In this document: positions 1 through 64,000 of the stretch, in pieces
Layout: every line of letters starts with the position of its first letter
Numbering within the stretch: position 1 is the stretch's first letter
IMG/VR virus record: IMGVR_UViG_3300028886_000058
Span: 60,602 to 124,601 of that record
DNA from: a virus
Lineage: Duplodnaviria > Caudoviricetes
Length of the DNA: 64,000 bases
Strand: one strand, 5' to 3'
Made by a program: the position numbers and the translations under genes
Notes under the pieces: model-generated
What the model was told of the DNA's origin: nothing
Database searches by the model: none
Seen by the model: only the letters and a program-made list of their open reading frames with translations

Positions 1-624
1 TGGGTTCATCGGAAGAATGTCTACTTTATGTGTATCTCCGTGATAAATAGCTTTTGCTTCGAATAGATCACACATGTCAGATACCATCTTGAAAGCCCCA
101 GTTTTCAATGGTGCAGTCAGGCTCCGTACTTTGGTTGACCCATCTTCCTCTTTAAAGTCTGCAACCTCACCTGGTTCCCAGCCACTGCCTTTCAGAATTG
201 CGTCAAGTAATTGATATGCAGTACCGACATTATTTCCTTCGTCATCTGAAAACTCAAGGTTAAGATTTTTCGTCTTTAACAGTTGGCTGATATGACCAGC
301 CGTAACTTCAACAGTCTTAGAGAAGTTATTATGGTTTATCTTGTTTTCTGAAATTAAAAACCAGTCAGTTTCATAATCGTCAACCAAACGAATTCGATAA
401 TCAGCGATCAGATAATTAAGACGATAATTAGGTTCTTCATCATTTTCTCCATAACATACTGATGGGATAGAAAAGTTTATAGTTTTCCATCCGTTACGTT
501 CATGCGTAACAACTACATTTGTAGCTTGTCCTGAGATATCAGAATTATTGTCATAAAGATTGCATAACACTTTATTAGTATAATCGCATATATCAAGTGT
601 TAATTTCCTTGTTCGCCCCTTCAA
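1..624 (-). CDS. Baseplate hub / Tal-like tail protein, N-terminal part (runs off the window)
   Basis: TTG start at 624 after AAGGAGG. The frame is open to the window edge (LKGRTRKLTLDICDY...GWEPGEV...MCDLFEAK). It lies directly after the Dit-like gene, matching siphophage TMP-Dit-Tal order. Not in the ORF track. Confidence 0.7.
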   Translation of the reverse strand, partial: MKGRTRKLTLDICDYTNKVLCNLYDNNSDISGQATNVVVTHERNGWKTINFSIPSVCYGENDEEPNYRLNYLIADYRIRLVDDYETDWFLISENKINHNNFSKTVEVTAGHISQLLKTKNLNLEFSDDEGNNVGTAYQLLDAILKGSGWEPGEVADFKEEDGSTKVRSLTAPLKTGAFKMVSDMCDLFEAKAIYHGDTHKVDILPMNP

Positions 625-638
625 TCTTATCGCCTCCT

Positions 639-1730
639 TTATGCGAACGTTGGTTTATACGAAAAATTCAGTTTGTCTAAATTCATTGTTGTCTTTGGAG
701 TAATAATAAGTTCGTTCATAGACACGACCATTGTTTTTTCATTTCCAGAATGTTCAATTTCAGGAGTAACAGTAAACCTATCAACATCGCTGTTAATTTG
801 TTCGACGATCTTTCTCCACCTGTTATCAATATAAATATATTTACCAATCAAATTAATATGAACCTGATTAGTTAGCATAACAGTATTTCCCGGTTCATAA
901 CAAGCAAACAACTGTCTCATTGGTTCTCCAGCTGGCTCCAGTTCGATAAACCCTTCGTCATGGTACATAAAAGCTAATTCGCTTTCGGAAGATCCTCTGA
1001 GGAGCGTTTTGCCGCTGACACCGTCTATGTAAACTTCTTTATCAGAGTCAGTTGTATCAGCTCTGGAAATAGCTACTAAGCCACAAGTTTGGTTCGTTGT
1101 TTTGTTATAGATAGTAACTCCGTCACCAACATCACCAGCTACGATAATGCTGACATGAGCACGTTCAGTTCCGGGGTTTAACAACAGAATTTCTGTTTGT
1201 TCTGTTAAGTTAGTAAAAGAAGTTTGCGGAACCATGTCTTCGTTTTCTGGCATAGCTGTATTGCGCATAACTCTAAAATGATCAACATCCGTTAGTTCGT
1301 TGTACATTTTATCGCTTCTTGCATATGGATAGTATGCTTTCATGTTGATAGTAACTAATCCGTTCATATAGTTATTCAGTTCAGGATGAGGCACGCTTGT
1401 TACAGTTGCATAGTAATAACACCAAGGTCTACGTGCAAATATAAGTTTACCCGCCTTACCAATTCTGAATAGATTATGTATTTTAGCCATAACACCTTCA
1501 TCCAACGAAGATTCTTCAAACAAACAACGAAGTCTAAACTCCTTTGGTTGTTTTGAAGATCCATAATAGTATCCGCCATTATGTCCTTCGAAGGTTTCTT
1601 CGTAGATGTTTGTTTCGGCGGGAGCATATACATATGTATCTTCTTTTTCCGGCACATAGGTTAAGCCGAGATCAGCAATATCTATACCGCAAAAAGAAAA
1701 GCCGCCTTCAATTAACTTGTCGCACTGCAC
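639..1730 (-). CDS. Distal tail protein (Dit-like)
   Basis: Immediately downstream of the tape measure. Dit-like N-terminus (GFSFCGIDIADLGL...GHNGGYYYG...KLIF...YYYATV). Likely GTG start at 1730 after GGAGG; the ORF track starts at 1775. Confidence 0.75.
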   Translation of the reverse strand: MQCDKLIEGGFSFCGIDIADLGLTYVPEKEDTYVYAPAETNIYEETFEGHNGGYYYGSSKQPKEFRLRCLFEESSLDEGVMAKIHNLFRIGKAGKLIFARRPWCYYYATVTSVPHPELNNYMNGLVTINMKAYYPYARSDKMYNELTDVDHFRVMRNTAMPENEDMVPQTSFTNLTEQTEILLLNPGTERAHVSIIVAGDVGDGVTIYNKTTNQTCGLVAISRADTTDSDKEVYIDGVSGKTLLRGSSESELAFMYHDEGFIELEPAGEPMRQLFACYEPGNTVMLTNQVHINLIGKYIYIDNRWRKIVEQINSDVDRFTVTPEIEHSGNEKTMVVSMNELIITPKTTMNLDKLNFSYKPTFA

Positions 1731-1854
1731 AAGTTTGCCCTCCTTCCTATGAATGTGGAGAGAGAAGAGCGTCAAGCCCTTCTCTCTCCTTTATGTCTTT
1801 TTTCGAATGGTCACATTTTAAACAATACGAAAAGAAATTATAACAATACGTAAA

Positions 1855-4800
1855 TTACCAAGCATATGCAGCTAAATTGAACCCGTCTTTTTGCAATTCT
1901 TTAGTGAATGCTTTACCAACTCTACGAGCGACCTCATCGTAATCAGCATCGCTCTCAAGACGAGCTTCATAAAGATTGACGTTAACATCTCCAACATTAA
2001 TACCGCCTTTTCCAAATGCGCTTTCATCAAGATGTGTCATGTAAGGTGAAGTTTTAATATACGTAAATTCATCAAGCATTGCACGTAGTAAAGCAGTGTC
2101 AGTAGAATCAAGGAAAGCTTCTGGTTTAGTTTTAGTTCCGTCAACCCAAGCTGGTCCAGTATAGTCTACAAGACCGCCGTTTAAGAACGTTCCTACGTTT
2201 TTCGCTTTTCTGCCACCCGCATTCACAGTTCCGTTTTTGTCTTCTTGATATATATTACCTGTTTGACGTTGAACGCCACCTTTTTTTGCAAATTCAGATA
2301 TGGCTGCGTCTTTAGCAGCATTTTTAGATGATTTCCATCCTCCACCAGCCAACAACGTTGTATTATCAGATTTTAAACCAAATGCTGTTGCATAGTAATT
2401 TGCATATCCACTAGGACTACTACTAGAACTGCTGCTACTGCTGCTACTTGAACTTTTCTTTTTCTTTGGTTCATCTTTTTTCCCAATACCTTCATATTCA
2501 CTAAATTGGCTCATGAAGTCAGTATACAAGTCTTTATGGGGTCCGCCGATAATAGCGTCAAAATAATCTTTAAGATTGCCAAAATCAGAATCAGCACTGT
2601 CCCATTCAACTTTGTAGGTCCAATCTTGCATATCGTCAATCTTGTCTAATATTTCATGAGTATCGTATAGTTCATATTTATCGTCTTTATCTGCAGCAAT
2701 CATACGATCATACATATAGTCAAGATTCATTTCAATTGCTTTTTTACCAGCTTCAGAAGCCATTGCATAAGAATCGCTGCCAAGCATATAATCCATAAAG
2801 CTTTCTTTAGAAGAACCATATCCTTCTACTTCATCCCAATAGGTTTGAAGCTCATGTTTCATTACATGCCAAGTATCTTCCCAACCTTGTTCAAGCTGTT
2901 TGCGACGTTCTTCAGAAGCATTTTTATATTCTTCATCGTCTTGAGCCATGAAATTAACAAAGTCATCAAAAGTACCGGATAAAAGTTCAGTTACTTTATC
3001 TCTAAATGTATCATAGTGACTTAGTCTTTCATTTAAATTTTCTTCTTCTGTGGATACGAATTCATCCAGCGCTTTTATCTGATCTTCATAAAGCTTATTT
3101 TGAGCAGCAGCTTGTTCATCAGCAATGTTCCAAGCAAGATCTCGTTCAATTTCTTCGATCTTCTTAGAAAGTTCTTTAGCGTCTTTTGTACGAGATTGAT
3201 CTGCCTGAATTAATGCTAACTGTTGTTTGAGCCGAGAAAGTTCTTCCATTTTATCTTCTTGGTTCATAGCATCTTTCTTTGCTTTTATTCTTTCGTTTAA
3301 CAAAGCCTTCTGTTCGTTCAAAGCTTCTTTCTGTTTTTGAATTGTTTTCTTAATCAAGGCCCATTCATCTTGGTAATTCTTTTTAATTACGTTTATTATA
3401 GTATTTTCCATAGTAACTGTAGCATTTAACATATTCTTTTCTGTTTGTATTCTATTTCTAATTTCTTTATCTATTGCATTTTCAACATCAGTATGAGCTT
3501 TTATAATAGCTTCCTGATTCTTTCTGATTTTTTCCGTTAATTGTTCTACAGTATTTATTTCAGATTTACGAGCTTCTTCCAGTTTATAAATTTCAGCTCT
3601 TACTTGTTTGTATATCGGAGAACTGCTATCTAATGTATCATAGAAAGCTCTTAATATTTCAAGTTGATTTTCTATATTCGATGTACGTTCATTATGAAGC
3701 CCTTGTTCAACCTCAAGAGCTCTACCGTAGTTAGTAAGCTCTCCAAGGTTCTGGAATTTGGTTTCATCGTATTGAACAAGCTTAATTTGGTGTTGATTAA
3801 GATCGTCGATTACAGAGAACGCATCAACAATATTTTGGAAACTAACTTGTTCTATCTCATTCTTGAGATCAATTATCGCATTTGAAGCGGATTTAGAACC
3901 TTGCTCAAGTTCCCAGATGCCTTCTGTTACTATTTTCCACGCGTCAGAATATTCTTCTATTTCACCATTTCCAATAGCAGTATCAAGCATCTCTTGGAGA
4001 CTATCTCGTTGGGCTTCCTGTTCAATAGCAATTTGCTCTTGAAGTTCAGCTTGCTCACGAAGCATCTGGAGATATCCCTCATTATTGCTTTCTTTTTTAT
4101 ATGCTTCGCCTTGCAATTGAGCCATTTGAAGCTGTGCCTGAAGAGGTTTAACAGCATCTTCAACTTGATATCTTGCTTGATCAACATAAGACTGCGCAAT
4201 TGCTTGATCTCTTTCGATCTTGTCGACGTCAAGCTGATGTAGCATTTCATCGTAGCTATACAATGCTTCTTTAGCATTGTACCAAGATTCAGTTTCAGAC
4301 CATCCATCTTCTTCAAGTTGAGCCATTTGTGCACGAGCACTGTTTGCTGCTTCTTGATAATACTTGTACAACTCTTCATTTTCTGCTTTAATCCCGCGAA
4401 CAGTATCGCGATATTCATCATACATATGAAGCATTTGATACGCATTACCATAACTTTCAAAGTTATTAATGTTATGTTGCGCATCCATAGAATTGCGTTC
4501 AAGCTGAGTAGCAATATTTCCAAGACGTGCTTCATTAAGCGCAATAGTATCTTGCAAGAATTGATTCTCAAGATCAGCATTTTCAGCTTGCAACTGCCAG
4601 ATATGATCTCTTACGTTCAGCCAATTCTTTGAGTTTTCCTTATACTTTGTAAGAAGATCTTCATATTCTTTTATGTCGTCATTATTCTTTTTAATATCTT
4701 CTTTGTATTGACTAAGAATGTCGTTTTGGGTAGATTCATACTTTCCAAATTCTTCAGCAAGCTGATAGTTCTGAGCTTGTTTCTGGAGTATCGTAGCACG

Positions 4801-7800
4801 TTGAGTAGCTGGTTTTTCTTCGTTTTCTTGCCTTATTTCTACTATTGTTATTTTCTTACCTTCTAAATCATCAAGAACATTCTTAATATTGTTGAGTTCT
4901 TCTTCGTAAGAATATAACTGCTCTGTTGCTTTCCACCAGTCATCAGAATATTTAGATAATCCACTTCGATAATTCTTTAATTCTTCTATACTCTTTTGAT
5001 ACTGGGCTTCAAGACGAGATTGAAGGTTTATTTCCTTGTCTACTGTAGATAAATAATTGTCATAATCATTCATCTTTTCGTAGTGTATTTCATCAATCTC
5101 GAGCATCTTTTGCTCGTGCTGCAAAGCGGCAAGATCATGCTTTTGTTTTTCAAGAAGCTTATCGAGGCCAGATTTACCTCCACCGCCTCCTCCGCCTCCG
5201 CCGCCACCATGAGATCCAGTTCCTTTTACACTATCAATAACAACTTTACCAGATACATGTGTCCCATCGTCGGTGACTTCATAATGAGCGTCAACACCCA
5301 TGGATTGGAGCAACGCAATTAGCTTTGCTTGCTCTTCAGACATCGCGCTGCCAACGCCTTCAACGATGTCTTCCATTGAAACATTCCATGATCCGCCTTC
5401 AAGATTAACAGTTGGTCCTCCAGGAATTGTTAACGTTTCTCCGTTAATATATTCGCCTAAAACATCAGAAAGATCATCTATATAATTGTTTGCAAAATCC
5501 TGTAGCCCAGCAATGTCACTTGCTTCGTTTTCCTCTAGCGCTTTTAATATCGCGTCATTAAATTTTCCTGATTTTAATTCTTTATCGCTAAGGTTAAACC
5601 CTGTCATTTCTTTTACAGCAGATAATGTATCCTTATCACGTTTTCCTTTTTTAAACTGATCAGTATAATATTGATTTTTAGCAACTTTTGACAATTCTGA
5701 ACGTAAATTCTTAAAAGCAGATGTTTGTTCTTGTATTGAGCTACTATCATCGTGCATCGCTTTTCTGGCATCACGCAAAGACTTTGTAATATTCTTTTGA
5801 GCTTTGTTCCATTCATCTGACGTCTTTCCAGACTTTTTTAGAATTTCATCATAACGCTCATTTGTCTCGTTGAAATCATCTAGCTCAATTCCAGCCTCTT
5901 GTACTGCTTCAGCAACAGCAGCCCATGTATCAAATCCTTCTATTCCAGACGTATAAGCCTCAAAAGAACCAATTCTATCGTTATTGCGTATTGCGCTTAT
6001 GTCGTTAGAATTTATAATTTGTTGTAAACCTTGATACCTCTGGGAATTTGTTAATCCAGACACGCCGTTTGCAGCATTGTTGACAATAGTATTTGCATAT
6101 AGCTGGTCTAAATCAGAAAGATTCTCGTTTGGATTGAACGTCGCTAAACGTTCTGTCATGTTGCCATCATCTAAAAACCATGATCCGTTTTCGAAATAAG
6201 CACCCTCCGGAAGATTTAACCCCACTCCATTTTGGAAATCAATAAGACTATTTCTAACGTAATTAGAATATCGCGTGTTTCCTGTAATTTGACTTAAAGC
6301 CTCATATCCGGCTTCTTGATCTGCAATGTCTCCTTGTAAAAACGAGAGCGCTCTATCGTAAGTTTCTCCAGATGTAAGCACTTCTGTTATATTGTTAAAA
6401 GATTCAGAAGCTGAAGCAGCTGCTTGAGCAAGCATCAATAAAACTTCAGAAGCTTCATGCCCAGAAGCTTCAACATCGGAAAAGTCTATGTTTCCATTTT
6501 CATCTGCTTTAACGCCAATATCGTTGAATTTTTTACGAAGTTCTTCTGAAGAATTTAAGAGATCTGTCCAGTTTTGAACATCAGTATCATTAATTGCGTT
6601 TGCAAGATCTACAAACGATTTAATGCTACCATTAGAAAGCGAATTATAAATCTCATTAGCAGCAATTGCGCCTTTGTTTTGTTGTTGATACTGTAATTGC
6701 TGATAATTAAAAGCTCCACCAGCAGACGTCGAAGACAGCTTAGCTTTTTCTAAACTCTCTTGTTCTTGTGCAACTCGAAGTGCTTCATTGTTTTCGTTAA
6801 ACGCTAATTGCCTTAATTCTTCTGATGGAGTTTGCCCGTTTTCTATTGCCCATTGATATTGTTGACCATAAGTTCCAAGACTTGAAACAGCGGCAGAATA
6901 AAGATCATAGTCGGTATCTTTTGTTAATACTCCATTTAACAATTGCATCCTTGCATTTGCTAATTCAGAATCTGAGTATTTACGCGTTGTATCAGCAAGC
7001 AAGGCAGATCTATCAACAGTACTGCTACTTGGCTTATTATAGTCAGCTAATATTTTTTCGTATCTTTCTTGTATATACGAAGGCACAGAAAAGAACGTGC
7101 CATATTGTGCCATATTATCTGATGCAAAACCAATAGTTCCAGTACTCTCATCATATTGATATCTATATTCATTTCCTGTTGTGCCATAAAAATCATTTAA
7201 CTCTGCTAAAGCAGCTTGGCGAATAGATTCATCTGTTTTTTGATCTTCTTCTGCTATTCTTTGCTCTGTTAACTTTATGGCTTCTTCTCTGTTGTTCTGT
7301 ATTCTTTCTTTTGACCATCCGGTATACGACATCATCGCATTAAGCTGTTCTTCAGCAGTGCCATTTCTAAATAAAGCAGCTTGTTGCGCATTGTTGTATA
7401 AAGTGTTTTCAAATTCAAGCTTCGCTTTAATGGCGAATTCTCCGCCTTTTTGAAGCCCTTCAACTAAGGCCGCAGTTCCTTCAAGTACTTTATTAGCGGA
7501 TTCTAATTCAGATACTCCTGTAACTGCTATTTGTACGTCTATCTCTCTTTTAAGATTAACCCCTTCTTGAGATCTGCGCTGGAAAAGATCCATTTGCATA
7601 TATTTCTCAAGGCCAGAAATACTTTTAGCAGCACTCCACTCGTCTTCTGTCCATTGAGTTAATCCTGTTTCAGCTTCTGTAAGAGAATCATATCCTAATA
7701 CTTTTTTAGCTAATGAAGCTGCTTGTGAATTGGTGTATTGTTTTCCTGTACCAAATGCAATTCCCTTTTCAGCAAGCGTTCTTCTTACAAGGTTTTCATA

Positions 7801-10800
7801 TTCAGAACCAACATATGTTCCTGTTTCAAGAGCATTAAGAATATTATCTGCATTATCTCCAAAATAAGTTTGGAATGATTTATATCCGTCGCTATTTCTG
7901 TATCCTTCTATAAGATTTGGTTGCGATGAAAGAAGATTAATTATTTCTCCCCAAGATGAAGATATACTAGCATTAGTTGCTTTACCTGTAACAGCATTTT
8001 CCAGTCCGGATTTAACAATATTAATATCGTTACCTAGCCAACCCAATAAAGCTTCTGGAGTATCAAATATAGCATTTGCCAATACAGAATCCAGCCCAGC
8101 AGAAGCATAAGCACTTTTTAGCTCGTCAATTGATTCATATTCAGATATTCCTTTAATTCTATATCTCGACAACGAGCTTAAATATGCCTTTTGAAGTCTT
8201 TTATCGTATTCCTCATCAGATTCTCCTTGATACTGAGAACCAGTAATTTCTTGAGCAAGCAACATAGCAGCATCTGTACTTATTGGTTGTCCGTTTAATA
8301 TGCTTGCTATGCTTGTTTGAAGATTGTTTGCATTGGCTTGTTGTATTTTAGCTGATATAAGTCTATCTGCAGTTTGATAAGCAACATTTCCGTTTGCATT
8401 TTTTATGCTTGTGTATTCTAAACCGTTTGTTCTGACAAATGCTTTTGCTTCGTCTTCAGTAGTAAAACCTTTTCCGTTAACAAAATACGACCATGCATCT
8501 TCCGGGGCATTCTCTTCAACAAAACGATTTATATAAGCGCTTGGATTGTTGCTATTTAAAAAGCCAGTAAACACACGAGAAATTAATGGAGTTATTGCTT
8601 CTGTACTTAAAAGACCTTTTTTTGCTCCTTCTTGAATCAGATATTCTGGCAATATTTCGTTAGTTTCTTGGTCTACAACGTTCTTAACTATGTAGTTCTT
8701 AAGTGTTTTTTCTAAAAATTCAGAATCATACACATCACTTGCATTTGCCAATGATTCGATAGGAAAGTCTTTTACCATATTTTGAGCAAAATTTAAATCA
8801 ATTTGCCTTTTAGCAATGTCTAAATTTTCTTGCATTTCCTGGTTCATTAAACCTGTAACTACATTTTGCCAAAAAGAAGTTGCATCTTCATTAGATATTT
8901 TATTTTCCTTTTTATTCTTTAAAGCAATTGCAACAGGATCAGTTCCATACATTATATCAATATAATCTTTAAAATCTTTGTTTTCAGAATATAAAGAAAC
9001 TAATGCATTTACTCTGCTTTGATTATCTTTATTGGCAGCACTTTCTGTGTTAAACTTACGAATAATTTCTTCTGGTGTTTTATCTTTATATATATTATAT
9101 CTGTCATTTGCTTCTTTGTAATCAGAGTAAGTATATGAACCAGATTCCATACCAGACATTATGGCATAAAGAGAACTTTCATTTGGAACATATTTTGACT
9201 TAATCCAACTAGAAATTCCTGTTTTTAAATTTGAGATGCGTTGTGGTGTAAAAGATTCTTCATATAATAAATTTTCATAAGTTTGTTGAGATGTTTTTGC
9301 CTCATAATCAACTGCTTCCTGAACTGTTTGACGAGTGTTTTCTTTAAGATACTTTTTGCCTGTTTCGCTAGCGCTTTTTACAGCATTTTCCCAGTTAGAA
9401 AGATCTTTAATTGCATTTAGAATTGACGCAGAAACTTCTGGAAACGCATTCTTTAAATCGTATAACCCTTTTGTAAGATTGTTTTCCGCTTGTGACTTAG
9501 CTACTGAGTCTTGAGAATCTTTTAAATCATTATATGCTTTTCCTAATCTCGTAACTTCATCTATGACATTTTGTTTGCTGTCATATGATTCATCTCTTAT
9601 TGCTTTTGATTCTTCGTTGCTTGTTAATAAACTTTCTTTATATTTATTAAACTTTTCTTTTTCACTTTGGAAATTTAAACCTGCAAATAATCCTTCAGAC
9701 AGAGCACCTCCGGCAAGTCCAGCAACCAACATAATTAATGTGGTAATCGGAGCAAGCTTGCCTCCACTAAGCGCCAATGCAGCAGTAGCAGCTGTAATCG
9801 CAGAGATACCTCCAGCAATAACAGAAAATCCATGCTCTATTCCATTATTATTAGATATCATTTGCAAGAATCCAGATATTCCATCAAGAACACCAGTTAC
9901 AACACCGCCATTAACAAAGCTTTCTACAACAGCGTCCCAAGAACTCTTTAATTCATTCATTGACGCTGAAAGACTCTGCATTGCGACTTCATATTTTGTT
10001 TGCGTTATTCCACTAGAGTTTTCAGCTAAGCCAAGATATTTATCTAACGTTGCACCATTATCTTCTGACATGCCCTCCATTAATGTTGCGAACACATTTG
10101 TCTGGCGAGTACCAGCCATCGCGTTCATAACAATATTCTTTTGGGCGTCGCTTAAATTTTGCCATACTTTTGATAAGTCAGACAAAACTTCATAAGACGA
10201 ACGCATTTTACCTAATGTTTTATCGTCCCAAAGATCAATTCCAACAGATTGTAAAGCAGCTTCAGCATCTGACGCCGTAGTTGCTTCGCCGTTCTGATCG
10301 GATGTCCATTTACTAAGACTTAGTCTCCTCATTCGAGTAAATACAGTTTGAAGAGCTGTGCCTACTTGTGTTCCGCTTAACTGCGTATCACTTGTACCAA
10401 TAGTTAAAAGAGCTGTCAATTCAGAATAAGAAACACCTGCAACTTTAGCCGCAGCCGCAGCTTTCTGCATACCTTTGCCAATTTCGGCAGCAGTTGTAGC
10501 AGCAGAGTCACCAAGCGCAACAAGAGCATCCATAGCTGCTTCTGCAGATGGAACAAGATCATTTTGTAAAGCTGTTGTAATTATTTTTGTTGCTTCAGTT
10601 ACGTTTAATTTAGTTACTGTTGCAAACTTAATAATGGACTCTGTACGAGAAGAAACTTCAGTATCACTTAATCCTTGACGATAAAGCGCCGCTTCAACAC
10701 CTGCAACATTAGATACTGATGTGCGAAGACCCAATGCTTTACTTATTGTTTGTGAACGAATTCCAGTCATATCCTCATCAGACTTTAAAGTTATGGCTTG

Positions 10801-13800
10801 AATTTCGTTCATTGAAGCGTCAAATTCTTTTACGAAACGTTTTGTTTCCTGAAGCGCTTTTTGGAACAACTGACGTCCAAGACGTGTAGCTAACCTGCCA
10901 ACAACGTCTCCGAATTGAGAAGTAATAGCCATTGCTGTAGCCATTGGATCAGATAATTGTTCAATAGCTTTTCCGGCCTCAAGCGAAGCAGCTTCAAGTT
11001 CTTCAACTTCTTTTTTTGTGTTTTTATACTTATCGCTTGAAGTATCTCCGCTTTTTATATAGCTGTTTAACTGCTCTCTTTTTTTCGTCAGATCTTCATT
11101 TATTGATTGCTGTTTATTTTCCCATTGGGATAACGCAGAATCTCTTCTGTCTAAAGCACGAACCAAGAACCCATTGCGAGTACCAAGACCATGCCTTTTC
11201 ATTTGATCCATTTGACGAATAGACTGTTTTATGCGTAAACTGTCTCGTTGTTCACGGATATCGTTTTCAGCTCTTAATTGTTCAATATAATCGTCTTCAT
11301 TGTATTGATCATAATAACTAAGCAAAGAATCTAATCTTTCTTGTTGTGCAGCAGACAGTTTTGTTTTACCGTATCTTTTTTGAATACTTGCTTTTTCTTG
11401 CTTTATTTTTTCTGTTTGTTCATGAGCCGCAATATTAATTTGTTCATCTGTAGACAATCTTAAGCTACTTACATTACCAGCAATTCTAGCTTTTCTTGAT
11501 TCAAAATCTGCGAATGATTTGTCAATAATATTATCGCCATATGCTTTCATAGATGATATGGATATCATCTTATCAAGACTTTTCATATAATTGGCATATT
11601 CATCAGATTCTTCATCTATGCCAAATTCTTTTGCGTATAATTTAGCATTTGCTTTTAGCTGTTTTACTGATTTTATATAAGATGTCATTTCGTCAGAGAT
11701 GGAAGTAACATTCGATGTCTTTTCACCAGAAGCAAGATCATCTAAATAATCTCTTGACTGATTAAGTTCGTCCCATACGTCTTTTTCGTTCTTTTTTAAA
11801 TACTTTGATTTTTCTTTATTTAATTTGTTCTGTAATGCCGCAGCTTCTTTTCGTTTTGGAATGAATATTTCATTCTGCGCTTCTATTTCAGCGATCTCAT
11901 TCTGAAGCCTTATTTTTTCTTCTTCTGTTTCGGCACCTTTTAGTTCAGCTTTTTTCTTTTTTGCATTAGTTTCATTTGATTCAATTTTGCTTTTAAGAAC
12001 TTCATATGCATCAGAAGCAGCTTCTATTTGTGCTGTAAGATTTTTAAATTCTTCGACCTTGCTGTTTGCCTTTTTCGATGCGACTTCTTCTGTATTGATA
12101 TTATGTAATAAATCATACGCATCCTGTAAATTTTTAACAGAAGCATCAGGCAATATCGCGTCTAATCCAGAACGAGCTCTGTCTACTTGATCTCTCAGCA
12201 TATCTGCTTGAATAAACATTCCAGCATTTTCAAGATCATAAATAGTGCCTTGTTGCATAGCAAGCTGTTCATAGTTTCTAAGCCATGCGTTTCCTCTAAG
12301 TCCTTGCTTGCTTGCATCGTTTTTCCAGATAAAACTATTGATTCCGGAAACGGTTTGCATTGCTTTATTATATTCGTCATGCATTACAAGAGCCGCGCCG
12401 ACACCTTCGCCAGTATTGCTGCCAACTTGAGCTTGCATATGTTCAACACGATTTTGTTCTTGCTGTAACGTATTTGCAATTTCGCTAAATCCGCTATGCC
12501 CAAACATATCGTCTAAAGCTTTACTAACCGCTAAAACTTGATCCATTTGGAATCCATTTTCCGCTAAGGTTTGGATAAGACGAGTTCCTTCTTGGGCCTT
12601 CTCGAGATTCTTTTGTATTGCTTCTGGAGAAGAATTAATCTGGCTTAGTCTGTTCTGTATCGGTTCAACGATATGGATACCTTCTAGTCCTCCGGCGGCA
12701 AGGCCTTTCGACTCTAAATAACCTGGAATAGCGCTTGCATACAACAACTGTTGCATTTGCCACATAGCTCTATCATGCGCTGTTGCATGAGGATAGTTCT
12801 TTAAGTCGCCAATTGAATACTGACCAGTTTTCCTGTTGCGTACCAATAAGTCGAAATAGCCTTTGCTTGTTACGTCTTCTTCTTCGCCTTTTTCATTCTT
12901 GTTTATTTTTTTACCAAGATTAAACGTAAGAGGAGAATTCTTTTCACCAGGACTTGTCGCGCCTTCTACGGCAACAACCTCATATTCGCTTTCAGGAAAT
13001 AAGTTCACTAAGCTATTACCAAGATAATTTTTTATATTTTTATAAGAATCTGTATTTTTAAGTTTCTTTACTTCTGCTTTTGATAAACCTTTTTTACCCA
13101 CATTATCGTCGAAATATTTTTCAAAATCTCCAACAGCTTCTTGTGCGGCTTTTGCTAATTCGTCTTCTGTCATTAATGTTGGGTTTTCTTCTAAGGCTCT
13201 TGCCATTCTTTTTCTCATAAATCCTTCAACGGCTTCATGAGTTGCCCAACCAAGATGTGTATACGGAGTAACATCTTGCTCTTTTCCGCCAAGATAATGT
13301 TCTGCCCATGCTGTTGGATTTTTCATTAATGATGCAAATAAGCTAGGAGAGAACTGAAGCTGATCAAGCTTTTTTGCGCGTGTTTCTTGATCAAAAGTGG
13401 CAATTTGAGATAATGTATCGTTACGTTCTAATAAGCGCTTTGCCTCTGCTTCTTGTTTTAATGCGTTATTAGATAAAACTTCTCCTTGCACATAGCCGCT
13501 TAAATCTGTATGACCTATAAGATTTGTTAAACCAATTTGATTAAGCTGACCAAATAAATCTCTATTAGCTCCAAGAATTGAAGAATTTTGAGTTAAAGCA
13601 TAAGAAACAAGGTTGTCTATTACAGATCCGCCTTGAGAAGCTAATCTTGATTTTGCAATTGCAGCGTCTGAGCGACGTAAATCAGTTCCTTTTAAAAGAC
13701 CATTTTGTCTTTCTTGAGCTACACGTTTTTCTTCTTCTTCGGTTGCCCTTGCTTTTAATTGCAATAACTGTGCAACCATTACATCAGACGGAGCCAAGTA

Positions 13801-16800
13801 ATCTGCGTTAACAATGCCTAGCATTGTATCACGTAATCCAAGCTTCATTCTTCCAACAGCACTATTAGGATCTATTTCTCCATTAGCCGTCTTAAGAATT
13901 TCATCCCAGTTATATCCTTCGTTTATGTCGTACCCGTACACATTCTTCGCAATAAAACGAGCAAGATTTTGAGATCGCATACTGCCACTCATACTTGCAG
14001 AAGGAAGATTTATACCGAAGAAATTCTTTTTCCTGAGTTCTTCAGGATCAATGTTTCCAAACTCGTCTCTGGATTTATCTACCATTCTATACCATTCACT
14101 GAATGGTTTATATTTTCCAATAATAGATTGTTGTTGGCTACTTGTGTTTCTACCTTCGCCTTTTTTACCTTCTGTTGAGTTTGCATTGTATTGTCTATCA
14201 GCATCGATCAATGCAATTGCTATCTCTGAATCTGGTGTCATTTGAAACGCATTTCGAACTGTTGCGTTAGGCGTTCCCATCGAAGACGATTGCAAAGCAT
14301 AGTCAGACATCCATACTGCCGCGTTCTGTGCACCCTTTTTAGTTCTAAAATCAGTAGAAAAACTGTTTCCATGTTCTCTGAAGCGCCTTAAAACATTGTC
14401 TCTTTGCTTAAGTTGTTCTTCGGAAAGATTTCCACTTTCATATAATTTTTTATTATTCTTTACAGTAGCAGTAACTATTTTGTCCATTACTTTTGCAATT
14501 GATGCTTTTTTCTCTTCGTTCGTAGCAAGTTCAATAATCTCCATTACGTCGCCGTCGAAATCAGCGCCTTGTAAAAGCTGCATCAATGGAGATGTAGTTG
14601 AGATATATAAACCATACGGATCTAATCCTATAGATTCTGCGAATTTTGAAATAGCATTATCGCCTTTCGCATTCATCACAGCTTGAACAGATTGTCCAGT
14701 TGCTGGGTATCTGCCAAGACCTAATTTGCTTGCAAGTGTTTTTTGGAACAAGACTCTATTGTCCCCAAGTGTCAATTCATTGAGTCTATTTTGCACTTTC
14801 TTTGGAAGTTGCTCAAAAGCCGACATAGTTTCGCCATTACGCTTTGTCTGCATATCAGCATTAAACGCATCAATTAACCATGGAGCAGCCATTCCTTTAT
14901 ATGCAGATGCGTTTTCTGGAAGCATAATGTCTCCACGCAACATTCTTGCCATAATTGCTTGGCGGTAATCAGAAATTCTATTTTGAATAGCTTTGCTTCC
15001 AAAAAGTTCTGGATGCTTAGCAAGCAAATCGTGTGTTTCACCTTCGGCAAATAAATGATTCATTGCATAATCGTAGTTACCGACATTTTTATAATGTTCG
15101 ATAAAAGATCTTGCAAACAACATGCTATCTGATTTATCCATTGAAAGTGTTTGCGCTAACTGTCCAGATATCCATCTTGTTTTACCGTTTGCGTCGCTGT
15201 AAAGTTTATTAGCATATATTCCTTTTTGAATATCTTTTTGAACTTCTTTTGTTATTTCTTCATTTGTCATTCCTGCGAAACGAGCGTTTGCATTTTTCAA
15301 GTCCGCAGCGTTAACAATCATATCAACGTCTTTGCCAATCTTGATGCGTTTACCAATCTTAATTTCCTTACCTTTATCATCAAGACGAACATTTCCATTT
15401 TCATCTAATAAAGCTTCTTTTTCTGCGTCAGATCCAGTATACGACGAAAGATAAAGTTCGCCACCGTAAGCTTCTATAAGTTTCTCAATATCTACAGCAG
15501 AAAGTGCAGACTTAATACCATGTGCACGACCTTGGAAACCTTTCTGTACAAATCTGTTAGAAATAATACTAGCACCGTTTAGTCCAGCGCCGCCATTTCC
15601 TTTTGTAGTGTCTTCAAGATCAACAACAACAATGTTTTGAGGCATTTCAGACCCAAATAATTTTTGAATGCTTTTGCCTGGCGTTGCGTTTTTATTTCTA
15701 TATTCCATTGCAGCAGCATATGTTTTCCAATCAGAAAAATCTGTCATTCCTAATCCAGCTGAAAAATATGTAGGATCTTCTTTGTTTATTTTGTCAAAGA
15801 TGCTTTTCCTAACAAATTCAGCTCCCATTTTAGGATTTATTCTGGATAAGACATATCTTTCATTCGCATCGTTCTTTCCTTTGCCGGAAATACCATGTTG
15901 AAACACATCAGCGTATTGATTAATTAAAGCTTTTCTTTCCGCTGCTGGTAAATTTGGATCACCAAGACGCGGATCAACCTCAAGATAAATTACATCGTCT
16001 GAATACGCATTATGCTTTTTGATACCGCCTTTGCTATTACGCATAATAGTATTAAGATGCATACTTTCGTCAACTGCAATGTGATGATAGTCTTTGTAAT
16101 TATCATATGTTTTTCTATCGTTCCAATTTCTATTGTTTTTTATATCATCTAAGTTATAAAAAGCAACTTCATAACTATTCGGAACAGGAGAATAATTAAT
16201 CTTTCCTGCTGAATACATTACGTTTTGCTTGTTTCTTCTTCCGCTATTTATCTTATTATAATCTTGTTGGGAATATCTTTCTGCTTCAAACCATCCATAT
16301 TCATCACTTAACCTTCTTGCGGCAGACATTCCACCCATAAATCTTTTGTTTGATTTGCGAGCTATTTTATCCCAGACGGCAGGATCATTAACGTCTGTGA
16401 TGCCGTACATTCCCATACCCTTTGCTGAATTCACAAGATCATCATATAAATAAGCGCCCATTGACTTGACCATGCCTCTGGACACGTTCTTCTTGACAAA
16501 GAGTTCACCATTTTTTCTTTGTACGATTTTAGCTGCTTCAGCAGCGTCAGCTGCAAACTGGTTATTCATCAACAAAGAATATAATGCTTGAGTTTCTTTA
16601 GCCGTTAATGATTGCGAATTTGCTTTTAATGCTTTTGCAAAATCAGGACTTGAGACATTTGCTGTACCAGTATTTATTCTTTTAAAACCTGTTGGAAGCA
16701 TATCCTGAAAACTGTCAAAAAGATGTTTTGCAGATCCTGTGCCAGTTGCTATTCTATTCATGAACGAAGCACGTTGAGTTTGACCTACACCTTTAAGAAT

Positions 16801-17373
16801 TGCCAGTCGGAAAATATCATCAACGTTACCAGAAGTATCATTTCCTAGTAATGCAGAACGCATTGCTTTGTATTTTTGTGTCGCTTTTATAGAAGCTAGG
16901 ATTTGATCATCAGATGCCAAAGAACCGGTTTGTCTATAAATTTTAGTCGCATCTCTTGCCATTCCCATTAACTGAGGCATTAACGACTTCATTTGCTTTT
17001 GAGTATATGCTGTTGTTTGAGAGCCTATCTGCGATGTCAATTTCTGGATGGTTTGCACATCAGAAATAACGGCAGACAAACTTCTTGCCAAATTATTGAA
17101 CTCTGTTGTTTTAATATCCATTTGATATGAATCAAGTTTTCCAGCTTTTATTTGATCATTTATCAAAGACATATTGTGAAGAGTATTTGTGACGTTTTGA
17201 GATGCTTCATCAAATTGAGCACCAGTTTCTGGCAAAATAGATTCCGCATTCTTTTTTGTTTCTTTAATTGTTTTATTAAGTCTTTCACCCGCTGTAACAA
17301 GAGAGTTAAAATTCTCAACCGAATTACCAAAATCAATTTCAAAAGAAATTACACTTTGATTCTTTTCTGGCAT
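1855..17373 (-). CDS. Giant tape measure protein (5172 aa) with N-terminal RNA polymerase-like and PD-(D/E)XK nuclease-like domains
   Basis: TP901-type TMP core at about 9950-10830 (LYRQGLSD...ALGDSAATTAAEIGKGMQKA...SGTQVGTALQTVFTRM), long coiled coils and C-terminal GGLVDYTGPAWVDG. Also carries GRYP and GADFDGD motifs (14548-14712) and FSPS...GYFDLL...GDLK...QQLLYA motifs (about 12730-13356). Confidence 0.9.
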   Translation of the reverse strand: MPEKNQSVISFEIDFGNSVENFNSLVTAGERLNKTIKETKKNAESILPETGAQFDEASQNVTNTLHNMSLINDQIKAGKLDSYQMDIKTTEFNNLARSLSAVISDVQTIQKLTSQIGSQTTAYTQKQMKSLMPQLMGMARDATKIYRQTGSLASDDQILASIKATQKYKAMRSALLGNDTSGNVDDIFRLAILKGVGQTQRASFMNRIATGTGSAKHLFDSFQDMLPTGFKRINTGTANVSSPDFAKALKANSQSLTAKETQALYSLLMNNQFAADAAEAAKIVQRKNGELFVKKNVSRGMVKSMGAYLYDDLVNSAKGMGMYGITDVNDPAVWDKIARKSNKRFMGGMSAARRLSDEYGWFEAERYSQQDYNKINSGRRNKQNVMYSAGKINYSPVPNSYEVAFYNLDDIKNNRNWNDRKTYDNYKDYHHIAVDESMHLNTIMRNSKGGIKKHNAYSDDVIYLEVDPRLGDPNLPAAERKALINQYADVFQHGISGKGKNDANERYVLSRINPKMGAEFVRKSIFDKINKEDPTYFSAGLGMTDFSDWKTYAAAMEYRNKNATPGKSIQKLFGSEMPQNIVVVDLEDTTKGNGGAGLNGASIISNRFVQKGFQGRAHGIKSALSAVDIEKLIEAYGGELYLSSYTGSDAEKEALLDENGNVRLDDKGKEIKIGKRIKIGKDVDMIVNAADLKNANARFAGMTNEEITKEVQKDIQKGIYANKLYSDANGKTRWISGQLAQTLSMDKSDSMLFARSFIEHYKNVGNYDYAMNHLFAEGETHDLLAKHPELFGSKAIQNRISDYRQAIMARMLRGDIMLPENASAYKGMAAPWLIDAFNADMQTKRNGETMSAFEQLPKKVQNRLNELTLGDNRVLFQKTLASKLGLGRYPATGQSVQAVMNAKGDNAISKFAESIGLDPYGLYISTTSPLMQLLQGADFDGDVMEIIELATNEEKKASIAKVMDKIVTATVKNNKKLYESGNLSEEQLKQRDNVLRRFREHGNSFSTDFRTKKGAQNAAVWMSDYALQSSSMGTPNATVRNAFQMTPDSEIAIALIDADRQYNANSTEGKKGEGRNTSSQQQSIIGKYKPFSEWYRMVDKSRDEFGNIDPEELRKKNFFGINLPSASMSGSMRSQNLARFIAKNVYGYDINEGYNWDEILKTANGEIDPNSAVGRMKLGLRDTMLGIVNADYLAPSDVMVAQLLQLKARATEEEEKRVAQERQNGLLKGTDLRRSDAAIAKSRLASQGGSVIDNLVSYALTQNSSILGANRDLFGQLNQIGLTNLIGHTDLSGYVQGEVLSNNALKQEAEAKRLLERNDTLSQIATFDQETRAKKLDQLQFSPSLFASLMKNPTAWAEHYLGGKEQDVTPYTHLGWATHEAVEGFMRKRMARALEENPTLMTEDELAKAAQEAVGDFEKYFDDNVGKKGLSKAEVKKLKNTDSYKNIKNYLGNSLVNLFPESEYEVVAVEGATSPGEKNSPLTFNLGKKINKNEKGEEEDVTSKGYFDLLVRNRKTGQYSIGDLKNYPHATAHDRAMWQMQQLLYASAIPGYLESKGLAAGGLEGIHIVEPIQNRLSQINSSPEAIQKNLEKAQEGTRLIQTLAENGFQMDQVLAVSKALDDMFGHSGFSEIANTLQQEQNRVEHMQAQVGSNTGEGVGAALVMHDEYNKAMQTVSGINSFIWKNDASKQGLRGNAWLRNYEQLAMQQGTIYDLENAGMFIQADMLRDQVDRARSGLDAILPDASVKNLQDAYDLLHNINTEEVASKKANSKVEEFKNLTAQIEAASDAYEVLKSKIESNETNAKKKKAELKGAETEEEKIRLQNEIAEIEAQNEIFIPKRKEAAALQNKLNKEKSKYLKKNEKDVWDELNQSRDYLDDLASGEKTSNVTSISDEMTSYIKSVKQLKANAKLYAKEFGIDEESDEYANYMKSLDKMISISSMKAYGDNIIDKSFADFESRKARIAGNVSSLRLSTDEQINIAAHEQTEKIKQEKASIQKRYGKTKLSAAQQERLDSLLSYYDQYNEDDYIEQLRAENDIREQRDSLRIKQSIRQMDQMKRHGLGTRNGFLVRALDRRDSALSQWENKQQSINEDLTKKREQLNSYIKSGDTSSDKYKNTKKEVEELEAASLEAGKAIEQLSDPMATAMAITSQFGDVVGRLATRLGRQLFQKALQETKRFVKEFDASMNEIQAITLKSDEDMTGIRSQTISKALGLRTSVSNVAGVEAALYRQGLSDTEVSSRTESIIKFATVTKLNVTEATKIITTALQNDLVPSAEAAMDALVALGDSAATTAAEIGKGMQKAAAAAKVAGVSYSELTALLTIGTSDTQLSGTQVGTALQTVFTRMRRLSLSKWTSDQNGEATTASDAEAALQSVGIDLWDDKTLGKMRSSYEVLSDLSKVWQNLSDAQKNIVMNAMAGTRQTNVFATLMEGMSEDNGATLDKYLGLAENSSGITQTKYEVAMQSLSASMNELKSSWDAVVESFVNGGVVTGVLDGISGFLQMISNNNGIEHGFSVIAGGISAITAATAALALSGGKLAPITTLIMLVAGLAGGALSEGLFAGLNFQSEKEKFNKYKESLLTSNEESKAIRDESYDSKQNVIDEVTRLGKAYNDLKDSQDSVAKSQAENNLTKGLYDLKNAFPEVSASILNAIKDLSNWENAVKSASETGKKYLKENTRQTVQEAVDYEAKTSQQTYENLLYEESFTPQRISNLKTGISSWIKSKYVPNESSLYAIMSGMESGSYTYSDYKEANDRYNIYKDKTPEEIIRKFNTESAANKDNQSRVNALVSLYSENKDFKDYIDIMYGTDPVAIALKNKKENKISNEDATSFWQNVVTGLMNQEMQENLDIAKRQIDLNFAQNMVKDFPIESLANASDVYDSEFLEKTLKNYIVKNVVDQETNEILPEYLIQEGAKKGLLSTEAITPLISRVFTGFLNSNNPSAYINRFVEENAPEDAWSYFVNGKGFTTEDEAKAFVRTNGLEYTSIKNANGNVAYQTADRLISAKIQQANANNLQTSIASILNGQPISTDAAMLLAQEITGSQYQGESDEEYDKRLQKAYLSSLSRYRIKGISEYESIDELKSAYASAGLDSVLANAIFDTPEALLGWLGNDINIVKSGLENAVTGKATNASISSSWGEIINLLSSQPNLIEGYRNSDGYKSFQTYFGDNADNILNALETGTYVGSEYENLVRRTLAEKGIAFGTGKQYTNSQAASLAKKVLGYDSLTEAETGLTQWTEDEWSAAKSISGLEKYMQMDLFQRRSQEGVNLKREIDVQIAVTGVSELESANKVLEGTAALVEGLQKGGEFAIKAKLEFENTLYNNAQQAALFRNGTAEEQLNAMMSYTGWSKERIQNNREEAIKLTEQRIAEEDQKTDESIRQAALAELNDFYGTTGNEYRYQYDESTGTIGFASDNMAQYGTFFSVPSYIQERYEKILADYNKPSSSTVDRSALLADTTRKYSDSELANARMQLLNGVLTKDTDYDLYSAAVSSLGTYGQQYQWAIENGQTPSEELRQLAFNENNEALRVAQEQESLEKAKLSSTSAGGAFNYQQLQYQQQNKGAIAANEIYNSLSNGSIKSFVDLANAINDTDVQNWTDLLNSSEELRKKFNDIGVKADENGNIDFSDVEASGHEASEVLLMLAQAAASASESFNNITEVLTSGETYDRALSFLQGDIADQEAGYEALSQITGNTRYSNYVRNSLIDFQNGVGLNLPEGAYFENGSWFLDDGNMTERLATFNPNENLSDLDQLYANTIVNNAANGVSGLTNSQRYQGLQQIINSNDISAIRNNDRIGSFEAYTSGIEGFDTWAAVAEAVQEAGIELDDFNETNERYDEILKKSGKTSDEWNKAQKNITKSLRDARKAMHDDSSSIQEQTSAFKNLRSELSKVAKNQYYTDQFKKGKRDKDTLSAVKEMTGFNLSDKELKSGKFNDAILKALEENEASDIAGLQDFANNYIDDLSDVLGEYINGETLTIPGGPTVNLEGGSWNVSMEDIVEGVGSAMSEEQAKLIALLQSMGVDAHYEVTDDGTHVSGKVVIDSVKGTGSHGGGGGGGGGGGKSGLDKLLEKQKHDLAALQHEQKMLEIDEIHYEKMNDYDNYLSTVDKEINLQSRLEAQYQKSIEELKNYRSGLSKYSDDWWKATEQLYSYEEELNNIKNVLDDLEGKKITIVEIRQENEEKPATQRATILQKQAQNYQLAEEFGKYESTQNDILSQYKEDIKKNNDDIKEYEDLLTKYKENSKNWLNVRDHIWQLQAENADLENQFLQDTIALNEARLGNIATQLERNSMDAQHNINNFESYGNAYQMLHMYDEYRDTVRGIKAENEELYKYYQEAANSARAQMAQLEEDGWSETESWYNAKEALYSYDEMLHQLDVDKIERDQAIAQSYVDQARYQVEDAVKPLQAQLQMAQLQGEAYKKESNNEGYLQMLREQAELQEQIAIEQEAQRDSLQEMLDTAIGNGEIEEYSDAWKIVTEGIWELEQGSKSASNAIIDLKNEIEQVSFQNIVDAFSVIDDLNQHQIKLVQYDETKFQNLGELTNYGRALEVEQGLHNERTSNIENQLEILRAFYDTLDSSSPIYKQVRAEIYKLEEARKSEINTVEQLTEKIRKNQEAIIKAHTDVENAIDKEIRNRIQTEKNMLNATVTMENTIINVIKKNYQDEWALIKKTIQKQKEALNEQKALLNERIKAKKDAMNQEDKMEELSRLKQQLALIQADQSRTKDAKELSKKIEEIERDLAWNIADEQAAAQNKLYEDQIKALDEFVSTEEENLNERLSHYDTFRDKVTELLSGTFDDFVNFMAQDDEEYKNASEERRKQLEQGWEDTWHVMKHELQTYWDEVEGYGSSKESFMDYMLGSDSYAMASEAGKKAIEMNLDYMYDRMIAADKDDKYELYDTHEILDKIDDMQDWTYKVEWDSADSDFGNLKDYFDAIIGGPHKDLYTDFMSQFSEYEGIGKKDEPKKKKSSSSSSSSSSSSSPSGYANYYATAFGLKSDNTTLLAGGGWKSSKNAAKDAAISEFAKKGGVQRQTGNIYQEDKNGTVNAGGRKAKNVGTFLNGGLVDYTGPAWVDGTKTKPEAFLDSTDTALLRAMLDEFTYIKTSPYMTHLDESAFGKGGINVGDVNVNLYEARLESDADYDEVARRVGKAFTKELQKDGFNLAAYAW

Positions 17374-17525
17374 AATTAACGCCTCCTAAATGTTTATTTA
17401 TATTTCAAACAGCAAAATGCTGATAATTACAAACTTAAAAAATATATTTAAAACAAAGTAAAATCCTGACTTATAACCCTGGTGGTTTAAATGCCGAGAA
17501 AAAATAGCAACTAAGTTCAGGATAA

Positions 17526-17557
17526 GTTAGGGGAGTGCCTAAGCACTCCCCTTAACG
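17526..17557. terminator. Stem-loop after the 17558 ORF
   Basis: Inverted repeat GGGGAGTGC-ctaa-GCACTCCCC. Confidence 0.5.
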
Positions 17558-17920
17558 TTAAGAATTTTTAAAATTCTCCCAATCTTCATTTTCACGATTA
17601 GCTTTCATGAATTCAGTTACTTGCTTTATGTAAGCCGTTTCTTCTTGCAGCATTGCAGGTTCTACTTGCATTGTTATAATTTCATATAGCCAGTTTAAAA
17701 CTTCAGGTTTTTTAGAGTTAATGGTGTTTCTTTTTTCAACTTCAAGTTTTAATGTTTCATAAATATTTTCCCAGCTTGCAGTTTCATCTGAAATATCAGA
17801 TTTATTTAGTCCATTCTCTTTTAGTATTTGGAACCACATCGGCTCAAGATAGAATAATCCATTATCAGCCTGACTAATAGTTAAATCATTTGCCTTATTT
17901 ATAAAATCAATATATAACAT
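17558..17920 (-). CDS. Hypothetical protein
   Basis: ORF with likely ATG at 17920 (MLYIDF) after GAGG. Confidence 0.6.
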   Translation of the reverse strand: MLYIDFINKANDLTISQADNGLFYLEPMWFQILKENGLNKSDISDETASWENIYETLKLEVEKRNTINSKKPEVLNWLYEIITMQVEPAMLQEETAYIKQVTEFMKANRENEDWENFKNS

Positions 17921-17921
17921 A

Positions 17922-18095
17922 TCATTTCGCCTCACCTTCAAGAGTAACGGTTTTTATTTTTTTCCCAAATAACAACTGTTCTTCAGAATATTCAATCTTA
18001 TTAATATCTATTCTTCCGTACTTGTTATGTCGATACATGACAACAGAATCTTTTGGCAATTTCTTTAATTCAGTAATAAGCTCTTTAATGGTCAT
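17922..18095 (-). CDS. Small hypothetical protein (MTIKELITELKKLPKD, 57 aa)
   Basis: ATG after GAGGTG. Below the ORF-track cutoff. Paralog of the adjacent 18100-18264 ORF. Confidence 0.6.
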   Translation of the reverse strand: MTIKELITELKKLPKDSVVMYRHNKYGRIDINKIEYSEEQLLFGKKIKTVTLEGEAK

Positions 18096-18099
18096 ATGA

Positions 18100-18264
18100 T
18101 CACCTCAAAACAACAACAGAAGAATAATTATACTGAGAAACAGAGCTGTCTAAAAAATATGAACCGTCGCAAAGTTCTACTTCGCCTATTTCTTTAAGAT
18201 CGTTTACAACAGGTAAATCCATTGGCATGTTCTCTAATTCTTTAATTAGATCTCTGACTGTCAT
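18100..18264 (-). CDS. Small hypothetical protein (MTVRDLIKELENMPMD, 54 aa)
   Basis: ATG after AAGGTGG. Shares the MT-x-x-(D/E)LI-x-EL-x3-P-x-D N-terminus with its neighbour. Confidence 0.6.
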   Translation of the reverse strand: MTVRDLIKELENMPMDLPVVNDLKEIGEVELCDGSYFLDSSVSQYNYSSVVVLR

Positions 18265-18949
18265 CAGATCCACCTTCTTTTTTCCAAGGGAACAAGAACT
18301 TTAACCAGCTTTTCTTTTCATCTGGAAGAACGCCTAAGACAACTTGTTTTTCCGGTTCGATCTTATTAAGCTGAGCAAACAATTGTTTTCCTACACTAAT
18401 AACACGTTTAATATTTGAATTGTTGTAGCATATTTTCATTGTTGCAAACATTTCGTATTCATTAGAACCAAACGTGAAAGGATTTTCATCAGCAATATCC
18501 ATTAAATGAATGACAAACTGTTCGAACGAAGCTTCATTATTAGACAAATATGCTTCGTTAACCAATTTAATTACATATTGAACGTCTTCTGCTTTTTCAG
18601 ATTTAATTTTTTCTTGTGCGCGTTCAGCTTCTTGGATTTTCTTTTCTTCCTGTTCTGCTTTTTTGTCATAGATATATGGTTGCTTTGGATCTAACTCGCA
18701 TAACCTTTTTGCGTGTTCAATCATCCTGCGACGATTTATCTTTTGATCTACATATCCTCTTGCCCAAATAGAATAGGCTTTCTGCATTTGGAAAAACTCT
18801 TCATATTCGGGTGTGTTATAAGGAAATGGATTCTCGGTTGCAAGCTGCATCCAGCATCTTGCACACTGTTCGACAACGTCCATATTTCCTTCCTTATAAC
18901 CTTGTTTCATATTGGCAAACATGACATACATTTGATTATTTACGCTCAT
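18242..18949 (-). CDS. Hypothetical protein with an internal duplication
   Basis: Likely start MSVNNQ at 18949 after AAGGAG. Repeated motif ENPFPYNTPEYEEFFQM / ENPFTFGSNEYEMFATM. Confidence 0.65.
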   Translation of the reverse strand: MSVNNQMYVMFANMKQGYKEGNMDVVEQCARCWMQLATENPFPYNTPEYEEFFQMQKAYSIWARGYVDQKINRRRMIEHAKRLCELDPKQPYIYDKKAEQEEKKIQEAERAQEKIKSEKAEDVQYVIKLVNEAYLSNNEASFEQFVIHLMDIADENPFTFGSNEYEMFATMKICYNNSNIKRVISVGKQLFAQLNKIEPEKQVVLGVLPDEKKSWLKFLFPWKKEGGSDDSQRSN

Positions 18950-18962
18950 ATAGCACATCTCC

Positions 18963-19343
18963 TTATATTGGTAATCCATCAGCCCAGCTGATATCACCAA
19001 GCTGATCTTTAAGAGCTTTCTGAGAAGCTTCTTTAGATTTTGCTTCAACAACTTTAATTTGTCCCATAAGACCCATAACACCAGTATTTGGTTTTCCACC
19101 ATTTTTAAGTAATGGATTAGCAGCTTGAACAATTTTTGCACTGTCTTTGGCGAAAGAGTTTCCATATAGGTTGGAAATAGACTCATAATTAATTCTCTTA
19201 CCAAGTGCTTCCAATACAGCTTGGAACCAAACATATGCCATATTATTGATCTTATTTTCATCTACTTCGCCCAGGTGAGCGGCGACAGCAGCTGCTGCTT
19301 CGTCAAGGTTTAACGCTTCGCTGCCTGGGCTTCCCTGTTTTTT
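18963..19343 (-). CDS. Tail assembly chaperone -1 frameshift extension (gpT-like)
   Basis: The -1 frame is open from the slippery A AAA AAC (19337-19343) through QGSPGSEALNLDEAAAAVAAHLGEVDENKINN into the MAYVW ORF (18963-19241). Confidence 0.8.
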   Translation of the reverse strand, partial: KKQGSPGSEALNLDEAAAAVAAHLGEVDENKINNMAYVWFQAVLEALGKRINYESISNLYGNSFAKDSAKIVQAANPLLKNGGKPNTGVMGLMGQIKVVEAKSKEASQKALKDQLGDISWADGLPI

Positions 19344-19864
19344 CTTGCTTGCTCTTCTTTCTCGTCTATGTGGTTGATACGTCCAAATATTTTACAAATT
19401 TTATCTATAGTGTCCGCATCTATTTCATCATAGTTATCCCTTACAAAATCAGAGCTATCAAAAACAGCAACAAGAAAATCATATAATAACTGGTCTGCAC
19501 TACGTCGTTCGTCTATAACCCCTTTGTCATAAGTTAACAACTCGTGCAACGGAACAGCCTTGATAATTCCATAGCCAGACGCAGCTTTATTTCGAAAATA
19601 TTTTAATTTGGTTGGTTTGATTTCAATTTTCTCACCGTTAATAACAACACAATTTTCTTCAATTAGATTAGAAGGTTTATCTTCTTTTTCAGGGGAAGCT
19701 TCTGGAGTAAAGTCTAATTTTTTTGACTCTATCGGAGTTTCTGTATTTTTTTCTGATTCCTTTGGTTTTTCTTCTTTAAACGGTAAATTATCCGGAGTTG
19801 CCGGATTAGTAATAACACTTTCCGGAAGATCCGTAATATCACTTGGAACTGGTAATCTAGGCAT
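19310..19864 (-). CDS. Tail assembly chaperone (gpG-like)
   Basis: Follows the tail tube gene. ATG at 19864 (MPRLPV) after GGAGAAAGG. Slippery heptamer near the 3' end. Confidence 0.75.
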   Translation of the reverse strand: MPRLPVPSDITDLPESVITNPATPDNLPFKEEKPKESEKNTETPIESKKLDFTPEASPEKEDKPSNLIEENCVVINGEKIEIKPTKLKYFRNKAASGYGIIKAVPLHELLTYDKGVIDERRSADQLLYDFLVAVFDSSDFVRDNYDEIDADTIDKICKIFGRINHIDEKEEQARKNREAQAAKR

Positions 19865-19883
19865 TTTCCTTTCTCCCTTCGAT

Positions 19884-19919
19884 AAAAAAAGGGGAATACT
19901 GCATGTTACAGTATTCCCC
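19884..19919 (-). terminator. Rho-independent terminator after the tail tube gene
   Basis: GGGGAATACTG/CAGTATTCCCC stem followed by T7 on the minus strand. Confidence 0.75.
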
Positions 19920-19970
19920 AAACATTATATCCTACTGTAACCTTATATATAAACCTTAAGCAAGATACAA

Positions 19971-20703
19971 TTAAGCAGCAGGAGTCTTGATATAAGCGAT
20001 GCTATAGCAAGCCTGATCCTGACGCTTTGCGTCCATAGCGGCAATCGTGAACTGGAAGGTATTCGCAGTCTTGTAGGACGCATCGAAACCGGGCTGAGCA
20101 GTCACGCGGCACTTGTACACACGGACATACACATGACCGATGATAGAGCTGTCGGTGCAGTCGTCACCGTTACCATACACGGGATAAACCATGACGGCTT
20201 CGCCCATAGCAGAGCTCTGGTTGGTGATGTTAGCTTCTTGAGCAGCTTCCCTGTAGAAGTAGTTAACTTCCACTTTGCCACCTTCGACATCGCTAGACGC
20301 AAAGGTGATCTTCGCAGGATTCGCGCCAGAAGCAGCAGTAACCTTGAATTTACCTTCGGTAGGAGTCTGCGCAGTCTCTTCCATGCCAGCAATAGACACA
20401 GAACCAGACACAGGGTCCTTCAGAAGCTGCACTTCATTCTGACCATCAAGAGTCAGGAACTCAGTCATAGGAACTTCATAGTTCGCGTTAGCTTCGAACT
20501 TGGTTGCATTCGTCATAACGAACAGATCAGCTTCAAACTTACCGGAAGTAACCTGCATTTCAAAGGTAGACTGACCAGGTAAGTAAGCAACAGGGAACAG
20601 AGACCAACCAGCGTTAATTTCGGTGTAGTTTACCTGAGGGCTAACAGAGGCCTGCGTGAGTTCGTCGAAATAGAACACACGACCATCGCAACGTTTAAAC
20701 CAC
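19971..20703 (-). CDS. Major tail (tube) protein, exon 2
   Basis: Frame WFKRCDGRVFYFDEL...GFDASYKTANTFQFTIAAMD. Located between neck genes and chaperones. Joins exon 1 in frame (AT|G TGG), giving about 261 aa. Confidence 0.8.
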
Positions 20704-20843
20704 CATTATGTTTAATAAAGCTCGCTAGGCTTTATCCATTATGCTCTATATTACTATAGAGTTCAGACTATATCATCATCCTAAAAAGGATGGCTCCCAT
20801 TTCAGCCGCCAATCGCTTGCGGCTTACGTCTTTCGACTAGTCG

Positions 20844-21521
20844 TTAGGCATTTACAAATTGTATGTGGAGTCCATTTATCGTGCGATTATTATGACACGC
20901 ATGACTAATTGAAGATTTGTTTATATTTAGTCTTCTAGCTGCTTCTGAAATAGATTCAAAAACTTCATTAGTTTCAACGACAATTATGCGTTTCATAAAA
21001 CTTCTTTTTATTTCTCTTGAACGTTCTTTAAACTCTTCAGAACGTTTTTTACCACGATTTTTCTCTGCACTTTTCATTATCGAATCCATAGATATTACTT
21101 GTTTAGCTCTTGCAACTTTTATTTTTTGTTTTGTTTCTTCTGAAACAATTTTATTAATATTTGCTTGTCTTATTTTTTCTATTGATTCTTCTGAGTGTTT
21201 ACAGGCAAATCCACCCGCATCGATATTATATCCATTGTTTATTGTATCAAAGTTTTTAATTAATAATCTTTCCATGTTTGCTGCTTCTTGGACGGTAAGT
21301 TTTGAAGCAATGACTTCATGATCAAAACTATCCCATCCATATTTTTTTATAGCTTTATAAAATTTATCACAATGAATATAACCTGATCCGTCTTTACCCC
21401 ATCTTAAAGAAGGTTTCTTTACACCAGTAATTCCAATATACATTTTCCCGTTAAGTTTATTAATATGGGCATAAACAAAATAAGTATCATTCAAAATAAT
21501 CATAAAAAGCTCCTTATACAA
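20844..21521 (-). CDS. Intron-encoded GIY-YIG homing endonuclease with NUMOD3/NUMOD1-type C-terminal repeats
   Basis: YFVYAHINKLNGKMYIGIT (GIY-YIG variant), NGYNI, HSEESIEKI/VSEETKQKI repeats and FESISEAARRLNI HTH. Confidence 0.9.
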   Translation of the reverse strand: MYKELFMIILNDTYFVYAHINKLNGKMYIGITGVKKPSLRWGKDGSGYIHCDKFYKAIKKYGWDSFDHEVIASKLTVQEAANMERLLIKNFDTINNGYNIDAGGFACKHSEESIEKIRQANINKIVSEETKQKIKVARAKQVISMDSIMKSAEKNRGKKRSEEFKERSREIKRSFMKRIIVVETNEVFESISEAARRLNINKSSISHACHNNRTINGLHIQFVNA

Positions 21522-21561
21522 TTTGATTTAGCACGGTAAGTTGTCTTTTTATGGTACCTTT

Positions 21562-21601
21562 CCTTTATATTTATTTTCGAAAGGCTTCAAAATTAGGCAC
21601 C
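21562..21601 (-). promoter_or_regulatory. Candidate phage promoter, class B, upstream of the homing endonuclease
   Basis: GGTGCCTAATTTTGAAGCCTTTCGAAAATAAATATAAAGG matches the copy at 49822-49861 at 34/40 positions. Confidence 0.6.
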
Positions 21602-21671
21602 TAACTAAAAAGAGTTTCTCCGTTTAGAGAGCTTTATCGATATGCGTTACCGCATAAAGGGACACAATTTT

Positions 21672-21724
21672 ATCCGAGGCACGTCAGCAATATAGCCCTG
21701 AAACTCTGGAATATAAGTAGCCAT
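21672..21724 (-). CDS. Major tail protein, exon 1 (MATYIPEFQGYIADVPR)
   Basis: ATG at 21724 with AGAGG upstream; 17 codons plus 2 nt before the intron. Confidence 0.75.
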
Positions 21725-21854
21725 AATACATGACCTCTTTCTGGATATATTTATAACAAATCACAGCCTCCGAGCTTCCCCTCACATTGGCATAGATTAG
21801 TTATACTAAGAGAGGCCTTCAAATAACCTTTGATACTTTTGCCTGTATCTAGGC

Positions 21855-22319
21855 TTAATACACTTTCATATATCTGAAAGCTATAGTATATCGGGCGTAA
21901 CCAGCAACTCTTGTGCCCATATCCCAATCTCCAGCAACCCAGAATCTATATCCTGTATCAGCAAGATATCTTTCCTGTGTTAAAAGTTTAATAAGTCTAT
22001 TTGCAATCAAATGTGTTCTCAATTGCAACCTATCGTCTCCGACATTATGTAACTCGCTTTGTTTTACATATATATCAAAAGTCATTAGATTCTTTGTTAT
22101 ATTTGGAACACTTGTTTCAGTTCCTTGTGCATCAGCATAGACTATTCTACAAACTTCGTCTGTTAATAGCTGATTGGTATACCCAGCCCGAATAAAATAT
22201 TTATCGATAAATTGTAAAATGTTGGTTTTAGGTGGAATTTTCATTAAAACCTTTAAGTCATGATCCGTCCAGATAACTTTACGAATAATAGTATTCCATG
22301 CGTTTATCCATCCCATCAT
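21855..22319 (-). CDS. Tail completion/terminator-like protein
   Basis: Position immediately before the tail tube gene, size, and beta-rich motifs (LMTFDIYV, YARYTIAF). Confidence 0.55.
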   Translation of the reverse strand: MMGWINAWNTIIRKVIWTDHDLKVLMKIPPKTNILQFIDKYFIRAGYTNQLLTDEVCRIVYADAQGTETSVPNITKNLMTFDIYVKQSELHNVGDDRLQLRTHLIANRLIKLLTQERYLADTGYRFWVAGDWDMGTRVAGYARYTIAFRYMKVY

Positions 22320-22831
22320 GACGCAACACCTCCCAACATTTTCTTTATTTCGCCCATAGCGAATTCTTTTGCAGCATTCTGAATTTCATCCATAGTTGGT
22401 CCATTAATAGAAACATTTACATATATCGAATCAATTACTTGATTCGTAGCTTCTATTTCATCTGGATTGTCTTTAAATTCAGAAGCTATTTTTATATATT
22501 CGTTTTTTACGATGTTCGTAAGAAACATTTCAATATCATTTGCAGAACCTCCGCTTAAAAGTTCTGTTATGTGATCTTGAATTTCTTCGTTTATAACAGA
22601 AGATATTATTTTTTTAGAATTTTCTTCAGCATATCCAGCAGCTTCAGAACCTTCTGTAAAAATACCTCCAGTAACAGCGGCTCTAGAAGGTCTGGTTCCT
22701 CCTTGTGGAAGTATTATATCTCCACCAGTAACAGAAGGAGGAGAAATACCTTCATCCATTAACTCTCTCCATGACTCATTCGAAGATGTGATTTCATAGG
22801 ATACGGTTACTGTAAAATTACTCGTACTCAT
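22316..22831 (-). CDS. Hypothetical neck-region protein
   Basis: ORF overlapping its neighbours in the head-tail module. Confidence 0.55.
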   Translation of the reverse strand: MSTSNFTVTVSYEITSSNESWRELMDEGISPPSVTGGDIILPQGGTRPSRAAVTGGIFTEGSEAAGYAEENSKKIISSVINEEIQDHITELLSGGSANDIEMFLTNIVKNEYIKIASEFKDNPDEIEATNQVIDSIYVNVSINGPTMDEIQNAAKEFAMGEIKKMLGGVAS

Positions 22832-23597
22832 GTAAACCACCAGCCGCTCTTTTAGCCTGAAGTTTTAACGTTCCATGTGTGCTTGTAATATCAACACCTA
22901 CAAAATTGACATCAACAATTTCATATGTTGCGTTTTGCCAATCAAAATGCTGTCCAATTTTTATGTTTTTAGTTTGATTATTATATTGAACAGTCATCAA
23001 AGTTAAGGCATCCGCAATTGTGCCGGGAGTCCCTGATACAGCTACATAGCCAGGTCTTCCATCATATCTGCAAGCATTAGCAGGAATATCTTCGCATATT
23101 ATTTTCAAATTTTCAGACATGTCATCAGACGCGTATGTTTCGTTTGATATAACATATCCTTCATCATCTATTACATATCCTTCCTCGTCAACTGTAGAGT
23201 CTTTATATTCATATACTTTCAAATATAAATTACATCTTAAAGCACGAGATGGAATATTGTTAGACTCTTTATGCCCATCCCAGTCAAGAATATAAATAGT
23301 CTGATCTGGTTCTATAACAATATCACCTTTTTGTATCCCGCTTGTAAGAGAACATCTGATATTCATATTGTTATCTGTGTTCTCATAACGGCTTTTAGTA
23401 GAATCAGGATATAACTCGCCACGAACATAAGTTGGTTCATAGTTGTCGTTAAATTTGTCATACCAGTTATGTAGAAGTTCAAAATCCATAACTGTATTTG
23501 GAATGTCATTATTTAAGAAAGCGTCGAAATCTGCGGCAAGTGTCCTTGGGACCCTAAACCGCTTGGATGTACCTTGCGGTACGTAGGGAATAGACAT
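22818..23597 (-). CDS. Head closure / head-tail adaptor-like protein
   Basis: Position in the neck module; SPbeta-like (IQKGDIV...YIL...RCN) pattern. Confidence 0.5.
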   Translation of the reverse strand: MSIPYVPQGTSKRFRVPRTLAADFDAFLNNDIPNTVMDFELLHNWYDKFNDNYEPTYVRGELYPDSTKSRYENTDNNMNIRCSLTSGIQKGDIVIEPDQTIYILDWDGHKESNNIPSRALRCNLYLKVYEYKDSTVDEEGYVIDDEGYVISNETYASDDMSENLKIICEDIPANACRYDGRPGYVAVSGTPGTIADALTLMTVQYNNQTKNIKIGQHFDWQNATYEIVDVNFVGVDITSTHGTLKLQAKRAAGGLHEYE

Positions 23598-23609
23598 ATT
23601 GCCACCTTC

Positions 23610-23942
23610 TTATTTGTTTAATGTTTTTGCGAGAAATTCGCTAAATGACATTGTAGATCCTTTGATCCCTTTGTAAGATAAATTTTCAGGCAAACGTTTT
23701 ATTGAATTTGCCTGATCTAATATCTTATGCCTGATTTTGTTAAACTTTTCAGTTAACTCAGGAGGCCATTCATTTTTCTGTTTGTTCCCAGAAAAACAAT
23801 AAAAAGCATCTTCAATGTCCATTAGAACTCGTTTCAGTTCAAGACTGAGCATTTCAGTATAATCTATAAAACCGTATTCCTTTTCAACAACAGTTTCAAG
23901 ATCTTTGTTTTTATACTCAATTTTCACTTTAAAATCACTCAT
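23610..23942 (-). CDS. Hypothetical protein
   Basis: 110-aa ORF within the operon. Confidence 0.6.
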   Translation of the reverse strand: MSDFKVKIEYKNKDLETVVEKEYGFIDYTEMLSLELKRVLMDIEDAFYCFSGNKQKNEWPPELTEKFNKIRHKILDQANSIKRLPENLSYKGIKGSTMSFSEFLAKTLNK

Positions 23943-23948
23943 TTTCCT

Positions 23949-24386
23949 TCACCCTTCATCACGAGCCATCATTTTATGAAAAACACGAATCCGTTCTCTT
24001 TCAAGAGTATCGAGCTCTTGTTGAATTGATTTGTATCCTTCTTTTGCTCCGGTTACAGATAAAGCATTGGTTGTATAACTTACAGCTCCATCACCAGACA
24101 AGTCGCTTAATACAAGATTTAAAAATCTCATATTGCTAATAATGCGAATATATTCCTCTTGAAGAATGTTAAAATCAAAATCATAAAACAGAGTATCGGC
24201 TTCGTCAGTTGTGAACAAAGTTTGGTCATAATAATCAGGATGGTTGATATCAACAAACAATTTCTTAATAGAATGCACAATGATCTTAACGTAATCCTTT
24301 TCGCTTAAAGGATACGGAGTGTTACGCCATGCGTTTTCATTTTCAAGCTCGTCAGCAGCTTCATAGATGTTGTACAAATCAACCAC
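23949..24386 (-). CDS. Head-tail connector-like protein
   Basis: Helical 145-aa protein after the capsid genes. Confidence 0.5.
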   Translation of the reverse strand: MVDLYNIYEAADELENENAWRNTPYPLSEKDYVKIIVHSIKKLFVDINHPDYYDQTLFTTDEADTLFYDFDFNILQEEYIRIISNMRFLNLVLSDLSGDGAVSYTTNALSVTGAKEGYKSIQQELDTLERERIRVFHKMMARDEG

Positions 24387-24397
24387 TCCATTCCTAA

Positions 24398-24865
24398 TTA
24401 TTCTTCGCTTTCTTCTTCATCTAAAAGATCGCGGTTCGGCATTTTAGAATTTAAGACCTTCAGTTTGCTTGCTGGAAGATCCATCTTTTTGCCAACTTCC
24501 CAGATCTCATGAAGTTCAACGGGATCGTCAATTTTACTAATCCACGTCTTGAAAGCATTAAAAGGTTTCTTAAGATTAGTCTCAATTTCTTTAGCGTTGT
24601 GATGTACTTCGGTAGATTCATCGGTGAATCCACCAACGTCTTCAAGCGCTAAATCCTTACCAGAATCATCTACTGGTACAAGCATTTTCGCAGAGAAAAA
24701 TTTCTTGCGATTGCAAATGCTCTCAATGTAAAGAATATCGTTTACGGACAAAACAGCAAAACTGCCCGGCTTAATGTTGATAGATTGTTGTCCGTTGTTT
24801 ACGTACACACCAATTGCATGATTGCACCGATTATACACACGGTACCTTGCATCTCCATTAATCAT
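24398..24865 (-). CDS. Hypothetical virion-associated protein
   Basis: ORF directly after the capsid terminator. Confidence 0.6.
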   Translation of the reverse strand: MINGDARYRVYNRCNHAIGVYVNNGQQSINIKPGSFAVLSVNDILYIESICNRKKFFSAKMLVPVDDSGKDLALEDVGGFTDESTEVHHNAKEIETNLKKPFNAFKTWISKIDDPVELHEIWEVGKKMDLPASKLKVLNSKMPNRDLLDEEESEE

Positions 24866-24885
24866 AATTCCTTCTTACCTTTCAT

Positions 24886-24919
24886 TAAAATAAGGAGCGG
24901 GGCTTTTACACCCCGCTCC
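24886..24919 (-). terminator. Terminator after the major capsid gene
   Basis: GGAGCGGGG/CCCCGCTCC stem with a T-rich tail on the minus strand. Confidence 0.7.
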
Positions 24920-24926
24920 GGTTTTG

Positions 24927-25928
24927 TTAGCCAATTTCGTAAGCACCGATAGTAGGAATGCTTCCAACAACAAACGCAGCACCGAAGCGCTGAGTAAGTT
25001 CGGTTTCAAACGTATGATCATCAATCGTCTGCTGAGTCATGCTGTAGGTCGGACCCTCATTCAGAACTTTCAGATTCTTTTGATCATTGCCAACACCAGA
25101 AGAAATAATATAGATCCAATCCTCATTCAGAATAGGAGTGGTCTTACCATCTTCATAAGCGTTGACCATAGAAATAACGCTAGCACCATTGTAACGTCCA
25201 AGGTAACCAGTGTTATTCTTCTCGTCGATCATGCTACCGCTGTACTGTATGCTCGTGTTAGACACAGGAGCACCAGCCAGAGCAAACAGACCTTCGACAG
25301 CAGCAGCGTCACCAACGAGTGACACGCCGCCAAGACGCTTAAAGTACATCAGCTGGTCATCCAGCGTAGCCTTCACGATACCGGTACCAGTGCCATAGAA
25401 CGGACTCTGATACTGAGAAATAGCATTGTGCAGAACCTGCTCCACATACTTCAGTTTCAGCATGGTGAATTCCTTGTTCGCATCGCGAATCAGGTCAGGC
25501 ATGTTGATACGATTCATGCGAATATCCCAGATGTTGATAGCGGGACGGCTCGCAATTTCAAAAGTATTAATGGAGAACTGACGGTCAGTCACATAGCTAC
25601 GAGCAGTCGTAGCACCAGTAGCCTGAATGAACGCCTTGATACCAGCGGTCTTCATCCGATACATAGGCCTGTCGCCAAGCGCCACGTTACGAATATCACC
25701 GAAGGTTTCCATGAAGTTCAGAGAATTCTGCTGCAGTTCGTTAATAGTGAACGCAATGATCTGACCAATTTCGTGCTGATGCTGAGGAGACATGTCCTGA
25801 GCCAGTTCATTCACGATAGCGGAAGCTTCTTCGACCTTATCGGAGTCGACCCGTTCATTACGGACCTGAGCAGCCATTACTTTAATAAGCTTGCTGTCCT
25901 TATCCACTTTAATTTCAGCCATTGTCAT
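24927..25928 (-). CDS. Major capsid protein
   Basis: 333 aa, follows protease/scaffold and decoration genes, strongly biased codon usage, LGRYNGASVISMVNAY motif typical of SPbeta-like capsids. Confidence 0.8.
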   Translation of the reverse strand: MTMAEIKVDKDSKLIKVMAAQVRNERVDSDKVEEASAIVNELAQDMSPQHQHEIGQIIAFTINELQQNSLNFMETFGDIRNVALGDRPMYRMKTAGIKAFIQATGATTARSYVTDRQFSINTFEIASRPAINIWDIRMNRINMPDLIRDANKEFTMLKLKYVEQVLHNAISQYQSPFYGTGTGIVKATLDDQLMYFKRLGGVSLVGDAAAVEGLFALAGAPVSNTSIQYSGSMIDEKNNTGYLGRYNGASVISMVNAYEDGKTTPILNEDWIYIISSGVGNDQKNLKVLNEGPTYSMTQQTIDDHTFETELTQRFGAAFVVGSIPTIGAYEIG

Positions 25929-25936
25929 TCACCTCC

Positions 25937-26377
25937 TTAACCAATAGTACCATCGGCTTTAACGCCATACGCAGTGCCAACAACAGGAGTCCCGGTCACG
26001 TTATTAGTAACGAATTCTTCACCAACAAGGATGGGATGGGCACGCATAAGCTCGCCAACGGGTTGCGTGTAATCACGCTTGTCATATTCTTGATAATCCT
26101 CAACGTTGAATTGACGCTCATTTTCAACGAAGTAATACCTCTTCGCCAGAGTGTCAGCAACAAAACGATAAGCAGTCACACCGCCATAGATGTCAGTCAC
26201 TTCCGTGCAAACAAACTTGGTAGTAGTGTCAGCCGCACCCGGCAGCACCAGCTTATCAGCATTAGCGCCAGTTCCCTGAACCATCAGAAGTCCGTTGGGC
26301 ACAGCAGCAGCAGCGCCGTTAGACCACCGACCTTCATAAACATAGCCCTGAAGCTTTGTCATATAGCCACTAGCCAT
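25937..26377 (-). CDS. Capsid decoration/cement protein
   Basis: 146-aa beta-rich protein between scaffold and capsid with the same codon bias. Confidence 0.6.
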   Translation of the reverse strand: MASGYMTKLQGYVYEGRWSNGAAAAVPNGLLMVQGTGANADKLVLPGAADTTTKFVCTEVTDIYGGVTAYRFVADTLAKRYYFVENERQFNVEDYQEYDKRDYTQPVGELMRAHPILVGEEFVTNNVTGTPVVGTAYGVKADGTIG

Positions 26378-26410
26378 ATTCGGTCATTCCTTTCAAAAGA
26401 ATTTCTTTGC

Positions 26411-27688
26411 TTAGGCTTTCTCAAGCAAAGAGTATGAAATATTTTTTGTGTCCTTTTCCAGAAGACTATATTTGTTCTCCGTGGAAATAGTACCCATGAA
26501 CGGATTAATTTCACCGACTACTGACTTGGCTTCAGTTGCTTTCTGCTCTTTCAGTTCGGCTACTTCGTTCTTAAGACTGTTAACAACTTCCATTAATTCA
26601 GCGATAAGTTGTTCAGCGGTCTTCTTTTTGGAGTCATAACTATCCTGATTAATCTCATCAGGAGTTTCATCGTCGCTTTCATCGCCGTCTTCGGGATCAT
26701 CATCTGCGGCAACTTCCTTTTTAGCGTCTCCGGAGTCTTCTTCTGCCACAACAGAAGGATCGCTATCAGACGCTTCAGCAACGTGTACACCGTCGACTGT
26801 CTCCACGAGATTTCCTTCAACTACGTTACTTGTCTGAGTTTCAACAGTTACTGCCTGGAAAACTTCTTTTCCGGTTTCAGTATCATAGGCACTCTGAGTA
26901 GTGCGTTCTACATGATTCTCGTGCATAATAACAGCAGCGGTTTCGTCTTCAGCCTTTTCCTTTTTCTTGCAGGCTGCTTCTTCTTGTTTTTCCTCCTCAG
27001 ACTGCACTTCTTGTGCAGTTTCTAGAGAAGATTCGTTTTCAGCCAGTTCAGGCTGATCAGTTTCAACAACTTCAGCCTTGTTTTCGACTTCTGCCATTTC
27101 CTCATCACCCTTTCTGGTCTCATCTGCTTGCTGTGCAACTAATTCAAGTGCTACAGCATCTTCGCAGGCGGGGTAGGTCACAATGGCTGTGCCTTCCAAA
27201 TAATTGTTTTCAGACGCATCGATTAAGATCGTATCATCATCAAGTTCTTCATATTCACCAACAGAAAGCTCAAAAGAAAACTTTAAGTTTCCTTCTGCGA
27301 ATAATTCAGATATTGCTTTACTAAGTTTTTTATTACGCTTAGGAATTCTTGCATATCCGATTAATGCGCATCCGCTTTCAATAGGTTGTTTTTCGAACTT
27401 ATAGAAAGATCCAATCTGCGTAGAATGAAATTCGCCTGTTTTTGTGTCATACAGATGACCAAGGCGAGTGTAGTTTCCGCCTATTAATGCTTTTTTGTCA
27501 GCATACAGCGGAAGCCCAACATACCGCGTTTCATTACCTACGATTTCATCAATGAAAGCTTCGGTAACTCTAGCTCCATTAAGATTAGCCTCAGGAGCTT
27601 CGCAGATGCGAGCCTTTACAGTCATGAACACATCAGACTGCTGGATTTCGGAGATGACAGAAGCAAATGTAATTTTGCTCATAAACAT
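26411..27688 (-). CDS. Prohead protease / scaffold
   Basis: N-terminal protease-like domain (NLNGARVT...LGH...FSFEL...PACEDA) plus a long acidic, coiled-coil C-terminus. Confidence 0.75.
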   Translation of the reverse strand: MFMSKITFASVISEIQQSDVFMTVKARICEAPEANLNGARVTEAFIDEIVGNETRYVGLPLYADKKALIGGNYTRLGHLYDTKTGEFHSTQIGSFYKFEKQPIESGCALIGYARIPKRNKKLSKAISELFAEGNLKFSFELSVGEYEELDDDTILIDASENNYLEGTAIVTYPACEDAVALELVAQQADETRKGDEEMAEVENKAEVVETDQPELAENESSLETAQEVQSEEEKQEEAACKKKEKAEDETAAVIMHENHVERTTQSAYDTETGKEVFQAVTVETQTSNVVEGNLVETVDGVHVAEASDSDPSVVAEEDSGDAKKEVAADDDPEDGDESDDETPDEINQDSYDSKKKTAEQLIAELMEVVNSLKNEVAELKEQKATEAKSVVGEINPFMGTISTENKYSLLEKDTKNISYSLLEKA

Positions 27689-27767
27689 TCTCCCTTTGCT
27701 TTGCGTTCAGTGGGGGAAGACAAAGAGCGCAAGGCTAATCTATGATAAACACCGTAAGGTGTTATCA

Positions 27768-28970
27768 TTAAAATATAATTGGGTATACACATCTACGTCC
27801 ATACCCTTCTTCGACTAGTATCGCTGTAGCGCCAGGTAAGGCTCCGTATCCTTTGCTTTGAGCATAAGGATCTATTCCGCAAAAACTTGGAACACGTTCA
27901 ACGAATACGTTTCCGTCCGGAATTATTCCGGTTGTGAAAGATTGCGTTTTGTGTAAATGTCCGATGATAAAAGCATCAATTGGTCTTTGATATAAATTGA
28001 CATAATCTTTAGCCATTGATTCTATATCTGTGTTTTGACCATGCAGCAATAAATATTTATATCCGCATACGTCTATCAATTTTGTCATAGGAGCATCGTT
28101 GTCTTCAATCAAAACAGATACTTGATCTTCGAACCTCGCATATAAATAATGCATCACAATGCGCTCCATGTTTTCTTCAGGAAACTGTCCTGCTTTTGAC
28201 CCAAGAGGACGTATTTCTCCATGGTTTCCTCTGACAGCGTATACGCGAATCGGTATATTAACAGACTCTTCAAGTTTGACTAACCATAAGGTAAATGTTT
28301 CAGCAAATCTCATAGAACTTTCAACAACTCCAAACTCTAACCTTTGAAGCTGGCTCGCTCTTAAAATACCGTCCAGCATATCACCTACAATCATAATAGT
28401 AAGCTGATCTGGATTTTCTTTTTCGCATATTTGAATAATATGCCTTAAAAGCTGACCTATACGTTTTTCAAAAACTTGCGAGTCATATTCGTTAATTATT
28501 TTTCCATCCAATCCCATGACGCTAAAATTAGCACCATAATGGAAGTCACCCATACAAACAAGAAGATCTTTTCTTACTTTTGTTTGCTTTTTATGTGGAA
28601 TATTAATTTCTATTTTAGGCAAAAGCTTTATTGCCTCACGAACACTTTCACATATCAATTCGGTACGGGAAAATTCGCGCATGTTTCTATTAATATCTCT
28701 TTGAATATCGTATAGCTTCTGACGCTCTGTAAAACCTCTGTCAATATGTTTCTGGCTTTCTGTATCGAATACCATTCCTGCAGTTTGTGCAAGATCAATA
28801 CCGACGCCTATTTTTCTTAAAGTGTCAGTGCTGCAATCAAGATCGTATTCTTTAACAAGATCAATCCAACTTTTACTGCTATGCCTGCATTTTTTATCGA
28901 TTATTTCTTTTACAAGCATTTGCATTTCCTGTTGACCTAACTCGTCAATATTCTTGCCCAAAAAATCCAC
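27768..28970 (-). CDS. Calcineurin-like metallophosphoesterase with an N-terminal helical domain
   Basis: All five motifs present: GDFHYG, GDMLDG, GNHGE, LHG, GHLH. Confidence 0.85.
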   Translation of the reverse strand: MDFLGKNIDELGQQEMQMLVKEIIDKKCRHSSKSWIDLVKEYDLDCSTDTLRKIGVGIDLAQTAGMVFDTESQKHIDRGFTERQKLYDIQRDINRNMREFSRTELICESVREAIKLLPKIEINIPHKKQTKVRKDLLVCMGDFHYGANFSVMGLDGKIINEYDSQVFEKRIGQLLRHIIQICEKENPDQLTIMIVGDMLDGILRASQLQRLEFGVVESSMRFAETFTLWLVKLEESVNIPIRVYAVRGNHGEIRPLGSKAGQFPEENMERIVMHYLYARFEDQVSVLIEDNDAPMTKLIDVCGYKYLLLHGQNTDIESMAKDYVNLYQRPIDAFIIGHLHKTQSFTTGIIPDGNVFVERVPSFCGIDPYAQSKGYGALPGATAILVEEGYGRRCVYPIIF

Positions 28971-29094
28971 ATCCTTTTTAAAAGAGGAAAATGCCGGGGC
29001 TTACATCGTTCGAATGCCCGGCATACCTCCAAAATGTACGCATTGCAACAGCGCTAATAAAAAATGGTGGTCGCTTGCAAGAGGCGTTGGTAGG

Positions 29095-30648
29095 TCATTC
29101 TTCCATAGATCCTTCAGGGTTAGATGGTTTAGGTTGTTTACCCCTGATTGCATTTTCAGGATCTGATGTTCGCTCGGTCTCGTCCATTTCCGGACGTCCG
29201 ACTTTTTCCTGAACATATTCAGTGTTGCCTATTTCACGAGGAAGCATAGCTTCGTCTGTTCCATCAGACTTTTCTTTCTCACGGTTTTCTCTTTCAACTT
29301 CAAGAGAATAACCTTGAGTCTTAAGCATATGATCAGTAGAAATAACACCTTTCTCCCAAAGTTCAACAGCTTTTTCACGCAAAGCCTTTTTGCCTTCGAT
29401 AGAAAGAGGCTGAAAATGGAATTCAGGAGTTTCTTTTAAGTTATATGTGCCTGGAATTACTTCGGCAAGACGCTTGTTGATTTGCGTCATCATGTCACAG
29501 AATTCGTCCCTGATGGCATTAATACGAGCCTCTGCCGTTTCTGTTGAAATCTGAGCAGAAGCAAACGTAGAACCGTCTTCCGATATACCAGTAACCAATA
29601 ATCCGCTAATGCCTCCGGCAGCTAATATATCATTATTAACATTGCGATACTTGTCCCATTGGAACAAGTCATCCATGTCAAACTGAATTGTTTCTGCAGA
29701 AGCTAAATGATTAGTAACAGCTAAAGGAGTGCCGCTCATAGCCGCAAGGAAAATTCTTCTCACCGCAGACAATTGAGCCTGATCTGGAAGAATGTCGTTT
29801 GTTTTAGAACTCTCGCCGTATTTAACATGGACAAAACTTCTCTTGCCAATATTAAGCATTGCGTCTTCATAACTTGAAATAAGTTCCTTTTTAGATAACG
29901 CTCTTAAAGCAGCCGCAATAAACGGAATGGCGTATCTCTGCCAGCTTTCCTTCGATCCTTGTAATACAAATGTGTTAGCGGGATCAAGCTGCGCATACTG
30001 CTGACCAGCTTTAACTGCTTTTTGAACTTCTTCCGGATAACCCTTTAAAATATAATCCGTGTTGCTGTCTTTTACATACTTTTCAGTAATACTGTAAGAC
30101 TTCATCTGAATTTCGTTGATAATGCTTTGGCAGTCATAATCAACAATAGGAGTTCCGTTAAACATAGTGTTACCGATTCTCCATTTGTTTATCGGTAATG
30201 TTATAAGATCTCCATCCTTTAGATAACAACACACATTATTGTATTTAGTAAACTCAAGCATAATAGCATCGAGTTTTTCTCTTAGCCGCATACGCTTATA
30301 TTGTTCTTCGTATAAAGCGTATGTTTTTTTCTTAGACCCTGTTAAGTACCATTCAGAACAAGTAAGAAAAGGAACAAATACATGTTTCACGATTCCGTGA
30401 ATAATAGGATCAGCATCTGTATAATAATCAGCAAGCTGATAAAAACTTTGAATGTTGTCCTGCTTATTACGTAAAATGTTTACATAATCATAGCTTGATA
30501 ATTCGCCTGAAAATGTAAAATTAGAATTAGTAAAGCTTTGAATCGTTTCCTGATCCTGTTCCTTGCTTGCGCCAACTGCAATAGTTTTCTGGGGCTGAAC
30601 AGCCACAGTTGTCTTAGTTCGACCAAATAACTGGTCAATCAATCCCAT
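29095..30648 (-). CDS. Portal protein
   Basis: 517 aa immediately after the terminase; RYAIPFI and C-terminal KVGRPE motifs as in SPbeta-like portals. Confidence 0.8.
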   Translation of the reverse strand: MGLIDQLFGRTKTTVAVQPQKTIAVGASKEQDQETIQSFTNSNFTFSGELSSYDYVNILRNKQDNIQSFYQLADYYTDADPIIHGIVKHVFVPFLTCSEWYLTGSKKKTYALYEEQYKRMRLREKLDAIMLEFTKYNNVCCYLKDGDLITLPINKWRIGNTMFNGTPIVDYDCQSIINEIQMKSYSITEKYVKDSNTDYILKGYPEEVQKAVKAGQQYAQLDPANTFVLQGSKESWQRYAIPFIAAALRALSKKELISSYEDAMLNIGKRSFVHVKYGESSKTNDILPDQAQLSAVRRIFLAAMSGTPLAVTNHLASAETIQFDMDDLFQWDKYRNVNNDILAAGGISGLLVTGISEDGSTFASAQISTETAEARINAIRDEFCDMMTQINKRLAEVIPGTYNLKETPEFHFQPLSIEGKKALREKAVELWEKGVISTDHMLKTQGYSLEVERENREKEKSDGTDEAMLPREIGNTEYVQEKVGRPEMDETERTSDPENAIRGKQPKPSNPEGSMEE

Positions 30649-30667
30649 TGGAACTCAGCCCCTTTCA

Positions 30668-32338
30668 TTAAAACTTTCCAAACGTTCTTGCGATACGTTT
30701 AGATTCCACGTCGTCAAATCCACCTGTAATGCCAACACATACAGGGCCGTGTTTATGTAAACGAATGCTTTCCTTTTCAAGTTCTGAAATGTAATCGTTG
30801 CCCATAGCCAAAGATGAATACCTATCCTTGTGCATAGTTGACTTAGGAACATCGTACAAAACATTTCCGCTTGCGCCTATTTTTCCTACAACGTTACCCA
30901 TCTCTATCTGTAAAGCATCCGCTTCAATAAAATTAGCAAACTCTTCTTTGGACATTCTGTCTTTTTTCTCTTTTATCGCTCTTGAAGAAGAAGGAAGCTC
31001 TATCGTCTGTTTTTCAAGAGCAACCCTTAAATTCGTATAGATTCTTTGGTTTAAAGTATTTACAGCTCTAAACGGGTGTAAAGCTTGTTGAGCATCTGGA
31101 TTAGCCAACGGCTCATCATCAACTACTAATGGAGGATATTCTCTTCCAGACTCTATATCTATCCATGGCTTGTCAAAGAATCTATCGAAACTATCTCCGA
31201 TTCCTCGTGCGTCGTATACTATTTTTTCGGAATTGGGAAATTTGACATGAAAATATTTTCTGACTTCTTCAGCCAGAAAATCTAACGGTTCACCGTTATA
31301 TGAACGTATATGGACGACTTGTTTATTAAACGAGCCGTCTTTTTTTTCAGTAAATTTTTGTATCATAAGAACGCTGTTATCAGAACCTTTTGCTTTTGAC
31401 GTAGCTATGTCTAAAGAAATAATATATCGAGATTTGGAACCTTTAGGTTGTTCCATCTCAATGTTATTTAAAGTTCTGCAGCTTTGAACCAGATCGTAAG
31501 GAAACGCAGAGTCTTCTGCTGCTCCTATGAATTTTGATTCATATTCCATTTGGAAAGTAATGTCCGGTAAGCTTCTGCGTTCTTCTTCGTAATATTCTTC
31601 AGTCGTTAAACCTTCGTTGATAGGGGTATGGTAATCCAAAACACAGGCAAAATATCTTTTATCTCCTCTTGCTCTGCGTTGGATAATCCTTTCAAACTCT
31701 GTAAAAAACTCAAACGACTTAGGACAAGCCGATGTAATATAAACCAGTTTGGAAGGGAAGTCATCGAAGCCATAAGCCCTGCAATTGTATCTTGTCTCAT
31801 TACGAGTAGGAGATACTACAGATTTTAATACTTCCATGTTTACATCACGGGCTTCGTCTACAATAACCAACTTAGCTCTTCGAGAACGAGCGCTTCCAAT
31901 TGCAACAGACTCAATCATGCTTCCGTTTTTCAAAGTACAAGTTGAACTGTCTTTGGAAATAGAAACATAAGTCCTTGCGTTTGTAGGTTTAATTTCGTTG
32001 GCGAAGTTCTCGTTTTCATTGGCTAAGTCTCGTATTTTCTCGGCAACTCTTGTTGCTTGATCAGCTGTAGGAGCTACTACTAAAACTTTAGTTCCTGGAT
32101 ATAAAGAACCTAATGATACAGCAATAAATGCTATTAACCATGTTTTACCGTATCCACGAGGAGCAACTACGGCGGACACCATAGCGTTCCCGACTTCTCT
32201 TGCTATAACATGCTGAACAGGAGTTAATTTAACAGGCGCAAATGCATTTTCAATAAACATATCCATATGCGTCCTGAAATAAATTATCTGTTGCTCAATA
32301 ACATTCCATGAATTTATCTGCCCAGGTCGTGCAATCAA
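30668..32338 (-). CDS. terL: Terminase large subunit
   Basis: Walker A APRGYGKT, Walker B LVIVDEA, coupling motif ITSA, nuclease motifs SLDIA and HKDRYSSL. Confidence 0.92.
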   Translation of the reverse strand: MIARPGQINSWNVIEQQIIYFRTHMDMFIENAFAPVKLTPVQHVIAREVGNAMVSAVVAPRGYGKTWLIAFIAVSLGSLYPGTKVLVVAPTADQATRVAEKIRDLANENENFANEIKPTNARTYVSISKDSSTCTLKNGSMIESVAIGSARSRRAKLVIVDEARDVNMEVLKSVVSPTRNETRYNCRAYGFDDFPSKLVYITSACPKSFEFFTEFERIIQRRARGDKRYFACVLDYHTPINEGLTTEEYYEEERRSLPDITFQMEYESKFIGAAEDSAFPYDLVQSCRTLNNIEMEQPKGSKSRYIISLDIATSKAKGSDNSVLMIQKFTEKKDGSFNKQVVHIRSYNGEPLDFLAEEVRKYFHVKFPNSEKIVYDARGIGDSFDRFFDKPWIDIESGREYPPLVVDDEPLANPDAQQALHPFRAVNTLNQRIYTNLRVALEKQTIELPSSSRAIKEKKDRMSKEEFANFIEADALQIEMGNVVGKIGASGNVLYDVPKSTMHKDRYSSLAMGNDYISELEKESIRLHKHGPVCVGITGGFDDVESKRIARTFGKF

Positions 32339-33252
32339 ATTGCATCACCTTCGTCTTCCCTTAAAGACTCAACAACGTAGTTTAAACTTTCAATAGTCAT
32401 GTCCACTACGTCTTTAGGCCAATCTATAGGTTTAACACACGGATACCCATGTGTTTCACAATACATAGTTGTTTCTGCCCAATTGTTTAATGTGTTTTTA
32501 TCTCCGGGTTTACGCTTACATGCTGCGAAATTACCAGTTTTCATAAGTAAGTCAAGTTGGGCAGTTGCGTCTTTAACGTCCTGTAATGAACACCTTCCAG
32601 CCATATAATCATTCTGAACCTTATCTGCCATTAAAGAAGCCTTGGCTACTTTTTTAGCCGTATCTCTTAAAGCAGTGTCAGAAAGATCAAAGTCCTCCTG
32701 TAAACCATTGTAATAGTTTTCAAGGTATTCAATTTCAAGTTCCTTGAATTCTCCGTTAAAGAACTCGTTGTATGTTTTTATATTTTTGTCTTTTGTTTCT
32801 GTGATCTTACCATTCTCTTTGGCTTCATCGTAAGAATTGGTGTGCGGATCATTTAAATGTTCTTCATATTGATAGTTCTGGGTTAATCTAAAAAGCTCAG
32901 GCATAATTGAACATGCTATATGCTCAAGCAAAATATTCTTCCTGTCTTCATTAGACTTTTGATAAACAGCAGACTTTGACGCTTCGAGCTTTGCTTTTTC
33001 TATAGCATTCTCCCAAACATTTTCTTTCCATTGCCTGTTATTTTCCCAAAAGTATCTTCGCATTTCATCTTTAGTTTGGATCTTGGCTACACAGTTTTTG
33101 CACCATTTATCCTTTTTACCGTTTTCTACCCAGTCTTTGTTTGAAAAGAATTTTGTTAAAGGATAAGTCTGGTTACAGTGTAAACATAAACGTGTCTGAA
33201 CTGGCGGCTTTGACTTTGGCGTTTTAGATAAGATGTAAGGCATCAGTCTCAC
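32335..33252 (-). CDS. Putative terminase small subunit (N-terminal Zn finger)
   Basis: Overlaps terL; CLHC...CKNC motifs. Confidence 0.55.
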   Translation of the reverse strand: MRLMPYILSKTPKSKPPVQTRLCLHCNQTYPLTKFFSNKDWVENGKKDKWCKNCVAKIQTKDEMRRYFWENNRQWKENVWENAIEKAKLEASKSAVYQKSNEDRKNILLEHIACSIMPELFRLTQNYQYEEHLNDPHTNSYDEAKENGKITETKDKNIKTYNEFFNGEFKELEIEYLENYYNGLQEDFDLSDTALRDTAKKVAKASLMADKVQNDYMAGRCSLQDVKDATAQLDLLMKTGNFAACKRKPGDKNTLNNWAETTMYCETHGYPCVKPIDWPKDVVDMTIESLNYVVESLREDEGDAI

Positions 33253-33596
33253 TCCGTATCATCATTAAAAACTTTAAGTACGTCGTCTTCTCCAATTAAC
33301 TTTCTCTCGGCTGGAGTTAAGTCTTCAGATTTTAAGCTAATGTAACCGTCTTCTAAAGACTTCACAGCATCTTCAACATCTCTGAAGAACTGCTGGTTAC
33401 GAACCTGATTATAAAACTCGGCTAAAGCCAAAAACAGTTCAGGTGTTTTAGTGTACTTATATTTAACTATTGGATATTCATTATTTTTCTTTGCGTAGGT
33501 ATACCTGATACCTTTGTCTTTAAGAAATTCAACTTCACGTTTCCATTGCGTGGAATATTCCTTATCGAACACGTTTTTTGGAATCTTGTCGTACAT
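33249..33596 (-). CDS. Hypothetical protein, first gene of the late operon
   Basis: ATG at 33596 (MYDKIP) after GGAG. Confidence 0.65.
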   Translation of the reverse strand: MYDKIPKNVFDKEYSTQWKREVEFLKDKGIRYTYAKKNNEYPIVKYKYTKTPELFLALAEFYNQVRNQQFFRDVEDAVKSLEDGYISLKSEDLTPAERKLIGEDDVLKVFNDDTE

Positions 33597-33663
33597 AATA
33601 ATCACTCCATTAATCTTATTTTGTTCACTTATGCGTAAAAGGACGAGATGCGCTAGCATCTCT

Positions 33664-33686
33664 CCCTTATAACGGTTTTCGAAAGA
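33664..33686 (-). promoter_or_regulatory. Candidate class B promoter heading the structural operon
   Basis: CTTTCGAAAACCGTTATAAGGG shares the TTCGAAAA-N4-TATAA(A/G)GG core with three other intergenic copies. Confidence 0.55.
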
Positions 33687-34181
33687 CACGCTAAAAAAAG
33701 ATAAAAAAAGATACATTTTTCCCCAATGTGTTTTTTGTTTTGTTGTTGTTTTTTTATTTGTTGTGGGACGAAGTTTTTATTTGGCGTAATCTTTTTTGGA
33801 TATATAAATGCAAAAGTATTACGCCAAAAAGGGAACATTCATATTAACACATGGGAATGTTCCTTTTTTTGTTTTGAATGAGCTTTGAATTAGTTTTGAA
33901 TTGGTTTTGAAAAATGAGTTGGAAGGGAACATATGTGAAACTTTGAGCGAAGCGAAAAGTTTCACAGCGTAAATTAACGCGGAGCGAGCGAAGCGAGCGG
34001 AGCGTCACGCTGCAACGGAGATGTTTGGAACAAGCACACACGTTGCTTCGGACATCTACGGAACAAGAATGGCTGCTGGATGCACCCGTGCCAGCGAGCA
34101 CACTGCCAATGCGGGTTGTTTGGCAAACCGAGTAGCGCACGATACGCGCACAACATGGAGAAACGAATGGAGGAAAGCAAA

Positions 34182-34412
34182 ATGATGTACACGGTTAACT
34201 ACGTATACTCCGAAATCGGAAGAATTTCTATTGTGAACCACATTGGTTCTGCAGTTGAGATCGCAGAACGTACTGTAATTAAGTTTGCATGTCTGGAAGA
34301 TGCGCTTGCCATAGCACGAATGATGAAAACAAAAGGATATAACGTCTTCGTCGGTGACACTAATGACTCTGAGGCGAGATATCTCATTCCTCGTGAGTCT
34401 ATGGAATTCTAA
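34182..34412 (+). CDS. Hypothetical early protein
   Basis: ATG at 34182 after GGAGG. Confidence 0.6.
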   Translation: MMYTVNYVYSEIGRISIVNHIGSAVEIAERTVIKFACLEDALAIARMMKTKGYNVFVGDTNDSEARYLIPRESMEF

Positions 34413-34413
34413 A

Positions 34414-34471
34414 CCCGTCTGATGATGGCTGGTTGGTCACCAGCCGAAACATGCGTTGGAATGTCACTGGA
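34414..34471 (+). ncRNA. Candidate hammerhead ribozyme (type I, variant core)
   Basis: CTGATGA-T-GGCTGG(loop)CCAGCC-GAAA-CAT...ATG-TC. Stem I is short and bulged (CCGT/AC-T-GG). Confidence 0.5.
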
Positions 34472-34548
34472 AACCGTCATGTCTCAAAAACATGAATAAA
34501 AAATGGACACGGGTACCAGCCGTGTCCAAGGAAAGGGGTATTACTACT

Positions 34549-34971
34549 ATGTCTACCACCAACAATGTTACCAACAATGGTAACAAAAATCAAGTAGTTC
34601 TATCTTGGGACTACATGGATAAAGAAAACTTTGTCCATAAAAACAGCATGTGTTGTTCTTATGAAGCAGCTCTTGCGTTTTGTGAGCAACTCAAGAGCTC
34701 ACCAGATGTAACTAACGTCTTCATCACAAACGGTGAAGAAAAGTTCGTTACCGTCGTGTGCGTGTTTAGCAACAGCACTAAACAGTACACGTATCTTTGC
34801 AAAAAGCCCGTTAAAGCTGGTTCTTCAGTCCTAGTTGATACAACTTATGGGCTGAAGATTGTCAAGGCTATCAGGAGCGAGATCAAAACTCGTTCCGAAC
34901 TTACAAAGGTAATGCCTATGTGTAATTATCGTTACATCGTAGGCACAGTCTACCTTGATAAGGAGGTGTAA
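34549..34971 (+). CDS. Hypothetical protein
   Basis: ATG at 34549; KQYTYL...GSSVLVDT motif. Confidence 0.6.
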   Translation: MSTTNNVTNNGNKNQVVLSWDYMDKENFVHKNSMCCSYEAALAFCEQLKSSPDVTNVFITNGEEKFVTVVCVFSNSTKQYTYLCKKPVKAGSSVLVDTTYGLKIVKAIRSEIKTRSELTKVMPMCNYRYIVGTVYLDKEV

Positions 34972-35190
34972 CAATGATCTATTGGATCGTTGCCATAATC
35001 CTTATTGTTGTTCTTGTTCCTGATGTGGTCAAGTACTACAAGGAATACTACAAATAAATGTAAATATTGAGAGTAGGAGATCCACTTGGGTCTCCCTCTT
35101 TCAGTACTTACTGACGTTTAGTTGCAGATTAACGTAACTGTAACAGTTCAACTCGGCTAAAGAGAATTAAATTATTTTGGAGGTTGCACT

Positions 35191-35547
35191 ATGTTTAATT
35201 CTATCAAACCTTTAACTTATCTCGAAGCTCGTTCAAACCTTTCCATCTACGAAAAGAATATGGCTTTATCTGGATTACTGTCGAGTTTGTCTAAAAACCG
35301 CTTAACTAATGAAGAAAACTTTGATGGCATTGGTATCACGCTTGCAGATACAGAAGACTATGTATATGCAGTAATTCCCTGCGTTGGAGCAAAATTCATT
35401 TGGAAAGTTTCTCGTTCTTTTGCAATATCAAACAACTATACTTATTGGGAAATAAACAAAGCTGATAAATATTTAAAGCCAACTAAAAAGGATATTCACA
35501 TTGCGCAGAAAAAATTCAAGAAATATCTTGATATCATTTACAAATAA
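35191..35547 (+). CDS. Hypothetical protein
   Basis: GGAGG SD and a 118-aa ORF. Confidence 0.6.
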   Translation: MFNSIKPLTYLEARSNLSIYEKNMALSGLLSSLSKNRLTNEENFDGIGITLADTEDYVYAVIPCVGAKFIWKVSRSFAISNNYTYWEINKADKYLKPTKKDIHIAQKKFKKYLDIIYK

Positions 35548-35626
35548 ACCTTAACACACAAGGCCTCCGCTGGAGACCTTGTAGTTAGGGCTTATGCTCT
35601 AAAATATTATTTAGGAGGTGCTTCTC

Positions 35627-35908
35627 ATGAAGAAGCTGGTTGCTATCATTATTATTCTTGTGTCTCTTGGATCTACTGCTCAAGCTGTAGAAATTTATCC
35701 TCGTTGCGGCATCATCGTCGATTTCGATTACGACACAGACATTGTTGTCGTAGAAGATTCAGTGGGCTTTATATGGGAATTCTATGGAATAGAAGATTAT
35801 TGCATAGGAGATCTTGTTATCATGACTCTTTGCAACGTTGGAGAACCTGAATACATCATAGACGATGAGATAATAGAAGTCGTCTATGGTGGGTATAACT
35901 TTAATTAA
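35627..35908 (+). CDS. Hypothetical secreted/membrane protein
   Basis: Signal-peptide-like MKKLVAIIIILVSLGSTAQA; AGGAGG SD. Confidence 0.6.
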   Translation: MKKLVAIIIILVSLGSTAQAVEIYPRCGIIVDFDYDTDIVVVEDSVGFIWEFYGIEDYCIGDLVIMTLCNVGEPEYIIDDEIIEVVYGGYNFN

Positions 35909-35928
35909 TCTATTACTGGAGGTATCTT

Positions 35929-36234
35929 ATGTATACTCATTTTGCATCGTTAACATACATTGATCCTTCTGATAATGGCATACACACTGTAGAAACAAAA
36001 CGAGCATGCTGCAAAGAACTTGCTTGTATGTGGCTTGCCGATGTTGCTAAGCAATTTATTGATAAATCGATTATCGAAATGTCGGTTGACAAAAATGTTT
36101 TCTGGAAAGCACCAGAAGAAGATATACCAAGAATCAGAAAACTTCTTAGAGATAATTATATTAAAGTCGGATGCAATATGCATAAACTGAAAGCTTTATA
36201 TGATTATTATGAAGCAGATTTCAACAAACATTAA
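35929..36234 (+). CDS. Hypothetical protein
   Basis: GGAGG SD; followed by a terminator-like hairpin (AAGCCGT/ACGGCTT-TTT). Confidence 0.6.
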   Translation: MYTHFASLTYIDPSDNGIHTVETKRACCKELACMWLADVAKQFIDKSIIEMSVDKNVFWKAPEEDIPRIRKLLRDNYIKVGCNMHKLKALYDYYEADFNKH

Positions 36235-36333
36235 GTAAGATTCAGTGTAGAAGCCGTAGCAATACGGCTTTTTAATTGAGTCTTATTGGACTCAATAATT
36301 TTATGGGTTGCGGCCTACCGCAGGAGGTGTCTT

Positions 36334-36897
36334 ATGTCTTTTTCTCTCTTTAATCGTATCCGTATTTTAAACGATCAAGAATTCAAGGTCGTTGGATGCG
36401 ATGGTCTAAAATTCTGTGTTGGCAATTACTCATCGGATCACAGGTACCATGGAGTTGACGTTGAGTTAAGCGATGGGAAAAGGTATAACAATTATCTCTG
36501 CAGCCTTAGCACAAAAGCTTTTGTTGACAAGTTTAGCATTCATCCAGATGATCAAGAGTGGCTCAGAAAGAAAATAGTTAACCGAAACAAAATGGAAGAT
36601 GATCGTACTGAAATAGATAATGTTGAATTTTCTATTTTTCACAATGACCGTGAATATAGTATCGTTATTTGGTATGATGGACAAGTGTTTAAGACTGAGT
36701 TTTACCCCGTTCTTGATGTTGTTTTATCTTGGGCGGCTGGGAAGATTATGGATTCAAATATGTATTATGGTGATAAATTTATTGCGTTTAATGCGTTAAA
36801 GAAACTTGCAAAAGAACGCGGGTGCGATTCAAATTTCGAAAGAGAAGAAACAATGCTTGAAGAAATAGCGAAGGAGTATTATGAGGGTTGTATGTAA
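36334..36897 (+). CDS. Hypothetical protein
   Basis: ATG at 36334 after AGGAGG. Confidence 0.6.
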   Translation: MSFSLFNRIRILNDQEFKVVGCDGLKFCVGNYSSDHRYHGVDVELSDGKRYNNYLCSLSTKAFVDKFSIHPDDQEWLRKKIVNRNKMEDDRTEIDNVEFSIFHNDREYSIVIWYDGQVFKTEFYPVLDVVLSWAAGKIMDSNMYYGDKFIAFNALKKLAKERGCDSNFEREETMLEEIAKEYYEGCM

Positions 36898-37099
36898 AAG
36901 AAACTTTAATTAAATAAAACAACAGCCAGTCCTGAGCATGACGTTAAACTGCTCATTAACTTTGAAATTTCGAGCTTTATGCTCTTGATATAAATTGCGA
37001 AGCTGCTGTCGCGTAGAGTTCAGCAGTCGGTTAAAGCTCCGTTAAAAGCTCTTTTTGTTTACCAAAAAAGATGAGGCAAAGCCTCGAAAGGAGAACACT

Positions 37100-39493
37100 A
37101 TGAATACTATTTATAAGCTTAACCTGGCAGAAAACAAGATGGAGGAGATCACCATGTTTGACTCCCCTCTGACCCGCAAACTCAAGAAGATGGGCGTCGA
37201 TCCCAAAGACGCCATAATAAAAGTTTGCGCTGAATGCGCAAAAGAGGAAAACGCAGAAGCCATGATCCGTAACACTCTTACGGACATGTTGGCATCTCAA
37301 TTTATGGTGAACGGAAGCAACTACAAGCCGTTTATGGCTGGTGCTTCCGATGCTCGCAAAGCAACTTCTTCATGGGTGATGGAAGATATTCTTGCCGATC
37401 TCGGAAGATGGGCGATGTGCGGTCTTCGCACAAAGTATATGAAGTTAGCCATAAACAAATATATGGCATATATTGGACTGTTGTCTTCGGCCTCGAAGCC
37501 CTGGTCCGAGGTATTCGGCACGAAGATTGATGTTCGCCGTGTTGCGTTCATCAAAGATGCCGAAGTAGAAGTTACGTCCAATGTCGATCTCCAGACAATG
37601 ACCGACACAACACAAAATGTTAAACGCACCATCAAGATTAACGCGTTTGACGGCTGTGGTATTCACAGAGGTGAACTTTCCAACTGGGAAGCTTGCACAG
37701 GCAGAGATGCCTGGTGGAAGTTCCTGTCCATTCCTGTTGACTTCAATAAGCTCAACGGGAAAACGTTCGTTGACTTCTGGGGAAATACTGTGCGTATTGA
37801 AGATGTGGACATGATCCTTACTGAGTCCTGCTTCAAAACGATCAAACTCTACGAGAGCTACGAGCAGTATTGCGCGGCTCACGAAGAACTGGATCACGAA
37901 GTCTGCGTGTGTGTAAAAGAACACGCTCCGCATCTGAAGGGTATGCCCTATCAACAGGGGCAGACCCTCATGGGAACCGAAGACGACGCGACCGCTTTCA
38001 TGCAGCACGCAAAGAAAACGGTTTATAAGTACAGCGATCCTAAGGAAGCAGCATCTCTGCTGTACGGCTCTCATCGTCAAGCAGCGAAGATGTATCCGGC
38101 GATGTTGAACGAAGGATACACCAAGCGCACTATTCAGGAGAAATATACCACTAAGCGAAACGATATGCTCGGTGGACGTATTCCTGAATTGGGATACAAC
38201 GCATTCTTAGCGCCTGACCTTGTAGCATTTGAAGAGCATCTCTTTGGACGTCCGATCAAGGGCTTCCTCAAAGCAGGTGAATGCTTCTGCGCTGCAGCAA
38301 AGCCTGGTCGTGTTGATATCACTAGGAATCCCCATCTTGACAACGCACACGTTGTGCTGAACAACGTGAAGTTCATGCCTCTGGCTAAAGGTCCTACGAT
38401 GTATATAAACATCTGGGACATGACAACTATTCAGCTTCGTGCTGATTATGACGGAGACCATGTGTGGTATTCTCAGGATTCACACCTGTTGGATCTTGTA
38501 AACCGGACTTACGAAGCTCTTAAGAATATCCCTGTTGACTGGGATGTTGATAAGGCTCCAAAGTCTGACATCAACACCGTAACCATCGCTGCGTTTATCA
38601 CTAATCTGATCCATGGCTCAGAGATCGGTCTGTATGCCGACGCTCTTACGAAGATGTGGAACACAAAGTATAACCGTGATGTTTGCGATTGGCTGACTTA
38701 TGCAGCCAACGTGTTGATCGATGCGGCAAAACATGCAGCCGTCAAGATCAAGAAGCCTGATGCCGTAAAAGCTCTTAACATGATGTCTCTGCCGCTCTTC
38801 GCGATGTATGCGAAAGCTGACGCCGACCGCCCTGTTAATAGCGATTATTGGCTCAAGGAGCGCACCACCAAGTCTGGCATGACTCTGCCTCCGCGGTGCA
38901 AGTACTCCGGATCTTTCCTGGATATGTATTCCAAGAAGATCAAGGAAAACATTCCTGAAGTTATCGAAGTGAAGGGAATTGAAGAGGACATCTTCAATCC
39001 TTGCACGATGATGATTGATCCGCATCGAAAGATCGGAAACTTTACTGGTTTGTCCAAGAAAGGCATCTACGACCCTGAAACAAACACATTCAAAGAATGT
39101 GGAAAATTCCAGGAGATCGCATTCCGTCACAGTACGGAATGGAACAAGTTGGTCGGAGACGCGTCCTTCTTCCGCAATCGTCGTGAGTGGGAAGAAGAAA
39201 CTGGTCGTGCTGCTCGTAAAGAGCTCCTCGACTGGGGTTACGCTCAGTATCCTGAAGTCCAGCGCTCTGAAGAGATGGATAAGCGTATCGATGACGCTCT
39301 GTTCGACATCGTTACTCGTAACATCTTTAATACGAGAATGTCCGACGGAATGGACACCGTTATTAAGCAGGCCTATTGGAGAATCTATGGTGATAAGGCC
39401 GTGGATACTCTGAAGACCAATCTGAACGCTTCTATCCCGGACTTTGAAGGCGAAGACTGGGATGAACTGTTCGACACTGACGACATGGATTAA
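37100..39493 (+). CDS. YonO-like single-subunit double-psi-beta-barrel RNA polymerase
   Basis: Motifs FDGCG, RNPHL, catalytic ADYDGD (38441-38458) and LIDAAKH. About 800 aa, like SPbeta YonO. ATG at 37100 after AAGGAG. Confidence 0.85.
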   Translation: MNTIYKLNLAENKMEEITMFDSPLTRKLKKMGVDPKDAIIKVCAECAKEENAEAMIRNTLTDMLASQFMVNGSNYKPFMAGASDARKATSSWVMEDILADLGRWAMCGLRTKYMKLAINKYMAYIGLLSSASKPWSEVFGTKIDVRRVAFIKDAEVEVTSNVDLQTMTDTTQNVKRTIKINAFDGCGIHRGELSNWEACTGRDAWWKFLSIPVDFNKLNGKTFVDFWGNTVRIEDVDMILTESCFKTIKLYESYEQYCAAHEELDHEVCVCVKEHAPHLKGMPYQQGQTLMGTEDDATAFMQHAKKTVYKYSDPKEAASLLYGSHRQAAKMYPAMLNEGYTKRTIQEKYTTKRNDMLGGRIPELGYNAFLAPDLVAFEEHLFGRPIKGFLKAGECFCAAAKPGRVDITRNPHLDNAHVVLNNVKFMPLAKGPTMYINIWDMTTIQLRADYDGDHVWYSQDSHLLDLVNRTYEALKNIPVDWDVDKAPKSDINTVTIAAFITNLIHGSEIGLYADALTKMWNTKYNRDVCDWLTYAANVLIDAAKHAAVKIKKPDAVKALNMMSLPLFAMYAKADADRPVNSDYWLKERTTKSGMTLPPRCKYSGSFLDMYSKKIKENIPEVIEVKGIEEDIFNPCTMMIDPHRKIGNFTGLSKKGIYDPETNTFKECGKFQEIAFRHSTEWNKLVGDASFFRNRREWEEETGRAARKELLDWGYAQYPEVQRSEEMDKRIDDALFDIVTRNIFNTRMSDGMDTVIKQAYWRIYGDKAVDTLKTNLNASIPDFEGEDWDELFDTDDMD

Positions 39494-39542
39494 TGTCGTT
39501 AAAGCTGCGCTATCGGCTATACGGGCAGAAAGGAGTTACAAC

Positions 39543-39728
39543 ATGTTAAAAACTAAAGTACAAGTAAATAACACTGCTATTGGTTATTACTACGGCGAGT
39601 TTCGAATTTTCGATAACGGTCATGTTCTGCTTGGTTATATACATACAAAAGATTACAACACTGAAACCGAAGCGTTGGAAGCCGCAAAAGATATTGCGAA
39701 AAACGTTTACGACTATCTTCCAGAATAA
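39543..39728 (+). CDS. Hypothetical protein
   Basis: AAGGAG SD, ATG at 39543. Confidence 0.55.
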   Translation: MLKTKVQVNNTAIGYYYGEFRIFDNGHVLLGYIHTKDYNTETEALEAAKDIAKNVYDYLPE

Positions 39729-39879
39729 TACTAAAGATTCATACACGGGAGCTCCGCTGGGGCTCTCGTAATGAGTCCTTAGTGACTCTAAACGTCCAAT
39801 ACAGGGCGATATACATTTCAGGGCGGGGGAATTTTTTCGGCTTCGCAACGCTACGCAGAAGTCAAGATACGGGAACGTC

Positions 39880-39908
39880 ACGGCGCAAGCGCCTGTAGAT
39901 GCTGTGAA
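39880..39908 (+). promoter_or_regulatory. Class A intergenic motif, copy 1 (ACGGCGCAAGCGCCTG-N5-KCYGTGAA)
   Basis: Identical 16-nt core in three intergenic regions upstream of genes. Confidence 0.65.
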
Positions 39909-39949
39909 GATTACGGTCTTCAGAAATTTAATATTGGAGGTATCCCATC

Positions 39950-40171
39950 ATGACTATGCGTAGAGAAACAAAGGCTCAGGAAATTGAACTCATCAAGAAT
40001 GAACTCGAAACCAAGAAGATGTTCCTTGAAAAGATCGTCCGCAAATTCGAGGTAACAGGCTACCTCACCAAAGAGGAACGTGAAACAGCTGGTGCCTATG
40101 CCAACTGGATAGAAAAACATGCGAAAATTGTCAAAGACTTCTACAAACCTGCGATGGTGATCGCTGACTAA
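39950..40171 (+). CDS. Hypothetical protein
   Basis: GGAGG SD and a 73-aa ORF. Confidence 0.6.
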   Translation: MTMRRETKAQEIELIKNELETKKMFLEKIVRKFEVTGYLTKEERETAGAYANWIEKHAKIVKDFYKPAMVIAD

Positions 40172-40561
40172 CCTGTATGCGTTGTACTGCACTCGGGCTA
40201 CTGCTATGCGCTGGCGGTGAGTGCAGAATTGTGCACACAGGGACGCTTGAGATGTGGACTGGCTAAGAAGCATCTCCAGACATGTCCTACAAGAAAAACT
40301 GTGTTCAGGATTGTTGCCAGCATGAATGGACACAGCTTGATTGGGTCGCTGGGGTTTAGGGGACCCCGGCGATTTCCATCGACATTTTCCACACTTTTGT
40401 GTTCATGGGACTCCTCCTTTCAACGGGGCTGGCGTGGGAAACCAGCCCTAACGTTTATTCGGGCTTCAGTGAGCTGCGCCTTTAAGCAGCTCATATTTTT
40501 TGTGGCGGGCGATGTTTTTGGCCTCCCGGCTTGGTCGCGCTCCCCTCACTATACGGAGCCG

Positions 40562-40590
40562 ACGGCGCAAGCGCCTGCTAATGCTGTGAA
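40562..40590 (+). promoter_or_regulatory. Class A motif, copy 2 (upstream of RNase H)
   Basis: ACGGCGCAAGCGCCTGCTAATGCTGTGAA. Confidence 0.65.
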
Positions 40591-40620
40591 AAATACGCTT
40601 AATAGCGAAAGGAGAAAAAT

Positions 40621-41055
40621 ATGTTCGACGTAACCATCTACACGGATGGCGCGTGTTCCGGCAACCCCGGCGTGGGTGGCTACGGCGCTATCCTCAACTT
40701 CAACGGCTACAAAAAAGTAGTCTGTGGTTGCTGCCCTGATGTAACAACTAACAATCGTATGGAGCTTACGGCTGTAATTGAAGCTATCAAAGCTCTAAAG
40801 AAACCCAGTAACGTAACTGTCTACACTGACTCGCAGTATATCTGCGACGGCAGTCTTAAAGACAAGGACTGGTTCAAGACTGCTGAACGTAAGAACAAAG
40901 ACTTATGGATTGAACTCATCACTGTCAGCTGGAAAGGTGAACACAAGATCAAGTTTGTCAAAGTCGCTGGTCATGCTGGCGACAAGATGAACGAAGAGTG
41001 TGATCGCATTGCCAAAGAGCAGTGCATCAAAGCAAAGCATCAGTTGATTAAATAA
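40621..41055 (+). CDS. rnhA: Ribonuclease HI
   Basis: YTDGACSGNPG, TNNRMEL, TDSQY, GHAG and NEECD motifs. Confidence 0.95.
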   Translation: MFDVTIYTDGACSGNPGVGGYGAILNFNGYKKVVCGCCPDVTTNNRMELTAVIEAIKALKKPSNVTVYTDSQYICDGSLKDKDWFKTAERKNKDLWIELITVSWKGEHKIKFVKVAGHAGDKMNEECDRIAKEQCIKAKHQLIK

Positions 41056-41068
41056 GGAGGTTTTTCTA

Positions 41069-41215
41069 ATGAAAGGTCCTGTTGTTGAAGAACCCGTTGT
41101 GATCGATCTCGATGAATATTTCGCTGAACATCCCGACGAAGAAGACGAGTTCATTGATGAAATGGCTCGTCTTTCCAATGTTGACGAAGTTCTTGAGTAT
41201 CCGGAGGACTGGTGA
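41069..41215 (+). CDS. Small acidic protein (48 aa)
   Basis: AAGGAGG SD; MKGPVVEEPVVIDLDEYF; below the ORF-track cutoff. Confidence 0.5.
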   Translation: MKGPVVEEPVVIDLDEYFAEHPDEEDEFIDEMARLSNVDEVLEYPEDW

Positions 41216-41481
41216 CAATGCAGATACTGGACAATCTGATTATCTTGACACTTCCTGTTCTTGCATTTATCGCTGGGAAGATCGTCTCTGATAACTACAA
41301 CGATAAAGTCATCTCCTATCTTCAGTATCAAATCAGGTTATTGTCTGCAAAGGAAGGTGTTGGATACGTCGCACCTCCTGCAAAGAAATATGTCCCGATA
41401 GGTCAGCCTTTCATGGACAAACTGAAAGAACAAGGCCGCGCTATCCAACAAATCCGCTCCGACAAAGGTGCGGAAACGTGA
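41212..41481 (+). CDS. Small membrane-anchored hypothetical protein
   Basis: N-terminal hydrophobic segment LIILTLPVLAFIAG. Confidence 0.55.
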   Translation: MTMQILDNLIILTLPVLAFIAGKIVSDNYNDKVISYLQYQIRLLSAKEGVGYVAPPAKKYVPIGQPFMDKLKEQGRAIQQIRSDKGAET

Positions 41482-41509
41482 CGGCGCAAGCGCCTGTTAA
41501 TTCCGTGAA
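41481..41509 (+). promoter_or_regulatory. Class A motif, copy 3 (upstream of ssb-1)
   Basis: ACGGCGCAAGCGCCTGTTAATTCCGTGAA. Confidence 0.65.
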
Positions 41510-41673
41510 AAGGGGAACCCATCACCCTTTTATAAGTGGCGTCCACTACCCACGTTAAATACCGCCGGTGGATAGACTGTCTCGGTCGATAATTGAGGGG
41601 CCGCATACGGGTCGAACAGTATGCCTCGAACAACAGAAATTAATTAATAAAAGAAATTATTGGAGGTACTAAA

Positions 41674-42039
41674 ATGAATCGCACTACTATTATTGGACAC
41701 GTTACCAAGGATGCCGAAACCCGCACTGTTAAGGTTGGCGGAATTGATACTCTGGTTACCGACTTCACCGTTGCCGCTAACGAAGGCTTCGGTGAGAACC
41801 AGAAGACCGCCTATTTCCGCATCACGATCTGGCGTGAGCGTGGAGCTAAGATGGCTCCGCATCTCGTGAAGGGCCGTGCTGTGGCTGCTACTGGCGTGGT
41901 TTCCGCTCGTGGCTGGAAGGACAACGAGGGTAACGCCCGTGCTCAGCTGGAACTGAACAACGCGTCTGTGGAGTTCATCGGCAAGAAGCCTGGTGAACCT
42001 GACGACCTGCCGTTCGTTCCGGACGAAGAGATCGCGTAA
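41674..42039 (+). CDS. ssb: Single-stranded DNA-binding protein 1
   Basis: MNRTTIIGHVTKDAE, FTVAAN, FRITIW, LVKG and the DDLPF tail. Confidence 0.92.
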   Translation: MNRTTIIGHVTKDAETRTVKVGGIDTLVTDFTVAANEGFGENQKTAYFRITIWRERGAKMAPHLVKGRAVAATGVVSARGWKDNEGNARAQLELNNASVEFIGKKPGEPDDLPFVPDEEIA

Positions 42040-42046
42040 TAATAAG

Positions 42047-42082
42047 GGAGTCGAGCTGATGGGAGCTCGGCTCCTATTTTTT
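42047..42082 (+). terminator. Terminator after ssb-1
   Basis: GGAGTCGAGC/GCTCGGCTCC stem with a T-run. Confidence 0.75.
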
Positions 42083-42157
42083 GTTTTTACGGGGCTGTTT
42101 TTTTCGGGCACCCGCTTTTTCCCCACGGCGCACTTTTACCCACGGGGCGACTGCTTC

Positions 42158-42197
42158 GGTACCGAACAATAAAGCACTTCGAAAAACACTATAAAGG
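42158..42197 (+). promoter_or_regulatory. Candidate class B promoter
   Basis: GGTACCGAACAATAAAGCACTTCGAAAAACACTATAAAGG aligns without gaps to the 49822 and 21562 copies. Confidence 0.6.
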
Positions 42198-42335
42198 AAA
42201 CACCCTATTGCATGCCCTATTTCTGTATGTCAGGACGACATGCTTTTTTTGAACGACTATTTATTCACCCGTGAATCTGGATATCGACGTGACCCTTGAT
42301 CTTTGAGGGTGACATTTAATAAAGGAGGCCTATTT

Positions 42336-42635
42336 ATGAGGGCGAAAATATCTATCCCGTATGCCGAACAGGAAATGGTTATTAACTATACTCCCGACAT
42401 GGGCAAAGAATGCGAAATATATACTACCATTCCCTGGATGATGAAACATCTGGAAACTATGGTTGAAAAATACCCTGATATATATATTCTTGTTAAAGAC
42501 GATCAGTATTCTTATACTGTACGACTGCCTTATAAACTTATTAAGCCGCGTGCTCCTAAAGTAATGACTGAAGAAGAAAAGACTGTGTTGGCAACACGAC
42601 TGGCTGAAGCGAGGAAGAAGAATGGACGTACTTGA
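42336..42635 (+). CDS. Hypothetical protein
   Basis: AAGGAGG SD, ATG at 42336. Confidence 0.65.
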   Translation: MRAKISIPYAEQEMVINYTPDMGKECEIYTTIPWMMKHLETMVEKYPDIYILVKDDQYSYTVRLPYKLIKPRAPKVMTEEEKTVLATRLAEARKKNGRT

Positions 42636-42864
42636 AGCTTGGTATAAAATTAGTAACAGTATTCCTTGTGGTGAATTTACCTGTGAAGAATGCGCTAAAT
42701 ACTATGGAGTAGACAGCAATGTATGTGAGCGTGGTGTTATCGACAGAAAAGAAGCCTTGAAGTTTATTAAATCCGTGACTGAAAAGCTTAAAGAAAGATA
42801 TAATGACCCTGTATGTAATGTTTCTGAAGATGATTTAGTGGATATTATATTGTCCTGTGACTGA
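42622..42864 (+). CDS. Hypothetical Cys-containing protein with acidic-hydrophobic C-tail
   Basis: CEEC motif; ends VSEDDLVDIILSCD. Confidence 0.55.
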   Translation: MDVLEAWYKISNSIPCGEFTCEECAKYYGVDSNVCERGVIDRKEALKFIKSVTEKLKERYNDPVCNVSEDDLVDIILSCD

Positions 42865-43200
42865 AATCTATCATTATAGTTATTATATATATTAATATAA
42901 TAAGAAGAAACAGAATTATTTATCTTTAGTCTGAATAATTGATTATTGGACTGGAATTATATTCTTTTTAAAGGAAATAATGACTGGAATATATATGGTA
43001 TTGATAGATTATTGTAGAGAATATAGTTGCTGATGGAATAATTATATCATCGTCATCATCATTATATCATCATCATTTTTATCATCATTATATTCCCCTT
43101 TCAATTACAACAATAATTTTATATTCCCTTTTCTTTCAATTACAATAACAATTACATTCTTTTTTCAATCAAAATAACAACAAATATTATATATTCTGCA
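42865..43200. repeat. AT-rich low-complexity intergenic region with (CAT)n and ATATTCCC(C)TTT...CAATTACAA direct repeats
   Basis: Repeats seen directly at about 43046-43160; no ORF. Confidence 0.55.
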
Positions 43201-43224
43201 GTAACTGCTATATAGGAGAAATAA

Positions 43225-43551
43225 ATGAAAATACATACTATTACATGGTACGAATCTATAGATAGTAAATTATTTACAGATGAATTTGAATGTATAATGC
43301 ATGATATTAACATTCTTTATAAAAACAGTGGAGTAGTATTTTATAAAAACAAAAAGAAAATAGAATACTTAGAAGATGATAATACTTATAACTACATGAC
43401 TGATGTATACATAGATAGAGATAAAGCCGCGAGTAACAAAAGGTTTCGTAACGCCGTTGAATATGGTCTGGGATGGTCTCTTGTAATTGAAGCGCTTGAT
43501 GGTGATGGAACTCATTACAAGCTTACAGATAAGGCCGTGAAAATTGAATGA
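43225..43551 (+). CDS. Hypothetical protein
   Basis: AGGAG SD and a 108-aa ORF. Confidence 0.6.
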   Translation: MKIHTITWYESIDSKLFTDEFECIMHDINILYKNSGVVFYKNKKKIEYLEDDNTYNYMTDVYIDRDKAASNKRFRNAVEYGLGWSLVIEALDGDGTHYKLTDKAVKIE

Positions 43552-43865
43552 ACGATAAATTAAACGAATTTTTAAACAGTAAATGTTGTGTAAAAATTAC
43601 CCTGAATGATTTTTGCTGCCTGGATGAATTTCAGGAAACAGTTAAGGTTAAGTTTTCTTCGGGACATTCTTTAAATGATCATTACATTAAAAGCCTTGTT
43701 GAAGATAAAGATATTATTTATGTTTATTGCAAATACGGAAAAATTTTCTATCAGACTTTACAAACTTTTGAATGCAAAAGACGAGTTTACTCAATGACTG
43801 AATTTCTTGAATATAATAATTTCGAACTGAACGACAATGAAATAATGAGTGTGCTCAATGGATGA
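43548..43865 (+). CDS. Paralog family P1 protein
   Basis: Shares (E/K)FL(N/S)...C(V/L)...IT with the next two ORFs, plus the shared C-tail. Confidence 0.6.
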   Translation: MNDKLNEFLNSKCCVKITLNDFCCLDEFQETVKVKFSSGHSLNDHYIKSLVEDKDIIYVYCKYGKIFYQTLQTFECKRRVYSMTEFLEYNNFELNDNEIMSVLNG

Positions 43866-44154
43866 ATTTTTAAGTGGTGAAAAATATCTTCGTTTAACTG
43901 TTGATGATATTCCGCATTTGGATAAATTAGCCTCTTTGGATGTAAAGTTTGTATCAGGTGATACATTGTATGGTGATTACATAAAGAAAACTCTCAAAAA
44001 ATATAATGTGATTTATCTGAAAAACAACAAAAAAGGAGTTACGTTTTTAAGCGTTGGATTTTTACCGTCTGAAGAACATACTATTTGCATATCTGATATA
44101 AAAATATTCGATGTTTCTGAAAATGAACTAATGGAGATTTTAAATGATAGATAA
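43858..44154 (+). CDS. Paralog family P1 protein
   Basis: MDEFLSGEKYLRLT...KFVSG...DVSENELMEIL. Confidence 0.6.
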   Translation: MDEFLSGEKYLRLTVDDIPHLDKLASLDVKFVSGDTLYGDYIKKTLKKYNVIYLKNNKKGVTFLSVGFLPSEEHTICISDIKIFDVSENELMEILNDR

Positions 44155-44443
44155 GTTTTTATCTGGAGAATGTTGTGTATTAATAACAAAAGAAGATCTT
44201 CCTATTCTTGGTGAATTTGTTAAAGCCGCTGGGGATATTAAGTGGGCAGATGGAAGAAAATTTAACAGTTCTCTTGTGTATGATTTAGCCAATAGATATG
44301 AAAAAATATGGGTTGGATATTCTGACGAAGTAACGTTTTCAACTCATGGATCATGGAAAGAATATGAATATCCTGTTTGTGATTTTAAACAAAGGTCAAT
44401 TGAAATAACCGAAGAAGAAATAATCGGATTGATGGGTGACTGA
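44144..44443 (+). CDS. Paralog family P1 protein
   Basis: MIDKFLSGECCVLIT...KWADG...EITEEEIIGLM. Confidence 0.6.
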   Translation: MIDKFLSGECCVLITKEDLPILGEFVKAAGDIKWADGRKFNSSLVYDLANRYEKIWVGYSDEVTFSTHGSWKEYEYPVCDFKQRSIEITEEEIIGLMGD

Positions 44444-44445
44444 AA

Positions 44446-44793
44446 ATGAATATCATCGTAGCGGGTGGAAGAACGTTTGATAATTATTCTCTGTTAAAAG
44501 AGCGACTGGATTTTTATTTCAAAGGCATTAAGCCGACAATTATATGCGGAGAAGCAAAAGGCGCTGATACATTAGGTCGGAAATACGCGACTGAAAATGG
44601 ACTTAGGATTTTATCATGCCCTGCTAACTGGAAGATGTATGGTAAAGCCGCTGGATATATCAGAAACGAACAGATGGCTGATATGGCTGACGGACTGGTA
44701 GCATTTTGGAACGGAAAGTCTCGTGGTACAAAACATATGATTGATACTATGTGTAAAGCCGGAAAACAAGTGAGGATTGTAAAATATGAATGA
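44446..44793 (+). CDS. SLOG-family (YspA/DUF2493-like) protein
   Basis: IIVAGGRTF, GEAKGAD, AGYIRNEQM and AFWNGKSRGTKHMI motifs. Confidence 0.85.
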   Translation: MNIIVAGGRTFDNYSLLKERLDFYFKGIKPTIICGEAKGADTLGRKYATENGLRILSCPANWKMYGKAAGYIRNEQMADMADGLVAFWNGKSRGTKHMIDTMCKAGKQVRIVKYE

Positions 44794-45201
44794 AATAATT
44801 ATCCGTATTTATTGGGACGATTTGTCTGAAAATATGAAGCAGAGACTTCTTGATGTTTTTGGTGACAATATGAACTGGGACGTAATTCCAATGTGTACGT
44901 TTGAAATTAACAATGAGTTTTCTAATTATCCAAATCAAAATATCACATTGGATTCTTTTCTTGGAGACGTTTATGAAGCGAATGATTGAATATATTAATG
45001 AATATATTTCAATAGACAGACCGCAACAATTAAAGAAGTGCAAAAGATGCAAGGCTGAGTTTGCTGTTTTAAGAAATTCTAATTTTTATAAAACAGTATG
45101 CTTCTGCCCTTATTGCGGACAACAGTCTGTAAAGAATAAAAGCCGCATTGATTATGATGAAAAGTAATTTATAAAAGCTGTTATAACAAAATGCTTAATA
45201 G

Positions 45202-45489
45202 GTGACTGATATGTATAATATTGGAGATAAAGTACGCATAAAAGAAAACGCAAATGTAATTTACGTAAAAGGCATAGCCTGGGTTCCGCCAATGAACAAA
45301 TATCTTGGTACGGAAACTACTGTTATCGGCATCGAACAAGATAAATTTTATTTGCTTGATGGTTGTCATATTTGCGAAGGTGCTAGTAAATCAGATTATT
45401 ATTGGTTCGGCTCTGAGTGGCTTGAACTGGTTGAAGACTGTTTTATAAATGAAATTGAAACCAATGATTTATTAAGTTTATTTCAATGA
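45202..45489 (+). CDS. Paralog family P2 protein (SH3/KOW-like)
   Basis: YNIGDKVRIK...W...MNKYLG...YWF...WLE. Confidence 0.6.
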   Translation: MTDMYNIGDKVRIKENANVIYVKGIAWVPPMNKYLGTETTVIGIEQDKFYLLDGCHICEGASKSDYYWFGSEWLELVEDCFINEIETNDLLSLFQ

Positions 45490-45506
45490 TGGAAAAAGGA
45501 GTTAAT

Positions 45507-45956
45507 ATGCTATACGAAATAAAAGGAGATATAGTGACTGGAAATTTTAATTTCTTTGTCCAGCAAGTAAACTGCAAAGGTGTGATGGGTGCTGGACTGG
45601 CAAAACAAATTCGTGACAAATATCCTGCAGTATATTACGACTATATAAATGCAATTAAATATGAAAACGCAACGCTTGGGCATGTATTGTTTTCGCCCGC
45701 AAATGGAAGAATATGTGTATGTCTGTTTTCCCAATATGGATACGGTCGGGATAAACGATATACGGACTATAAAGCGTTTAACAAATGTCTGACAGTTCTG
45801 CAAAGAATGATTAGTGACTACCCGGCAGAATATACAATTGCGTTTCCGTATGGAATTGGCTGTGGATTGGCGGGTGGTGACTGGAATATCATTCGTCCAA
45901 TGCTTGAGCAGTTTTCAGAAAATGTAAAACAAAAAGTATATATCGTAATGAAATGA
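45507..45956 (+). CDS. Macrodomain (ADP-ribose binding/hydrolase)
   Basis: IKGDI, QQVNCKGVMGAGLAKQI and IAFPYGIGCGLAGGDW motifs. Confidence 0.9.
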   Translation: MLYEIKGDIVTGNFNFFVQQVNCKGVMGAGLAKQIRDKYPAVYYDYINAIKYENATLGHVLFSPANGRICVCLFSQYGYGRDKRYTDYKAFNKCLTVLQRMISDYPAEYTIAFPYGIGCGLAGGDWNIIRPMLEQFSENVKQKVYIVMK

Positions 45957-46259
45957 GTGACTAGAATGTTTAAAGTAGGCGATATTGTTGAAATTCATTA
46001 TCATGGAGAAGAAAACGGTTGGTTTCCGATGGAAGGAAGCCCTGTTAAGAATTTGGAAGGAAGTATAGCCAGGATTTCAGAAATAAAAGAGCTTGCGTTT
46101 AAAGGTGGCAGCTATTATTGTCTGGAATTCATTGAAATTAACGCGAAAGATCCCGCAAAGTTTGAAAGCTCAATGGGCGATTTAATATGGAAAGACAGGC
46201 ATCTCATACCGCATACCAATATCAATATTAACACTGATGATCTATTAAAATTACTTTAA
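45957..46259 (+). CDS. Paralog family P2 protein
   Basis: FKVGDIVEI N-terminus and the shared C-tail. Confidence 0.55.
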   Translation: MTRMFKVGDIVEIHYHGEENGWFPMEGSPVKNLEGSIARISEIKELAFKGGSYYCLEFIEINAKDPAKFESSMGDLIWKDRHLIPHTNININTDDLLKLL

Positions 46260-46351
46260 ATTGTTGACGACGGCCTCGTAAACTCGGCCTATAAAAATGA
46301 AATACCTTTCTATCCTACAATGCCATTTTCAACTACCGATAAAGGAGAGTT

Positions 46352-46684
46352 ATGAGTGCTATTTTAGAATTTTTAGATAAAGAAGCTTGTATTGATTTAA
46401 CCCTTGAAGAAAATTTTGATGTTGAAAAGTTAGCTTCAGTTTTAAGTGAAGCTGGAGTTCATACAAACATTGAAAGACTTGGTGGGTTGAACAAATATAT
46501 AGACGAGTGTATATCTCAAGGTTGGGAAGTTATTTTTTGCGAAAATGATCTTGATATAAACGCTGGCAGAGGATCGTTTGCTAAAGAAATAAGAGAATCA
46601 AAAAATGTTTATCCGCCATCTCGTTTTATAGGTTTTGATGCAAAAATAGAAGATGAAGATATAAACAAAATATTTGGGTGGTAG
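46352..46684 (+). CDS. Hypothetical protein (P1-like)
   Basis: LEFLDKEACIDLT; C-tail KIEDEDINKIF. Confidence 0.55.
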   Translation: MSAILEFLDKEACIDLTLEENFDVEKLASVLSEAGVHTNIERLGGLNKYIDECISQGWEVIFCENDLDINAGRGSFAKEIRESKNVYPPSRFIGFDAKIEDEDINKIFGW

Positions 46685-46685
46685 T

Positions 46686-46961
46686 ATGAGATTTAAAGCT
46701 GGCGACTATGTTATGGTTAAACCAAGAGACGAAATAGAGTATGACGATTGTATTGGTTGGGATTCAGAAATGGACCAATATTGCGGAAAGTGCTTTATTG
46801 TTCGTTCTGTGTATAACAATTATTATAACCTTGAAAGTGCAGGTTCTGGGAATATAAACGGAAACGGATATTGGATGTTTGTAGATAAATGGCTGGATTA
46901 TGCAGACAGAGTTGAGTTTGATTTATCTGAAGACGAATTAATAGGAGTTTTAAATGTATGA
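46686..46961 (+). CDS. Paralog family P2 protein
   Basis: FKAGDYVMVK...WDSEMDQYCG...YWMFVDKWLD. Confidence 0.6.
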   Translation: MRFKAGDYVMVKPRDEIEYDDCIGWDSEMDQYCGKCFIVRSVYNNYYNLESAGSGNINGNGYWMFVDKWLDYADRVEFDLSEDELIGVLNV

Positions 46962-47223
46962 AAAAGGCGATTACGTTACCGTAAAAGATGGAACTGGAAG
47001 TCGTTATTGGAACAAACAAATGGAAAAATATGTAGGTCGTGTATTTCAAGTTCTTGATCGTGTCGGAGAAGAATATGTTTTAGAAGATTGTTTAGAAAAT
47101 GAAATATTAAATGATATTGAAATATACGGCTATTACTGGTTGTTTGATGAATCATGGCTTGAACCAGCACAATCTTGCGAAATTGATTTAAAAGAACAAG
47201 AAATAATGGAAATATTTAAATAA
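46954..47223 (+). CDS. Paralog family P2 protein
   Basis: YEKGDYVTVK...WNKQMEKYVG...YWLFDESWLE. Confidence 0.6.
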   Translation: MYEKGDYVTVKDGTGSRYWNKQMEKYVGRVFQVLDRVGEEYVLEDCLENEILNDIEIYGYYWLFDESWLEPAQSCEIDLKEQEIMEIFK

Positions 47224-47265
47224 AAAAGGGAACATATATATTATATATTTTTGTGTTCCCTTTTT
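47223..47265. promoter_or_regulatory. Inverted repeat AAAAAGGGAACA...TGTTCCCTTTTT (operator or bidirectional terminator)
   Basis: 12-bp arms; the same GGGAACAT half-site occurs at 33826-33933. Confidence 0.5.
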
Positions 47266-47299
47266 AATAGAAATTAATTACAAAAGAAAGGATATTGTT

Positions 47300-48184
47300 A
47301 TGTGGAAAATGGATAAAGAAACTATTAGAGTGTTGAACAAGTGTATGATGGAGACTGATCCTCGAAATGGTTGGTACGGTGTTACGCCAGAACTTGCTAA
47401 ACTATTGCTTGAATATAATGTAAACAATTACAGAGTGTTTAACAAAAATGTTCTTGAGAAATATGCTAAAGATATGAAAAATGGTCTTTGGCAGAAAAAC
47501 GGAGAACCAATTGTTTTCAGTAAAGAAGGAATCCTAAATAATGGACAGCATAGATTAAAAAGCATCATTAAAAGCGGTGTAGCCGTTATTATATACTTGA
47601 TTTTTGATGCGGACAAATCTGATATTTATGATAGTCAATATAAACGTACAATTACTCAAATTCTCCGTTCCGTTGGCTACAGTGTTACAACTGCCGTCCC
47701 TGCAACTGCACGCGTAATGATGGCTGGAAAGTTTTCTAAAATGAATGTTGGTGAAGGACAGATTATTGAGTATTGTATTGATCATATGGATCATCTGAAG
47801 CTTGCAGAAAATATCGTGTGTACAAATGGTTTAATGTGTCGTAAGGCCGCATGTGAAACTATTGTTTATTGCATTTTGAAGACTGGAGAAATGACAGAAC
47901 GCGAAATGCGCGACTTCTTTAAGGTTGTAAACAGCGGTAAGAAATGCAGACTTCGTAGAGAAGTAGGATCAGCTCTTGCAATTAATAAATATTTTAAGAG
48001 CAACCCTTATGGAAGTTATGATGAACGTAATAGAATGCTTGAATATGTATATAAGGCCATGCTTGACTTCCACTCTAACGTATATCATGACCCTAAAGAA
48101 CCATATACTTCAGATACCAATTTGGCTGATCGGTTAATTAAAATGGTGCAGTGTATGGATGGACATTGTCCAATTGCTGCTTGA
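47300..48184 (+). CDS. ParB/Srx-superfamily (GQHRL-type) phage protein
   Basis: VTPELAK.LL...NYR...YAKDM..G.W..NGEPI.F...G.L.NGQHRL motif. Confidence 0.7.
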   Translation: MWKMDKETIRVLNKCMMETDPRNGWYGVTPELAKLLLEYNVNNYRVFNKNVLEKYAKDMKNGLWQKNGEPIVFSKEGILNNGQHRLKSIIKSGVAVIIYLIFDADKSDIYDSQYKRTITQILRSVGYSVTTAVPATARVMMAGKFSKMNVGEGQIIEYCIDHMDHLKLAENIVCTNGLMCRKAACETIVYCILKTGEMTEREMRDFFKVVNSGKKCRLRREVGSALAINKYFKSNPYGSYDERNRMLEYVYKAMLDFHSNVYHDPKEPYTSDTNLADRLIKMVQCMDGHCPIAA

Positions 48185-48499
48185 TGGTATTATACAACAA
48201 ACGACTGGCAATAAAGTTTAGTTGTAGTAAACGATATATTTAGGTAAAGGTTACCGAAACATATAAGATGCCTGAAAGCTTTATATTACAATGGTTTCAG
48301 ACGTTATTGCAATGTTGGTATTATGGCATTTATTAACTTGCATGCAACGTTGTTTTACTTATATTTACAACAGATTTTTTGTCATGGTTTTAAAACGTTT
48401 TTTAAACATTATACGTTGAAACAAAATAAACTGCACGTATATTTATAAAATTTATCAAACAAAAGAAATTATTTTACAAAAGAAAAGGAGTGTATATTT

Positions 48500-48886
48500 A
48501 TGCAGAAAATTATCATTTGTGGCAATCTTACTGCCGATCCGATTATTAATGAACGGGAATATGTGGTTAAAGATACGGCAGAAATTAAAAAGACAAAGGT
48601 TGCTAATTTTACTGTGGCTGTTGACAGTGGCTATGGTGAAAGGAAAACTACACAGTTCTTCAGGGTAAATGCATGGCGCGGACTTGGCGAAACTTGTGCA
48701 AAGTATCTTGAGAAGGGTCGTCAGGTTATGGTTGAAGGCGTTGTCTCTCTTAACAATTACGTTGACAAGAACAATAACCTTCGTGCTGTAATGGAAATTC
48801 GTGCAAATGAAGTACAGTTTCTTGGCAGCAAGGGCGTTGAGACTCCTGAAGAACTTCCTCCTGAAGAAGAGGAAATGCTTTATTAA
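48500..48886 (+). CDS. ssb: Single-stranded DNA-binding protein 2
   Basis: IIICGNLTADP, FTVAVD, FFRVNAW, YLEKGRQVMVEG and EVQFL motifs. Confidence 0.92.
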   Translation: MQKIIICGNLTADPIINEREYVVKDTAEIKKTKVANFTVAVDSGYGERKTTQFFRVNAWRGLGETCAKYLEKGRQVMVEGVVSLNNYVDKNNNLRAVMEIRANEVQFLGSKGVETPEELPPEEEEMLY

Positions 48887-48905
48887 GACATTATCTAATT
48901 GCTGG

Positions 48906-48940
48906 GGAGCAGGTTTGATGGGAGCCTGCTCCTGTTTTTT
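48906..48940 (+). terminator. Terminator after ssb-2
   Basis: GGAGCAGG/CCTGCTCC stem with a T-run; same TGATGGGA loop as the ssb-1 terminator. Confidence 0.75.
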
Positions 48941-48954
48941 AAAAGGAGTTCAGA

Positions 48955-49440
48955 ATGAGATATCACGTTAAAGATACTGATATGTATTTTGATGATTACG
49001 AAGAAGCTGTTGATTATTGCTTAGATGATGACTATCACTGGGATGATGAATGGACTTTTAAAGATTATGTAAATGAAGCATATGGTAGCATCGAAATTTG
49101 TGGCAGAACCTTTTATGCGTATGACATTCTTGAAGGAATAGATGACAATCTGTTAGACGACTTGCATAGAGATTTCTGCAATGACGAAAACGACAGAGAT
49201 CGAGAAGATGCTTTGTATGAATTACGCAATGCAGATGCTGGAGAAGAAATTGAATGTCAAAGCTACACTATCGTAGTAGTTGAAGATGAAGAAGAATTAA
49301 ACGAAGAAGATCAAGAAGATTATATTGAAGCAACGCGCAGATACTACGATGAACAATCTGCAATCGCTAAAGAAATTGAAACAAACGAAAAGAACATGGA
49401 AAAAGATATGATTAGCTTGTTTCAAGTAATCGGAGGTTAA
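48955..49440 (+). CDS. Highly acidic hypothetical protein
   Basis: 161 aa, very D/E-rich. Confidence 0.65.
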   Translation: MRYHVKDTDMYFDDYEEAVDYCLDDDYHWDDEWTFKDYVNEAYGSIEICGRTFYAYDILEGIDDNLLDDLHRDFCNDENDRDREDALYELRNADAGEEIECQSYTIVVVEDEEELNEEDQEDYIEATRRYYDEQSAIAKEIETNEKNMEKDMISLFQVIGG

Positions 49441-49441
49441 T

Positions 49442-49813
49442 GTGGGATATTATACTGAACACACAATGACCGTAAGAAACGTTTTAAATAAAGATCAATA
49501 TGAAGCACTCAAAGAAGAAATGGAAAGCCGTGATTTAATCGGGTATGCTTTTGATGAAGGATCTTACGATGAAAAAAATCACGAAGTATTTTTTGGATGC
49601 TATGACAGCGCAAAATGGTACGATCATCCAACTGATATGGTAGCAATTGCAGAAAAGTTTCCGAATATGTTTTTCGAACTTTGTGGAGCTGGCGAGGAAT
49701 TTGGAGACTTTTGGAAAGAATATTATCATGATATGGATGTTGAGACTTGTAGAGGCGACGTTGTATTTGAAAAGCCTCATAAAATTCCATGGAATAGACT
49801 GATTAAATTTTAA
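49442..49813 (+). CDS. Hypothetical protein
   Basis: MGYYT...KWYDH..DM...GEEFGDFW pattern. Confidence 0.65.
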   Translation: MGYYTEHTMTVRNVLNKDQYEALKEEMESRDLIGYAFDEGSYDEKNHEVFFGCYDSAKWYDHPTDMVAIAEKFPNMFFELCGAGEEFGDFWKEYYHDMDVETCRGDVVFEKPHKIPWNRLIKF

Positions 49814-49821
49814 ATTAATTC

Positions 49822-49861
49822 GGTACCGAAATTTGAAGCCTTTCGAAAATTAGTATAAGGG
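49822..49861 (+). promoter_or_regulatory. Candidate class B promoter upstream of the tRNA/HNH/RAMP region
   Basis: GGTACCGAAATTTGAAGCCTTTCGAAAATTAGTATAAGGG. Confidence 0.6.
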
Positions 49862-49879
49862 GAGAAAGATCTCCCTTGT

Positions 49880-49906
49880 CCGGGTTTAGCGCAGTTTGGT
49901 AGCGCA
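49880..49906 (+). pseudogene. 5' fragment of a tRNA (Pro-like)
   Basis: CCGGGTT-TA-GCGC-AGTTTGGTA-GCGC-A gives an acceptor 5' strand plus D arm, then breaks off before the HNH gene. Confidence 0.65.
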
Positions 49907-49924
49907 TATATAGGGAAAAGGAGG

Positions 49925-50497
49925 ATGTTTATGAGTAAACCTGGATGTAAACCATATAAATGGGTTAAAGCACCAGCAGAACATCCGTATGCAACAAAGA
50001 AAGGCTTAATTCAACAACATAGACTTGTTGCAGAAACAATGGTCGATAGATACCTAAAACCAGAAGAAGTAGTACATCATATAGACGGAAACACATTAAA
50101 TAACGATGTTTCAAACTTGATGATATTCGCTACAGCAAAAGAACATAACGCTTTTCATCTTGGGGGAGCTGCTTGGAGTAATGACTTAATTATTTGGCAT
50201 TCATCAAATGTTTTACATGTAAAAAAATGTGATTATTGCGGAAAGTTATATATTCCAAAAGACTCAGCATTGTCAAAAATAGAAGAATCAAAATACTGTT
50301 CTAAAAAATGTATGGATAAATCAAAATTTATCAAGACACAAAATAAAATACCAGAAATAATTAATTTAATATATAAAAACAATGGCAACTTTTCGAAAAC
50401 AGCTAAAATCATAGGTATAACATCGACTGGACTATCAAAAATTTTAAAAACACATGGAGAAAAATATCACTCAAAAGATTATAAAAATATCTTTTAA
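49925..50497 (+). CDS. HNH homing endonuclease
   Basis: QHRLVAE...EEVVHHIDGNTLNNDVSNL...EHNAFH, then CDYC/YCSKKC Zn finger and a C-terminal HTH. Confidence 0.9.
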   Translation: MFMSKPGCKPYKWVKAPAEHPYATKKGLIQQHRLVAETMVDRYLKPEEVVHHIDGNTLNNDVSNLMIFATAKEHNAFHLGGAAWSNDLIIWHSSNVLHVKKCDYCGKLYIPKDSALSKIEESKYCSKKCMDKSKFIKTQNKIPEIINLIYKNNGNFSKTAKIIGITSTGLSKILKTHGEKYHSKDYKNIF

Positions 50498-50569
50498 TTC
50501 GCTGGTTTTGAAGCTATGGTGAGATAGGCTTCATGTAATAGGTTCGGTATGATTCCTTCCAGCGTTTGT

Positions 50570-50640
50570 CGAGGATGTAGTGTAACGGTAACACGCGTCG
50601 CTTGGGACGACGAGTAGCAGTTCGACTCTGACATCTTCGA
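50570..50640 (+). tRNA. tRNA-Pro(TGG), atypical acceptor/T-stem geometry
   Basis: CGAGGATG/CATCTTCG acceptor, GTGT/ACAC D stem, CGTCG-CTTGGGA-CGACG anticodon arm and TTCGACT T loop with a weak T stem. Confidence 0.75.
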
Positions 50641-50832
50641 CTTTAAACCGAGTGTATGGGACGAGGCTACACATTCCCATTCGAAACGCACAAAAACTCT
50701 CGCCCAGTGTAGGGGTAGGTGAACGGTAACGCGTAGCGCTACCGACACGAAGAAGAGAGTTGCTGGGTTTATATTCCTGCGGTTTGCCGGCTTTGTTATT
50801 ATTTTATGACTTACTGATAATGGAGAAAACGT

Positions 50833-51357
50833 ATGAAAACAAATTATGTTGCTTCTTGGCGTCCAGGTGCAGATAAGGTTTATAGCAAAAATATTGATGT
50901 TCAAAAGGTAGCTCAAGAAATGCTTGCTATTAAAGGTGAAAATAGTCTTGAAACAACTACTGCTGAAGAGATTGTTAATATGGCAAGAGACGAAAATACA
51001 GAGAGCCATAAAATTTTTGAGTGGGATGATTCTATAGCGGCTGAAAAATATAGAGTTACTCAAGCTCGTTACTTAATGCACGATGTGCACATTATATGGA
51101 CAAAGACTGGCAAAAAGAAAGAAAATAAAACAGTTGTTCCTGTAAGAATGTTTTATAACTTGAAAGGCGAACTTGGATATCATCCAACACCAGTTATTAT
51201 GAAGAACGATGATCTTCATAAGAAGCTTTTAATGACCGCAAGAGCTGAACTTGAAGCTTTTAAAAAGAAGTATGAAATACTTTCAGAATTAAAGCCATTA
51301 CTTGTTGAAATTGATAAAGTTATTTATGAATTAAAGATATTTGAAGAAACTGCCTAA
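50833..51357 (+). CDS. Hypothetical helical protein, partner of the RAMP-like gene
   Basis: TAEEIVNMARDENTESHKIFEWDDSIAAEKYRVTQARYL motif; ends 6 nt before the pentamer array. Confidence 0.75.
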   Translation: MKTNYVASWRPGADKVYSKNIDVQKVAQEMLAIKGENSLETTTAEEIVNMARDENTESHKIFEWDDSIAAEKYRVTQARYLMHDVHIIWTKTGKKKENKTVVPVRMFYNLKGELGYHPTPVIMKNDDLHKKLLMTARAELEAFKKKYEILSELKPLLVEIDKVIYELKIFEETA

Positions 51358-51363
51358 TAATCA

Positions 51364-51964
51364 TGCGGTTAGTACAATTAGGAGCTTATTACTTCTTTTG
51401 CATAGCTTATAATAGAATAGAAAAGGACAGCAAATAGATAAAACACTATAAAATATAATAAGCTTCTTATTGTGCTAACCGCACAGAACCTTACAATAAA
51501 ACAGAAAAGCAAACAATAGTTCCATGTAAAATACGTTAGCCTAATACAGAACACGAAAGCATATCTACCGGTCTGAATAAGGATGCAATGCATCCTGTAA
51601 GTTAATTTATGATATTATAAGTTAAATTACTATATAATATGATTTTATACCACAGTATACTATATAACATTGCATCTTTATTCAGGCTGGTAGTGATACC
51701 AGTTGTAGGTCATGACAGCAAAATATAGGATAGTTAAGAAAACCTTATGATTGGACAGGACACAATAATGTGTACCAACTATGTGGTTGGTACAATTGGA
51801 GACTTGTGAAAGTCTTTCAGCATATGACAAACTAGGACACTTTAGGCTAGAAAAACATATGACACAATAAAATACGACATAAGTCTTCAATTGTGCTAAT
51901 CGCACAACTATATTGCAATATAGCAAAACAAAGGTCAACCTAGGAAAAAACAACACATAATATT
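51364..51964 (+). ncRNA. Array of three long hairpins and six 5-nt-periodic (NNA-NN) tracts; putative guide RNA array
   Basis: Stems 51364-51391/51456-51483, 51565-51590/51668-51693 and 51782-51808/51878-51904. Eleven of the 12 non-Watson-Crick positions are G-U on the + strand. Pentamer tracts lie inside and between the hairpins. Confidence 0.85.
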
Positions 51965-51980
51965 TAAAGGAGTAAAAGAA

Positions 51981-52661
51981 ATGAAAAAGAAAGAAATCAA
52001 AGCAAACAATGAAGTAGAACTGATGAACATTCAAGCAAACATTAAGCATATGATTGTCACTGTTGAAGGTGATGGCGATCTTATTCTTAATAAAATGAAT
52101 GCTCGAAATGAACGCTGGCTTCTTGGTGGACGAGATAGCGGTGTTGAAGAACGTTCAAACGTGTGGGAAGATATCATTACGTCTATTCATTGGTATAAAC
52201 CACTTGAATGCGAAGACACTTATAAAGAATGTAATGAAGAAATGATGATGTCTCTTCTTAAGGAAAATAAACCGTGTATTTCTGCGTTTGCATTTAAGAA
52301 AAGCTTTGGAGATGCAACAGTACGGAACGAAATTGATACATATGCAACGAAGATTAATACAGCTGTTAATGTAGTTGCTGTTGGAGGACTTATTCCGATT
52401 GAATTCGGTGGTTGGAGCGTAGAAAAACGGCTGATGAGCCCGAAGAAAGGCAAGCCGCTTACTGTGCATCTTAATCATTTTCATAATTGGAGTGCTAAGA
52501 TTCAAATTGATTATATGGATCATGTATTTAGCCGTGATCAAATTCTGAATATTATCAATCTGGCTGGCTTTGGTCTTGGCATTGGAAGTGGACGAACTTC
52601 TGGATATGGGCGTTATCACATTACTAACGTAGATATGATTGAAGAAGCAGAAGCAGCATAA
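51981..52661 (+). CDS. Solo RAMP / Cas7-like RNA-binding protein
   Basis: N-terminal strand (MIVTVEGDGDLILN), PCISAFAFKKSF helix, WSAKIQIDY strand and C-terminal glycine-rich loop AGFGLGIGSGRTSGYGRY, as in RAMP RRM folds. No other cas genes or CRISPR array in the window. Confidence 0.75.
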   Translation: MKKKEIKANNEVELMNIQANIKHMIVTVEGDGDLILNKMNARNERWLLGGRDSGVEERSNVWEDIITSIHWYKPLECEDTYKECNEEMMMSLLKENKPCISAFAFKKSFGDATVRNEIDTYATKINTAVNVVAVGGLIPIEFGGWSVEKRLMSPKKGKPLTVHLNHFHNWSAKIQIDYMDHVFSRDQILNIINLAGFGLGIGSGRTSGYGRYHITNVDMIEEAEAA

Positions 52662-52710
52662 AAATAATTGATGAAAAACATCTGACAGCTCGGAAAGACG
52701 AGCATTTTAT

Positions 52711-52796
52711 CGGCTAGTGGCGCAATAGGCAGATTCGCAGGAGACTTAAAATCTCCCGGAGGTAACTCCATGTGGGTTCGAGTCCCACCTAGCCGA
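52711..52796 (+). tRNA. tRNA-Leu(TAA)
   Basis: CGGCTAG/CTAGCCG acceptor, GGAGA-CTTAAAA-TCTCC anticodon arm, long variable arm and GTGGG-TTCGAGT-CCCAC T arm. Confidence 0.9.
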
Positions 52797-52818
52797 CTTA
52801 TTTTTAGGAGGATCAAAT

Positions 52819-53043
52819 ATGATTGAATATATTGTTCCGGTAGATGAAAACCAACTAGAAAAAGAAGACTATGAATGGTTTAAAGAAAATTCACATGGAA
52901 GACTGATAAGATGTAAAGAGTGTAAGTACGCATTCTTTAAAGAAGGTCTTGTTCTTGAGAATCATGTTTTCTGTACAAAGGCTGGAACAGAACGAGGTAA
53001 CGCGGTGAAACCGAATGACTGGTTTTGCGCAGACGGGAGATAA
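52819..53043 (+). CDS. Zn-ribbon family Z1 protein (RCKxC...WFCADG)
   Basis: RCKEC...DWFCADGR. Confidence 0.65.
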   Translation: MIEYIVPVDENQLEKEDYEWFKENSHGRLIRCKECKYAFFKEGLVLENHVFCTKAGTERGNAVKPNDWFCADGR

Positions 53044-53045
53044 GG

Positions 53046-53300
53046 ATGACACATGAAATAAAATTGCATGAGACTTTTGCCGAAGCCGTGTTAAATGGTG
53101 ATAAAACGTTTGAAGTGCGATTTAATGATCGTGGTTACAGAATTGGAGACTATGTAAAATTTATAGTACTTAGCGATCTAAATAATGAAATATTAGATCA
53201 TCCATTGAATAATAACAAATACATAATTACATACCTTTTATCTGGTTGGGGAATTAAAGATGGATATGTAATATTTAGTATAAAGAAGGTAGAAGAATGA
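53046..53300 (+). CDS. DUF3850 / ASCH-PUA-like protein
   Basis: HEIKL...FAEAVLNGDKTFEVRFNDRGYRIGD...ITYL...GYVIFSI. Confidence 0.8.
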   Translation: MTHEIKLHETFAEAVLNGDKTFEVRFNDRGYRIGDYVKFIVLSDLNNEILDHPLNNNKYIITYLLSGWGIKDGYVIFSIKKVEE

Positions 53301-53614
53301 AAGTAACTAAATGGACATATTGGAATAATAATAAATATAAAGATATTAATGAACTTACAGACGATGAATTTAAAGAAGTAGAAGAAACTATTATCAAAGA
53401 AATAAAAGATAAAGGATATAAATTCTGCGGATCTGCTCATCAGAACATTGAAACTGGATGCCCAGTAATTGACGATAAATATATCTACTGCGTTTCGATG
53501 AGAAAATGGGGAGACATTATGGCAAGAGCTTACGACCTTCCAAACGAAGATGGACTGGCATATGTATTATGGTCATGGGCTGTTCCTGATGGAGAAACTT
53601 CTGTATATCCATAA
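53297..53614 (+). CDS. Hypothetical protein
   Basis: GSAHQ...PV...SMRKWGDIMA. Confidence 0.6.
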   Translation: MKVTKWTYWNNNKYKDINELTDDEFKEVEETIIKEIKDKGYKFCGSAHQNIETGCPVIDDKYIYCVSMRKWGDIMARAYDLPNEDGLAYVLWSWAVPDGETSVYP

Positions 53615-53738
53615 GATCAATATTTATTTACAAAAACCATATTAATGAACAAAAATAATAACATTATAGTTTAAAAATGAACTAAAAAGTAAAAATTATA
53701 AACACGGACAATAATATTACGATGTAGAGACGAAAACA

Positions 53739-53948
53739 ATGAATGACATACAAGAACTTGCGAATATAGCAGGAATGACTGCAAAAGCAATTGAAAGCGG
53801 TAAATTTGTTTGGGTTGTTCGATGCAAAAACTGTATCTTTGGAAAGCCCGAAGAAGACAATAAAACAAACAAGAAATGGGTCTACTGCTATCATTATAAG
53901 GAAAACCGACCAGAAGAATGGTTTTGTGCAGACGGAAAACGAAAGTAG
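53739..53948 (+). CDS. Zn-ribbon family Z1 protein
   Basis: RCKNC...EWFCADGKR. Confidence 0.65.
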   Translation: MNDIQELANIAGMTAKAIESGKFVWVVRCKNCIFGKPEEDNKTNKKWVYCYHYKENRPEEWFCADGKRK

Positions 53949-54361
53949 AGCGTCATTTCGGCACACGAATACAAGCCGTGTGTGGCACGTATGATGATGG
54001 AGGGATACTGGCCAACACAGCCGGAAGAGGGGGTAGGGCTTCCGGATTTTATAAGGAGGATATTGTTATGAAAAGTAAGCTGTTTGAAGTTATTATCATA
54101 GCACTTATTCTCGCCTTTTGTGCTAGCGCATGGATTTATGTATTAAATTACTTGTGAGGTAAAAATGAAGATTGTGCATTTTAACAAAATGTCAGTTCGT
54201 GTTCCGTTGAAAAACGACGAGAATGTTAAGGACGTTGAGAATAGATTGATTGAAGCAGTTGACTCTATAGGCGACGGTGTTGCCATGTACTTTAGTATTG
54301 AAATCGAAGATGAAGAATCATCATTCAATGAATGATAAATGTGTTGTCTTTAAAAACTTAA

Positions 54362-54434
54362 TGGGGTGTAGCCAAGACGGTTAAGGCACAGGACTTTGAC
54401 TCCTGCATCGTAGGTTCGAGCCCTACCACCCCAG
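54362..54434 (+). tRNA. tRNA-Gln(TTG)
   Basis: TGGGGTG/CACCCCA acceptor, CAGGA-CTTTGAC-TCCTG anticodon arm and GTAGG-TTCGAGC-CCTAC T arm. Confidence 0.93.
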
Positions 54435-54500
54435 CTTATTTTAACAGAACTCTGCAGGTTTTAAGTTTTGCAGAATCCTATTGAAAAGGAGCAGTTTGCA

Positions 54501-54854
54501 ATGTTAATAGAAAACCAAAAACCAGTTTGGAATGTATACATAGAAGACTACAACAAAAGAGAAATAAAAGTATTCAATGTATTTAATCATTATACGTTCT
54601 TTGAAAATTGCAAAAAAGAATTTAGAAGATATAGCAGACATAAAGATATTGAAAAACTGGAACATGAAATTAAAGGTTGGGCAATGTATTGTTTCTGGTC
54701 GAAGTGTGAATATGAAATTATATTGACTTCATGGCCTGAAAAAAAGGATTTTAAAGATATGAAGATTGATATTTACGATCAGCTTAATCTTAATTGGGAT
54801 TCGTTCTTTAAGTATGTCATGGAACATAAAGCCGATTTTTTAAGAAAAGAATAA
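54501..54854 (+). CDS. Hypothetical protein
   Basis: WNVY...FNVFNH...MYCFWSKCEYEI...KIDIYDQL. Confidence 0.65.
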   Translation: MLIENQKPVWNVYIEDYNKREIKVFNVFNHYTFFENCKKEFRRYSRHKDIEKLEHEIKGWAMYCFWSKCEYEIILTSWPEKKDFKDMKIDIYDQLNLNWDSFFKYVMEHKADFLRKE

Positions 54855-54857
54855 AAA

Positions 54858-54974
54858 TATGCGGTGGCGAAATAGGTAGACGCTTAGAACGTAAGGTGAA
54901 CATAAGGTCGAAGCTCGCATTGATCAGCGACTCCGCAGTACCATCATGTAAGGTGCAAATCCTTACCCGCATTT
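54858..54974 (+). ncRNA. tRNA-like RNA with replaced anticodon region
   Basis: ATGCGG/CCGCAT acceptor, Leu-type D arm TGGCGAAATAGGTAGACGC, 6-bp T arm GTAAGG-TGCAAAT-CCTTAC and an interior of about 64 nt with no canonical anticodon arm. Confidence 0.7.
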
Positions 54975-55156
54975 ATATGTTAGGTCTGCCGTGTCTGCGG
55001 ACATAGAGCAGTTGTGCAAGGCATGAGTGCCGAAAACATAATCCTCAAATTAATACTGTTGCTCGTCCCCGGGGCATAGAGTTACAGTAGCTTACGACAT
55101 TCCGATGCACATAGAGGATTTGGTGTCAAAACCTTTGGGAATGATTCGTGAGCATA

Positions 55157-55353
55157 GATACGGTGGCGGAATAGATTCCATCATTCCTGCGGGTAGTAGA
55201 TAAGGGCGTGGTTACCTATTATAATCACCTGAAAAGACAGGAGCGCAGGTCACGGTAAAGTAGACGCTATCAATATTCAGTTCGTGGCCCGCAGTAATGG
55301 GCGAGAGACCGAAACTGTAAGGTTATGTGGGGTGCAAATCCCCACCCGTATTA
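55157..55353 (+). ncRNA. tRNA-like RNA with insertions in the D loop and anticodon region
   Basis: GATACGG/CCGTATT acceptor, TGGCGGAATAG-[about 85 nt]-GTAGACGC and T arm GTGGGG-TGCAAAT-CCCCAC. Confidence 0.65.
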
Positions 55354-55372
55354 TTATGAAAGGATGATTATT

Positions 55373-55591
55373 ATGGACGAAGAATATGCCATTTCCTATG
55401 ATACACTTATTCATCCGGATTTGGAAGCTATTAAAAAGCGTGATGCTTTTCTGTCCGATAAAAACGGCAAGAAATTACGGGAAATGATAGACCAGATTCA
55501 CTTAATGGAAGAGATTTTAGATTGTAATAACTGTGAATATCCCAATGAATGTGAAAATTGCGCCCGCGCAATAGAAGATAGAGAAAGGTGA
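55373..55591 (+). CDS. Small Cys-rich hypothetical protein
   Basis: CNNC...CENC. Confidence 0.5.
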   Translation: MDEEYAISYDTLIHPDLEAIKKRDAFLSDKNGKKLREMIDQIHLMEEILDCNNCEYPNECENCARAIEDRER

Positions 55592-55600
55592 TAAAAAACA

Positions 55601-55942
55601 ATGACAGATCATACTCTTAATCTAATTTACGCTATTAAAAAGAGCGGTAAATCATGGAATCAAGCAGTTAGTGAATATATGTCTGCATATTCTGGTTCTC
55701 CCATTGAAAGATATGATGAGTATAGTCTTAATCATATTTTAAGAGAAGCATATTGCGATTATATATCTACTTGTGATAATCCCGCGGTAGAGGCACATAA
55801 ATTGTTAGAAATGATGGATAGTTATCCAATGTATTCGCGCGCCCATCATTTGGCAAATTGTATGGGATTGGCGCAAGTAAAAGATAAAGGAAAGTTCGTT
55901 AATGGCTTTAGAGAATATAATAATGAAATTAAGGATGGATAA
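55601..55942 (+). CDS. Hypothetical protein
   Basis: 113-aa ORF with SD. Confidence 0.6.
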   Translation: MTDHTLNLIYAIKKSGKSWNQAVSEYMSAYSGSPIERYDEYSLNHILREAYCDYISTCDNPAVEAHKLLEMMDSYPMYSRAHHLANCMGLAQVKDKGKFVNGFREYNNEIKDG

Positions 55943-55948
55943 AATAGG

Positions 55949-56212
55949 ATGCTTGCAGTCAGACTTGGAAAATTGCTGAAAGAGCAAGAAGAACAAATAA
56001 AAAGCCGTGATGAATCACTTGAAAAAGCATGGGAAGAAATCAAATGGCTTCGGGGAATGCTAAAAGAGCAGGAAACAGTAAAACCGATAGTAATGGATCA
56101 TATAGTTTTTGGAACAAATAGAAAATGTTCAAAATGTAATCAGGCACTTTTTCCTGCTGGAAAATACTGCCCACATTGCGGACAGGCGGTGAAGTGGGAT
56201 GAAGGTTGCTGA
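55949..56212 (+). CDS. Zn-ribbon family Z2 protein (LLKEQ...CxxC...YCPxCG)
   Basis: CSKC...YCPHCGQAVKW. Confidence 0.65.
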   Translation: MLAVRLGKLLKEQEEQIKSRDESLEKAWEEIKWLRGMLKEQETVKPIVMDHIVFGTNRKCSKCNQALFPAGKYCPHCGQAVKWDEGC

Positions 56213-56373
56213 ATTTGAAAAATGCTTTATTGGGATTCCGATGAAGGACGGGGAAACCCGTGAAGAAATTGAGGATAGGTTTATATCCGCATTGGAGTCG
56301 GTCAACGAGGATTGCGTTGCGACATACACGCTGAAAATCACAGAATACGATGATTAAAAGGTCGGTGAAGTGA

Positions 56374-56586
56374 ATGAGGCTGTTTAAGAAACGCAAAAGA
56401 AAACACTACAATTTGAGAGAAGAACTTGCAAAGTGGGTTGAAAAAACTATCGGTGCTGAATATGTAGAAGAAGCGCTCGATAAGTATGACAAAATAAACA
56501 GTGGTATTCCGATTGGTGGTATGGCTGAAACAGTTGCGTTTGTCGGTATGGTTGAAACTGTAAAAGCTGAAGTAGAAGGTCGGTGA
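56374..56586 (+). CDS. Hypothetical protein
   Basis: 70-aa ORF bounded by AAGGTCGGTGAA junction repeats. Confidence 0.55.
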   Translation: MRLFKKRKRKHYNLREELAKWVEKTIGAEYVEEALDKYDKINSGIPIGGMAETVAFVGMVETVKAEVEGR

Positions 56587-56931
56587 AATGACAATGGAAC
56601 AAATCATAGAAATGTTAGCACATGTGGAAATGTGCGTAACAGGAATGACAATATGCGTAGTTTTGATAATGGTTGCCACGCTTTTAACAGCAATTAATTC
56701 TTTTTTCAAGTAACTTATTAAAGTAGACAATAAAGTCGGTGAAGCGAATGAATGAACTTATTGATGTTCTTAACTGGATTCACAGAGATTTGCTGGTTAT
56801 TGCCACTATTCTGATTTGTTTTGTGCTGTTTAAGGATTGCCACGGTTATAGTAATTCTGGAATAGTTGACGAATTAAAAAACATCAAATCGATCATTCAG
56901 CACAAGAAATAAGAAGGTCGGTGAAGTTATA

Positions 56932-57288
56932 ATGGGACTGACTGAAAGGCATTGGTTTGAAGATGAAGAGCCGGAATTAACAGATCGACAATTAGAAGAT
57001 ATAGTATATGAAAACAAAAAGGCGTATGACAATGGTTATGTAAAAGGCTTCCATGATGCTAAAACACTTGAGGAATATTTTGTTGAACTTGGAGTAAAAA
57101 TAGGGTTTTTGACACCGGAAAAAGCAGAACAACTATTAAAAGAACATCCACAAATAATCCGATGCAAGGATTGCAAGCACGGGAAGAGCAGGAAAAATGC
57201 TAAAGGCGAAGACATGATTGATTGTTTGCTTGCGGATAATTGGTTAAAGTCTCCTGATTGGTTCTGTGCTGACGGAAAACACAAATGA
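56932..57288 (+). CDS. Zn-ribbon family Z1 protein
   Basis: LLKEH...RCKDC...DWFCADGKH. Confidence 0.65.
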   Translation: MGLTERHWFEDEEPELTDRQLEDIVYENKKAYDNGYVKGFHDAKTLEEYFVELGVKIGFLTPEKAEQLLKEHPQIIRCKDCKHGKSRKNAKGEDMIDCLLADNWLKSPDWFCADGKHK

Positions 57289-57304
57289 ATAACGGGGTGA
57301 TGGG

Positions 57305-57595
57305 ATGGACAGGGAAAAGGTAATTAAAGGACTTGAAATTTGCACAAGCCCAGGAACAAAGGGATGTGTGTATGATATGTATGAATCAGCAATTGAATGT
57401 CCATATGCCCATCATGGGTGCAGAGTGCAAATGGAAAACGACGCTCTTGCTCTGTTGAAAGAGCAAGGAAAAACAGGACATTGGATATACAAAAAATATG
57501 ATGATATGTTCATGTGTTCATGTTGCAAGAAGTATAGCATTCGTAATAACTATCCGTATTGTCATTGGTGCGGCGCAAAGATGAAAGGTCGGTGA
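57305..57595 (+). CDS. Zn-ribbon family Z2 protein
   Basis: DREKVIKGLEIC...LLKEQ...CSCC...YCHWCGAKM. Confidence 0.65.
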   Translation: MDREKVIKGLEICTSPGTKGCVYDMYESAIECPYAHHGCRVQMENDALALLKEQGKTGHWIYKKYDDMFMCSCCKKYSIRNNYPYCHWCGAKMKGR

Positions 57596-57600
57596 AGTAA

Positions 57601-57882
57601 TTGGACAGAAAGAACGTTATGAAAGGGCTTGAATGTTGTTCTGATGTTGGTGGGAAACATTGTTATGAAGGTAAATGTCCGTATGCTTCAATGTCTGGAC
57701 CGTGCAGAGAACAACTTGCACAGGATGCCCTTGAACTGTTAAAAGAGCAGGAAGCAGTTGAACCTATCCCGCCAACAGACGAATCAGAAATGTGGAGATG
57801 CGGAAACTGTCATCATCAAATCTTTAGATGTAGACATCAACGGTTCTGTGAGAAGTGTGGAAGACAGGTGAAATGGGAATGA
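57601..57882 (+). CDS. Zn-ribbon family Z2 protein
   Basis: DRKNVMKGLECC...LLKEQ...CGNC...FCEKCGRQVKW. Confidence 0.65.
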   Translation: MDRKNVMKGLECCSDVGGKHCYEGKCPYASMSGPCREQLAQDALELLKEQEAVEPIPPTDESEMWRCGNCHHQIFRCRHQRFCEKCGRQVKWE

Positions 57883-58121
57883 ATCCGTGGAGATTAAGAC
57901 CGATAACGGATAAGCAAAAAAATATATTGACGAAATGCAGAACTATAGCCCATATCCGTTGCCAAAGTTTGAAGGGCAAACAAGAGGAGAAGCTGCTGAT
58001 TACATCGACAAATATGGAAAGCTTGCACACGAAAACGAATGGGCAATTGAACATGGATATAATTGATAGAAGGTCAGTGAAATTGGCGTTAGGTTATCAG
58101 ATAGGAAGAGGAAGGTAATAA

Positions 58122-58433
58122 ATGAAGCACGATATTGAAAAGACCATTAAAGGTCTATATGATATCAGCGGCTGGATTACAGGACGACTAGGTTATGAGC
58201 AGGCAAAGAACTTTCTAAAGACAATTGATAATGCCGTTGAATTGCTAAAAGATCAGATTGTTTCCGATGAAATTCACGAAACAGCAAAACAGTTTCGCAG
58301 AACAATTATCCTGTGTAAAGATTGTATGCATCGTGATCCGGAAGATAACAAATGTGATTGCGGGCATGATATCCAATGGCAATTGCCACGAAAGGACGAT
58401 TGGTTCTGCGCCGATGGAAAACACAGAGATTAA
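58122..58433 (+). CDS. Zn-ribbon family Z1 protein
   Basis: LLKDQ...LCKDC...DWFCADGKH. Confidence 0.65.
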   Translation: MKHDIEKTIKGLYDISGWITGRLGYEQAKNFLKTIDNAVELLKDQIVSDEIHETAKQFRRTIILCKDCMHRDPEDNKCDCGHDIQWQLPRKDDWFCADGKHRD

Positions 58434-58875
58434 AGTGCAACAATAACTTTAGGAGTAAAAAACGATGGACGAGAAAAAAGCCAGTTTGCTGACAAATCCA
58501 TATGGAGAGACAAAAAGCGAGTTTATTGAAAAGTATAAGAGCATTGAAAACATTGCCGAAATTTGCTGGTACTTTGGAGTAAGGCCGGAGAAATTACAGG
58601 ATGAACTGAAGATATTACTTAAAGACAGCGTAAATGAAATGAATAAATAAAACGCTAATGGGGTGATGAAATGGCAGACACAATAACTGTAATGTCATGG
58701 CTTGAAGGTTTGGCACAGGACGATTGGAGGATGTTCCACTCTGACAGCGAGGTGCAAGAGATCGCACGGTCTGCCATTAAACTGCTGAAAGAGCAGACAG
58801 ACGAGATTAAAGAACTGCGGTCAATAGTTGAGTTTTGGAAAGAGAAAGCATTACGCACTTAAAGGAGAAAACAAA

Positions 58876-59355
58876 ATGATTAAAGTAAAACAGCATACTG
58901 AAGGGGACAGTAGAGTATCAAAAACAATACCAACTTTTCGTGATTTTCATACGGCAAATGTTGACCATATTGATGATGTTAAGCATCTATCAGTGTTTTT
59001 TGCCGAAGAGTTGAAAAGAAGAATACTAAGTCATGATTGGACAAAAATAACGGAACCTTACGAAAGTATGTTTTATCGTGATTTATGTGCTGTGCTTGAA
59101 GGACGAATGGATTTTTTTGATGGTGAGTGGTCAAATCTTCATTACAACGAATTGGAAAGACATCACCTTAAAAGACATTGCCCGGAAGACGTAGATATGT
59201 TTGATGTAATAGAAATGCTATGCGATTGTGTAGCTGCTGGCATGGCAAGATCAGGGAATGTGTATGATGTTGATATTCCTGCTGAAGTGCTGACTAAAGC
59301 AGTTGGAAACACAGTAAAAGTCTTGGAATCACAGATTGAAGTAATAGAGAAGTAA
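58876..59355 (+). CDS. HD-superfamily phosphohydrolase-like protein (DUF5662-like)
   Basis: HIDDV...SHDWTK...HY...RHH...EMLCD motifs. Confidence 0.65.
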   Translation: MIKVKQHTEGDSRVSKTIPTFRDFHTANVDHIDDVKHLSVFFAEELKRRILSHDWTKITEPYESMFYRDLCAVLEGRMDFFDGEWSNLHYNELERHHLKRHCPEDVDMFDVIEMLCDCVAAGMARSGNVYDVDIPAEVLTKAVGNTVKVLESQIEVIEK

Positions 59356-59440
59356 TGCGTTAAAGGCAACAATTTACTGCGTATTTTCTCCATGAAATTG
59401 TGTTTTACACAATTTGAAGATGAAAATAACTACAAATTAT

Positions 59441-59512
<72 letters not shown>

Positions 59513-59976
59513 CTACAGGGGTTCCCGTGCGGTGTGGGAACTTAATGTTGTCCGCTGTTGATGCTTGCGCAGGCTAAATACAGAACCAATCCCTGTTCTC
59601 TTCTTTCTTTTCTCGGCGGACGCGAAAGAAGAATCCATTATGGTTGTATTTGCATGGAGTACAACTGAAAATCTAATCCAGTGCGCAAACACGGTGTGTG
59701 GTTCTCTATGATTGAAACGAGCAATTTATGAGGCCTTACGTAAATTAGTCGCGACAATAGCACTTAATTGGACGTTCGATTCGTTCAGCCGTATAGCTAT
59801 GCTCCGCTTGGCATAGCAGTGATTCGCGTAGCACCTTATCAAGCATAACAGGGTGGTTCCCAACTCCGAAGTTACAGCACGGATTCATAGTAAGTTATAG
59901 TTTTATAGCTAACCATTATATATAATTCTATAACACTAAGAAGCGTTAGTAAGACTGGTTAGTAGGAGTATTATTA

Positions 59977-60047
59977 CGGGATGTGGTGTAGCGGTAGCGC
60001 ACCTGGCTTATATCCAGTAAGTGGGAGTTCGACTCTCTCCATCCCGA
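59977..60047 (+). tRNA. tRNA with TAT anticodon (Ile, reads AUA)
   Basis: CGGGATG/CATCCCG acceptor, CTGG-CTTATAT-CCAG anticodon arm and GGGAG-TTCGACT-CTCTC T arm. Confidence 0.8.
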
Positions 60048-60269
60048 CATCGTTGCTTCGTTCGAATCGAACCGGGACTACTTTCGCCGTCGCAAGCTCC
60101 GGCGATACCGAGAAAACGCGCTATCTTGCGCTACGCATTTTCAACTTTCCGCTTATCCATATTGGGTAAGCTTTATGCGCTTGCGTGTAAGCATTAATAT
60201 CAAGCTCACCACTTGATGGCGTAAAGATCATCATCTAAAGAAAAAATGATTAAGGAGTGTGATTAAAAG

Positions 60270-60878
60270 ATGATCAAGGTGTTTATGACTACTACTGCTG
60301 GACGGAAGAGCGATCTTTTCGATGAGGGAACTACTATTCGTGAGATCTTCGACCATTTCGATGTTGACTATTCTGTTGCGACAAATTGTATCGATGGTAC
60401 CAAGATCGATCCCGCTGGGATGAATAAGACCCTTCGTGAGTGGGGCGTTGACAAGGAATGCCGTCTGTCTTCCATCGTTAAGATTGATAACGCGGCCCAT
60501 GTCGACATTTCTGGCGCTTCTGCTGTTCTTGTTTCCGATGTAAAGCTGGAAGACTGGAAGCGTGTAGAAAAGTTTGCTCCGGAAATTCTTAAAATTGTCG
60601 ACGAAGACGATGATCCTCTGTTCCTGGTGAAAACTTGCTGTGGTGGTGGGTCAATTAATAAGTATGGCGTATGCTTTGGCGCTCATACAAACGAGGGTGG
60701 ACTTGCAACTGTGACTGTTCTTCTGGACGAAGAAGTAGAAGACAAGCTTGAGGCTGTCAAAGAGATTATGGGTTCTGCTCTGCTTGATCTGAACAGCATT
60801 GAAAAGGAAATTCCTGATGTGCTGAAGGAGATTGCAGATAAGGAAGCGGAGATCGAAAAGCTGATTATTGCTAAGTGA
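60270..60878 (+). CDS. Ubiquitin-like (beta-grasp) protein with a C-terminal extension
   Basis: Residues 1-75 show a beta-grasp pattern (IKVFMTT...TTIREIF...IDG...KTLREWGV...RLSSIVKIDNA); context next to E2/JAB/E1. Confidence 0.7.
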   Translation: MIKVFMTTTAGRKSDLFDEGTTIREIFDHFDVDYSVATNCIDGTKIDPAGMNKTLREWGVDKECRLSSIVKIDNAAHVDISGASAVLVSDVKLEDWKRVEKFAPEILKIVDEDDDPLFLVKTCCGGGSINKYGVCFGAHTNEGGLATVTVLLDEEVEDKLEAVKEIMGSALLDLNSIEKEIPDVLKEIADKEAEIEKLIIAK

Positions 60879-60887
60879 TCTCCATAC

Positions 60888-60917
60888 GGGGCTGGGTGAA
60901 ATATCCCAGCCCCTTTT
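60888..60917 (+). terminator. Terminator-like hairpin after the Ubl gene
   Basis: GGGGCTGGG/CCCAGCCCC followed by TTTT. Confidence 0.7.
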
Positions 60918-60944
60918 ATAACAGAAAAGGAGATTGCAAAAGAA

Positions 60945-62390
60945 ATGTTTAGAGAGTATATAAACAATCCAATTGATCCCATCCCTGTAGAATATGTTAA
61001 TAAACTTAAAAGAATTTCAAATGAACCAGACTATTCACTAACTTGTCTTGGTATTGCGCTGTTAAAGCATAGAATTGAAGATTATCAAGGTATCGATGGA
61101 GTATATAATTCTTTTACAACAGAAAGAGACTGTGTAGCAAACTTCATTGAAGACTATAAAGATGTAGATAGTTATCCGCGATTCTGTTATTATGCATATT
61201 CAGTAAAAAGTGATGATAATGAAATTAAAACAAAGTTAACAGAACACGGTTTTGAAATTAAGGAGAGCATTGGGGCTCTTCTTAAAGATAAAGCAGATAC
61301 AAAATGTATTGCCGCATATCATAAAACAATGAATTGCGCTGCAATATTCATTAACTCAAAAGATATTCGGTTTTATCATATGTTGATTTCTTTCCTTTCG
61401 TTGCTGTTTCCAAATCTGTTTGCAGAAAAGCCTTTGGAAGAAAGAGATTATAATATTATCAAAGCCCTATCTAAAACCAGTAAAAATGCATTTACAGATA
61501 AAATTCGTGAAGCAGTAGAACCGTATGCAATGGAATTTAGACGGATGATGCTTTGCAGCTTAATGAAAAGAATGCATGAAGTTAAAATTGTTCGGGCACA
61601 AGGCGATGTAGATAGTCAACGCAATGTTGTTAGAGATCTGTCTAATAGATATGCCCAGGCAATGAAACAATTAAAAGATCTTATTGTTATCTTTGAGGGA
61701 ATGAAAGCTACTGAATCGTATGATCAGGCCGAAGAAGATCTTGTAGAATATCTTGCAACAAATAAGCTGATTCATAATTTGAACATTGATAACAATAAGC
61801 TTACGTTTACTGTAGCAACGTTGCTCAATAATTATAACGAAAATGCATGGAGCACATTCGATGATCGTGGATATATTTACGACGGAAATTACACGAATGA
61901 CGGAAGACACACAATTAATTTGCTTGATGTCTTCAAGAAAAGAGAGAATAGAAAGATTCTTCTTAATAATATTTTCTCTGCTGCTCCTGAATTTGTTGTT
62001 AAAATTGCCGGAAATTATTGTCTAAACTTTGAAGAATGCAGAATTACAACCAATAGAAACTTTGATTATAACCTTGCTGATCCTCTCTATCACTCTTATA
62101 TGCCTAATCCGCATTTAAAGATCTTTGGATGTCTTGGAGGATATGAAACAAGAGTAAACAAGGCACTGCAAGAAAGAAACTATATTGGAGCAATAGAAAT
62201 GTGTTGTGCTTCTGCTGGATCTGTTGACCTTGATGAAACGGAACAGACTTTTAGACCGTTTATTGGATGGCTTATGAGTAGCCGTGAAAAGGTTTTGAAG
62301 CGCAAGGACGGCAATGACATGACTCCAGAAGAAGCATTGCTTTATCTTATCGATAAGGAGAAAACAAATGAGACCGATACGAATGACTAA
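60945..62390 (+). CDS. Large protein with a coiled coil and a C-terminal prokaryotic E2-like domain
   Basis: PNPHLKIFGCLGGY resembles the HP(H/N)...CLG active site of prokaryotic E2 families; located between Ubl and JAB. Confidence 0.6.
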   Translation: MFREYINNPIDPIPVEYVNKLKRISNEPDYSLTCLGIALLKHRIEDYQGIDGVYNSFTTERDCVANFIEDYKDVDSYPRFCYYAYSVKSDDNEIKTKLTEHGFEIKESIGALLKDKADTKCIAAYHKTMNCAAIFINSKDIRFYHMLISFLSLLFPNLFAEKPLEERDYNIIKALSKTSKNAFTDKIREAVEPYAMEFRRMMLCSLMKRMHEVKIVRAQGDVDSQRNVVRDLSNRYAQAMKQLKDLIVIFEGMKATESYDQAEEDLVEYLATNKLIHNLNIDNNKLTFTVATLLNNYNENAWSTFDDRGYIYDGNYTNDGRHTINLLDVFKKRENRKILLNNIFSAAPEFVVKIAGNYCLNFEECRITTNRNFDYNLADPLYHSYMPNPHLKIFGCLGGYETRVNKALQERNYIGAIEMCCASAGSVDLDETEQTFRPFIGWLMSSREKVLKRKDGNDMTPEEALLYLIDKEKTNETDTND

Positions 62391-63141
62391 AGAAGCAGAA
62401 GAAAAAATGCTTAAACTTTTCTTTGAAAAGTTCCAGAAAGAATGGAAAACCTTTAAGGAGAACGTAAACGATAAAAAGTTTACGTTCTCAGTCGACTTTT
62501 CAGAGCCAATAAAAGACAAGATTGAAATTATGTTTACTCCACAGGCGTTCCTTAGGATGCGTGCTCTTGTCGAATATTATGGCACTGAAGTTGGATGGTA
62601 TGGTTTAGTAGAAAAGCTTGATAATATGTTGTATCGAGTATACGACGTTAAGATTTGCAAACAATATGTAAATGGATCTAAAGTTGATACGGAAGATGAA
62701 GATACTCTTGAATTCTTTAATAGTCTGACTAACGAAGAAGCGGAGCATATGCATTTTCAGGCTCATTCGCATGTAAAGATGAGCACAGAAGCATCAGGCG
62801 TAGATCTTCAGAATCAGTTGGATGTTGTTCGTAACATGGGGAAAGAAGGATTTTATATCTTCCAGATTTGGAATAAGAATGAAGATATAAATACTTATTT
62901 GTATGATCTTGATAACAACATGTTTTACGATAAAAAGGATGTTATTATTACAATTGAAGACGAAGATCAGACAATAGCAGACTGGGTAGCAGATACTAAA
63001 AAGTTAGTACAGGAAAAGAAAGTGAAGACGTATTATCCTGCTCAGTACTATGGCAAAGGAAATGAGCCAAAGAAAGATCCTGTATATCTGCAAGATGGAT
63101 ATTGGGATGGCACTAATTATGATCAGAGGTGGGATTGGTGA
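62368..63141 (+). CDS. JAB/MPN metallopeptidase
   Basis: TEVGW glutamate and HSHVKMSTEASGVD (HxH-x7-S-x2-D). Confidence 0.85.
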   Translation: MRPIRMTKEAEEKMLKLFFEKFQKEWKTFKENVNDKKFTFSVDFSEPIKDKIEIMFTPQAFLRMRALVEYYGTEVGWYGLVEKLDNMLYRVYDVKICKQYVNGSKVDTEDEDTLEFFNSLTNEEAEHMHFQAHSHVKMSTEASGVDLQNQLDVVRNMGKEGFYIFQIWNKNEDINTYLYDLDNNMFYDKKDVIITIEDEDQTIADWVADTKKLVQEKKVKTYYPAQYYGKGNEPKKDPVYLQDGYWDGTNYDQRWDW

Positions 63142-63809
63142 ACTTAGCAAAAAGTTCTGAATTTTTTGATCCACAGTCCTGTAAAGAAGCAATTCACGTA
63201 ATAGGATGTGGTTCTGTAGGATCTTGTGTGTGCGAGCTGCTTGCACGATTTGGACTAACAAATGTAAGTTTGTACGATTTTGACACCGTAGAAGAACATA
63301 ATCTTGCTAATCAGAATTTTACAACAGAAGATCTTTATAAACCAAAGCTTGAAGGTGTTTACAGCAGGTGGGTTAAAATCAATCCTGAAGCTACAAAAGA
63401 AATTAAACTGTATCCTGACGGATGGAATGGACAGAAACTTTCCGGATATGTGTTTCTTTGTGTAGATAACATTGATTTACGGAGAAAGATTGTTGAAGAT
63501 AATAAATACAATATGAACATTAAAGCAATGTTCGACTTCAGAACGGCTTTGACGTCTGCTCAGCACTATGCTGCCGACTGGTCTGACGATGATAGTATTA
63601 ATTATCTTCTTGATCAAATGGACTTTTCTCACGAAGAAGCTGAAAAGAACGTCCCAGTAAGTGCTTGCAAAGTATCTCTTTGTGTAATGCCTACTGTTTG
63701 GAGTGTAAGCATGGCTGGAGTAATAAACTTTGTAAACTTTGTTAAAACTGGAACACTGGAGAAAGCAATGATTCTAAAGCCGTTTGATTTTGAAACTTTG
63801 GTTCTTTGA
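63129..63809 (+). CDS. ThiF/E1-like adenylyltransferase
   Basis: IGCGSVGS, DFDTVEEHNLANQ, KPK, CVDNIDLR and a C-terminal SAC cysteine. Confidence 0.92.
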   Translation: MGLVNLAKSSEFFDPQSCKEAIHVIGCGSVGSCVCELLARFGLTNVSLYDFDTVEEHNLANQNFTTEDLYKPKLEGVYSRWVKINPEATKEIKLYPDGWNGQKLSGYVFLCVDNIDLRRKIVEDNKYNMNIKAMFDFRTALTSAQHYAADWSDDDSINYLLDQMDFSHEEAEKNVPVSACKVSLCVMPTVWSVSMAGVINFVNFVKTGTLEKAMILKPFDFETLVL

Positions 63810-64000
63810 CGCGTAAAGTAGTTCAACATCACAAATGTTGATCAATTTATGTCATAAATTGAATAATTTTGCTCGACGAATAGACGACGCCTCCAGAGCC
63901 CTGCAGCTGAGCGGAGAACCGTCGCTGGTTATAACGAAACTCAAATATAACCTAATAATACACATAAATAAAAGAAAATTAAAATTCGAGCGATAATAAA

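Follow-up and report, generated by a model that had tools for sequence, protein, structure and literature searches.

The 64,000-nucleotide stretch of DNA analysed here (the window) belongs to a phage genome of about 125 kb and 37% G+C, recovered as a metagenomic contig. Its minus strand exhibits the gene order TerL, portal, head genes, a giant ORF, Dit and a YomG-like gene. The giant ORF (positions 1855 to 17373, minus strand) translates into one uninterrupted sequence of 5172 aa, with zero stops in its frame across 15.5 kb. Directly downstream lies the Dit gene (639-1775, minus strand), followed by a tail protein with a YomG_N domain (1-624, minus strand). At aa 2212-2421 (10111 to 10740, minus strand) the ORF contains the PhageMin_Tail tape measure core (PF10145, E-value = 3e-29), and ten PHROG families annotated as "tail length tape measure protein" match the same segment. 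A Kyte-Doolittle scan reveals two hydrophobic, membrane-type segments within aa 2515-2564 (9682 to 9831, minus strand). By its core domain, its hydrophobic segments and its gene neighbourhood, including the adjoining Dit and YomG-like genes, the ORF is a genuine tail tape measure protein (TMP), as an earlier note on this DNA, made from the sequence alone, had called it. The first 400 residues (16174 to 17373, minus strand) form a conserved N-terminal module without a match in Pfam and PHROG searches. Language-model features of this module resemble those of TMP families, which is a weak lead.

The N-terminal quarter of the TMP carries four short motifs that are familiar from RNA polymerases (RNAPs): LNGASIIS (aa 598-605, window 15559-15582), GFQGRAHGIKSAL (aa 612-624, 15502-15540), LGRYP (aa 886-890, 14704-14718) and LQGADFDGD (aa 934-942, 14548-14574). 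All four lie in this one ORF, between positions 14100 and 15900, in the order that the earlier note had described. The note had written the first of them as DG-x-G-x-IS; the motif is present, but the family consensus reads DGxxxIS, and the TMP of this phage exhibits N599 where most relatives carry an aspartate. R888-Y-P890 is followed after 47 residues by D938-F-D-G-D942, a spacing that matches the filter [RK]xPx{20,100}DxDxD (Supplementary Data 4 of PMC10770324). A conserved pair of basic residues in the second double-psi beta-barrel (DPBB-B), a feature of the clade (PMC7824862), corresponds to R616 and K621. In a protein as long as this one and of the same composition, about 0.1 lone DxDGD motifs would arise by chance, so that the motif by itself proves little; the TMP motif rises above chance because conservation, register and fold agree.

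The conservation of the active-site residues is pronounced. In a 36-row alignment of TMP homologues with overall identities of 24-70%, D918, D938, D940, G941 and D942 are invariant, and conservation reaches at least 90% at Q614, R616, K621, R888 and P890. The DFDGD motif, which the earlier note had taken for a polymerase core motif, is retained as DxDGD in every TMP homologue covering the polymerase region. These data bear on the idea that the polymerase domain is a catalytically dead relic, now serving the tape measure only in a structural or length-setting capacity. The asparagine at position 599 in place of the conserved aspartate would fit such decay, but a dead domain would lose its catalytic residues, whereas here the aspartates that bind metal do not vary, and RxP and the basic pair persist at 90% or more down to 24% overall identity. 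We regard a relic as very unlikely.

An AlphaFold2 model of TMP aa 401-1300 (window 13474-16173; pLDDT 87.6, pTM 0.85) predicts two double-psi beta-barrel domains forming a single catalytic core. The predicted two-barrel RNA polymerase domain occupies about aa 430-1150 (13924 to 16086, minus strand). Its DPBB-B-like barrel, delimited approximately from the model strands at about aa 581-690 (15304 to 15633, minus strand), contains N599-G600, Q614, R616 and K621. The DPBB-A-like barrel, at about aa 824-950 (14524 to 14904, minus strand), contains R888-Y-P890, D918 and the metal-binding D938-F-D940-G-D942. Between the barrels, at the position of the clamp element, the model exhibits a folded helical connector of about 130 aa (approximately aa 691-823; 14905 to 15303, minus strand), the helices of which have a pLDDT of about 88-94. 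In Foldseek searches with this model the best structural matches were RDR2 and QDE-1 (QDE-1, E-value = 3.9e-10), and phage RNAPs were also found (P74-26 gp62, 3.4e-5; P23-45 gp64, 1.7e-4). The match to phi14:2 gp66 is weak (E-value = 0.043). The attribution of the motifs to a two-barrel polymerase in the earlier note is thus borne out by a confidently predicted fold.

In Pfam, TMP aa 1-1700 exhibited no match at E-value≤0.1, including RdRP PF05183. Among the PDB sequences, no polymerase was matched by phmmer or by a profile built from short homologues, and 50,697 phage records, in which records of the present genome may be masked, gave no match with megablast or tblastn. From the model and the conserved residues, the N-terminal quarter of the TMP is predicted to hold, at about aa 430-1150, a complete single-chain two-barrel RNAP of the QDE-1/YonO clade, and this RNAP is probably active.

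The window also encodes a stand-alone YonO/QDE-1-like RNA polymerase of 812 aa (37055 to 39493, plus strand), a candidate non-virion RNAP. This protein is readily recognized (Pfam RdRP PF05183, E-value = 9.2e-9; PHROG 8308, 9e-75) and has 195 homologues at E-value≤1e-5. It exhibits the motifs FDGCGI at aa 198, RNPH at aa 424 and RADYDGD at aa 462, and D464-Y-D-G-D468 is invariant in a 23-row alignment. The parallel between these motifs and those of the TMP, first drawn in the earlier note, extends to the profiles of the two families: hhalign of the TMP polymerase-domain family against the stand-alone RNAP family yields a probability of 89% and an E-value of 2.1e-6 and keeps every motif of the two in register. 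In this alignment, R616 and K621 pair with R217 and K222, which are invariant in the stand-alone family, and the DPBB-A motifs of the TMP pair with R424-N-P426 and D464-Y-D-G-D468. The link reaches significance only when full-length rows and a profile of the family are used. An alignment of fragments against the single stand-alone sequence gave a weak hhalign score (E-value = 0.0026), and BLASTP of TMP aa 1-1700 against the stand-alone RNAP gave noise and a bare ADFDGD/ADYDGD match only. At the level of sequence profiles, the TMP polymerase domain and the stand-alone RNAP are paralogues, related by true homology. A homologue of the stand-alone RNAP is also encoded in all four of the four complete related genomes with the TMP fusion. 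Genes for an RNase H and an SSB adjoin the stand-alone RNAP gene.

The fusion is a constant of the family. Its architecture occurs in metagenomic phage genomes of 110-150 kb. We found 56 cluster representatives of TMP homologues; those spanning the region are proteins of 3.7-6.0 kaa or fragments, and all of them place the polymerase domain at about aa 400-1400. The N-terminal module, the RNAP, the tape measure core and the C-terminus are all common to 27 homologues, and the frame is open for more than 4200 aa in 13 IMG/VR loci. Polymerase domain and tape measure core thus share one polypeptide throughout, in a gene that is otherwise highly mosaic. A genome known as a metagenomic contig might in principle carry two genes joined by misassembly or by gene calling; this is extremely improbable here, given that the uninterrupted architecture recurs in dozens of contigs that were obtained independently from different samples and that the TMP frame itself runs 15.5 kb without a stop codon. 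In one relative, gene calling splits the TMP into two ORFs on a single contig, with 2413 and 2381 aa.

Behind the polymerase, at about aa 1340-1620 (12514 to 13356, minus strand), the TMP of this phage exhibits a predicted RecB/Cas4/AddB-like PD-(D/E)xK nuclease domain (AlphaFold2 pLDDT 78.8). Its Foldseek matches, with a probability of 1.0, include the Cas4-family ACE1 (E-value = 2.3e-5), AddB (3.1e-5) and AdnA (6.7e-5), and also Dna2; no Pfam match was found for this segment (E-value≤0.1). The D...D/ExK...QxxxY motif set is present along with the fold. H1379, E1470, D1508, D1523, K1525 and Q1541 are invariant in eight rows, while Y1545 of Q1541...Y1545 is read from this TMP's sequence alone. 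The domain is limited to the seven closest TMP homologues.

This neighbour raises the question of whether an active polymerase might serve another purpose: making primers on the entering DNA, copying RNA as QDE-1 does, or acting jointly with the nuclease on host or phage DNA ends. Such a role could draw on the best structural matches of the TMP domain, RDR2 and QDE-1, which are RNA-dependent or dual-activity enzymes, on the nuclease placed directly after the polymerase in the closest relatives, and on the RNase H and SSB genes that neighbour the one for the stand-alone RNAP. Against it, the RNAP is constant among the homologues while the nuclease is missing from most, and the function-tested bacteriophage members of the clade (P23-45 gp96 and gp64; YonO) are described as DNA-dependent transcriptases (PMC10770324, PMC5467207). 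We consider another job of this kind unlikely. QDE-1 and RDR2 (PDB 2j7n, 7w82) are cellular RNA-dependent or dual RNA-silencing polymerases with no virion link, and the likeness of the TMP domain to them reflects a shared clade, not a shared role.

The closest parallel is with gp96 of the Thermus phage P23-45 (also in P74-26, G20c and TSP4), a TMP-fused virion RNAP described by Chaban et al. 2024 (PMC10770324; PDB 8h2n). An active enzyme, gp96 is carried by P23-45 virions and transcribes pre-early genes, among them the one for the non-virion RNAP (PMC10770324); the earlier note had not cited this direct experimental precedent. The principle of a TMP-fused RNAP is therefore already published. 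Both proteins are giant TMPs (5002 aa for gp96, 5172 aa here) with a single-chain two-barrel RNAP in the N-terminal quarter, a few hundred residues ahead of it, and membrane-type segments further along. P23-45 pairs its TMP with a tail of 800 nm. DFDGD is the metal-binding motif in both, at aa 938 here and at aa 779 in gp96. Both phages are siphophages, and both genomes also encode a stand-alone paralogous RNAP.

The two also differ. Gp96 is flat and clamp-less with a short disordered connector, the flatness having been proposed to permit tail passage (PMC10770324), whereas the model of the present domain exhibits a long folded connector. Unlike gp96, the 5172-aa TMP contains no metallopeptidase domain detectable in a Pfam search; it exhibits instead the predicted Cas4/AddB-like nuclease domain. 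P23-45 is a phage of a thermophile, in contrast with the metagenomic origin, genome of about 125 kb and 37% G+C of the present phage. The fragment alignment of the TMP domain found nothing in gp96 with hhalign, and neither the TMP-domain family nor the stand-alone family gave a significant hhalign match to the single sequences of gp64 and gp96. Comparing every ORF of the window with every P23-45 ORF by BLASTP returned zero matches, so that the two phages are not detectably related. The analogy with gp96 is accordingly one of architecture and fold, since sequence similarity to gp96 and gp64 is undetectable.

Other known systems share parts of this arrangement. The stand-alone phage RNAPs P23-45 gp64 and P74-26 gp62 (PDB 8f72, 8f5m), SPbeta YonO and the phage's own 812-aa enzyme have the motif order D/N-G, R...K, RxP, DxDGD in common with the TMP domain. 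Those enzymes are separate polypeptides of 600-850 aa that are synthesized post-infection, whereas the TMP domain forms part of a structural protein of the tail. The N4 virion RNAP is a T7-like polymerase, not a two-barrel enzyme. With N4 and with phi14:2, a crAss-like phage (gp66, PDB 6vr4), the shared element is the concept of a particle-borne polymerase within a very large protein, injected to start transcription. Phi14:2 gp66 is not a TMP, unlike the polymerase carrier here, and phi14:2 and N4 are podophages with the enzyme in the capsid, as opposed to the TMP of a siphophage.

The earlier note had suggested that this TMP delivers an RNAP into the cell for early transcription, and the reading of the TMP as the carrier of a polymerase is supported as far as sequence goes. 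By analogy with gp96, the polymerase would, as a portion of the TMP, be assembled into the tail, would exit the tail together with the TMP upon infection, and would transcribe the first (pre-early) genes of the entering DNA without the host polymerase; the stand-alone RNAP (37055-39493) would take over afterwards. We assign this reading a probability of about three in four.

The TMP polymerase might instead work in the producing cell. If the polymerase part were cleaved off, or if an internal start also yielded a TMP, only the C-terminal tape measure would be in the tail and the RNAP would be a non-virion enzyme. TMPs of some phages undergo proteolytic processing, so that the N-terminal part might be missing from the mature tail. 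The lumen of the tail tube is about 4 nm, too narrow for three or more N-terminal modules of 190 kDa in the folded state; the TMP split into two ORFs in one relative points the same way. Yet the phage already encodes a separate candidate for a non-virion RNAP, and the fusion is retained in every family member despite the highly mosaic gene, which argues for selection on physical linkage. The P23-45 precedent also speaks for the tail, gp96 having been judged a virion enzyme after virion protein blots with an antibody to its 1050-residue N-terminal fragment (PMC10770324). We find a purely intracellular enzyme quite unlikely. The release of the polymerase from the TMP by proteolysis, also suggested in the earlier note, is pure speculation.

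Relative to gp96, several elements are new. The phage family is of a mesophile type and, in sequence, not detectably similar to P23-45. In the model, a long folded connector takes the place of the short disordered one of gp96, and the closest relatives carry a predicted Cas4/AddB-like nuclease domain after the polymerase. A bulkier enzyme with a folded connector, if the model is correct, would make tail transit harder to explain. The physical puzzle is thereby sharpened: an enzyme of about 100 kDa, with an apparent folded connector and a nuclease, would be stored in and pass a tail tube of about 4 nm.

The P23-45 precedent has so far been confined to one genus of thermophile phages. Because the present family shares no detectable sequence with P23-45, tail-delivered polymerases are probably commoner than one odd case. 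More tentatively, and with the balance somewhat against it, TMP-fused polymerases may be recurrent, perhaps independently evolved in long-tailed phages, with the TMP as a multi-enzyme pilot module (N-terminal part, clamp-bearing QDE-1-like RNAP, Cas4/AddB-like nuclease) that would have to move unfolded down the tail and refold at the membrane pore. If true, such a module would couple the entry of DNA to the processing of ends and the first transcription. The family is also a source of mesophilic enzymes for study. Its TMP polymerase domains are unannotated, having neither Pfam nor PHROG match, and many "giant TMPs" of viromes may likewise hide polymerases.

Two minor observations concern transcription signals. 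A hairpin motif occurs in a single copy among five related genomes, in the one with the closest stand-alone RNAP; one copy does not suffice to link it with one polymerase or the other. Three GACGGCGCAAGCGCCTG...GTGAA sites are candidate promoters.

The 5172-aa giant ORF (1855-17373, minus strand) encodes the phage's tail tape measure protein (TMP). It matches ten PHROG tape-measure families, contains the Pfam PhageMin_Tail core (aa 2212-2421, E-value = 3e-29) and exhibits two hydrophobic segments at aa 2515-2564. The surrounding siphophage morphogenesis module, also on the minus strand, comprises the large terminase (30668-32338), the portal (29095-30648), a head protein (24927-25928), neck proteins, the Dit (639-1775; PHROG 33, Pfam Sipho_tail) and, downstream of the Dit, an incomplete ORF (1-624) that encodes a YomG N-terminal domain. 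The 124,601-bp IMG/VR record, of which the window is the final 64 kb, is estimated to be 92% complete. The G+C content of the TMP gene (0.33-0.38) equals that of the adjacent structural genes, and the polymerase part described below thus bears no compositional sign of recent acquisition.

Several minor features accompany this module. The name YomG comes from the SPbeta prophage, which also encodes the RNA polymerase (RNAP) YonO; the YomG-domain protein hints at a distant link of the tail module to SPbeta-like phages. The TMP contains homorepeats of 11 glycines (aa 4056-4066; 5176-5208, minus strand) and 13 serines (aa 4974-4986; 2416-2454, minus strand), and a 2026 paper reportedly links tail length to such homorepeats in TMPs. 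A GIY-YIG-type homing endonuclease gene (20844-21521, minus strand) occupies a central position within the structural module. HNH endonuclease-like genes adjoin the terminase (32335-33252, minus strand) and occur in the early region (49925-50497, plus strand), among the genes of which five tRNA genes (Pro-TGG, Leu-TAA, Gln-TTG, Asn-GTT, Ile-TAT) are dispersed (50570-60048, plus strand).

The earlier note had placed four polymerase motifs in the TMP, within window positions 14100-15900. All were identified there in the order proposed: LNGASIIS (aa 598-605), GFQGRAHGIKSAL (aa 612-624), LGRYP (aa 886-890) and LQGADFDGD (aa 934-942). A lone DxDGD is expected by chance in about one of ten proteins of this size, so that this motif by itself is weak evidence. 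The polymerase is recognised neither by Pfam, PHROGs or a PDB sequence search nor by pairwise BLAST. When aa 401-1400 were searched with HMMER against all 1.84 billion cluster representatives, 56 relatives were found; those not obviously cut by a contig end are proteins of 3.7-6.0 kaa with the domain likewise at about aa 400-1400. DxDGD, mostly as DFDGD, is present in every relative covering the site. In a 36-row alignment, with overall identity down to 24%, D918, D938, D940, G941 and D942 are invariant, and Q614, R616, K621, R888 and P890 reach at least 90% conservation.

A two-barrel RNA polymerase fold is also predicted. Residues 401-1300 were modelled by AlphaFold2 using 25 homologues (mean pLDDT 87.6, pTM 0.85), and the model was searched by Foldseek against the PDB. 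The best match is QDE-1 (E-value = 3.9e-10), followed by plant RDR2 (1e-7), gp62 of phage P74-26 (3.4e-5), the stand-alone RNAP gp64 of Thermus phage P23-45 (1.7e-4), gp66 of phi14:2, a crAss-like phage (0.043), and the TMP-fused RNAP gp96 of P23-45 (0.71). A second structural table, with two unlabelled columns, gives 18.6 and 506 for RDR2, 17.7 and 534 for QDE-1, 15.0 and 429-441 for gp62/gp64, 11.2 and 375 for gp96, and about 8.5 and about 125-195 for cellular beta-prime subunits. Judged from the model, the domain folds as a single-chain two-barrel RNA polymerase belonging to the QDE-1/YonO clade and is predicted to resemble QDE-1 and gp64-type enzymes in structure more closely than it does gp96. 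Approximate boundaries, drawn from model strands and motif positions, place the basic residues in one barrel (aa 581-690) and RxP and DFDGD in the other (aa 824-950). Between them lies a folded helical connector of about 130 aa, ordered in the model, whereas gp96 has a short disordered loop there.

The window also encodes a stand-alone RNAP of 812 aa (37055-39493, plus strand) with a Pfam RdRP match (E-value = 9.2e-9) and 195 metagenomic homologues. The full-length TMP alignment, trimmed to the polymerase domain, was compared by hhalign with the alignment of this family (probability 89%, E-value = 2.1e-6). In the extended alignment the motifs are in register: G600, R616, K621, R888-x-P890 and D938-F-D-G-D942 of the TMP domain correspond to G200, R217, K222, R424-x-P426 and D464-Y-D-G-D468 of the stand-alone RNAP, all of which are invariant across its family. 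Together with the hhalign match, this register indicates that the motif parallels drawn in the note reflect true paralogy. All four complete genomes among five related long genomes contain at least one stand-alone homologue besides the fused RNAP. Some seem to have two, namely G001, G004 (50876-53101 and 69882-70190 of contig C1) and G005 (41212-43629 and 67484-69106 of C1), and these relatives would possess three two-barrel polymerases per phage, the fused one included.

The fusion is widespread among relatives. A total of 27 full-length homologues match the TMP in its first 400 aa, its polymerase region and its core as well as at the C-terminus, and the motif-bearing frame remains open for >4200 aa in 13 IMG/VR contigs of up to 151 kb. 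Five long records were inspected, four of which have direct terminal repeats. No stand-alone version of the TMP polymerase domain was seen among the 56 relatives, the short matches all starting like the giants and ending where contigs presumably end. Six TMP-homologue clusters that were looked up had no name or accession in any source. Some homologues (P0025, P0030 and P0008 versus P0001) are near-identical to the core and C-terminus of the window's TMP (E-value = 1e-166 to 1e-235) and share only 24-34% identity in the polymerase domain. The giant gene is mosaic, which suggests within-gene recombination that always keeps the fusion. In the cluster of P0030, two ORFs of one 62,250-bp contig (P0179, 2413 aa; P0182, 2381 aa) together make up the full TMP length, a split that is either natural or due to a frameshift in sequencing. 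The conserved aa 1-400 (16174-17373, minus strand) have no Pfam or PHROG match and are akin to tape-measure families by protein-language-model features (score 0.91, few shared features). Given this resemblance, a weak lead, the polymerase may be an insertion within the TMP and not an N-terminal addition. The TMP very likely is a real tape measure protein harboring a real, selected two-barrel polymerase domain.

The TMP of P23-45, gp96 (5002 aa), carries in its N-terminal part a two-barrel RNAP whose DFDGD spans aa 779-783; the enzyme is found in virions, is active in vitro and transcribes pre-early genes, including that of the non-virion RNAP gp64 (Chaban et al. 2024, PMC10770324). Crystal structures of both enzymes are available, and their authors inferred that gp96 and gp64 go back to an old duplication, proposing that the gp96 enzyme is located at the TMP pore, where it transcribes DNA during entry, its flat, clamp-less shape easing passage through the tail channel (PMC10770324). 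The hypothesis of the earlier note is therefore a rediscovery, in a different phage, of a published mechanism. Our literature search found no paper describing a TMP-RNAP fusion outside the P23-45 group, and neither the TMP family nor the window proteins show detectable sequence similarity to any P23-45 protein, gp96 and gp64 included. The mechanism is known in principle; what the present fusion adds is a new variant, unrelated in sequence and with extra features, in genomes of 110-150 kb and 37-48% G+C. Unlike gp96, the window's TMP has, directly after the polymerase, a predicted RecB/Cas4/AddB-like PD-(D/E)xK nuclease domain (aa ~1340-1620; 12514-13356, minus strand; pLDDT 78.8; Foldseek E-value = 2e-5 to 1e-4, probability 1.0). 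Its H1379, E1470, D1508, D1523-x-K1525 and Q1541 are invariant in an 8-row alignment, and the domain is limited to the seven closest TMP homologues. A Pfam search of the TMP did not find the metallopeptidase domain of gp96.

In siphophage tails, the C-terminus of the TMP lies at the tip and is the first part to leave, and the N-terminus is head-proximal, beside the DNA. An N-terminal polymerase would accordingly leave the tail last, just ahead of the genome, a position that would fit an enzyme needing to engage the first DNA entering. The virion-RNAP interpretation is supported: by analogy with P23-45, we estimate a probability of roughly 0.7-0.75 that the TMP polymerase is ejected and starts a two-polymerase cascade.

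The sequence GACGGCGCAAGCGCCTG-N3-AT-N-C-N-GTGAA occurs in three copies with a GGCGC/GCGCC hairpin (39880-39909, 40562-40591 and 41481-41510, plus strand), the sole ones in the 124.6-kb genome. They lie in a G+C-richer block (43-54%) just after the stand-alone RNAP gene, where each precedes a small gene by 40-160 nt (a 73-aa ORF, RNase H at 40621-41055 and SSB at 41674-42039), and are candidate promoters for a polymerase of this phage. In the relative G005, the orthologous RNAP gene is followed 2.5 kb later by one similar copy.

What the first reader, a model, noticed from the sequence alone, without database searches (positions are those of the whole stretch)
50833..52661. Candidate RNA-guided system: solo Cas7/RAMP-like protein, partner ORF and a pentamer-coded guide array
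Seen in sequence: a 600-nt non-coding block lies between a 174-aa ORF and a 226-aa ORF ending in a RAMP-type Gly loop (GFGLGIGSGRTSGYGRY). It holds six tracts of in-register 5-nt units, each a semi-constant triplet ending in A (mostly ATA/ACA/AAA/TTA/CTA) plus a variable dinucleotide. The tracts are T1 51402-51462 (one 1-nt slip), T2 51491-51565, T3 51597-51671, T4 51705-51769, T5 51817-51881 and T6 51905-51964. There are no CRISPR repeats, cas1/2/3/5/6 genes or nuclease in the locus. Established: Cas7-group RAMPs polymerise along RNA with a fixed per-subunit footprint. Inference: one subunit binds each pentamer, gripping the constant triplet and displaying NN for pairing, which gives a non-contiguous guide. 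From memory and not verified here, this resembles recently reported phage VIPR systems with GGY/NN units; this locus would be an A-rich NNA/NN variant.
Basis: partly seen in the sequence, partly recalled or inferred. Interest (0 to 1): 0.97.

Follow-up and report, generated by a model that had tools for sequence, protein, structure and literature searches.

The report
A-type VIPR guide-RNA system in phage
A 125-kb rumen phage carries a VIPR-type RNA-guided system (a small Cas7-like protein, a partner protein and six guide RNAs made of 5-base units), but its guides use a constant A-H-A triplet instead of the published G-G-Y, which shows that the protein-RNA "grip" of this newly described guide class can be rewritten in nature.

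Summary
Window 51358-51980 is a 623-nt non-coding block with strong period-5 order. It holds six tracts of A-H-A/NN pentamers between a 174-aa ORF and a 226-aa ORF.

The 226-aa protein has a Cas7-type RAMP fold. It links to the characterised Vipr of phage SUSP1 through the PHROG profile phrog_4652 and through intermediate sequences.

All 80 IMG/VR homologue loci and 16 of 17 MAG loci carry A-phased arrays on the gene strand, and 78 of 80 carry the 174-aa partner. A sister clade with the same partner has canonical GGY/NN arrays. It keeps the H/R/(D,E)/W residues that read the guanines in SUSP1; this clade has N37/L164/S203/G204 instead.

Each guide sits in or between 22-38-bp long-range stems, whose G·U pairs put the RNA on the gene strand. 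The NN pairs of 181 guides match sense codon positions 1-2 (r = 0.92). Guides T2, T5 and T6 decode in frame to a primase-helicase, an SSB and a type I HsdR motif.

VIPR is already published (2026 preprints), and non-canonical cores have been flagged; "TGH/NN" may be this family read on the wrong strand. Verdict: a real new variant of a known kind.

The parts
50793..50821 (+). Promoter-like site (TTGTTA-17-GATAAT) ahead of the operon
   Evidence: Consensus scan only, 9 of 12 matches. Weak evidence.
50833..51357 (+). 174-aa accessory (Vap-like) gene, family phrog_15946
   Evidence: A homologue lies on the same strand next to the arrays in 78/80 A-type loci and 77/80 sister GGY loci. PHROG hit E 2.4e-18. 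AF2 model pLDDT 86, with no clear solved-structure match. The Atlas lead is a DUF4494-named viral cluster.
51364..51391 (+). 5' arm of long-range helix I1
   Evidence: 28-nt arm, 89% complementary to 51456-51483. Present in the MFE and the centroid folds.
51402..51462 (+). Guide tract T1 (7 units, a 1-nt slip, then 5 units), in the loop of I1
   Evidence: Register printout.
51456..51483 (+). 3' arm of helix I1
   Evidence: The mismatches are G·U on the + strand only (read directly).
51491..51565 (+). Guide tract T2 (15-17 units), lying between helices
   Evidence: It decodes in frame to HHSKGAQGMKRAMDRAS of a PriCT_2+AAA_25 ORF in L289: 13/17 units, 29/34 bases.
51565..51590 (+). 5' arm of helix I2
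   Evidence: 26 nt, 88% complementary to 51668-51693.
51597..51671 (+). Guide tract T3 (15 units), in the loop of I2
   Evidence: No target found.
51668..51693 (+). 3' arm of helix I2
51705..51769 (+). Guide tract T4 (13 units), lying between helices
   Evidence: Its only hit is one 10/13-unit metagenome match at about chance expectation.
51782..51808 (+). 5' arm of helix I3
   Evidence: 27 nt, 78% Watson-Crick complementary to 51878-51904; the rest are G·U on the + strand. It is related to I1, with a compensatory inserted pair.
51817..51881 (+). Guide tract T5 (12-13 units), in the loop of I3
   Evidence: NNx decoding gives the SSB motif AW.GLGETC.K. The phage's own ssb at 48671 matches 9/13 units, reached by 1 of 100 shuffles. 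The ssb of the IMG/VR phage behind L206 matches 21/24 bases, reached by 0 of 200 shuffles.
51878..51904 (+). 3' arm of helix I3
51905..51964 (+). Guide tract T6 (12 units), after the last helix
   Evidence: It decodes to L[FL]MATGTGKTY[FL]. It matches motif I of type I restriction R subunits in 10/12 units in 67 IMG/VR loci.
51981..52661 (+). vipr-like gene: a 226-aa single-RRM RAMP with G-loop GIGSGRTSGYGRY
   Evidence: AF2 pLDDT 82, pTM 0.76. Foldseek top hits are all Cas7-group proteins (Cmr4, Csm3), E 9e-6. VIA-align Z is 9.0-7.2 to Csm3, Cmr4, Csc2, Cas7 and Csf2. phrog_4652 hit E 1.1e-6; that PHROG is the SUSP1 Vipr family. More than 2,388 homologues, none named.
52688..52703 (+). Terminator-like hairpin plus T-run after vipr
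   Evidence: Consensus scan. A 2,196-nt contig from a metatranscriptome library spans 50515-52710 and stops here, just before tRNA-Leu at 52711.

Best explanation
The locus is a VIPR (Viral Interference Programmable Repeat) system of a 125-kb rumen phage. It is one operon: a Vap-like accessory gene, then six vrRNA guides, then a vipr gene.

Each guide is a run of about 12-15 pentamers. Each pentamer is a constant A-H-A triplet plus a free NN dinucleotide.

Inferred by homology with the solved SUSP1 complex: one Vipr protomer binds each pentamer, sequesters the constant triplet with its G-loop, thumb and RRM face, and displays NN. The displayed dinucleotides pair with a DNA strand while every third target base is skipped (NNx), so the wobble position of a codon is ignored and transcription of the bound gene is blocked.

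This clade differs from published VIPRs in three ways. The RNA core is A-H-A rather than GGY, and the guanine-reading residues are replaced as a set: H17 to N37, R138 to L164, D177 to S203, W178 to G204 (SUSP1 numbering first). Guides are embedded in or between 22-38-bp long-range helices. These helices most likely act as conserved handles and as double-strand processing sites (host RNase III is my inference), not as a 3' pseudoknot tail or ribozymes. The gene order is vap-arrays-vipr.

Likely targets are conserved motifs of replication genes of rival mobile elements (SSB, primase-helicase) and possibly a host type I restriction R subunit.
For: Observation: period-5 A-phased tracts confined to the intergenic block.

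Protein:
- Confident model.
- The top hits of two independent structure searches are Cas7-group RAMPs.
- Sequence link to the experimentally characterised SUSP1 Vipr: BLASTP E 1e-4 and hhalign E 7.7e-4 over the G-loop block.
- phrog_4652 hit E 1.1e-6, and SUSP1 Vipr hits phrog_4652 at E 1.4e-96.
- The family profile finds 526 cluster representatives, and many of them are also hit by SUSP1 Vipr at 1e-12 to 1e-6.

Conserved cassette:
- 80/80 IMG/VR loci and 16/17 MAG loci have A-phased arrays next to the gene on its strand.
- The 174-aa partner is present in 78/80, whereas other neighbours are present in at most 20/80.
- Consensus A.82 H A.88 N N over 232 arrays and 2,872 units. Array length peaks at 12-13 units, as in SUSP1.

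Protein-RNA co-variation: a sister clade with G-loop G[IVL]G[ED]WR has G-phased arrays in 79/80 loci, with consensus G.95 G.72 Y.80 N N and the same partner family. In an alignment through intermediates, the SUSP1 guanine-reading residues are kept there and replaced here (the residue roles come from 10.64898/2026.04.26.720927).

RNA strand and structure:
- The window block folds with z = -12.3.
- Every one of the 57 distinct spacer regions among the 80 loci that were folded has 2-10 long helices. There are 158 unique helices, most often 26 bp, with a median loop of 71 nt.
- A strand-neutral scan gives 85 G·T against 17 A·C mismatches.
- In one sub-clade the stem is conserved, keeps fixed G·U pairs and has two compensatory pairs, while the loop is hypervariable.

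Code: the NN frequencies of 181 guides correlate with sense codon positions 1-2 at r = 0.916, against at most 0.36 for every other frame or strand. T2, T5 and T6 match coding motifs in frame on the sense strand at 85-92% of NN bases, above the 80% threshold used in the literature.

Expression hint: two metatranscriptome libraries from one bovine-gut sample (one study) hold the locus, and a single 2,196-nt contig covers 50515-52710.
Against: - No experiment here shows that the RNA is made as small RNAs, bound by the protein, or able to repress a target.
- The RNA-library contigs cannot show strand, ends or level, and DNA carry-over is possible.
- No guide has a perfect full-length target in IMG/VR or the JGI metagenomes. 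The partial matches were found with exact 8-10-unit cores, so part of each match is there by construction.
- T1, T3 and T4 have no credible target.
- The sequence link to SUSP1 Vipr is confined to the last 50 or so residues unless intermediates are used. The positions aligned to H17 and R138 rest on a multiple alignment of divergent proteins.
- Whole-region folding energies do not favour the gene strand (24 of 57 regions).
- The RNase III role is pure inference.
- The defining GGY core of VIPR is not present.
Confidence: 0.85

Rival explanations
1. The same system, but the RNA is made from the opposite strand. The guides would then be U-D-U/NN (the 'TGH/NN' type named in a 2026 preprint), and their NN would be antisense to codons, able to pair with mRNA or with the coding DNA strand.
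For: The reverse complement of the commonest cores here (ACA, GCA and TCA, that is DCA) is exactly TGH, a non-canonical core named in 10.64898/2026.10.21.760802. Whole-region folding energy does not separate the strands. The contigs carry no strand information.
Against: - Helix mismatches are G·T 85 against A·C 17, which is selection for G·U pairs on the gene strand. Fixed G·U pairs are seen.
- Arrays are co-oriented with both flanking genes in 80/80 and 16/17 loci.
- In the sister clade the G-rich strand, the known RNA strand for GGY guides, is also the gene strand.
- A promoter-like and a terminator-like site bracket the operon on the + strand.
Confidence: 0.07
2. The RAMP-RNA filament targets RNA, as type III and type VII Cas7 backbones do, rather than DNA.
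For: The closest solved folds are Csm3 and Cmr4 of RNA-targeting type III complexes. SUSP1 VIPR can also pair with ssRNA in vitro (10.64898/2026.04.26.720927).
Against: The guide NN pairs have the sense of codons (r = 0.92 sense, 0.03 antisense), so a + strand guide is not complementary to mRNA. There is no Cas10, nuclease or other cas gene in the operon (Pfam, NCBIfam and PADLOC). Characterised VIPRs bind dsDNA and repress transcription.
Confidence: 0.04
3. The period-5 tracts act as DNA (iteron-like binding sites, bent DNA, or a recombination or replication element) or are a compositional by-product. On this reading the RAMP-like gene is merely adjacent.
For: The region is A/T-rich, and A-phased DNA can be structural. 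No RNA ends were observed.
Against: - A period of 5 is not the 10-11-bp phasing of bent DNA.
- The NN positions are hypervariable between close relatives while the flanks are conserved, and they carry codon statistics.
- Long helices with a G·U bias indicate RNA.
- The protein's reading residues co-vary with the core.
- The association is universal across more than 170 loci.
Confidence: 0.02

Closest known systems
Type II VIPR of Escherichia phage SUSP1 (Vipr ALH47069, vap1, YNNGG vrRNAs; 10.64898/2026.04.26.720920 and 10.64898/2026.04.26.720927)
   Same: - A phage-borne, minimal two-gene locus with no CRISPR array.
- A small single-RRM RAMP with a G-loop and thumb.
- Guides of about 12 pentamers, each with 3 fixed and 2 free bases.
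- The free dinucleotides behave as codon positions 1-2 (1-nt skip).
- Targets lie in genes of rival elements.
- The G-loop block is alignable, and both proteins match the PHROG profile phrog_4652.
   Different: - The core is A-H-A rather than GGY.
- N37, L164, S203 and G204 stand in place of H17, R138, D177 and W178.
- The accessory protein belongs to another family (phrog_15946 against phrog_5926).
- Guides sit in 22-38-bp panhandles instead of carrying a 3' pseudoknot tail.
- The arrays lie between vap and vipr.
- The hosts are gut and rumen Bacillota-type bacteria.
Sister GGY/NN clade found here (G-loop G[IVL]G[ED]WR; loci L209-L288)
   Same: It shares the protein superfamily (hit by the A1 profile at 1e-7 to 1e-12), the accessory family in 77/80 loci, the habitats, and the placement of the arrays between the two genes on the gene strand.
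   Different: It has the canonical core G.95 G.72 Y.80 N N and retains the H/R/E/W reading residues. The gene order is vipr-arrays-vap in 66 of 77 loci. No regular panhandles appeared in a quick fold of 11 loci.
Non-canonical VIPR arrays listed by the Evo-PIN/COMPASS survey (10.64898/2026.10.21.760802: GAC, CAC, WGT and TGH cores; 21 clusters, 6,318 sequences)
   Same: These are period-5 arrays with a non-GGY fixed triplet next to a Vipr-like fold. TGH/NN is the exact reverse complement of DCA/NN, the commonest cores here.
   Different: That survey gives no strand assignment, reading-residue analysis, flanking-helix architecture, partner gene or targets. ACA/AHA is not named in its text, and its Fig. 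S10 and tables are not held, so identity could not be checked.
Class 1 CRISPR Cas7 backbones (Csm3, Cmr4, Cas7, Csf2)
   Same: They share the RAMP fold (Z 7-9), and their thumbs interrupt guide-target pairing periodically.
   Different: Here there is no CRISPR repeat-spacer array, no Cas5, Cas6, Cas10 or Cas11, and no adaptation genes. The footprint is 5 nt with only 2 pairing bases, instead of 6 nt with 5.

Membership tests
VIPR system | Vipr protein: a stand-alone RAMP (RRM core, glycine-rich loop, thumb) outside any CRISPR-Cas context | tested here: met
   AF2 model pLDDT 82. Cas7-group top hits in Foldseek (E 9e-6) and VIA-align (Z 9.0). The G-loop GIGSGRTSGYGR is invariant in the family. 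The neighbouring ORFs are small phage genes, an HNH endonuclease and an SSB.
VIPR system | Sequence homology to a characterised Vipr | tested here: met
   phrog_4652 is the SUSP1 Vipr family (E 1.4e-96), and the window protein hits it at E 1.1e-6. hhalign E 7.7e-4. Intermediates are shared with SUSP1 Vipr. The direct link covers only the C-terminal 50 or so residues.
VIPR system | vrRNA arrays of tandem pentamers, each with 3 constrained and 2 hypervariable positions, about 9-16 units | tested here: met
   Positions 4 and 5 carry 0.05 and 0.02 bits. Array length peaks at 12-13 units.
VIPR system | Constrained triplet is GGY, or a G-containing relative (NNNGG, YNNNG, NNNNG) | tested here: not met
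   The core is A.82 H A.88; G is 7%, 6% and 4% at the three positions. This is why I file it as a variant and not as a plain member.
VIPR system | Structured invariant 3' tail (a hairpin or pseudoknot in the SUSP1 clade) | tested here: inconclusive
   No per-guide 3' tail was seen. Instead, the 5' and 3' flanks pair as 22-38-bp helices. Without RNA ends, the mature form is unknown.
VIPR system | Accessory vap gene in the locus | tested here: met
   The 174-aa partner is in 78/80 loci here and in 77/80 loci of a GGY clade. Which published vap number it corresponds to could not be checked, because the supplements are not held.
VIPR system | Gapped recognition: NN pairs with the target and 1 nt is skipped | tested here: met
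   Indirect but consistent. NN against sense codon positions 1-2 gives r = 0.916. T2, T5 and T6 match conserved motifs in frame at 85-92% of NN bases. Binding itself was not tested.
VIPR system | vrRNAs are expressed and bound by Vipr; target transcription is silenced | not testable with these tools
   The only evidence is contigs from an RNA library that cover the operon.
Class 1 CRISPR-Cas effector (type III, IV or VII Cas7) | CRISPR repeat-spacer array plus other cas genes (Cas5, Cas6, Cas10, Cas11 or Csf1) | tested here: not met
   The block has no repeat-spacer array. No cas family was found in the neighbouring ORFs. The only PADLOC rows are for the 226-aa RAMP itself, to Csm4 and Cas6, at E about 0.04. 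The rest of the 125-kb genome was scanned only for period-5 arrays, not for cas genes.

The most novel reading that the evidence does not exclude
The A-H-A/NN clade is a natural system orthogonal to GGY VIPRs. On this reading a four-residue switch in Vipr re-specifies which RNA triplet is gripped, so the two kinds could work side by side without cross-loading. Guides would be released from panhandle precursors by host RNase III. At least one guide of this phage (T6) would silence the host's type I restriction R subunit, which would make VIPR an RNA-guided anti-defence weapon as well as an inter-phage one.
Probability: 0.2. Interest if true: 0.85.

Novelty: new variant of a known kind. Interest (0 to 1): 0.62.

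Why it matters
VIPR is a class of RNA-guided DNA recognition only months old, with a non-contiguous code. This locus and its more than 2,000 relatives show that the "constant" half of that code is not fixed. A whole clade of gut and rumen phages uses A-H-A instead of GGY, with a matching replacement of the guanine-reading residues.

That gives a natural experiment on how the protein reads its RNA. It also offers a candidate orthogonal protein-RNA pair for multiplexed programmable repression, and a different way of packaging guides (long panhandle helices).

The codon-position statistics of the guides give database-free support for wobble-skipping recognition and for DNA as the target, not mRNA. 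The candidate targets point to replication genes of rivals and perhaps to a host restriction enzyme.

Tried and rejected
- **Full-length exact target searches.** T5 and T6 (11 units) gave none in IMG/VR, and T6 gave none in the JGI metagenomes. A T4 9-unit core gave none in IMG/VR.
- **T4 10-unit core in metagenomes.** One hit, 10/13 units, at about chance expectation and with no recognisable protein. I treat it as chance.
- **Self-targets in the phage genome.** No guide exceeds shuffled guides except T5 on its own ssb, reached by 1 of 100 shuffles.
- **Convergence of guides on one rival.** In the complete 57-kb phage behind L206, only T5 matches. A T2 match is absent there.
- **T6 in bacterial genomes.** No match with 2 or fewer mismatches in 151 genomes of the order of a Ruminococcus MAG that carries a related locus, and none with 3 or fewer in 5 MAGs.
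- **Cross-targeting among 80 loci.** The skip-1 rule gave only slightly more low-mismatch hits than shuffles. Two of those were low-complexity artefacts inside the vap gene. One guide of L016 matches the vipr G-loop codons, but it matches its own and foreign genes equally (16/22), so it says nothing about self versus non-self.
- **Whole-region folding energy of the two strands.** Uninformative: 24 of 57 regions favour the gene strand.
- **The 174-aa protein.** Pfam gave only a sub-threshold MsyB row (E 0.0098, below the cut-off). NCBIfam and PADLOC gave nothing. Foldseek found no match at E 0.001 or better. VIA-align matched only generic helical hairpins, at Z 6.7 or less.
- **Rfam.** No ribozyme or other family in the block or in 11 related loci.
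- **PDB by sequence.** No hit.
- **Isolated phages.** Only a weak C-terminal match in two Gordonia phages.
- **Tools and data not available.** Supplements of the VIPR and Evo-PIN papers are not held, so I could not check which published VIPR type or cluster this clade belongs to.
Full report
**What is there.** The window is the second half of a single-contig 124,601-bp virus record. Between a 174-aa ORF (50833-51357) and a 226-aa ORF (51981-52661) lies a 623-nt block without ORFs of note. Base identity in the block is raised at lags 5, 10, 15, 20 and 25. Of 34 sliding windows in the 64-kb window that have one base at one phase in at least 90% of units, 27 lie in this block. The few others, there and in the rest of the genome, are in coding sequence.

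**The protein.**
- Pfam gives only a sub-threshold RAMP hit at the C-terminus (E 0.045), and the PDB gives nothing by sequence.
- The family is large and unnamed: 2,388 hits, all from metagenomes.
- An AlphaFold model built on 36 homologues is confident (pLDDT 82, pTM 0.76).
- Foldseek returns Cas7-group chains as its leading hits (Cmr4, Csm3, type VII Cas7, Cas7-11; best E 9e-6).
- An independent all-against-all aligner puts Csm3, Cmr4, Csc2, type I Cas7 and Csf2 on top (Z 9.0-7.2).

**The literature.** VIPR systems exist in the held literature. A Vipr RAMP polymerises on vrRNAs made of GGY/NN pentamers, one protomer per repeat. NN pairs with DNA while every third target base is skipped, and the outcome is transcriptional silencing of rival mobile elements (10.64898/2026.04.26.720920; 10.64898/2026.04.26.720927; 10.64898/2026.10.15.759431).

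**The link to a characterised Vipr.** I fetched the SUSP1 locus and saw its YNNGG arrays. Its Vipr aligns with the window protein over the last strand-helix-G-loop block (E 1e-4; profile E 7.7e-4). SUSP1 Vipr matches the PHROG profile phrog_4652 at E 1.4e-96, and the window protein hits the same profile at E 1.1e-6. A profile of the window's family finds 526 cluster representatives in 1.8 billion proteins, and dozens of them are also found by SUSP1 Vipr at 1e-12 to 1e-6. The protein is therefore a divergent Vipr.

**The cassette is conserved.** All 80 IMG/VR loci that encode a homologue have A-phased period-5 arrays directly beside the gene on its strand, mostly upstream and in many loci also one downstream. 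So do 16 of 17 loci in MAGs labelled Ruminococcus, Oscillospiraceae, Blautia, Lachnospiraceae and others. The 174-aa ORF has a homologue upstream in 78 of 80 loci, whereas no other neighbour is shared by more than 20.

With the register fixed by the two A-rich phases, 232 arrays (2,872 units) give A 82%, H (C 49, T 26, A 19, G 6), A 88%, then two positions with 0.05 and 0.02 bits of information. Arrays most often have 12-13 units.

**Protein and RNA change together.** In an alignment through intermediates, the SUSP1 residues that read the two guanines are H17, R138, D177 and W178 (roles). They correspond to N37, L164, S203 and G204 here, all invariant or nearly so in the family. R179 is kept as R205.

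I then collected a sister clade whose G-loop reads G[IVL]G[ED]WR. In 79 of its 80 loci the arrays are G-phased, with consensus G 95%, G 72%, Y 80%, N, N. The same 174-aa family is present in 77 of 80 loci, usually in the order vipr-arrays-vap. This is the best evidence here that the protein grips the constant triplet. It also shows that the 174-aa protein is a genuine VIPR accessory protein. Its fold has no clear solved relative.

**RNA strand and architecture.** The block folds far better than shuffles (z = -12.3). It forms three 26-28-bp long-range helices that enclose T1, T3 and T5, with T2, T4 and T6 between them.

Every one of the 57 distinct spacer regions among the 80 loci that were folded shows 2-10 such helices. 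There are 158 unique helices, most often 26 bp, with a median loop of 71 nt. Across the whole family the stems share little primary sequence. A strand-neutral scan of inverted repeats finds 85 G·T against 17 A·C mismatches, which marks the gene strand as the RNA. In one sub-clade the stem is conserved, with fixed G·U pairs and two compensatory pairs, while the loop differs in sequence and length. That is the handle-and-guide pattern.

No ribozyme is present. A promoter-like and a terminator-like site bracket the operon, and tRNA genes flank it. My reading that the helices are RNase III processing sites is inference from their length.

**Expression.** Two metatranscriptome libraries from one bovine-gut sample (a single study) hold the stretch. 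One 2,196-nt contig covers exactly 50515-52710 and ends just before tRNA-Leu, and depth is uneven along 19.5 kb. This is a hint only: contigs show neither strand nor ends, and DNA can be present in such libraries.

**The code and the targets.** The NN dinucleotides of 181 guides correlate with the dinucleotides at codon positions 1-2 of the phage's ORFs on the sense strand (r = 0.916). They do not correlate with any other frame or strand (at most 0.36) or with bulk dinucleotides (0.34). The sister clade shows the same, more weakly (0.645). This fits wobble-skipping recognition. Because the guides have the sense of the mRNA, it argues for pairing with the template DNA strand rather than with mRNA.

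Two earlier notes of this scan, e1-5961048 and e1-5961049, proposed that T5 decodes to an SSB motif and T6 to a helicase Walker A motif. I tested both.
- **T5.** It matches the phage's own ssb in 9 of 13 units, a score reached by 1 of 100 shuffles. It matches the ssb of another complete rumen phage in 21 of 24 bases, reached by 0 of 200 shuffles.
- **T6.** It matches LLVMATGTGKTY of type I restriction R subunits in 10 of 12 units in 67 loci.
- **T2.** It matches a PriCT_2+AAA_25 primase-helicase ORF in 13 of 17 units.

All three matches are in frame on the sense strand. None is perfect, the cores were fixed by the search, and T1, T3 and T4 have no credible target. The target assignments are therefore leads.

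**Novelty.** The class is published. A survey of October 2026 already reports 21 clusters of Vipr-associated arrays with non-GGY cores and names GAC, CAC, WGT and TGH. TGH is the reverse complement of DCA, the commonest cores here, so this family may be among them, read on the other strand. The figure and tables are not held.

What I find that is not in the held texts:
- the A-H-A core on the gene strand;
- the coordinated replacement of the guanine-reading residues;
- the panhandle architecture;
- the shared accessory family and the flipped gene order;
- the sense-codon statistics;
- the candidate targets.

I file it as a new variant of a known kind, with interest 0.62.

Noticed in passing
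window 54855-55324: This 470-nt intergenic stretch has by far the highest depth in the metatranscriptome contigs (about 90, against 1-10 around it). Contigs skip 60-61 nt at 54884/5 to 54945/7. The stretch begins with a tRNA-like 5' half (GCGGTGGCGAAATAGGTAGACGC). Neither ARAGORN nor Rfam calls anything, and the fold z-score is only -1.7.
   Followed up: partly
window 50570-50641 and 52711-52797; also L002:4937-5372 and L221:1995-2924: VIPR loci of both clades often sit directly beside phage tRNA genes. Here tRNA-Pro lies upstream and tRNA-Leu immediately downstream of the operon's terminator-like hairpin.
   Followed up: no
L016:3892-3946, against window 52563-52589: One guide of a related phage decodes (NNx) to AGFGLGIG, the invariant G-loop of the vipr genes themselves. 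It matches about 43 loci, including this window, but it matches its own gene equally well (16/22). This could be autoregulation, targeting of rivals, or coincidence.
   Followed up: partly
window 48500-48886: The phage's own ssb differs from guide T5 at two codons inside the matched motif (R for K/N, A for Q/H). A rival phage's ssb differs at only one base of the first 11 units. This is a possible self/non-self margin.
   Followed up: partly
Gordonia phages ODay (MW534375.1:10775-10960) and Ecliptus (OP820472.1:10770-10937), gene 19: These hypothetical proteins match the C-terminal G-loop block of the window protein (E 3e-5 and 4e-4). They may be further Vipr-like proteins in isolated actinophages.
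   Followed up: no
window 49925-50497: An HNH_3 homing-endonuclease-like ORF (E 8.8e-8) lies just upstream of tRNA-Pro and the VIPR operon.
   Followed up: no
L045-L070 (human-gut IMG/VR contigs of about 80 kb): These relatives carry 7-9 guides, most with their own adjacent panhandle, plus one guide downstream of vipr. L019 carries at least 10 helices over 2 kb. Array size therefore varies from 2 to more than 15 guides within the clade.
   Followed up: partly

Follow-up and report, generated by a model that had tools for sequence, protein, structure and literature searches.

Tract 5, a run of pentamers in an intergenic region of a cattle-gut phage, is probably the guide segment of a VIPR vrRNA, which we infer to be aimed at the ssb gene of a rival phage while the phage's own ssb is spared. 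VIPR is a CRISPR-related DNA silencer whose first description, in 2026, drew on NCBI genomes with systems of the GGY type (bioRxiv 10.64898/2026.04.26.720920). It comprises a stand-alone RAMP protein (Vipr), a vap gene, and vrRNAs made of 9-16 pentamers of the form GGY+NN. Vipr protomers sit one per RNA pentamer, hiding the triplet and presenting the NN letters, which pair with dsDNA in twos; each third base of the target flips out, and binding silences transcription (bioRxiv 10.64898/2026.04.26.720920, 10.64898/2026.04.26.720927, 10.64898/2026.10.15.759431; hereafter, the VIPR preprints). Because of this skip, which usually coincides with the codon wobble, a VIPR guide reads codon positions 1 and 2 and ignores the third.

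A pentamer array between two phage genes

The locus belongs to a phage of the Caudoviricetes with a genome of 124.6 kb and 38% GC, from which a stretch of 64,000 nt was analysed (the window; positions refer to it unless a locus or genome handle precedes them). A 620-nt gap at 51360-51980 separates a gene for a 174-aa protein (50833-51357) from a gene for a 226-aa protein (51981-52661), all on the + strand. Runs of A with a period of five are concentrated in this gap, unlike in the rest of the window, and the autocorrelation of the gap has its maxima at lags 5 and 10. The array is made up of six or seven tracts of 7-19 units each, and its parts, together with the ssb gene, are laid out as follows.

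48500-48886, + strand: ssb gene (Pfam SSB, E 7.6e-21; PHROG 44)
48671-48703, + strand: near-target of tract 5 in the phage's own ssb, codons AWRGLGETCAK (gapped match)
50833-51357, + strand: accessory gene, candidate vap-like, 174 aa (PHROG 15946)
51364-51483, + strand: hairpin 1, stem 51364-51391 / 51456-51483 (folding)
in the loop of hairpin 1, + strand: tract 1 (periodicity, folding)
51476-51570, + strand: tract 2, linear, between hairpins 1 and 2 (periodicity)
51565-51693, + strand: hairpin 2, whose loop holds tract 3, 15 units from 51597 (folding)
51705-51769, + strand: tract 4 (its core recurs in the related loci L016 and L021)
51782-51808, + strand: 5' arm of hairpin 3 (helix with 51878-51904; 27 pairs, 6 of them G-U)
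51817-51871, + strand: tract 5, units 1-11, the putative guide part of the vrRNA, in the 69-nt loop of hairpin 3
51872-51881, + strand: tract 5, units 12-13 (ATACG ACATA), with unit 12 at the stem junction and unit 13 in the 3' arm
51878-51904, + strand: 3' arm of hairpin 3 (motif ATTGTGCTAAYCGCAC, common to hairpin 1 and the related loci L016 and L017)
51905-51964, + strand: tract 6, spelling L-[FL]-M-A-T-G-T-G-K-T-Y-[FL]
51981-52661, + strand: vipr, for a 226-aa minimal RAMP protein (profile match, AF2 model, Foldseek)

The genes around the array are ssb, an HNH endonuclease gene, and unknowns. The 174-aa gene has homologs upstream of the array in 78 of 80 related loci; its protein has no match in Pfam or PDB, and its relatives in the Atlas are phage proteins only, with one cluster named DUF4494. 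The array has its period of five without repeat-spacer units, and an Rfam gathering scan of the window returned five tRNAs only and no CRISPR repeat family. No match emerged when the array was compared by blastn with 50,697 phage records. The five tRNA genes (Pro-TGG, Leu-TAA, Gln-TTG, Asn-GTT, and Ile-TAT) lie around the VIPR locus, at window 50570-60048.

The neighbouring gene encodes a predicted Vipr homolog

Using a profile of the 226-aa protein and 59 relatives (A2), we obtained a match to the PDB entry 'SUSP1 Vipr protein' (36pp_D; E 4.4e-13, 52.7 bits) that spans the G-loop region. The AF2 model computed from the alignment is predicted with a pLDDT of 93.5 to adopt a Cas7-like fold, with GLGIGSGRTSGYGR as the G-loop, while the single-sequence model (pLDDT 30) is unusable. 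Foldseek places the alignment-based model closest to subunits of Cmr/Csm and type VII effector complexes, including Csm3 (E 3e-7 to 1e-4). By profile homology, the 226-aa protein is a divergent Vipr homolog. Its family is unannotated and falls into 2388 clusters when grouped at 90% identity, or 534 when grouped at 50%. A search for related loci with the single Vipr sequence returned none, and an alignment query recovered them.

In the HMM alignment, the SUSP1 residues R138, D177, and W178, which hold the two guanines of the triplet, correspond to L164, S203, and G204 of the 226-aa protein, whose G-loop also carries a 4-residue insertion relative to SUSP1 Vipr. The change at these three positions is in keeping with a repeat that has lost GG.

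Tract 5 matches the phage's own ssb in nine of 11 units

Tract 5 (51817-51881) consists of 13 in-register pentamers of the form x-x-A-N-N (TCAGC ATATG ACAAA CTAGG ACACT TTAGG CTAGA AAAAC ATATG ACACA ATAAA ATACG ACATA), and its NN letters are GC TG AA GG CT GG GA AC TG CA AA CG TA. With one base skipped per unit, these letters match the window from 48671 in nine of 13 units, and in nine of the first 11. The match keeps the codon frame, lies on the coding strand of the ssb gene at 48500-48886 in the sense direction, and places the skipped base at the wobble position. The mismatches fall at codon 3, where the guide has AA and the gene CGC (R), and at codon 10, where the guide has CA and the gene GCA (A); in each of these units both bases fail to match. 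Read as codons, tract 5 gives AW[K/N]GLG[E/D]TC[Q/H][K/N]. Units 12 and 13 fit no ssb allele; a guide in the related locus L030 also ends in three unmatched units at its 3' end. The original prediction had given the same coordinates and units, a match of nine of 11 dinucleotides at 48671-48703 with the skip at the wobble position, and two unmatched final units (CG and TA). The sequence bears all of this out, and adds that the match is in frame and sense and that the two final units lie at or in the closing stem.

The second-best site for tract 5 on both strands of the window reaches seven units, and gaps of 0, 2, or 3 bases reach seven at most. We compared the match with shuffled tracts on the 124.6-kb genome with the array masked. 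For the 11 units clear of the stem junction, at least nine matching units are reached in 0 of 3000 shuffles, and the corresponding base count (18 of 22) in 15 of 3000. With all 13 units, at least nine match in 6 of 3000 unit-order shuffles, and the score counted by base is unremarkable, 18 of 26 being matched by 929 of 3000 shuffles (31%). The tract 5-ssb match was chosen post hoc among seven tracts. The shuffled-tract and gap-size comparisons had been named in the original prediction as controls, and its chance estimate, of the order of 1e-3, is about right by these shuffles.

For the other tracts, matches within the phage's genome stay at chance level. The genome encodes three SSB-family paralogs with differing central motifs (G000:6595-6972; G000:102245-102637, which is window 41644-42036; and window 48500-48886), and the first two do not match tract 5. 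Over 11 units, the match to the third amounts to 82% of NN bases. Tract 5 is very likely related to ssb, a relation that, as far as sequence comparison goes, is well supported statistically.

The one-base-skip code holds across related loci

We retained 80 of the 221 IMG/VR loci that encode a Vipr relative. In the 30 loci inspected, period-5 A tracts lie within ~1 kb upstream of vipr. The 80 loci contain 407 tracts with a median of 12 units, and the pooled fixed triplet is ACA in 36%, ATA in 19%, and AAA in 14%; 95% of units have A as the third letter of the triplet, G is infrequent anywhere in it, and the entropy at the two NN positions is close to its maximum (1.96-1.98 bits). The tracts are arrays of the 226-aa Vipr, with a fixed triplet A-[C/T/A]-A (A-H-A).

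After masking the arrays in ~1 Mb of DNA from related phages, we matched 171 distinct guides to it and found 41 ten-unit windows with at least nine matching units at a skip of one base, and 0, 0, and 0 at skips of 0, 2, and 3. The three best guide-target pairs are in frame and sense, and for 178 of 222 guides the NN composition resembles codon positions 1-2 in sense. These results show that the one-base-skip, in-frame, sense reading holds in the A-[C/T/A]-A clade. The gapped code put forward as a mechanism in the original prediction is the published VIPR rule, and within the clade only a skip of one gives near-perfect matches. Across the clade, there is no excess of near-matches between a guide and its own locus, and no related-locus guide in the scan scored as high as 8/10 on an ssb gene. 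A TRAP-like or Hfq-like protein-binding repeat, and a DGR or retron template, were considered for the array and dropped given the Vipr homology and the skip-rule test.

Guides alternate between hairpin loops and linear segments

Folding of the array predicts three hairpins with stems of 26-27 bp and loops of 64-77 nt (z -9.1), with tracts 1, 3, and 5 inside the loops and tracts 2, 4, and 6 between the hairpins. Five related loci have the same plan, and the six loci together contain 16 hairpins (stem length 24-28 bp, loop length 59-77 nt). The stems of the six loci contain 55 G-U pairs on the + strand, far above the reverse strand, indicating that the RNA would be made from the vipr strand. MFE folding gave no 3' pseudoknot tail capping the tracts. 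The 27-bp stem that closes the guide loop of tract 5 would act as a maturation or loading signal, possibly as an RNase III site.

A mini-hairpin (AGACTT-GTGA-AAGTCT, 51800-51805 / 51810-51815) overlaps the 5' arm of hairpin 3 and competes with it, and AAGTCT occurs again at 51881-51886, directly after tract 5. Two mini-hairpins in this region, at 51772-51793 (GTACCAAC/GTTGGTAC) and at 51800-51815 (AGACTT/AAGTCT), would compete with the long stem.

A strain variant from an independent bovine DNA run (X6, window 51286-52104) carries 14 substitutions inside the tracts, nine of them at unit position 2 (C/T) and only two in NN. In tract 5, the NN letters of units 1-11 are unchanged and the two changes there are both at unit position 2; its only NN change is in unit 12. 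Between close strains, the 'fixed' second letter drifts and the guide letters are kept. The array and vipr are also covered by contigs in two bovine-gut metatranscriptome runs from one sample, contigs that show neither transcription nor RNA ends.

Other guides match a rival vipr gene, a capsid gene, and a restriction enzyme

The guide at L030:4882 matches the vipr G-loop codons (INYAGFGLGI) of two other loci, L026:4940 and L027:5574, in 10 of 10 units, and its own vipr (L030:5586, IDYSGFGLGI) in eight of 10, the changes being N to D and A to S. It parallels tract 5 in that a foreign gene is matched and the own gene carries a two-codon mismatch. Another related-locus guide, L019:4409, matches a major-head-like gene of the phage studied here (window 24927-25928, - strand, near 25760; PHROG 4088/2522) in nine of 10 units and in frame, so the phage itself is likely a VIPR target.

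An exact search of IMG/VR with the nine core units of tract 6 gives 92 matches (L102-L193), of which 90 read [LI]xMATGTGKTYT in frame. A sub-pattern of tract 5 with an equal number of fixed bases has zero matches, so few chance matches are to be expected at this length; an exact scan with all 12 units of tract 6 gave no match. The two target genes checked encode the type I restriction subunit R of the EcoAI/FtnUII family (NF046051, >1000 bits), and tract 6 matches them in 10 of 12 units and 21-22 of 24 bases. Its decoded motif is the Walker A motif of EcoAI-family HsdR. Judged by this likeness, the tract 6 match suggests that a restriction enzyme of the host is silenced through an RNA guide; such a use goes unmentioned in the available portions of the VIPR preprints and of the Evo-PIN/COMPASS survey.

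The core of tract 4 (GC AT GG xT GA xx TG) decodes to A-[IM]-G-x-[DE]-x-[CW] and recurs at L021:4608 and L016:4563; an exact 10-unit scan with tract 4 gave no match. This core is kept in phages whose Vipr is 66-73% identical, with the other guides turning over.

Natural ssb alleles match tract 5 in 10 of 11 units

The codons matched by tract 5 (AWRGLGETCAKYL) are the most conserved motif of the phage's SSB family. All nine units that match are also present in ssb genes from IMG/VR (14) and from rumen Clostridia MAGs (four), and the motif dominates the 110 closest SSB homologs. Among natural alleles, those of L012, L101, and P0292 (the last 69% identical to the phage's SSB) have Q at codon 10, and that of P0360 has N, which also reads AA, at codon 3; each change raises the match to 10 of 11 units. 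K at codon 3 is absent among the 110 close homologs, and an allele with both changes was not found in IMG/VR, JGI metagenomes, or GTDB genomes. With only single-change alleles found, the best foreign ssb match is 10 of 11.

The exact 11-unit pattern of tract 5 has 0 matches in IMG/VR and 0 in JGI metagenomes, the pattern with K at codon 3 and codon 10 left free has 0 in JGI metagenomes, and units 3-11 alone have 0 in IMG/VR. These exact gapped scans tolerate zero mismatches, so targets of 80-95% identity are missed. The original prediction had foreseen a K/Q allele and perfect matches in the ssb genes of related phages; Q and N each exist singly, but K and the double allele were not found, and the scans of IMG/VR, the JGI metagenomes, and GTDB yielded no perfect match. 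The phage of L012 was considered as the actual rival and set aside: it lacks a vipr gene, and its GC content (52% vs 38%) and the lack of matches by the other guides make it probably not the rival.

In the SSB homologs P0271-P0380, the motif AWRGLG[ED]xCx[KQE][YFW]L is otherwise fixed. In the same proteins, codon 8 is T, S, N, L, I, A, or V and codon 10 is A, Q, S, K, M, or F.

The likely target of tract 5

If tract 5 acts as the related guides suggest, it would be aimed at the ssb of a rival phage, and the own ssb would escape by its codons 3 (R) and 10 (A), which mismatch both guide bases. This reading is likely on our analysis, with parallels in the L030 guide and the SUSP1 literature; it is unproven, since the searches gave no perfect target and two of the three VIPR preprints offer no data on how well mismatches are tolerated. 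Published VIPR targets lie on either strand without a PAM and belong to competing phages, satellites, and rival vipr genes; the cut-off for natural targets was set at 80%, no self-target of at least 80% occurred in the systems described, and lower self-match scores in the SUSP1-family analysis were taken as autoimmunity avoidance (VIPR preprints). What the original prediction had claimed, that the guide targets the ssb of a related competing phage, stands as regards the relation to ssb, which 0 of 3000 shuffles reproduce. The L030 guide shows the same pattern of a matched rival and a mismatched self, but no perfect rival allele of ssb came to light.

The working target might instead be the own ssb, with the nine-of-11 pairing producing weak or timed repression during infection. 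No other site in the phage's genome matches above chance, three collections yielded no better target, and the guide is kept in the strain variant; at 82% of NN bases over 11 units it also passes the preprints' 80% threshold, so the own ssb may still be weakly bound. We nevertheless regard self-regulation as improbable, since both mismatched units lose both bases, the L030 guide clearly prefers foreign alleles, and the clade shows no general excess of own-locus near-matches and no related-locus guide at 8/10 on an ssb gene. The published systems, without self-targets of at least 80% and with lower self-match read as autoimmunity avoidance, argue in the same direction. It is also rather unlikely, in our estimate, that tract 5 is a real VIPR guide whose true target is elsewhere and unsequenced, its likeness to ssb being due to chance. 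The post hoc choice among seven tracts, the 31% of shuffles that reach the 13-unit base-level score, and the lack of a perfect ssb allele in the collections searched would all fit such a coincidence. Against it, 0 of 3000 shuffles reach nine of 11 whole units, and the match is in frame and sense like the top matches of the clade, sits on the most conserved motif of the SSB family, and has natural guide-matching alleles for both mismatched codons.

That the tract carries no target information at all, and is a structural loop or acts at the DNA level (for example as an origin, packaging site, or bend), is very hard to reconcile with the data. In favour of this reading, the region is rich in A and folds strongly (z -9.1), and its metatranscriptome cover consists of contigs, which do not show transcription. 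However, the tracts adjoin a Vipr homolog in the loci inspected, their NN entropy is near-maximal while the triplet is fixed, and their stems hold 55 G-U pairs on the + strand. Near-perfect matches, moreover, arise with a skip of one only, and the 92 exact matches of the tract 6 core fall in one protein motif.

Relation to described VIPR and CRISPR systems

Like the type II VIPR of Escherichia phage SUSP1 and of a Pseudomonas fulva prophage, the locus has a small stand-alone RAMP protein, beside a candidate accessory gene. The two also share guides of ~11-15 pentamers with a fixed triplet and variable NN, a one-base skip at the wobble position, and the use of conserved codons in rival elements (rival vipr among them) as targets, with a lower self-match. 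The gapped two-on one-off code is already known as the published VIPR mechanism. The locus is a variant in its A-H-A triplet and in the placing of its guides in stem-closed loops. SUSP1-type VIPR has GGY where this clade has A-[C/T/A]-A; SUSP1 has a 3' pseudoknot tail, whereas here alternate guides sit in 59-77-nt loops closed by 24-28-bp stems, with a competing mini-hairpin; and Vipr is 226 aa long here compared with 202 in SUSP1. Beside GGY, the variants NNNGG, YNNNG, and NNNNG have been published, and the A-H-A triplet is none of these; since further non-GGY triplets are on record (see below), it is a variant feature and does not exclude the locus from VIPR.

The non-canonical arrays of the Evo-PIN/COMPASS survey (bioRxiv 10.64898/2026.10.21.760802), as far as its available text describes them, are likewise period-5 arrays that adjoin Vipr-like folds and carry non-GGY triplets. 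The survey has 21 clusters. Its text gives the triplets GAC, CAC, WGT, and TGH and does not name ACA or AYA; the full list is in a figure of the survey. The A-H-A clade may or may not be among the 21 clusters.

With the Cas7 backbone of class 1 CRISPR (Csm3/Cmr4), the locus shares the RAMP fold, a protein filament on a guide RNA, and periodic base flipping by a thumb. The guide and target periods are 5 and 3 nt in the VIPR locus and 6 and 6 in class 1 CRISPR. Unlike class 1 CRISPR, the VIPR locus is phage-borne, with a guide array and one co-conserved neighbour gene.

Implications for phage competition

The array could, tentatively, serve as a weapon and at the same time as a shield. A guide close to self, as tract 5 is, would travel with a recoded own gene and form with it a 'poison-antidote' pair that excludes close relatives with an unrecoded ssb, and tract 6 would silence the host's EcoAI-family HsdR; we consider this combined reading possible rather than probable. 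Were it true, VIPR would have a hitherto unreported role as an RNA-guided tool against host defence, and the variability of SSB codons 8 and 10, which could reflect escape from guides like tract 5, would be the trace of an arms race.

Tract 5 and the two-codon-recoded own ssb make a clean, testable case of self/non-self discrimination in a PAM-less system. The guides described here would extend the natural targets of VIPR to ssb (replication), capsid, and rival vipr genes, and probably to a host restriction enzyme. With another triplet and another RNA architecture serving the same two-on one-off code, the A-H-A clade widens the space of programmable Vipr scaffolds. The clade is large and comes from public metagenomes, and many of its contigs are rumen or gut phages.

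Follow-up and report, generated by a model that had tools for sequence, protein, structure and literature searches.

The locus described here raises the question of which gene, if any, is read by a run of short repeats standing directly in front of a small RAMP gene in a phage of Clostridia. The window, that is the whole stretch of DNA that was analysed, comprises 64,000 nucleotides of a Caudoviricetes genome (IMG/VR record IMGVR_UViG_3300028886_000058, positions 60,602 to 124,601), and all positions given below are counted from its first letter. An intergenic block of 620 nt (51358-51980) contains about 70 pentamers arranged in 6-7 tracts; in the last of these, tract T6, the two final bases of successive pentamers, taken as the first two positions of successive codons, spell a Walker A motif of the helicase/restriction-enzyme type. 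The answer proposed here, with reasonable rather than high confidence, is that T6 is one guide RNA (vrRNA) of a phage-encoded system of the VIPR type, which reads motif I of SF2 ResIII/HsdR genes located outside the phage.

VIPR (Viral Interference Programmable Repeat) systems were described in 2026, and the tested example is the type II system of Escherichia phage SUSP1 (bioRxiv 10.64898/2026.04.26.720920, 10.64898/2026.04.26.720927, 10.64898/2026.10.15.759431). A lone ancestral RAMP protein, Vipr, usually accompanied by one accessory gene, vap, binds the vrRNAs, each a run of 9-16 pentamers in which GGY is constant and NN varies; the NN dinucleotides form pairs with double-stranded DNA, and one target base in three, usually the wobble position of a codon, is left unread, a rule termed "1-nt skip" (bioRxiv 10.64898/2026.04.26.720920). 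Targets can lie on either strand, are PAM-free and undergo transcriptional repression, and the natural ones are mostly competing phages, satellites and prophages (bioRxiv 10.64898/2026.04.26.720920). Cryo-EM of the ribonucleoprotein revealed one protomer per repeat, with GGY hidden and NN presented (2026 VIPR preprints). The published cut-off for a match is at least 80% of the NN units. The reference locus of SUSP1 was found at KT454805 29167-29226, where GGT-NN units adjoin a 195-aa gene ending in GVGDWRPRFGRF.

In the window, the array lies between two genes of the same strand, and its tracts alternate with three long hairpins (Table 1): the loops hold T1, T3 and T5, while the linkers hold T2, T4 and T6. 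Related loci, for example L009 and L008, likewise alternate between tracts in loops and tracts in linkers. Of 70 array units, 69 have A at position 3 and a single one has G at position 2, with positions 4-5 nearly uniform in composition. No second cluster with this 5-nt periodicity is present elsewhere in the 124.6-kb phage genome.

Table 1. Positions in the window of the array elements and of the two genes that flank them.
Feature	Position	Strand	Description
174-aa partner gene	50833-51357	+	candidate vap-like accessory; PHROG match phrog_15946
Hairpin H1	51364-51483	+	arms 51364-51391 / 51456-51483, 27 pairs; loop holds imperfect tract T1, about 51397-51456
Tract T2	51476-51565	+	H1-H2 linker; 18 pentamers, one miss; overlaps the 3' arm of H1 with its first two units
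Hairpin H2	51565-51693	+	arms 51565-51590 / 51668-51693, 26 pairs
Tract T3a	51597-51641	+	low complexity; in the H2 loop
Tract T3b	51630-51669	+	low complexity; in the H2 loop
Tract T4	51705-51749	+	H2-H3 linker; 9 pentamers
Hairpin H3	51782-51904	+	arms 51782-51808 / 51878-51904, 27 pairs, 6 of them G-U on the + strand
Tract T5	51817-51881	+	H3 loop; 13 units
Tract T6	51905-51969	+	13 A-H-A/NN pentamers; begins at the base following the H3 3' arm; final units run into the ribosome-binding site of the RAMP gene
226-aa RAMP gene	51981-52661	+	Vipr-like, lone, Cas7-like; C-terminal glycine loop GIGSGRTSGYGRY

The array is predicted to fold strongly (z-score -7.7), with three stems of 26-27 bp. 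Since the six G-U pairs of H3 work only in RNA of the + strand, the array appears to act as + strand RNA. A DNA-bending array was considered and rejected, since repeats spaced 5 nt apart do not keep phase with the helix, and G-U pairs indicate RNA. The arms of H1 are a diverged copy of those of H3, and the sequence of H2 is unrelated to both. The long stems could be sites of processing by RNase III. A search of Rfam assigned the array to no known RNA family and returned five tRNAs as its only matches.

The gene downstream of the array codes for a protein with no Pfam family and no sequence match in the PDB. Its AlphaFold2 model (pLDDT 81) finds its best Foldseek matches in Cmr4 and Csm3 (E 4e-6), which points to a Cas7-like RAMP fold, and the glycine loop is invariant across 29 homologues. 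The family is large, with more than 2,388 homologous clusters at 90% identity, none of which carries a name. Of 80 IMG/VR loci with a homologue, 77 have pentamer tracts next to the gene, almost only on the same strand; their commonest length is 13 units, and those of the window range from 9 to 18. The fixed triplet, determined over 2,363 units of the family, is ACA in 40%, ATA in 20% and AAA in 14%. On the other side of the array, 93 of 97 related loci have a homologue of the 174-aa gene upstream, in the same orientation, at a median distance of 462 nt from the RAMP gene. The structural neighbours of the 174-aa protein in the atlas are viral proteins, including a cluster named DUF4494. Partner gene, RNA array of about 600 nt and lone RAMP gene thus form a conserved module. 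GTDB genomes that carry the RAMP family are gut and rumen MAGs, mostly Clostridia, and the closest relative of the system there is in an uncultured Ruminococcus MAG (65% identity).

Other genes of the region include one for an HNH endonuclease (49925-50497), located two genes before the module, and, downstream of it, a DUF3850/ASCH RNA-binding-like gene (53025-53300); neither is kept beside the module in relatives. Five tRNA genes (Pro-TGG, Leu-TAA, Gln-TTG, Asn-GTT and Ile-TAT) are located in 50570-60048 among small early-type genes, the repeats at 54946-54984 and 55325-55363 are alike, and the opposite strand carries one ORF of 5,172 aa (1855-17373) that includes a poly-glycine run and presumably codes for a giant structural or tail protein.

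Several features are shared with VIPR as known from SUSP1. Both systems are phage-borne and combine a lone small RAMP protein bearing a G-loop with one conserved partner gene; both have intergenic arrays of tandem pentamers with a fixed triplet and a free NN, which in the present variant probably also reads codon positions 1-2, and neither has a self-match of at least 80% of the units in the phage's own genome. The differences concern both the RNA and the proteins. The triplet is A-H-A in the window, whereas GGY or NNNGG/YNNNG/NNNNG are the forms named in the available text of the VIPR paper, and the D-W-R residues by which SUSP1 Vipr recognizes GGY are missing from the G-loop. The tracts alternate between hairpin loops and linkers, whereas VIPR guides each carry a pseudoknotted 3' tail. 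The RAMP protein has 226 aa against the 195 aa of SUSP1 Vipr, to which it shows only a weak profile match, confined to 48 C-terminal columns (hhalign E 5e-4, probability 30%). The 174-aa protein is unrelated in sequence to SUSP1 vap1 (BLASTP E 0.93), and the hosts, unlike that of SUSP1, are gut and rumen Clostridia.

Cores other than GGY are found in non-canonical VIPR-like arrays obtained with a genomic language model, for which the text lists GAC, CAC, WGT and TGH (bioRxiv 10.64898/2026.10.21.760802). The arrays of that paper resemble the present one in the 5-nt period, the non-GGY triplet and the adjoining Vipr-like fold, and differ from it in that an ACA/AHA core does not appear in the text; the paper contains no target analysis (bioRxiv 10.64898/2026.10.21.760802). 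As non-GGY cores exist in published arrays, A-H-A argues for a variant of VIPR and not for exclusion from it.

Relatedness at the level of fold also extends to the Cas7 backbone of class 1 CRISPR systems (Csm3/Cmr4), in which, as would be the case here, one RAMP protomer binds each RNA repeat and pairing is interrupted periodically. Unlike in those systems, neither cas genes nor CRISPR repeats are present near the RAMP gene, the period is 5 instead of 6 nt, two of five guide bases would be used instead of five of six, and the scaffold is sequence-specific. Based on these comparisons, the locus is filed as a putative variant of the VIPR kind, in which most of the defining features are found, the GGY core is not, and protein homology is weak.

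Whether the NN dinucleotides of such a variant carry a message can be evaluated from their composition. The NN of 100 unique guides fit best the first two codon positions, in sense, of phage genes (-3.935 bits per NN), while genome dinucleotides (-4.027), the antisense model (-4.16) and the other frame/strand models (-4.12 to -4.27 bits) score lower. Tract T5 provides an example in the phage itself: it matches the phage's own ssb gene (PF00436) at 48671-48709, in the region of AWRGLGETCAKYL, in 9 of its 13 units, in sense orientation and in register with the codons, with mismatches at units 3, 10, 12 and 13; none of 1000 shuffled T5 guides reached 9 units anywhere in the phage genome. At 69% this match is below the published cut-off, and so it fits a guide directed at the ssb allele of a rival, with the phage's own gene being spared. 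The 11-unit T5 pattern had no exact match in IMG/VR and, with up to 3 mismatches, none in four related phage records and one MAG. A pooled skip test over 1.6 Mb, which is underpowered, gave 3 guides at or above 80% versus 1 control with period 3, and 0 with periods 2 and 4.

These data bear on a different view of the tracts, according to which they serve as serial binding sites for a ring- or filament-forming RNA-binding protein, comparable to those of TRAP (trp RNA-binding attenuation protein), and the NN are meaningless spacers. Triplets with 2-nt spacers in runs of 9-13 do resemble TRAP sites, which are runs of about 11 triplets with 2-nt spacers. However, the RAMP fold of the protein is unrelated to that of TRAP, the spacers have a codon-like composition, T5 matches ssb in frame, the core of T6 has 92 matches versus 0 for its control, and the published VIPR mechanism provides a role for the NN; on these grounds TRAP-like spacer arrays were rejected, as a very improbable explanation. 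The 1-nt-skip wobble code probably holds in the A-H-A variant as well, as judged from NN composition, the T5-ssb match and the T6 core.

Tract T6 reads CAACT ATATT GCAAT ATAGC AAAAC AAAGG TCAAC CTAGG AAAAA ACAAC ACATA ATATT TAAAG. Position 3 is A in 13/13 units, position 2 is never G and positions 4-5 are free. The NN string is CT TT AT GC AC GG AC GG AA AC TA TT AG and, as codon positions 1-2, corresponds to L-[F/L]-[I/M]-A-T-G-T-G-[K/N]-T-[Y/stop]-[F/L]-[S/R]. An earlier note, made from the sequence of the window, had described T6 as 12 pentamers ending at 51964; its transcription and decoding are correct, but the tract counts 13 units and extends to 51969, since the last unit, TAAAG, keeps the register while overlapping the Shine-Dalgarno sequence of the next gene. 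The 2-of-3 code proposed in the same note is the published 1-nt-skip rule, with the wobble position skipped (bioRxiv 10.64898/2026.04.26.720920), and probably applies here.

The position of T6 allows a further explanation. The Shine-Dalgarno region AAAGGAG is at 51966-51972, the start codon of the RAMP gene at 51981, and neither promoter nor terminator was found between the array and the gene. A role as leader or in autoregulation is therefore possible, and T6 might be mainly the 5' leader of the RAMP mRNA, coated by the protein to control its own translation, with the helicase-like string being a relic or having no target. That T6 ends inside the Shine-Dalgarno region, that nothing separates array from gene and that no cognate target was found all fit with such a role. 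On the other side, T6 has the modal length of 13 units and unit statistics equal to those of the other tracts, and seven consecutive dinucleotides spelling ATGTGKT (~16^-7 per position) would be highly improbable unless they were under selection or recently taken from a real gene. T6 as leader above all is therefore regarded as rather improbable.

Among the 97 related loci T6 was found in this phage alone, with no other copy, so that conservation lends no support to its function. Walker-A-like strings are not enriched among 218 guides, where 4 were seen versus about 3 expected. In related loci, the guide at L001:515-574 decodes to the P-loop-like string ...G[KN]G[KN]TVT... and that at L011:2485-2539 to G[RS]G[RS]G[KN]S[FL][FL]....

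The interpretation of T6 as a guide was pursued by searching for genes that it could read. The core formed by units 3-11 has 92 exact loci in IMG/VR, all in frame on MATGTGKTY, while the same units in reversed order have 0 matches there. About 80 of the 92 are type I hsdR genes of the EcoAI family and a few are ResIII helicases of 470-570 aa. Membership of the EcoAI/FtnUII HsdR family (NF046051, cut-off 550 bits) is supported by a full-length match of 1214 bits for the ORF of L098 and by 1005 bits for that of L237, and the matched HsdR proteins display the Pfam domains ResIII, Helicase_C, EcoEI_R_C and HSDR_N. When all 13 units are counted, 76 of the 92 loci reach 10. One of the ResIII helicases, of 524 aa, is encoded at L086:7515-9086 on a 52.8-kb viral contig (IMGVR_UViG_3300031867_004516) and also matches 10 of 13 units.

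Matches extending over the whole tract were absent from the collections searched. The exact 12-unit pattern gave 0 matches in IMG/VR, in 185,579 GTDB species genomes and in JGI metagenomes. Scans anchored on units 1-8, 6-13, 3-11 and 2-11 reached 10/13 units at best (77%), below the 80% cut-off; these collection scans used exact anchors only, and a target mismatched inside the anchor would escape them. With up to 3 base mismatches allowed, the pattern of 13 units had 0 matches in 557 Clostridia genomes (5 MAGs carrying the RAMP family, 151 genomes of one order and 401 of another), and the 9-unit core had none in 61 genomes from the family of the closest Ruminococcus MAG. In the phage's own genome, the 12-unit pattern with up to 3 mismatches was not found, the best match (7/13 units) is at chance level, and no ORF contains a P-loop of the ATGTGKT type.

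The predictions of the earlier note can be compared with these results. The string was said to spell a helicase/restriction Walker A, and the 9-unit core falls precisely on this motif in HsdR/ResIII-type genes; the target was expected to be external to the phage, in agreement with the lack of both an own-genome match and a suitable ORF. The further claim that the guide is aimed at a defence or competitor helicase stands as far as the class of motif is concerned, but no gene matching more than 10 of 13 units was found, and the search of host genomes that had been suggested as a check failed to retrieve the pattern. As to whether natural genes match better than random, the contiguous core does so, whereas the total score does not: in databases so large, 10 of 13 units is about the chance expectation, and it is the contiguous in-frame run on a single motif that, from the sequence data, is not explained by chance. 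Motif I of SF2 helicases/HsdR is, at this level, a well supported target class for T6.

The prevalence of hsdR among the core matches could indicate an anti-restriction function, with T6 steering the Vipr filament to motif I of the type I R-subunit (EcoAI/FtnUII) of the host and silencing the gene, provided that 2-3 mismatched units are tolerated; such tolerance would cover many hsdR alleles. The roughly 80 EcoAI-family genes among the core matches, and the 76 loci with 10 of 13 units, are in favor of this possibility. However, a score of 10 of 13 units falls short of the published cut-off, the 557 Clostridia genomes gave no match even when up to 3 base mismatches were allowed, and none of the 61 genomes of the likely host family contains the core. 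Moreover, a block of transcription imposed after infection would leave in place the restriction enzyme already present in the cell. An anti-restriction guide is considered unlikely on this balance.

The reading preferred here remains that of T6 as a guide of a VIPR-type system, and its mode of action can be outlined by analogy with the GGY-type VIPR. One RAMP protomer would bind each pentamer, hiding the fixed triplet; the exposed NN would pair with one of the two strands of duplex DNA, leaving out every third base; and the bound genes would be silenced at the level of transcription. Because the skipped base would be the codon wobble, a guide of this kind would read a protein motif and not one allele. 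In the case of T6 the motif would be motif I (Walker A) of an SF2 ATPase of the ResIII/HsdR type, that is a hydrophobic strand followed by MATGTGKTY.

As regards the owner of the target, the helicase of a competing mobile element is regarded as a more likely cognate of T6 than a host restriction enzyme. Three considerations speak for the mobile element: the targets published for VIPR belong to rivals; an SSB gene, likewise with a function in replication, is what the adjacent guide T5 reads; and silencing of hsdR after DNA entry would come too late for the enzyme made beforehand. The 524-aa helicase of L086 is a candidate for the kind of rival-phage target that may be involved, and its contig comes from a sample series in common with the VIPR-bearing loci L014 and L019.

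A broader proposal is that T6 is an allele-independent motif guide, by which a Clostridia phage silences either hsdR or the SF2 helicases of its many rivals through binding to the motif I coding DNA, with a few mismatched units being tolerated; at present this seems quite unlikely. If it were true, it would represent RNA-guided anti-defence acting at the level of a protein motif, on an A-H-A scaffold orthogonal to GGY.

The principle of a gapped code is already known from the preprints of April-October 2026. What the present locus would add is that the code of VIPR is not tied to the GGY scaffold, as a very large protein family found in phages of gut and rumen Clostridia uses A-H-A together with a different G-loop. 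The hairpin-punctuated layout of the array is an addition to the known layouts, and the A-H-A system would give an orthogonal pair of protein and scaffold for engineering, as well as a test case, provided by nature, for the reading of the fixed triplet. T6 is one clear case in which an enzyme motif conserved universally is spelled by a guide, and it raises the question of action across alleles.
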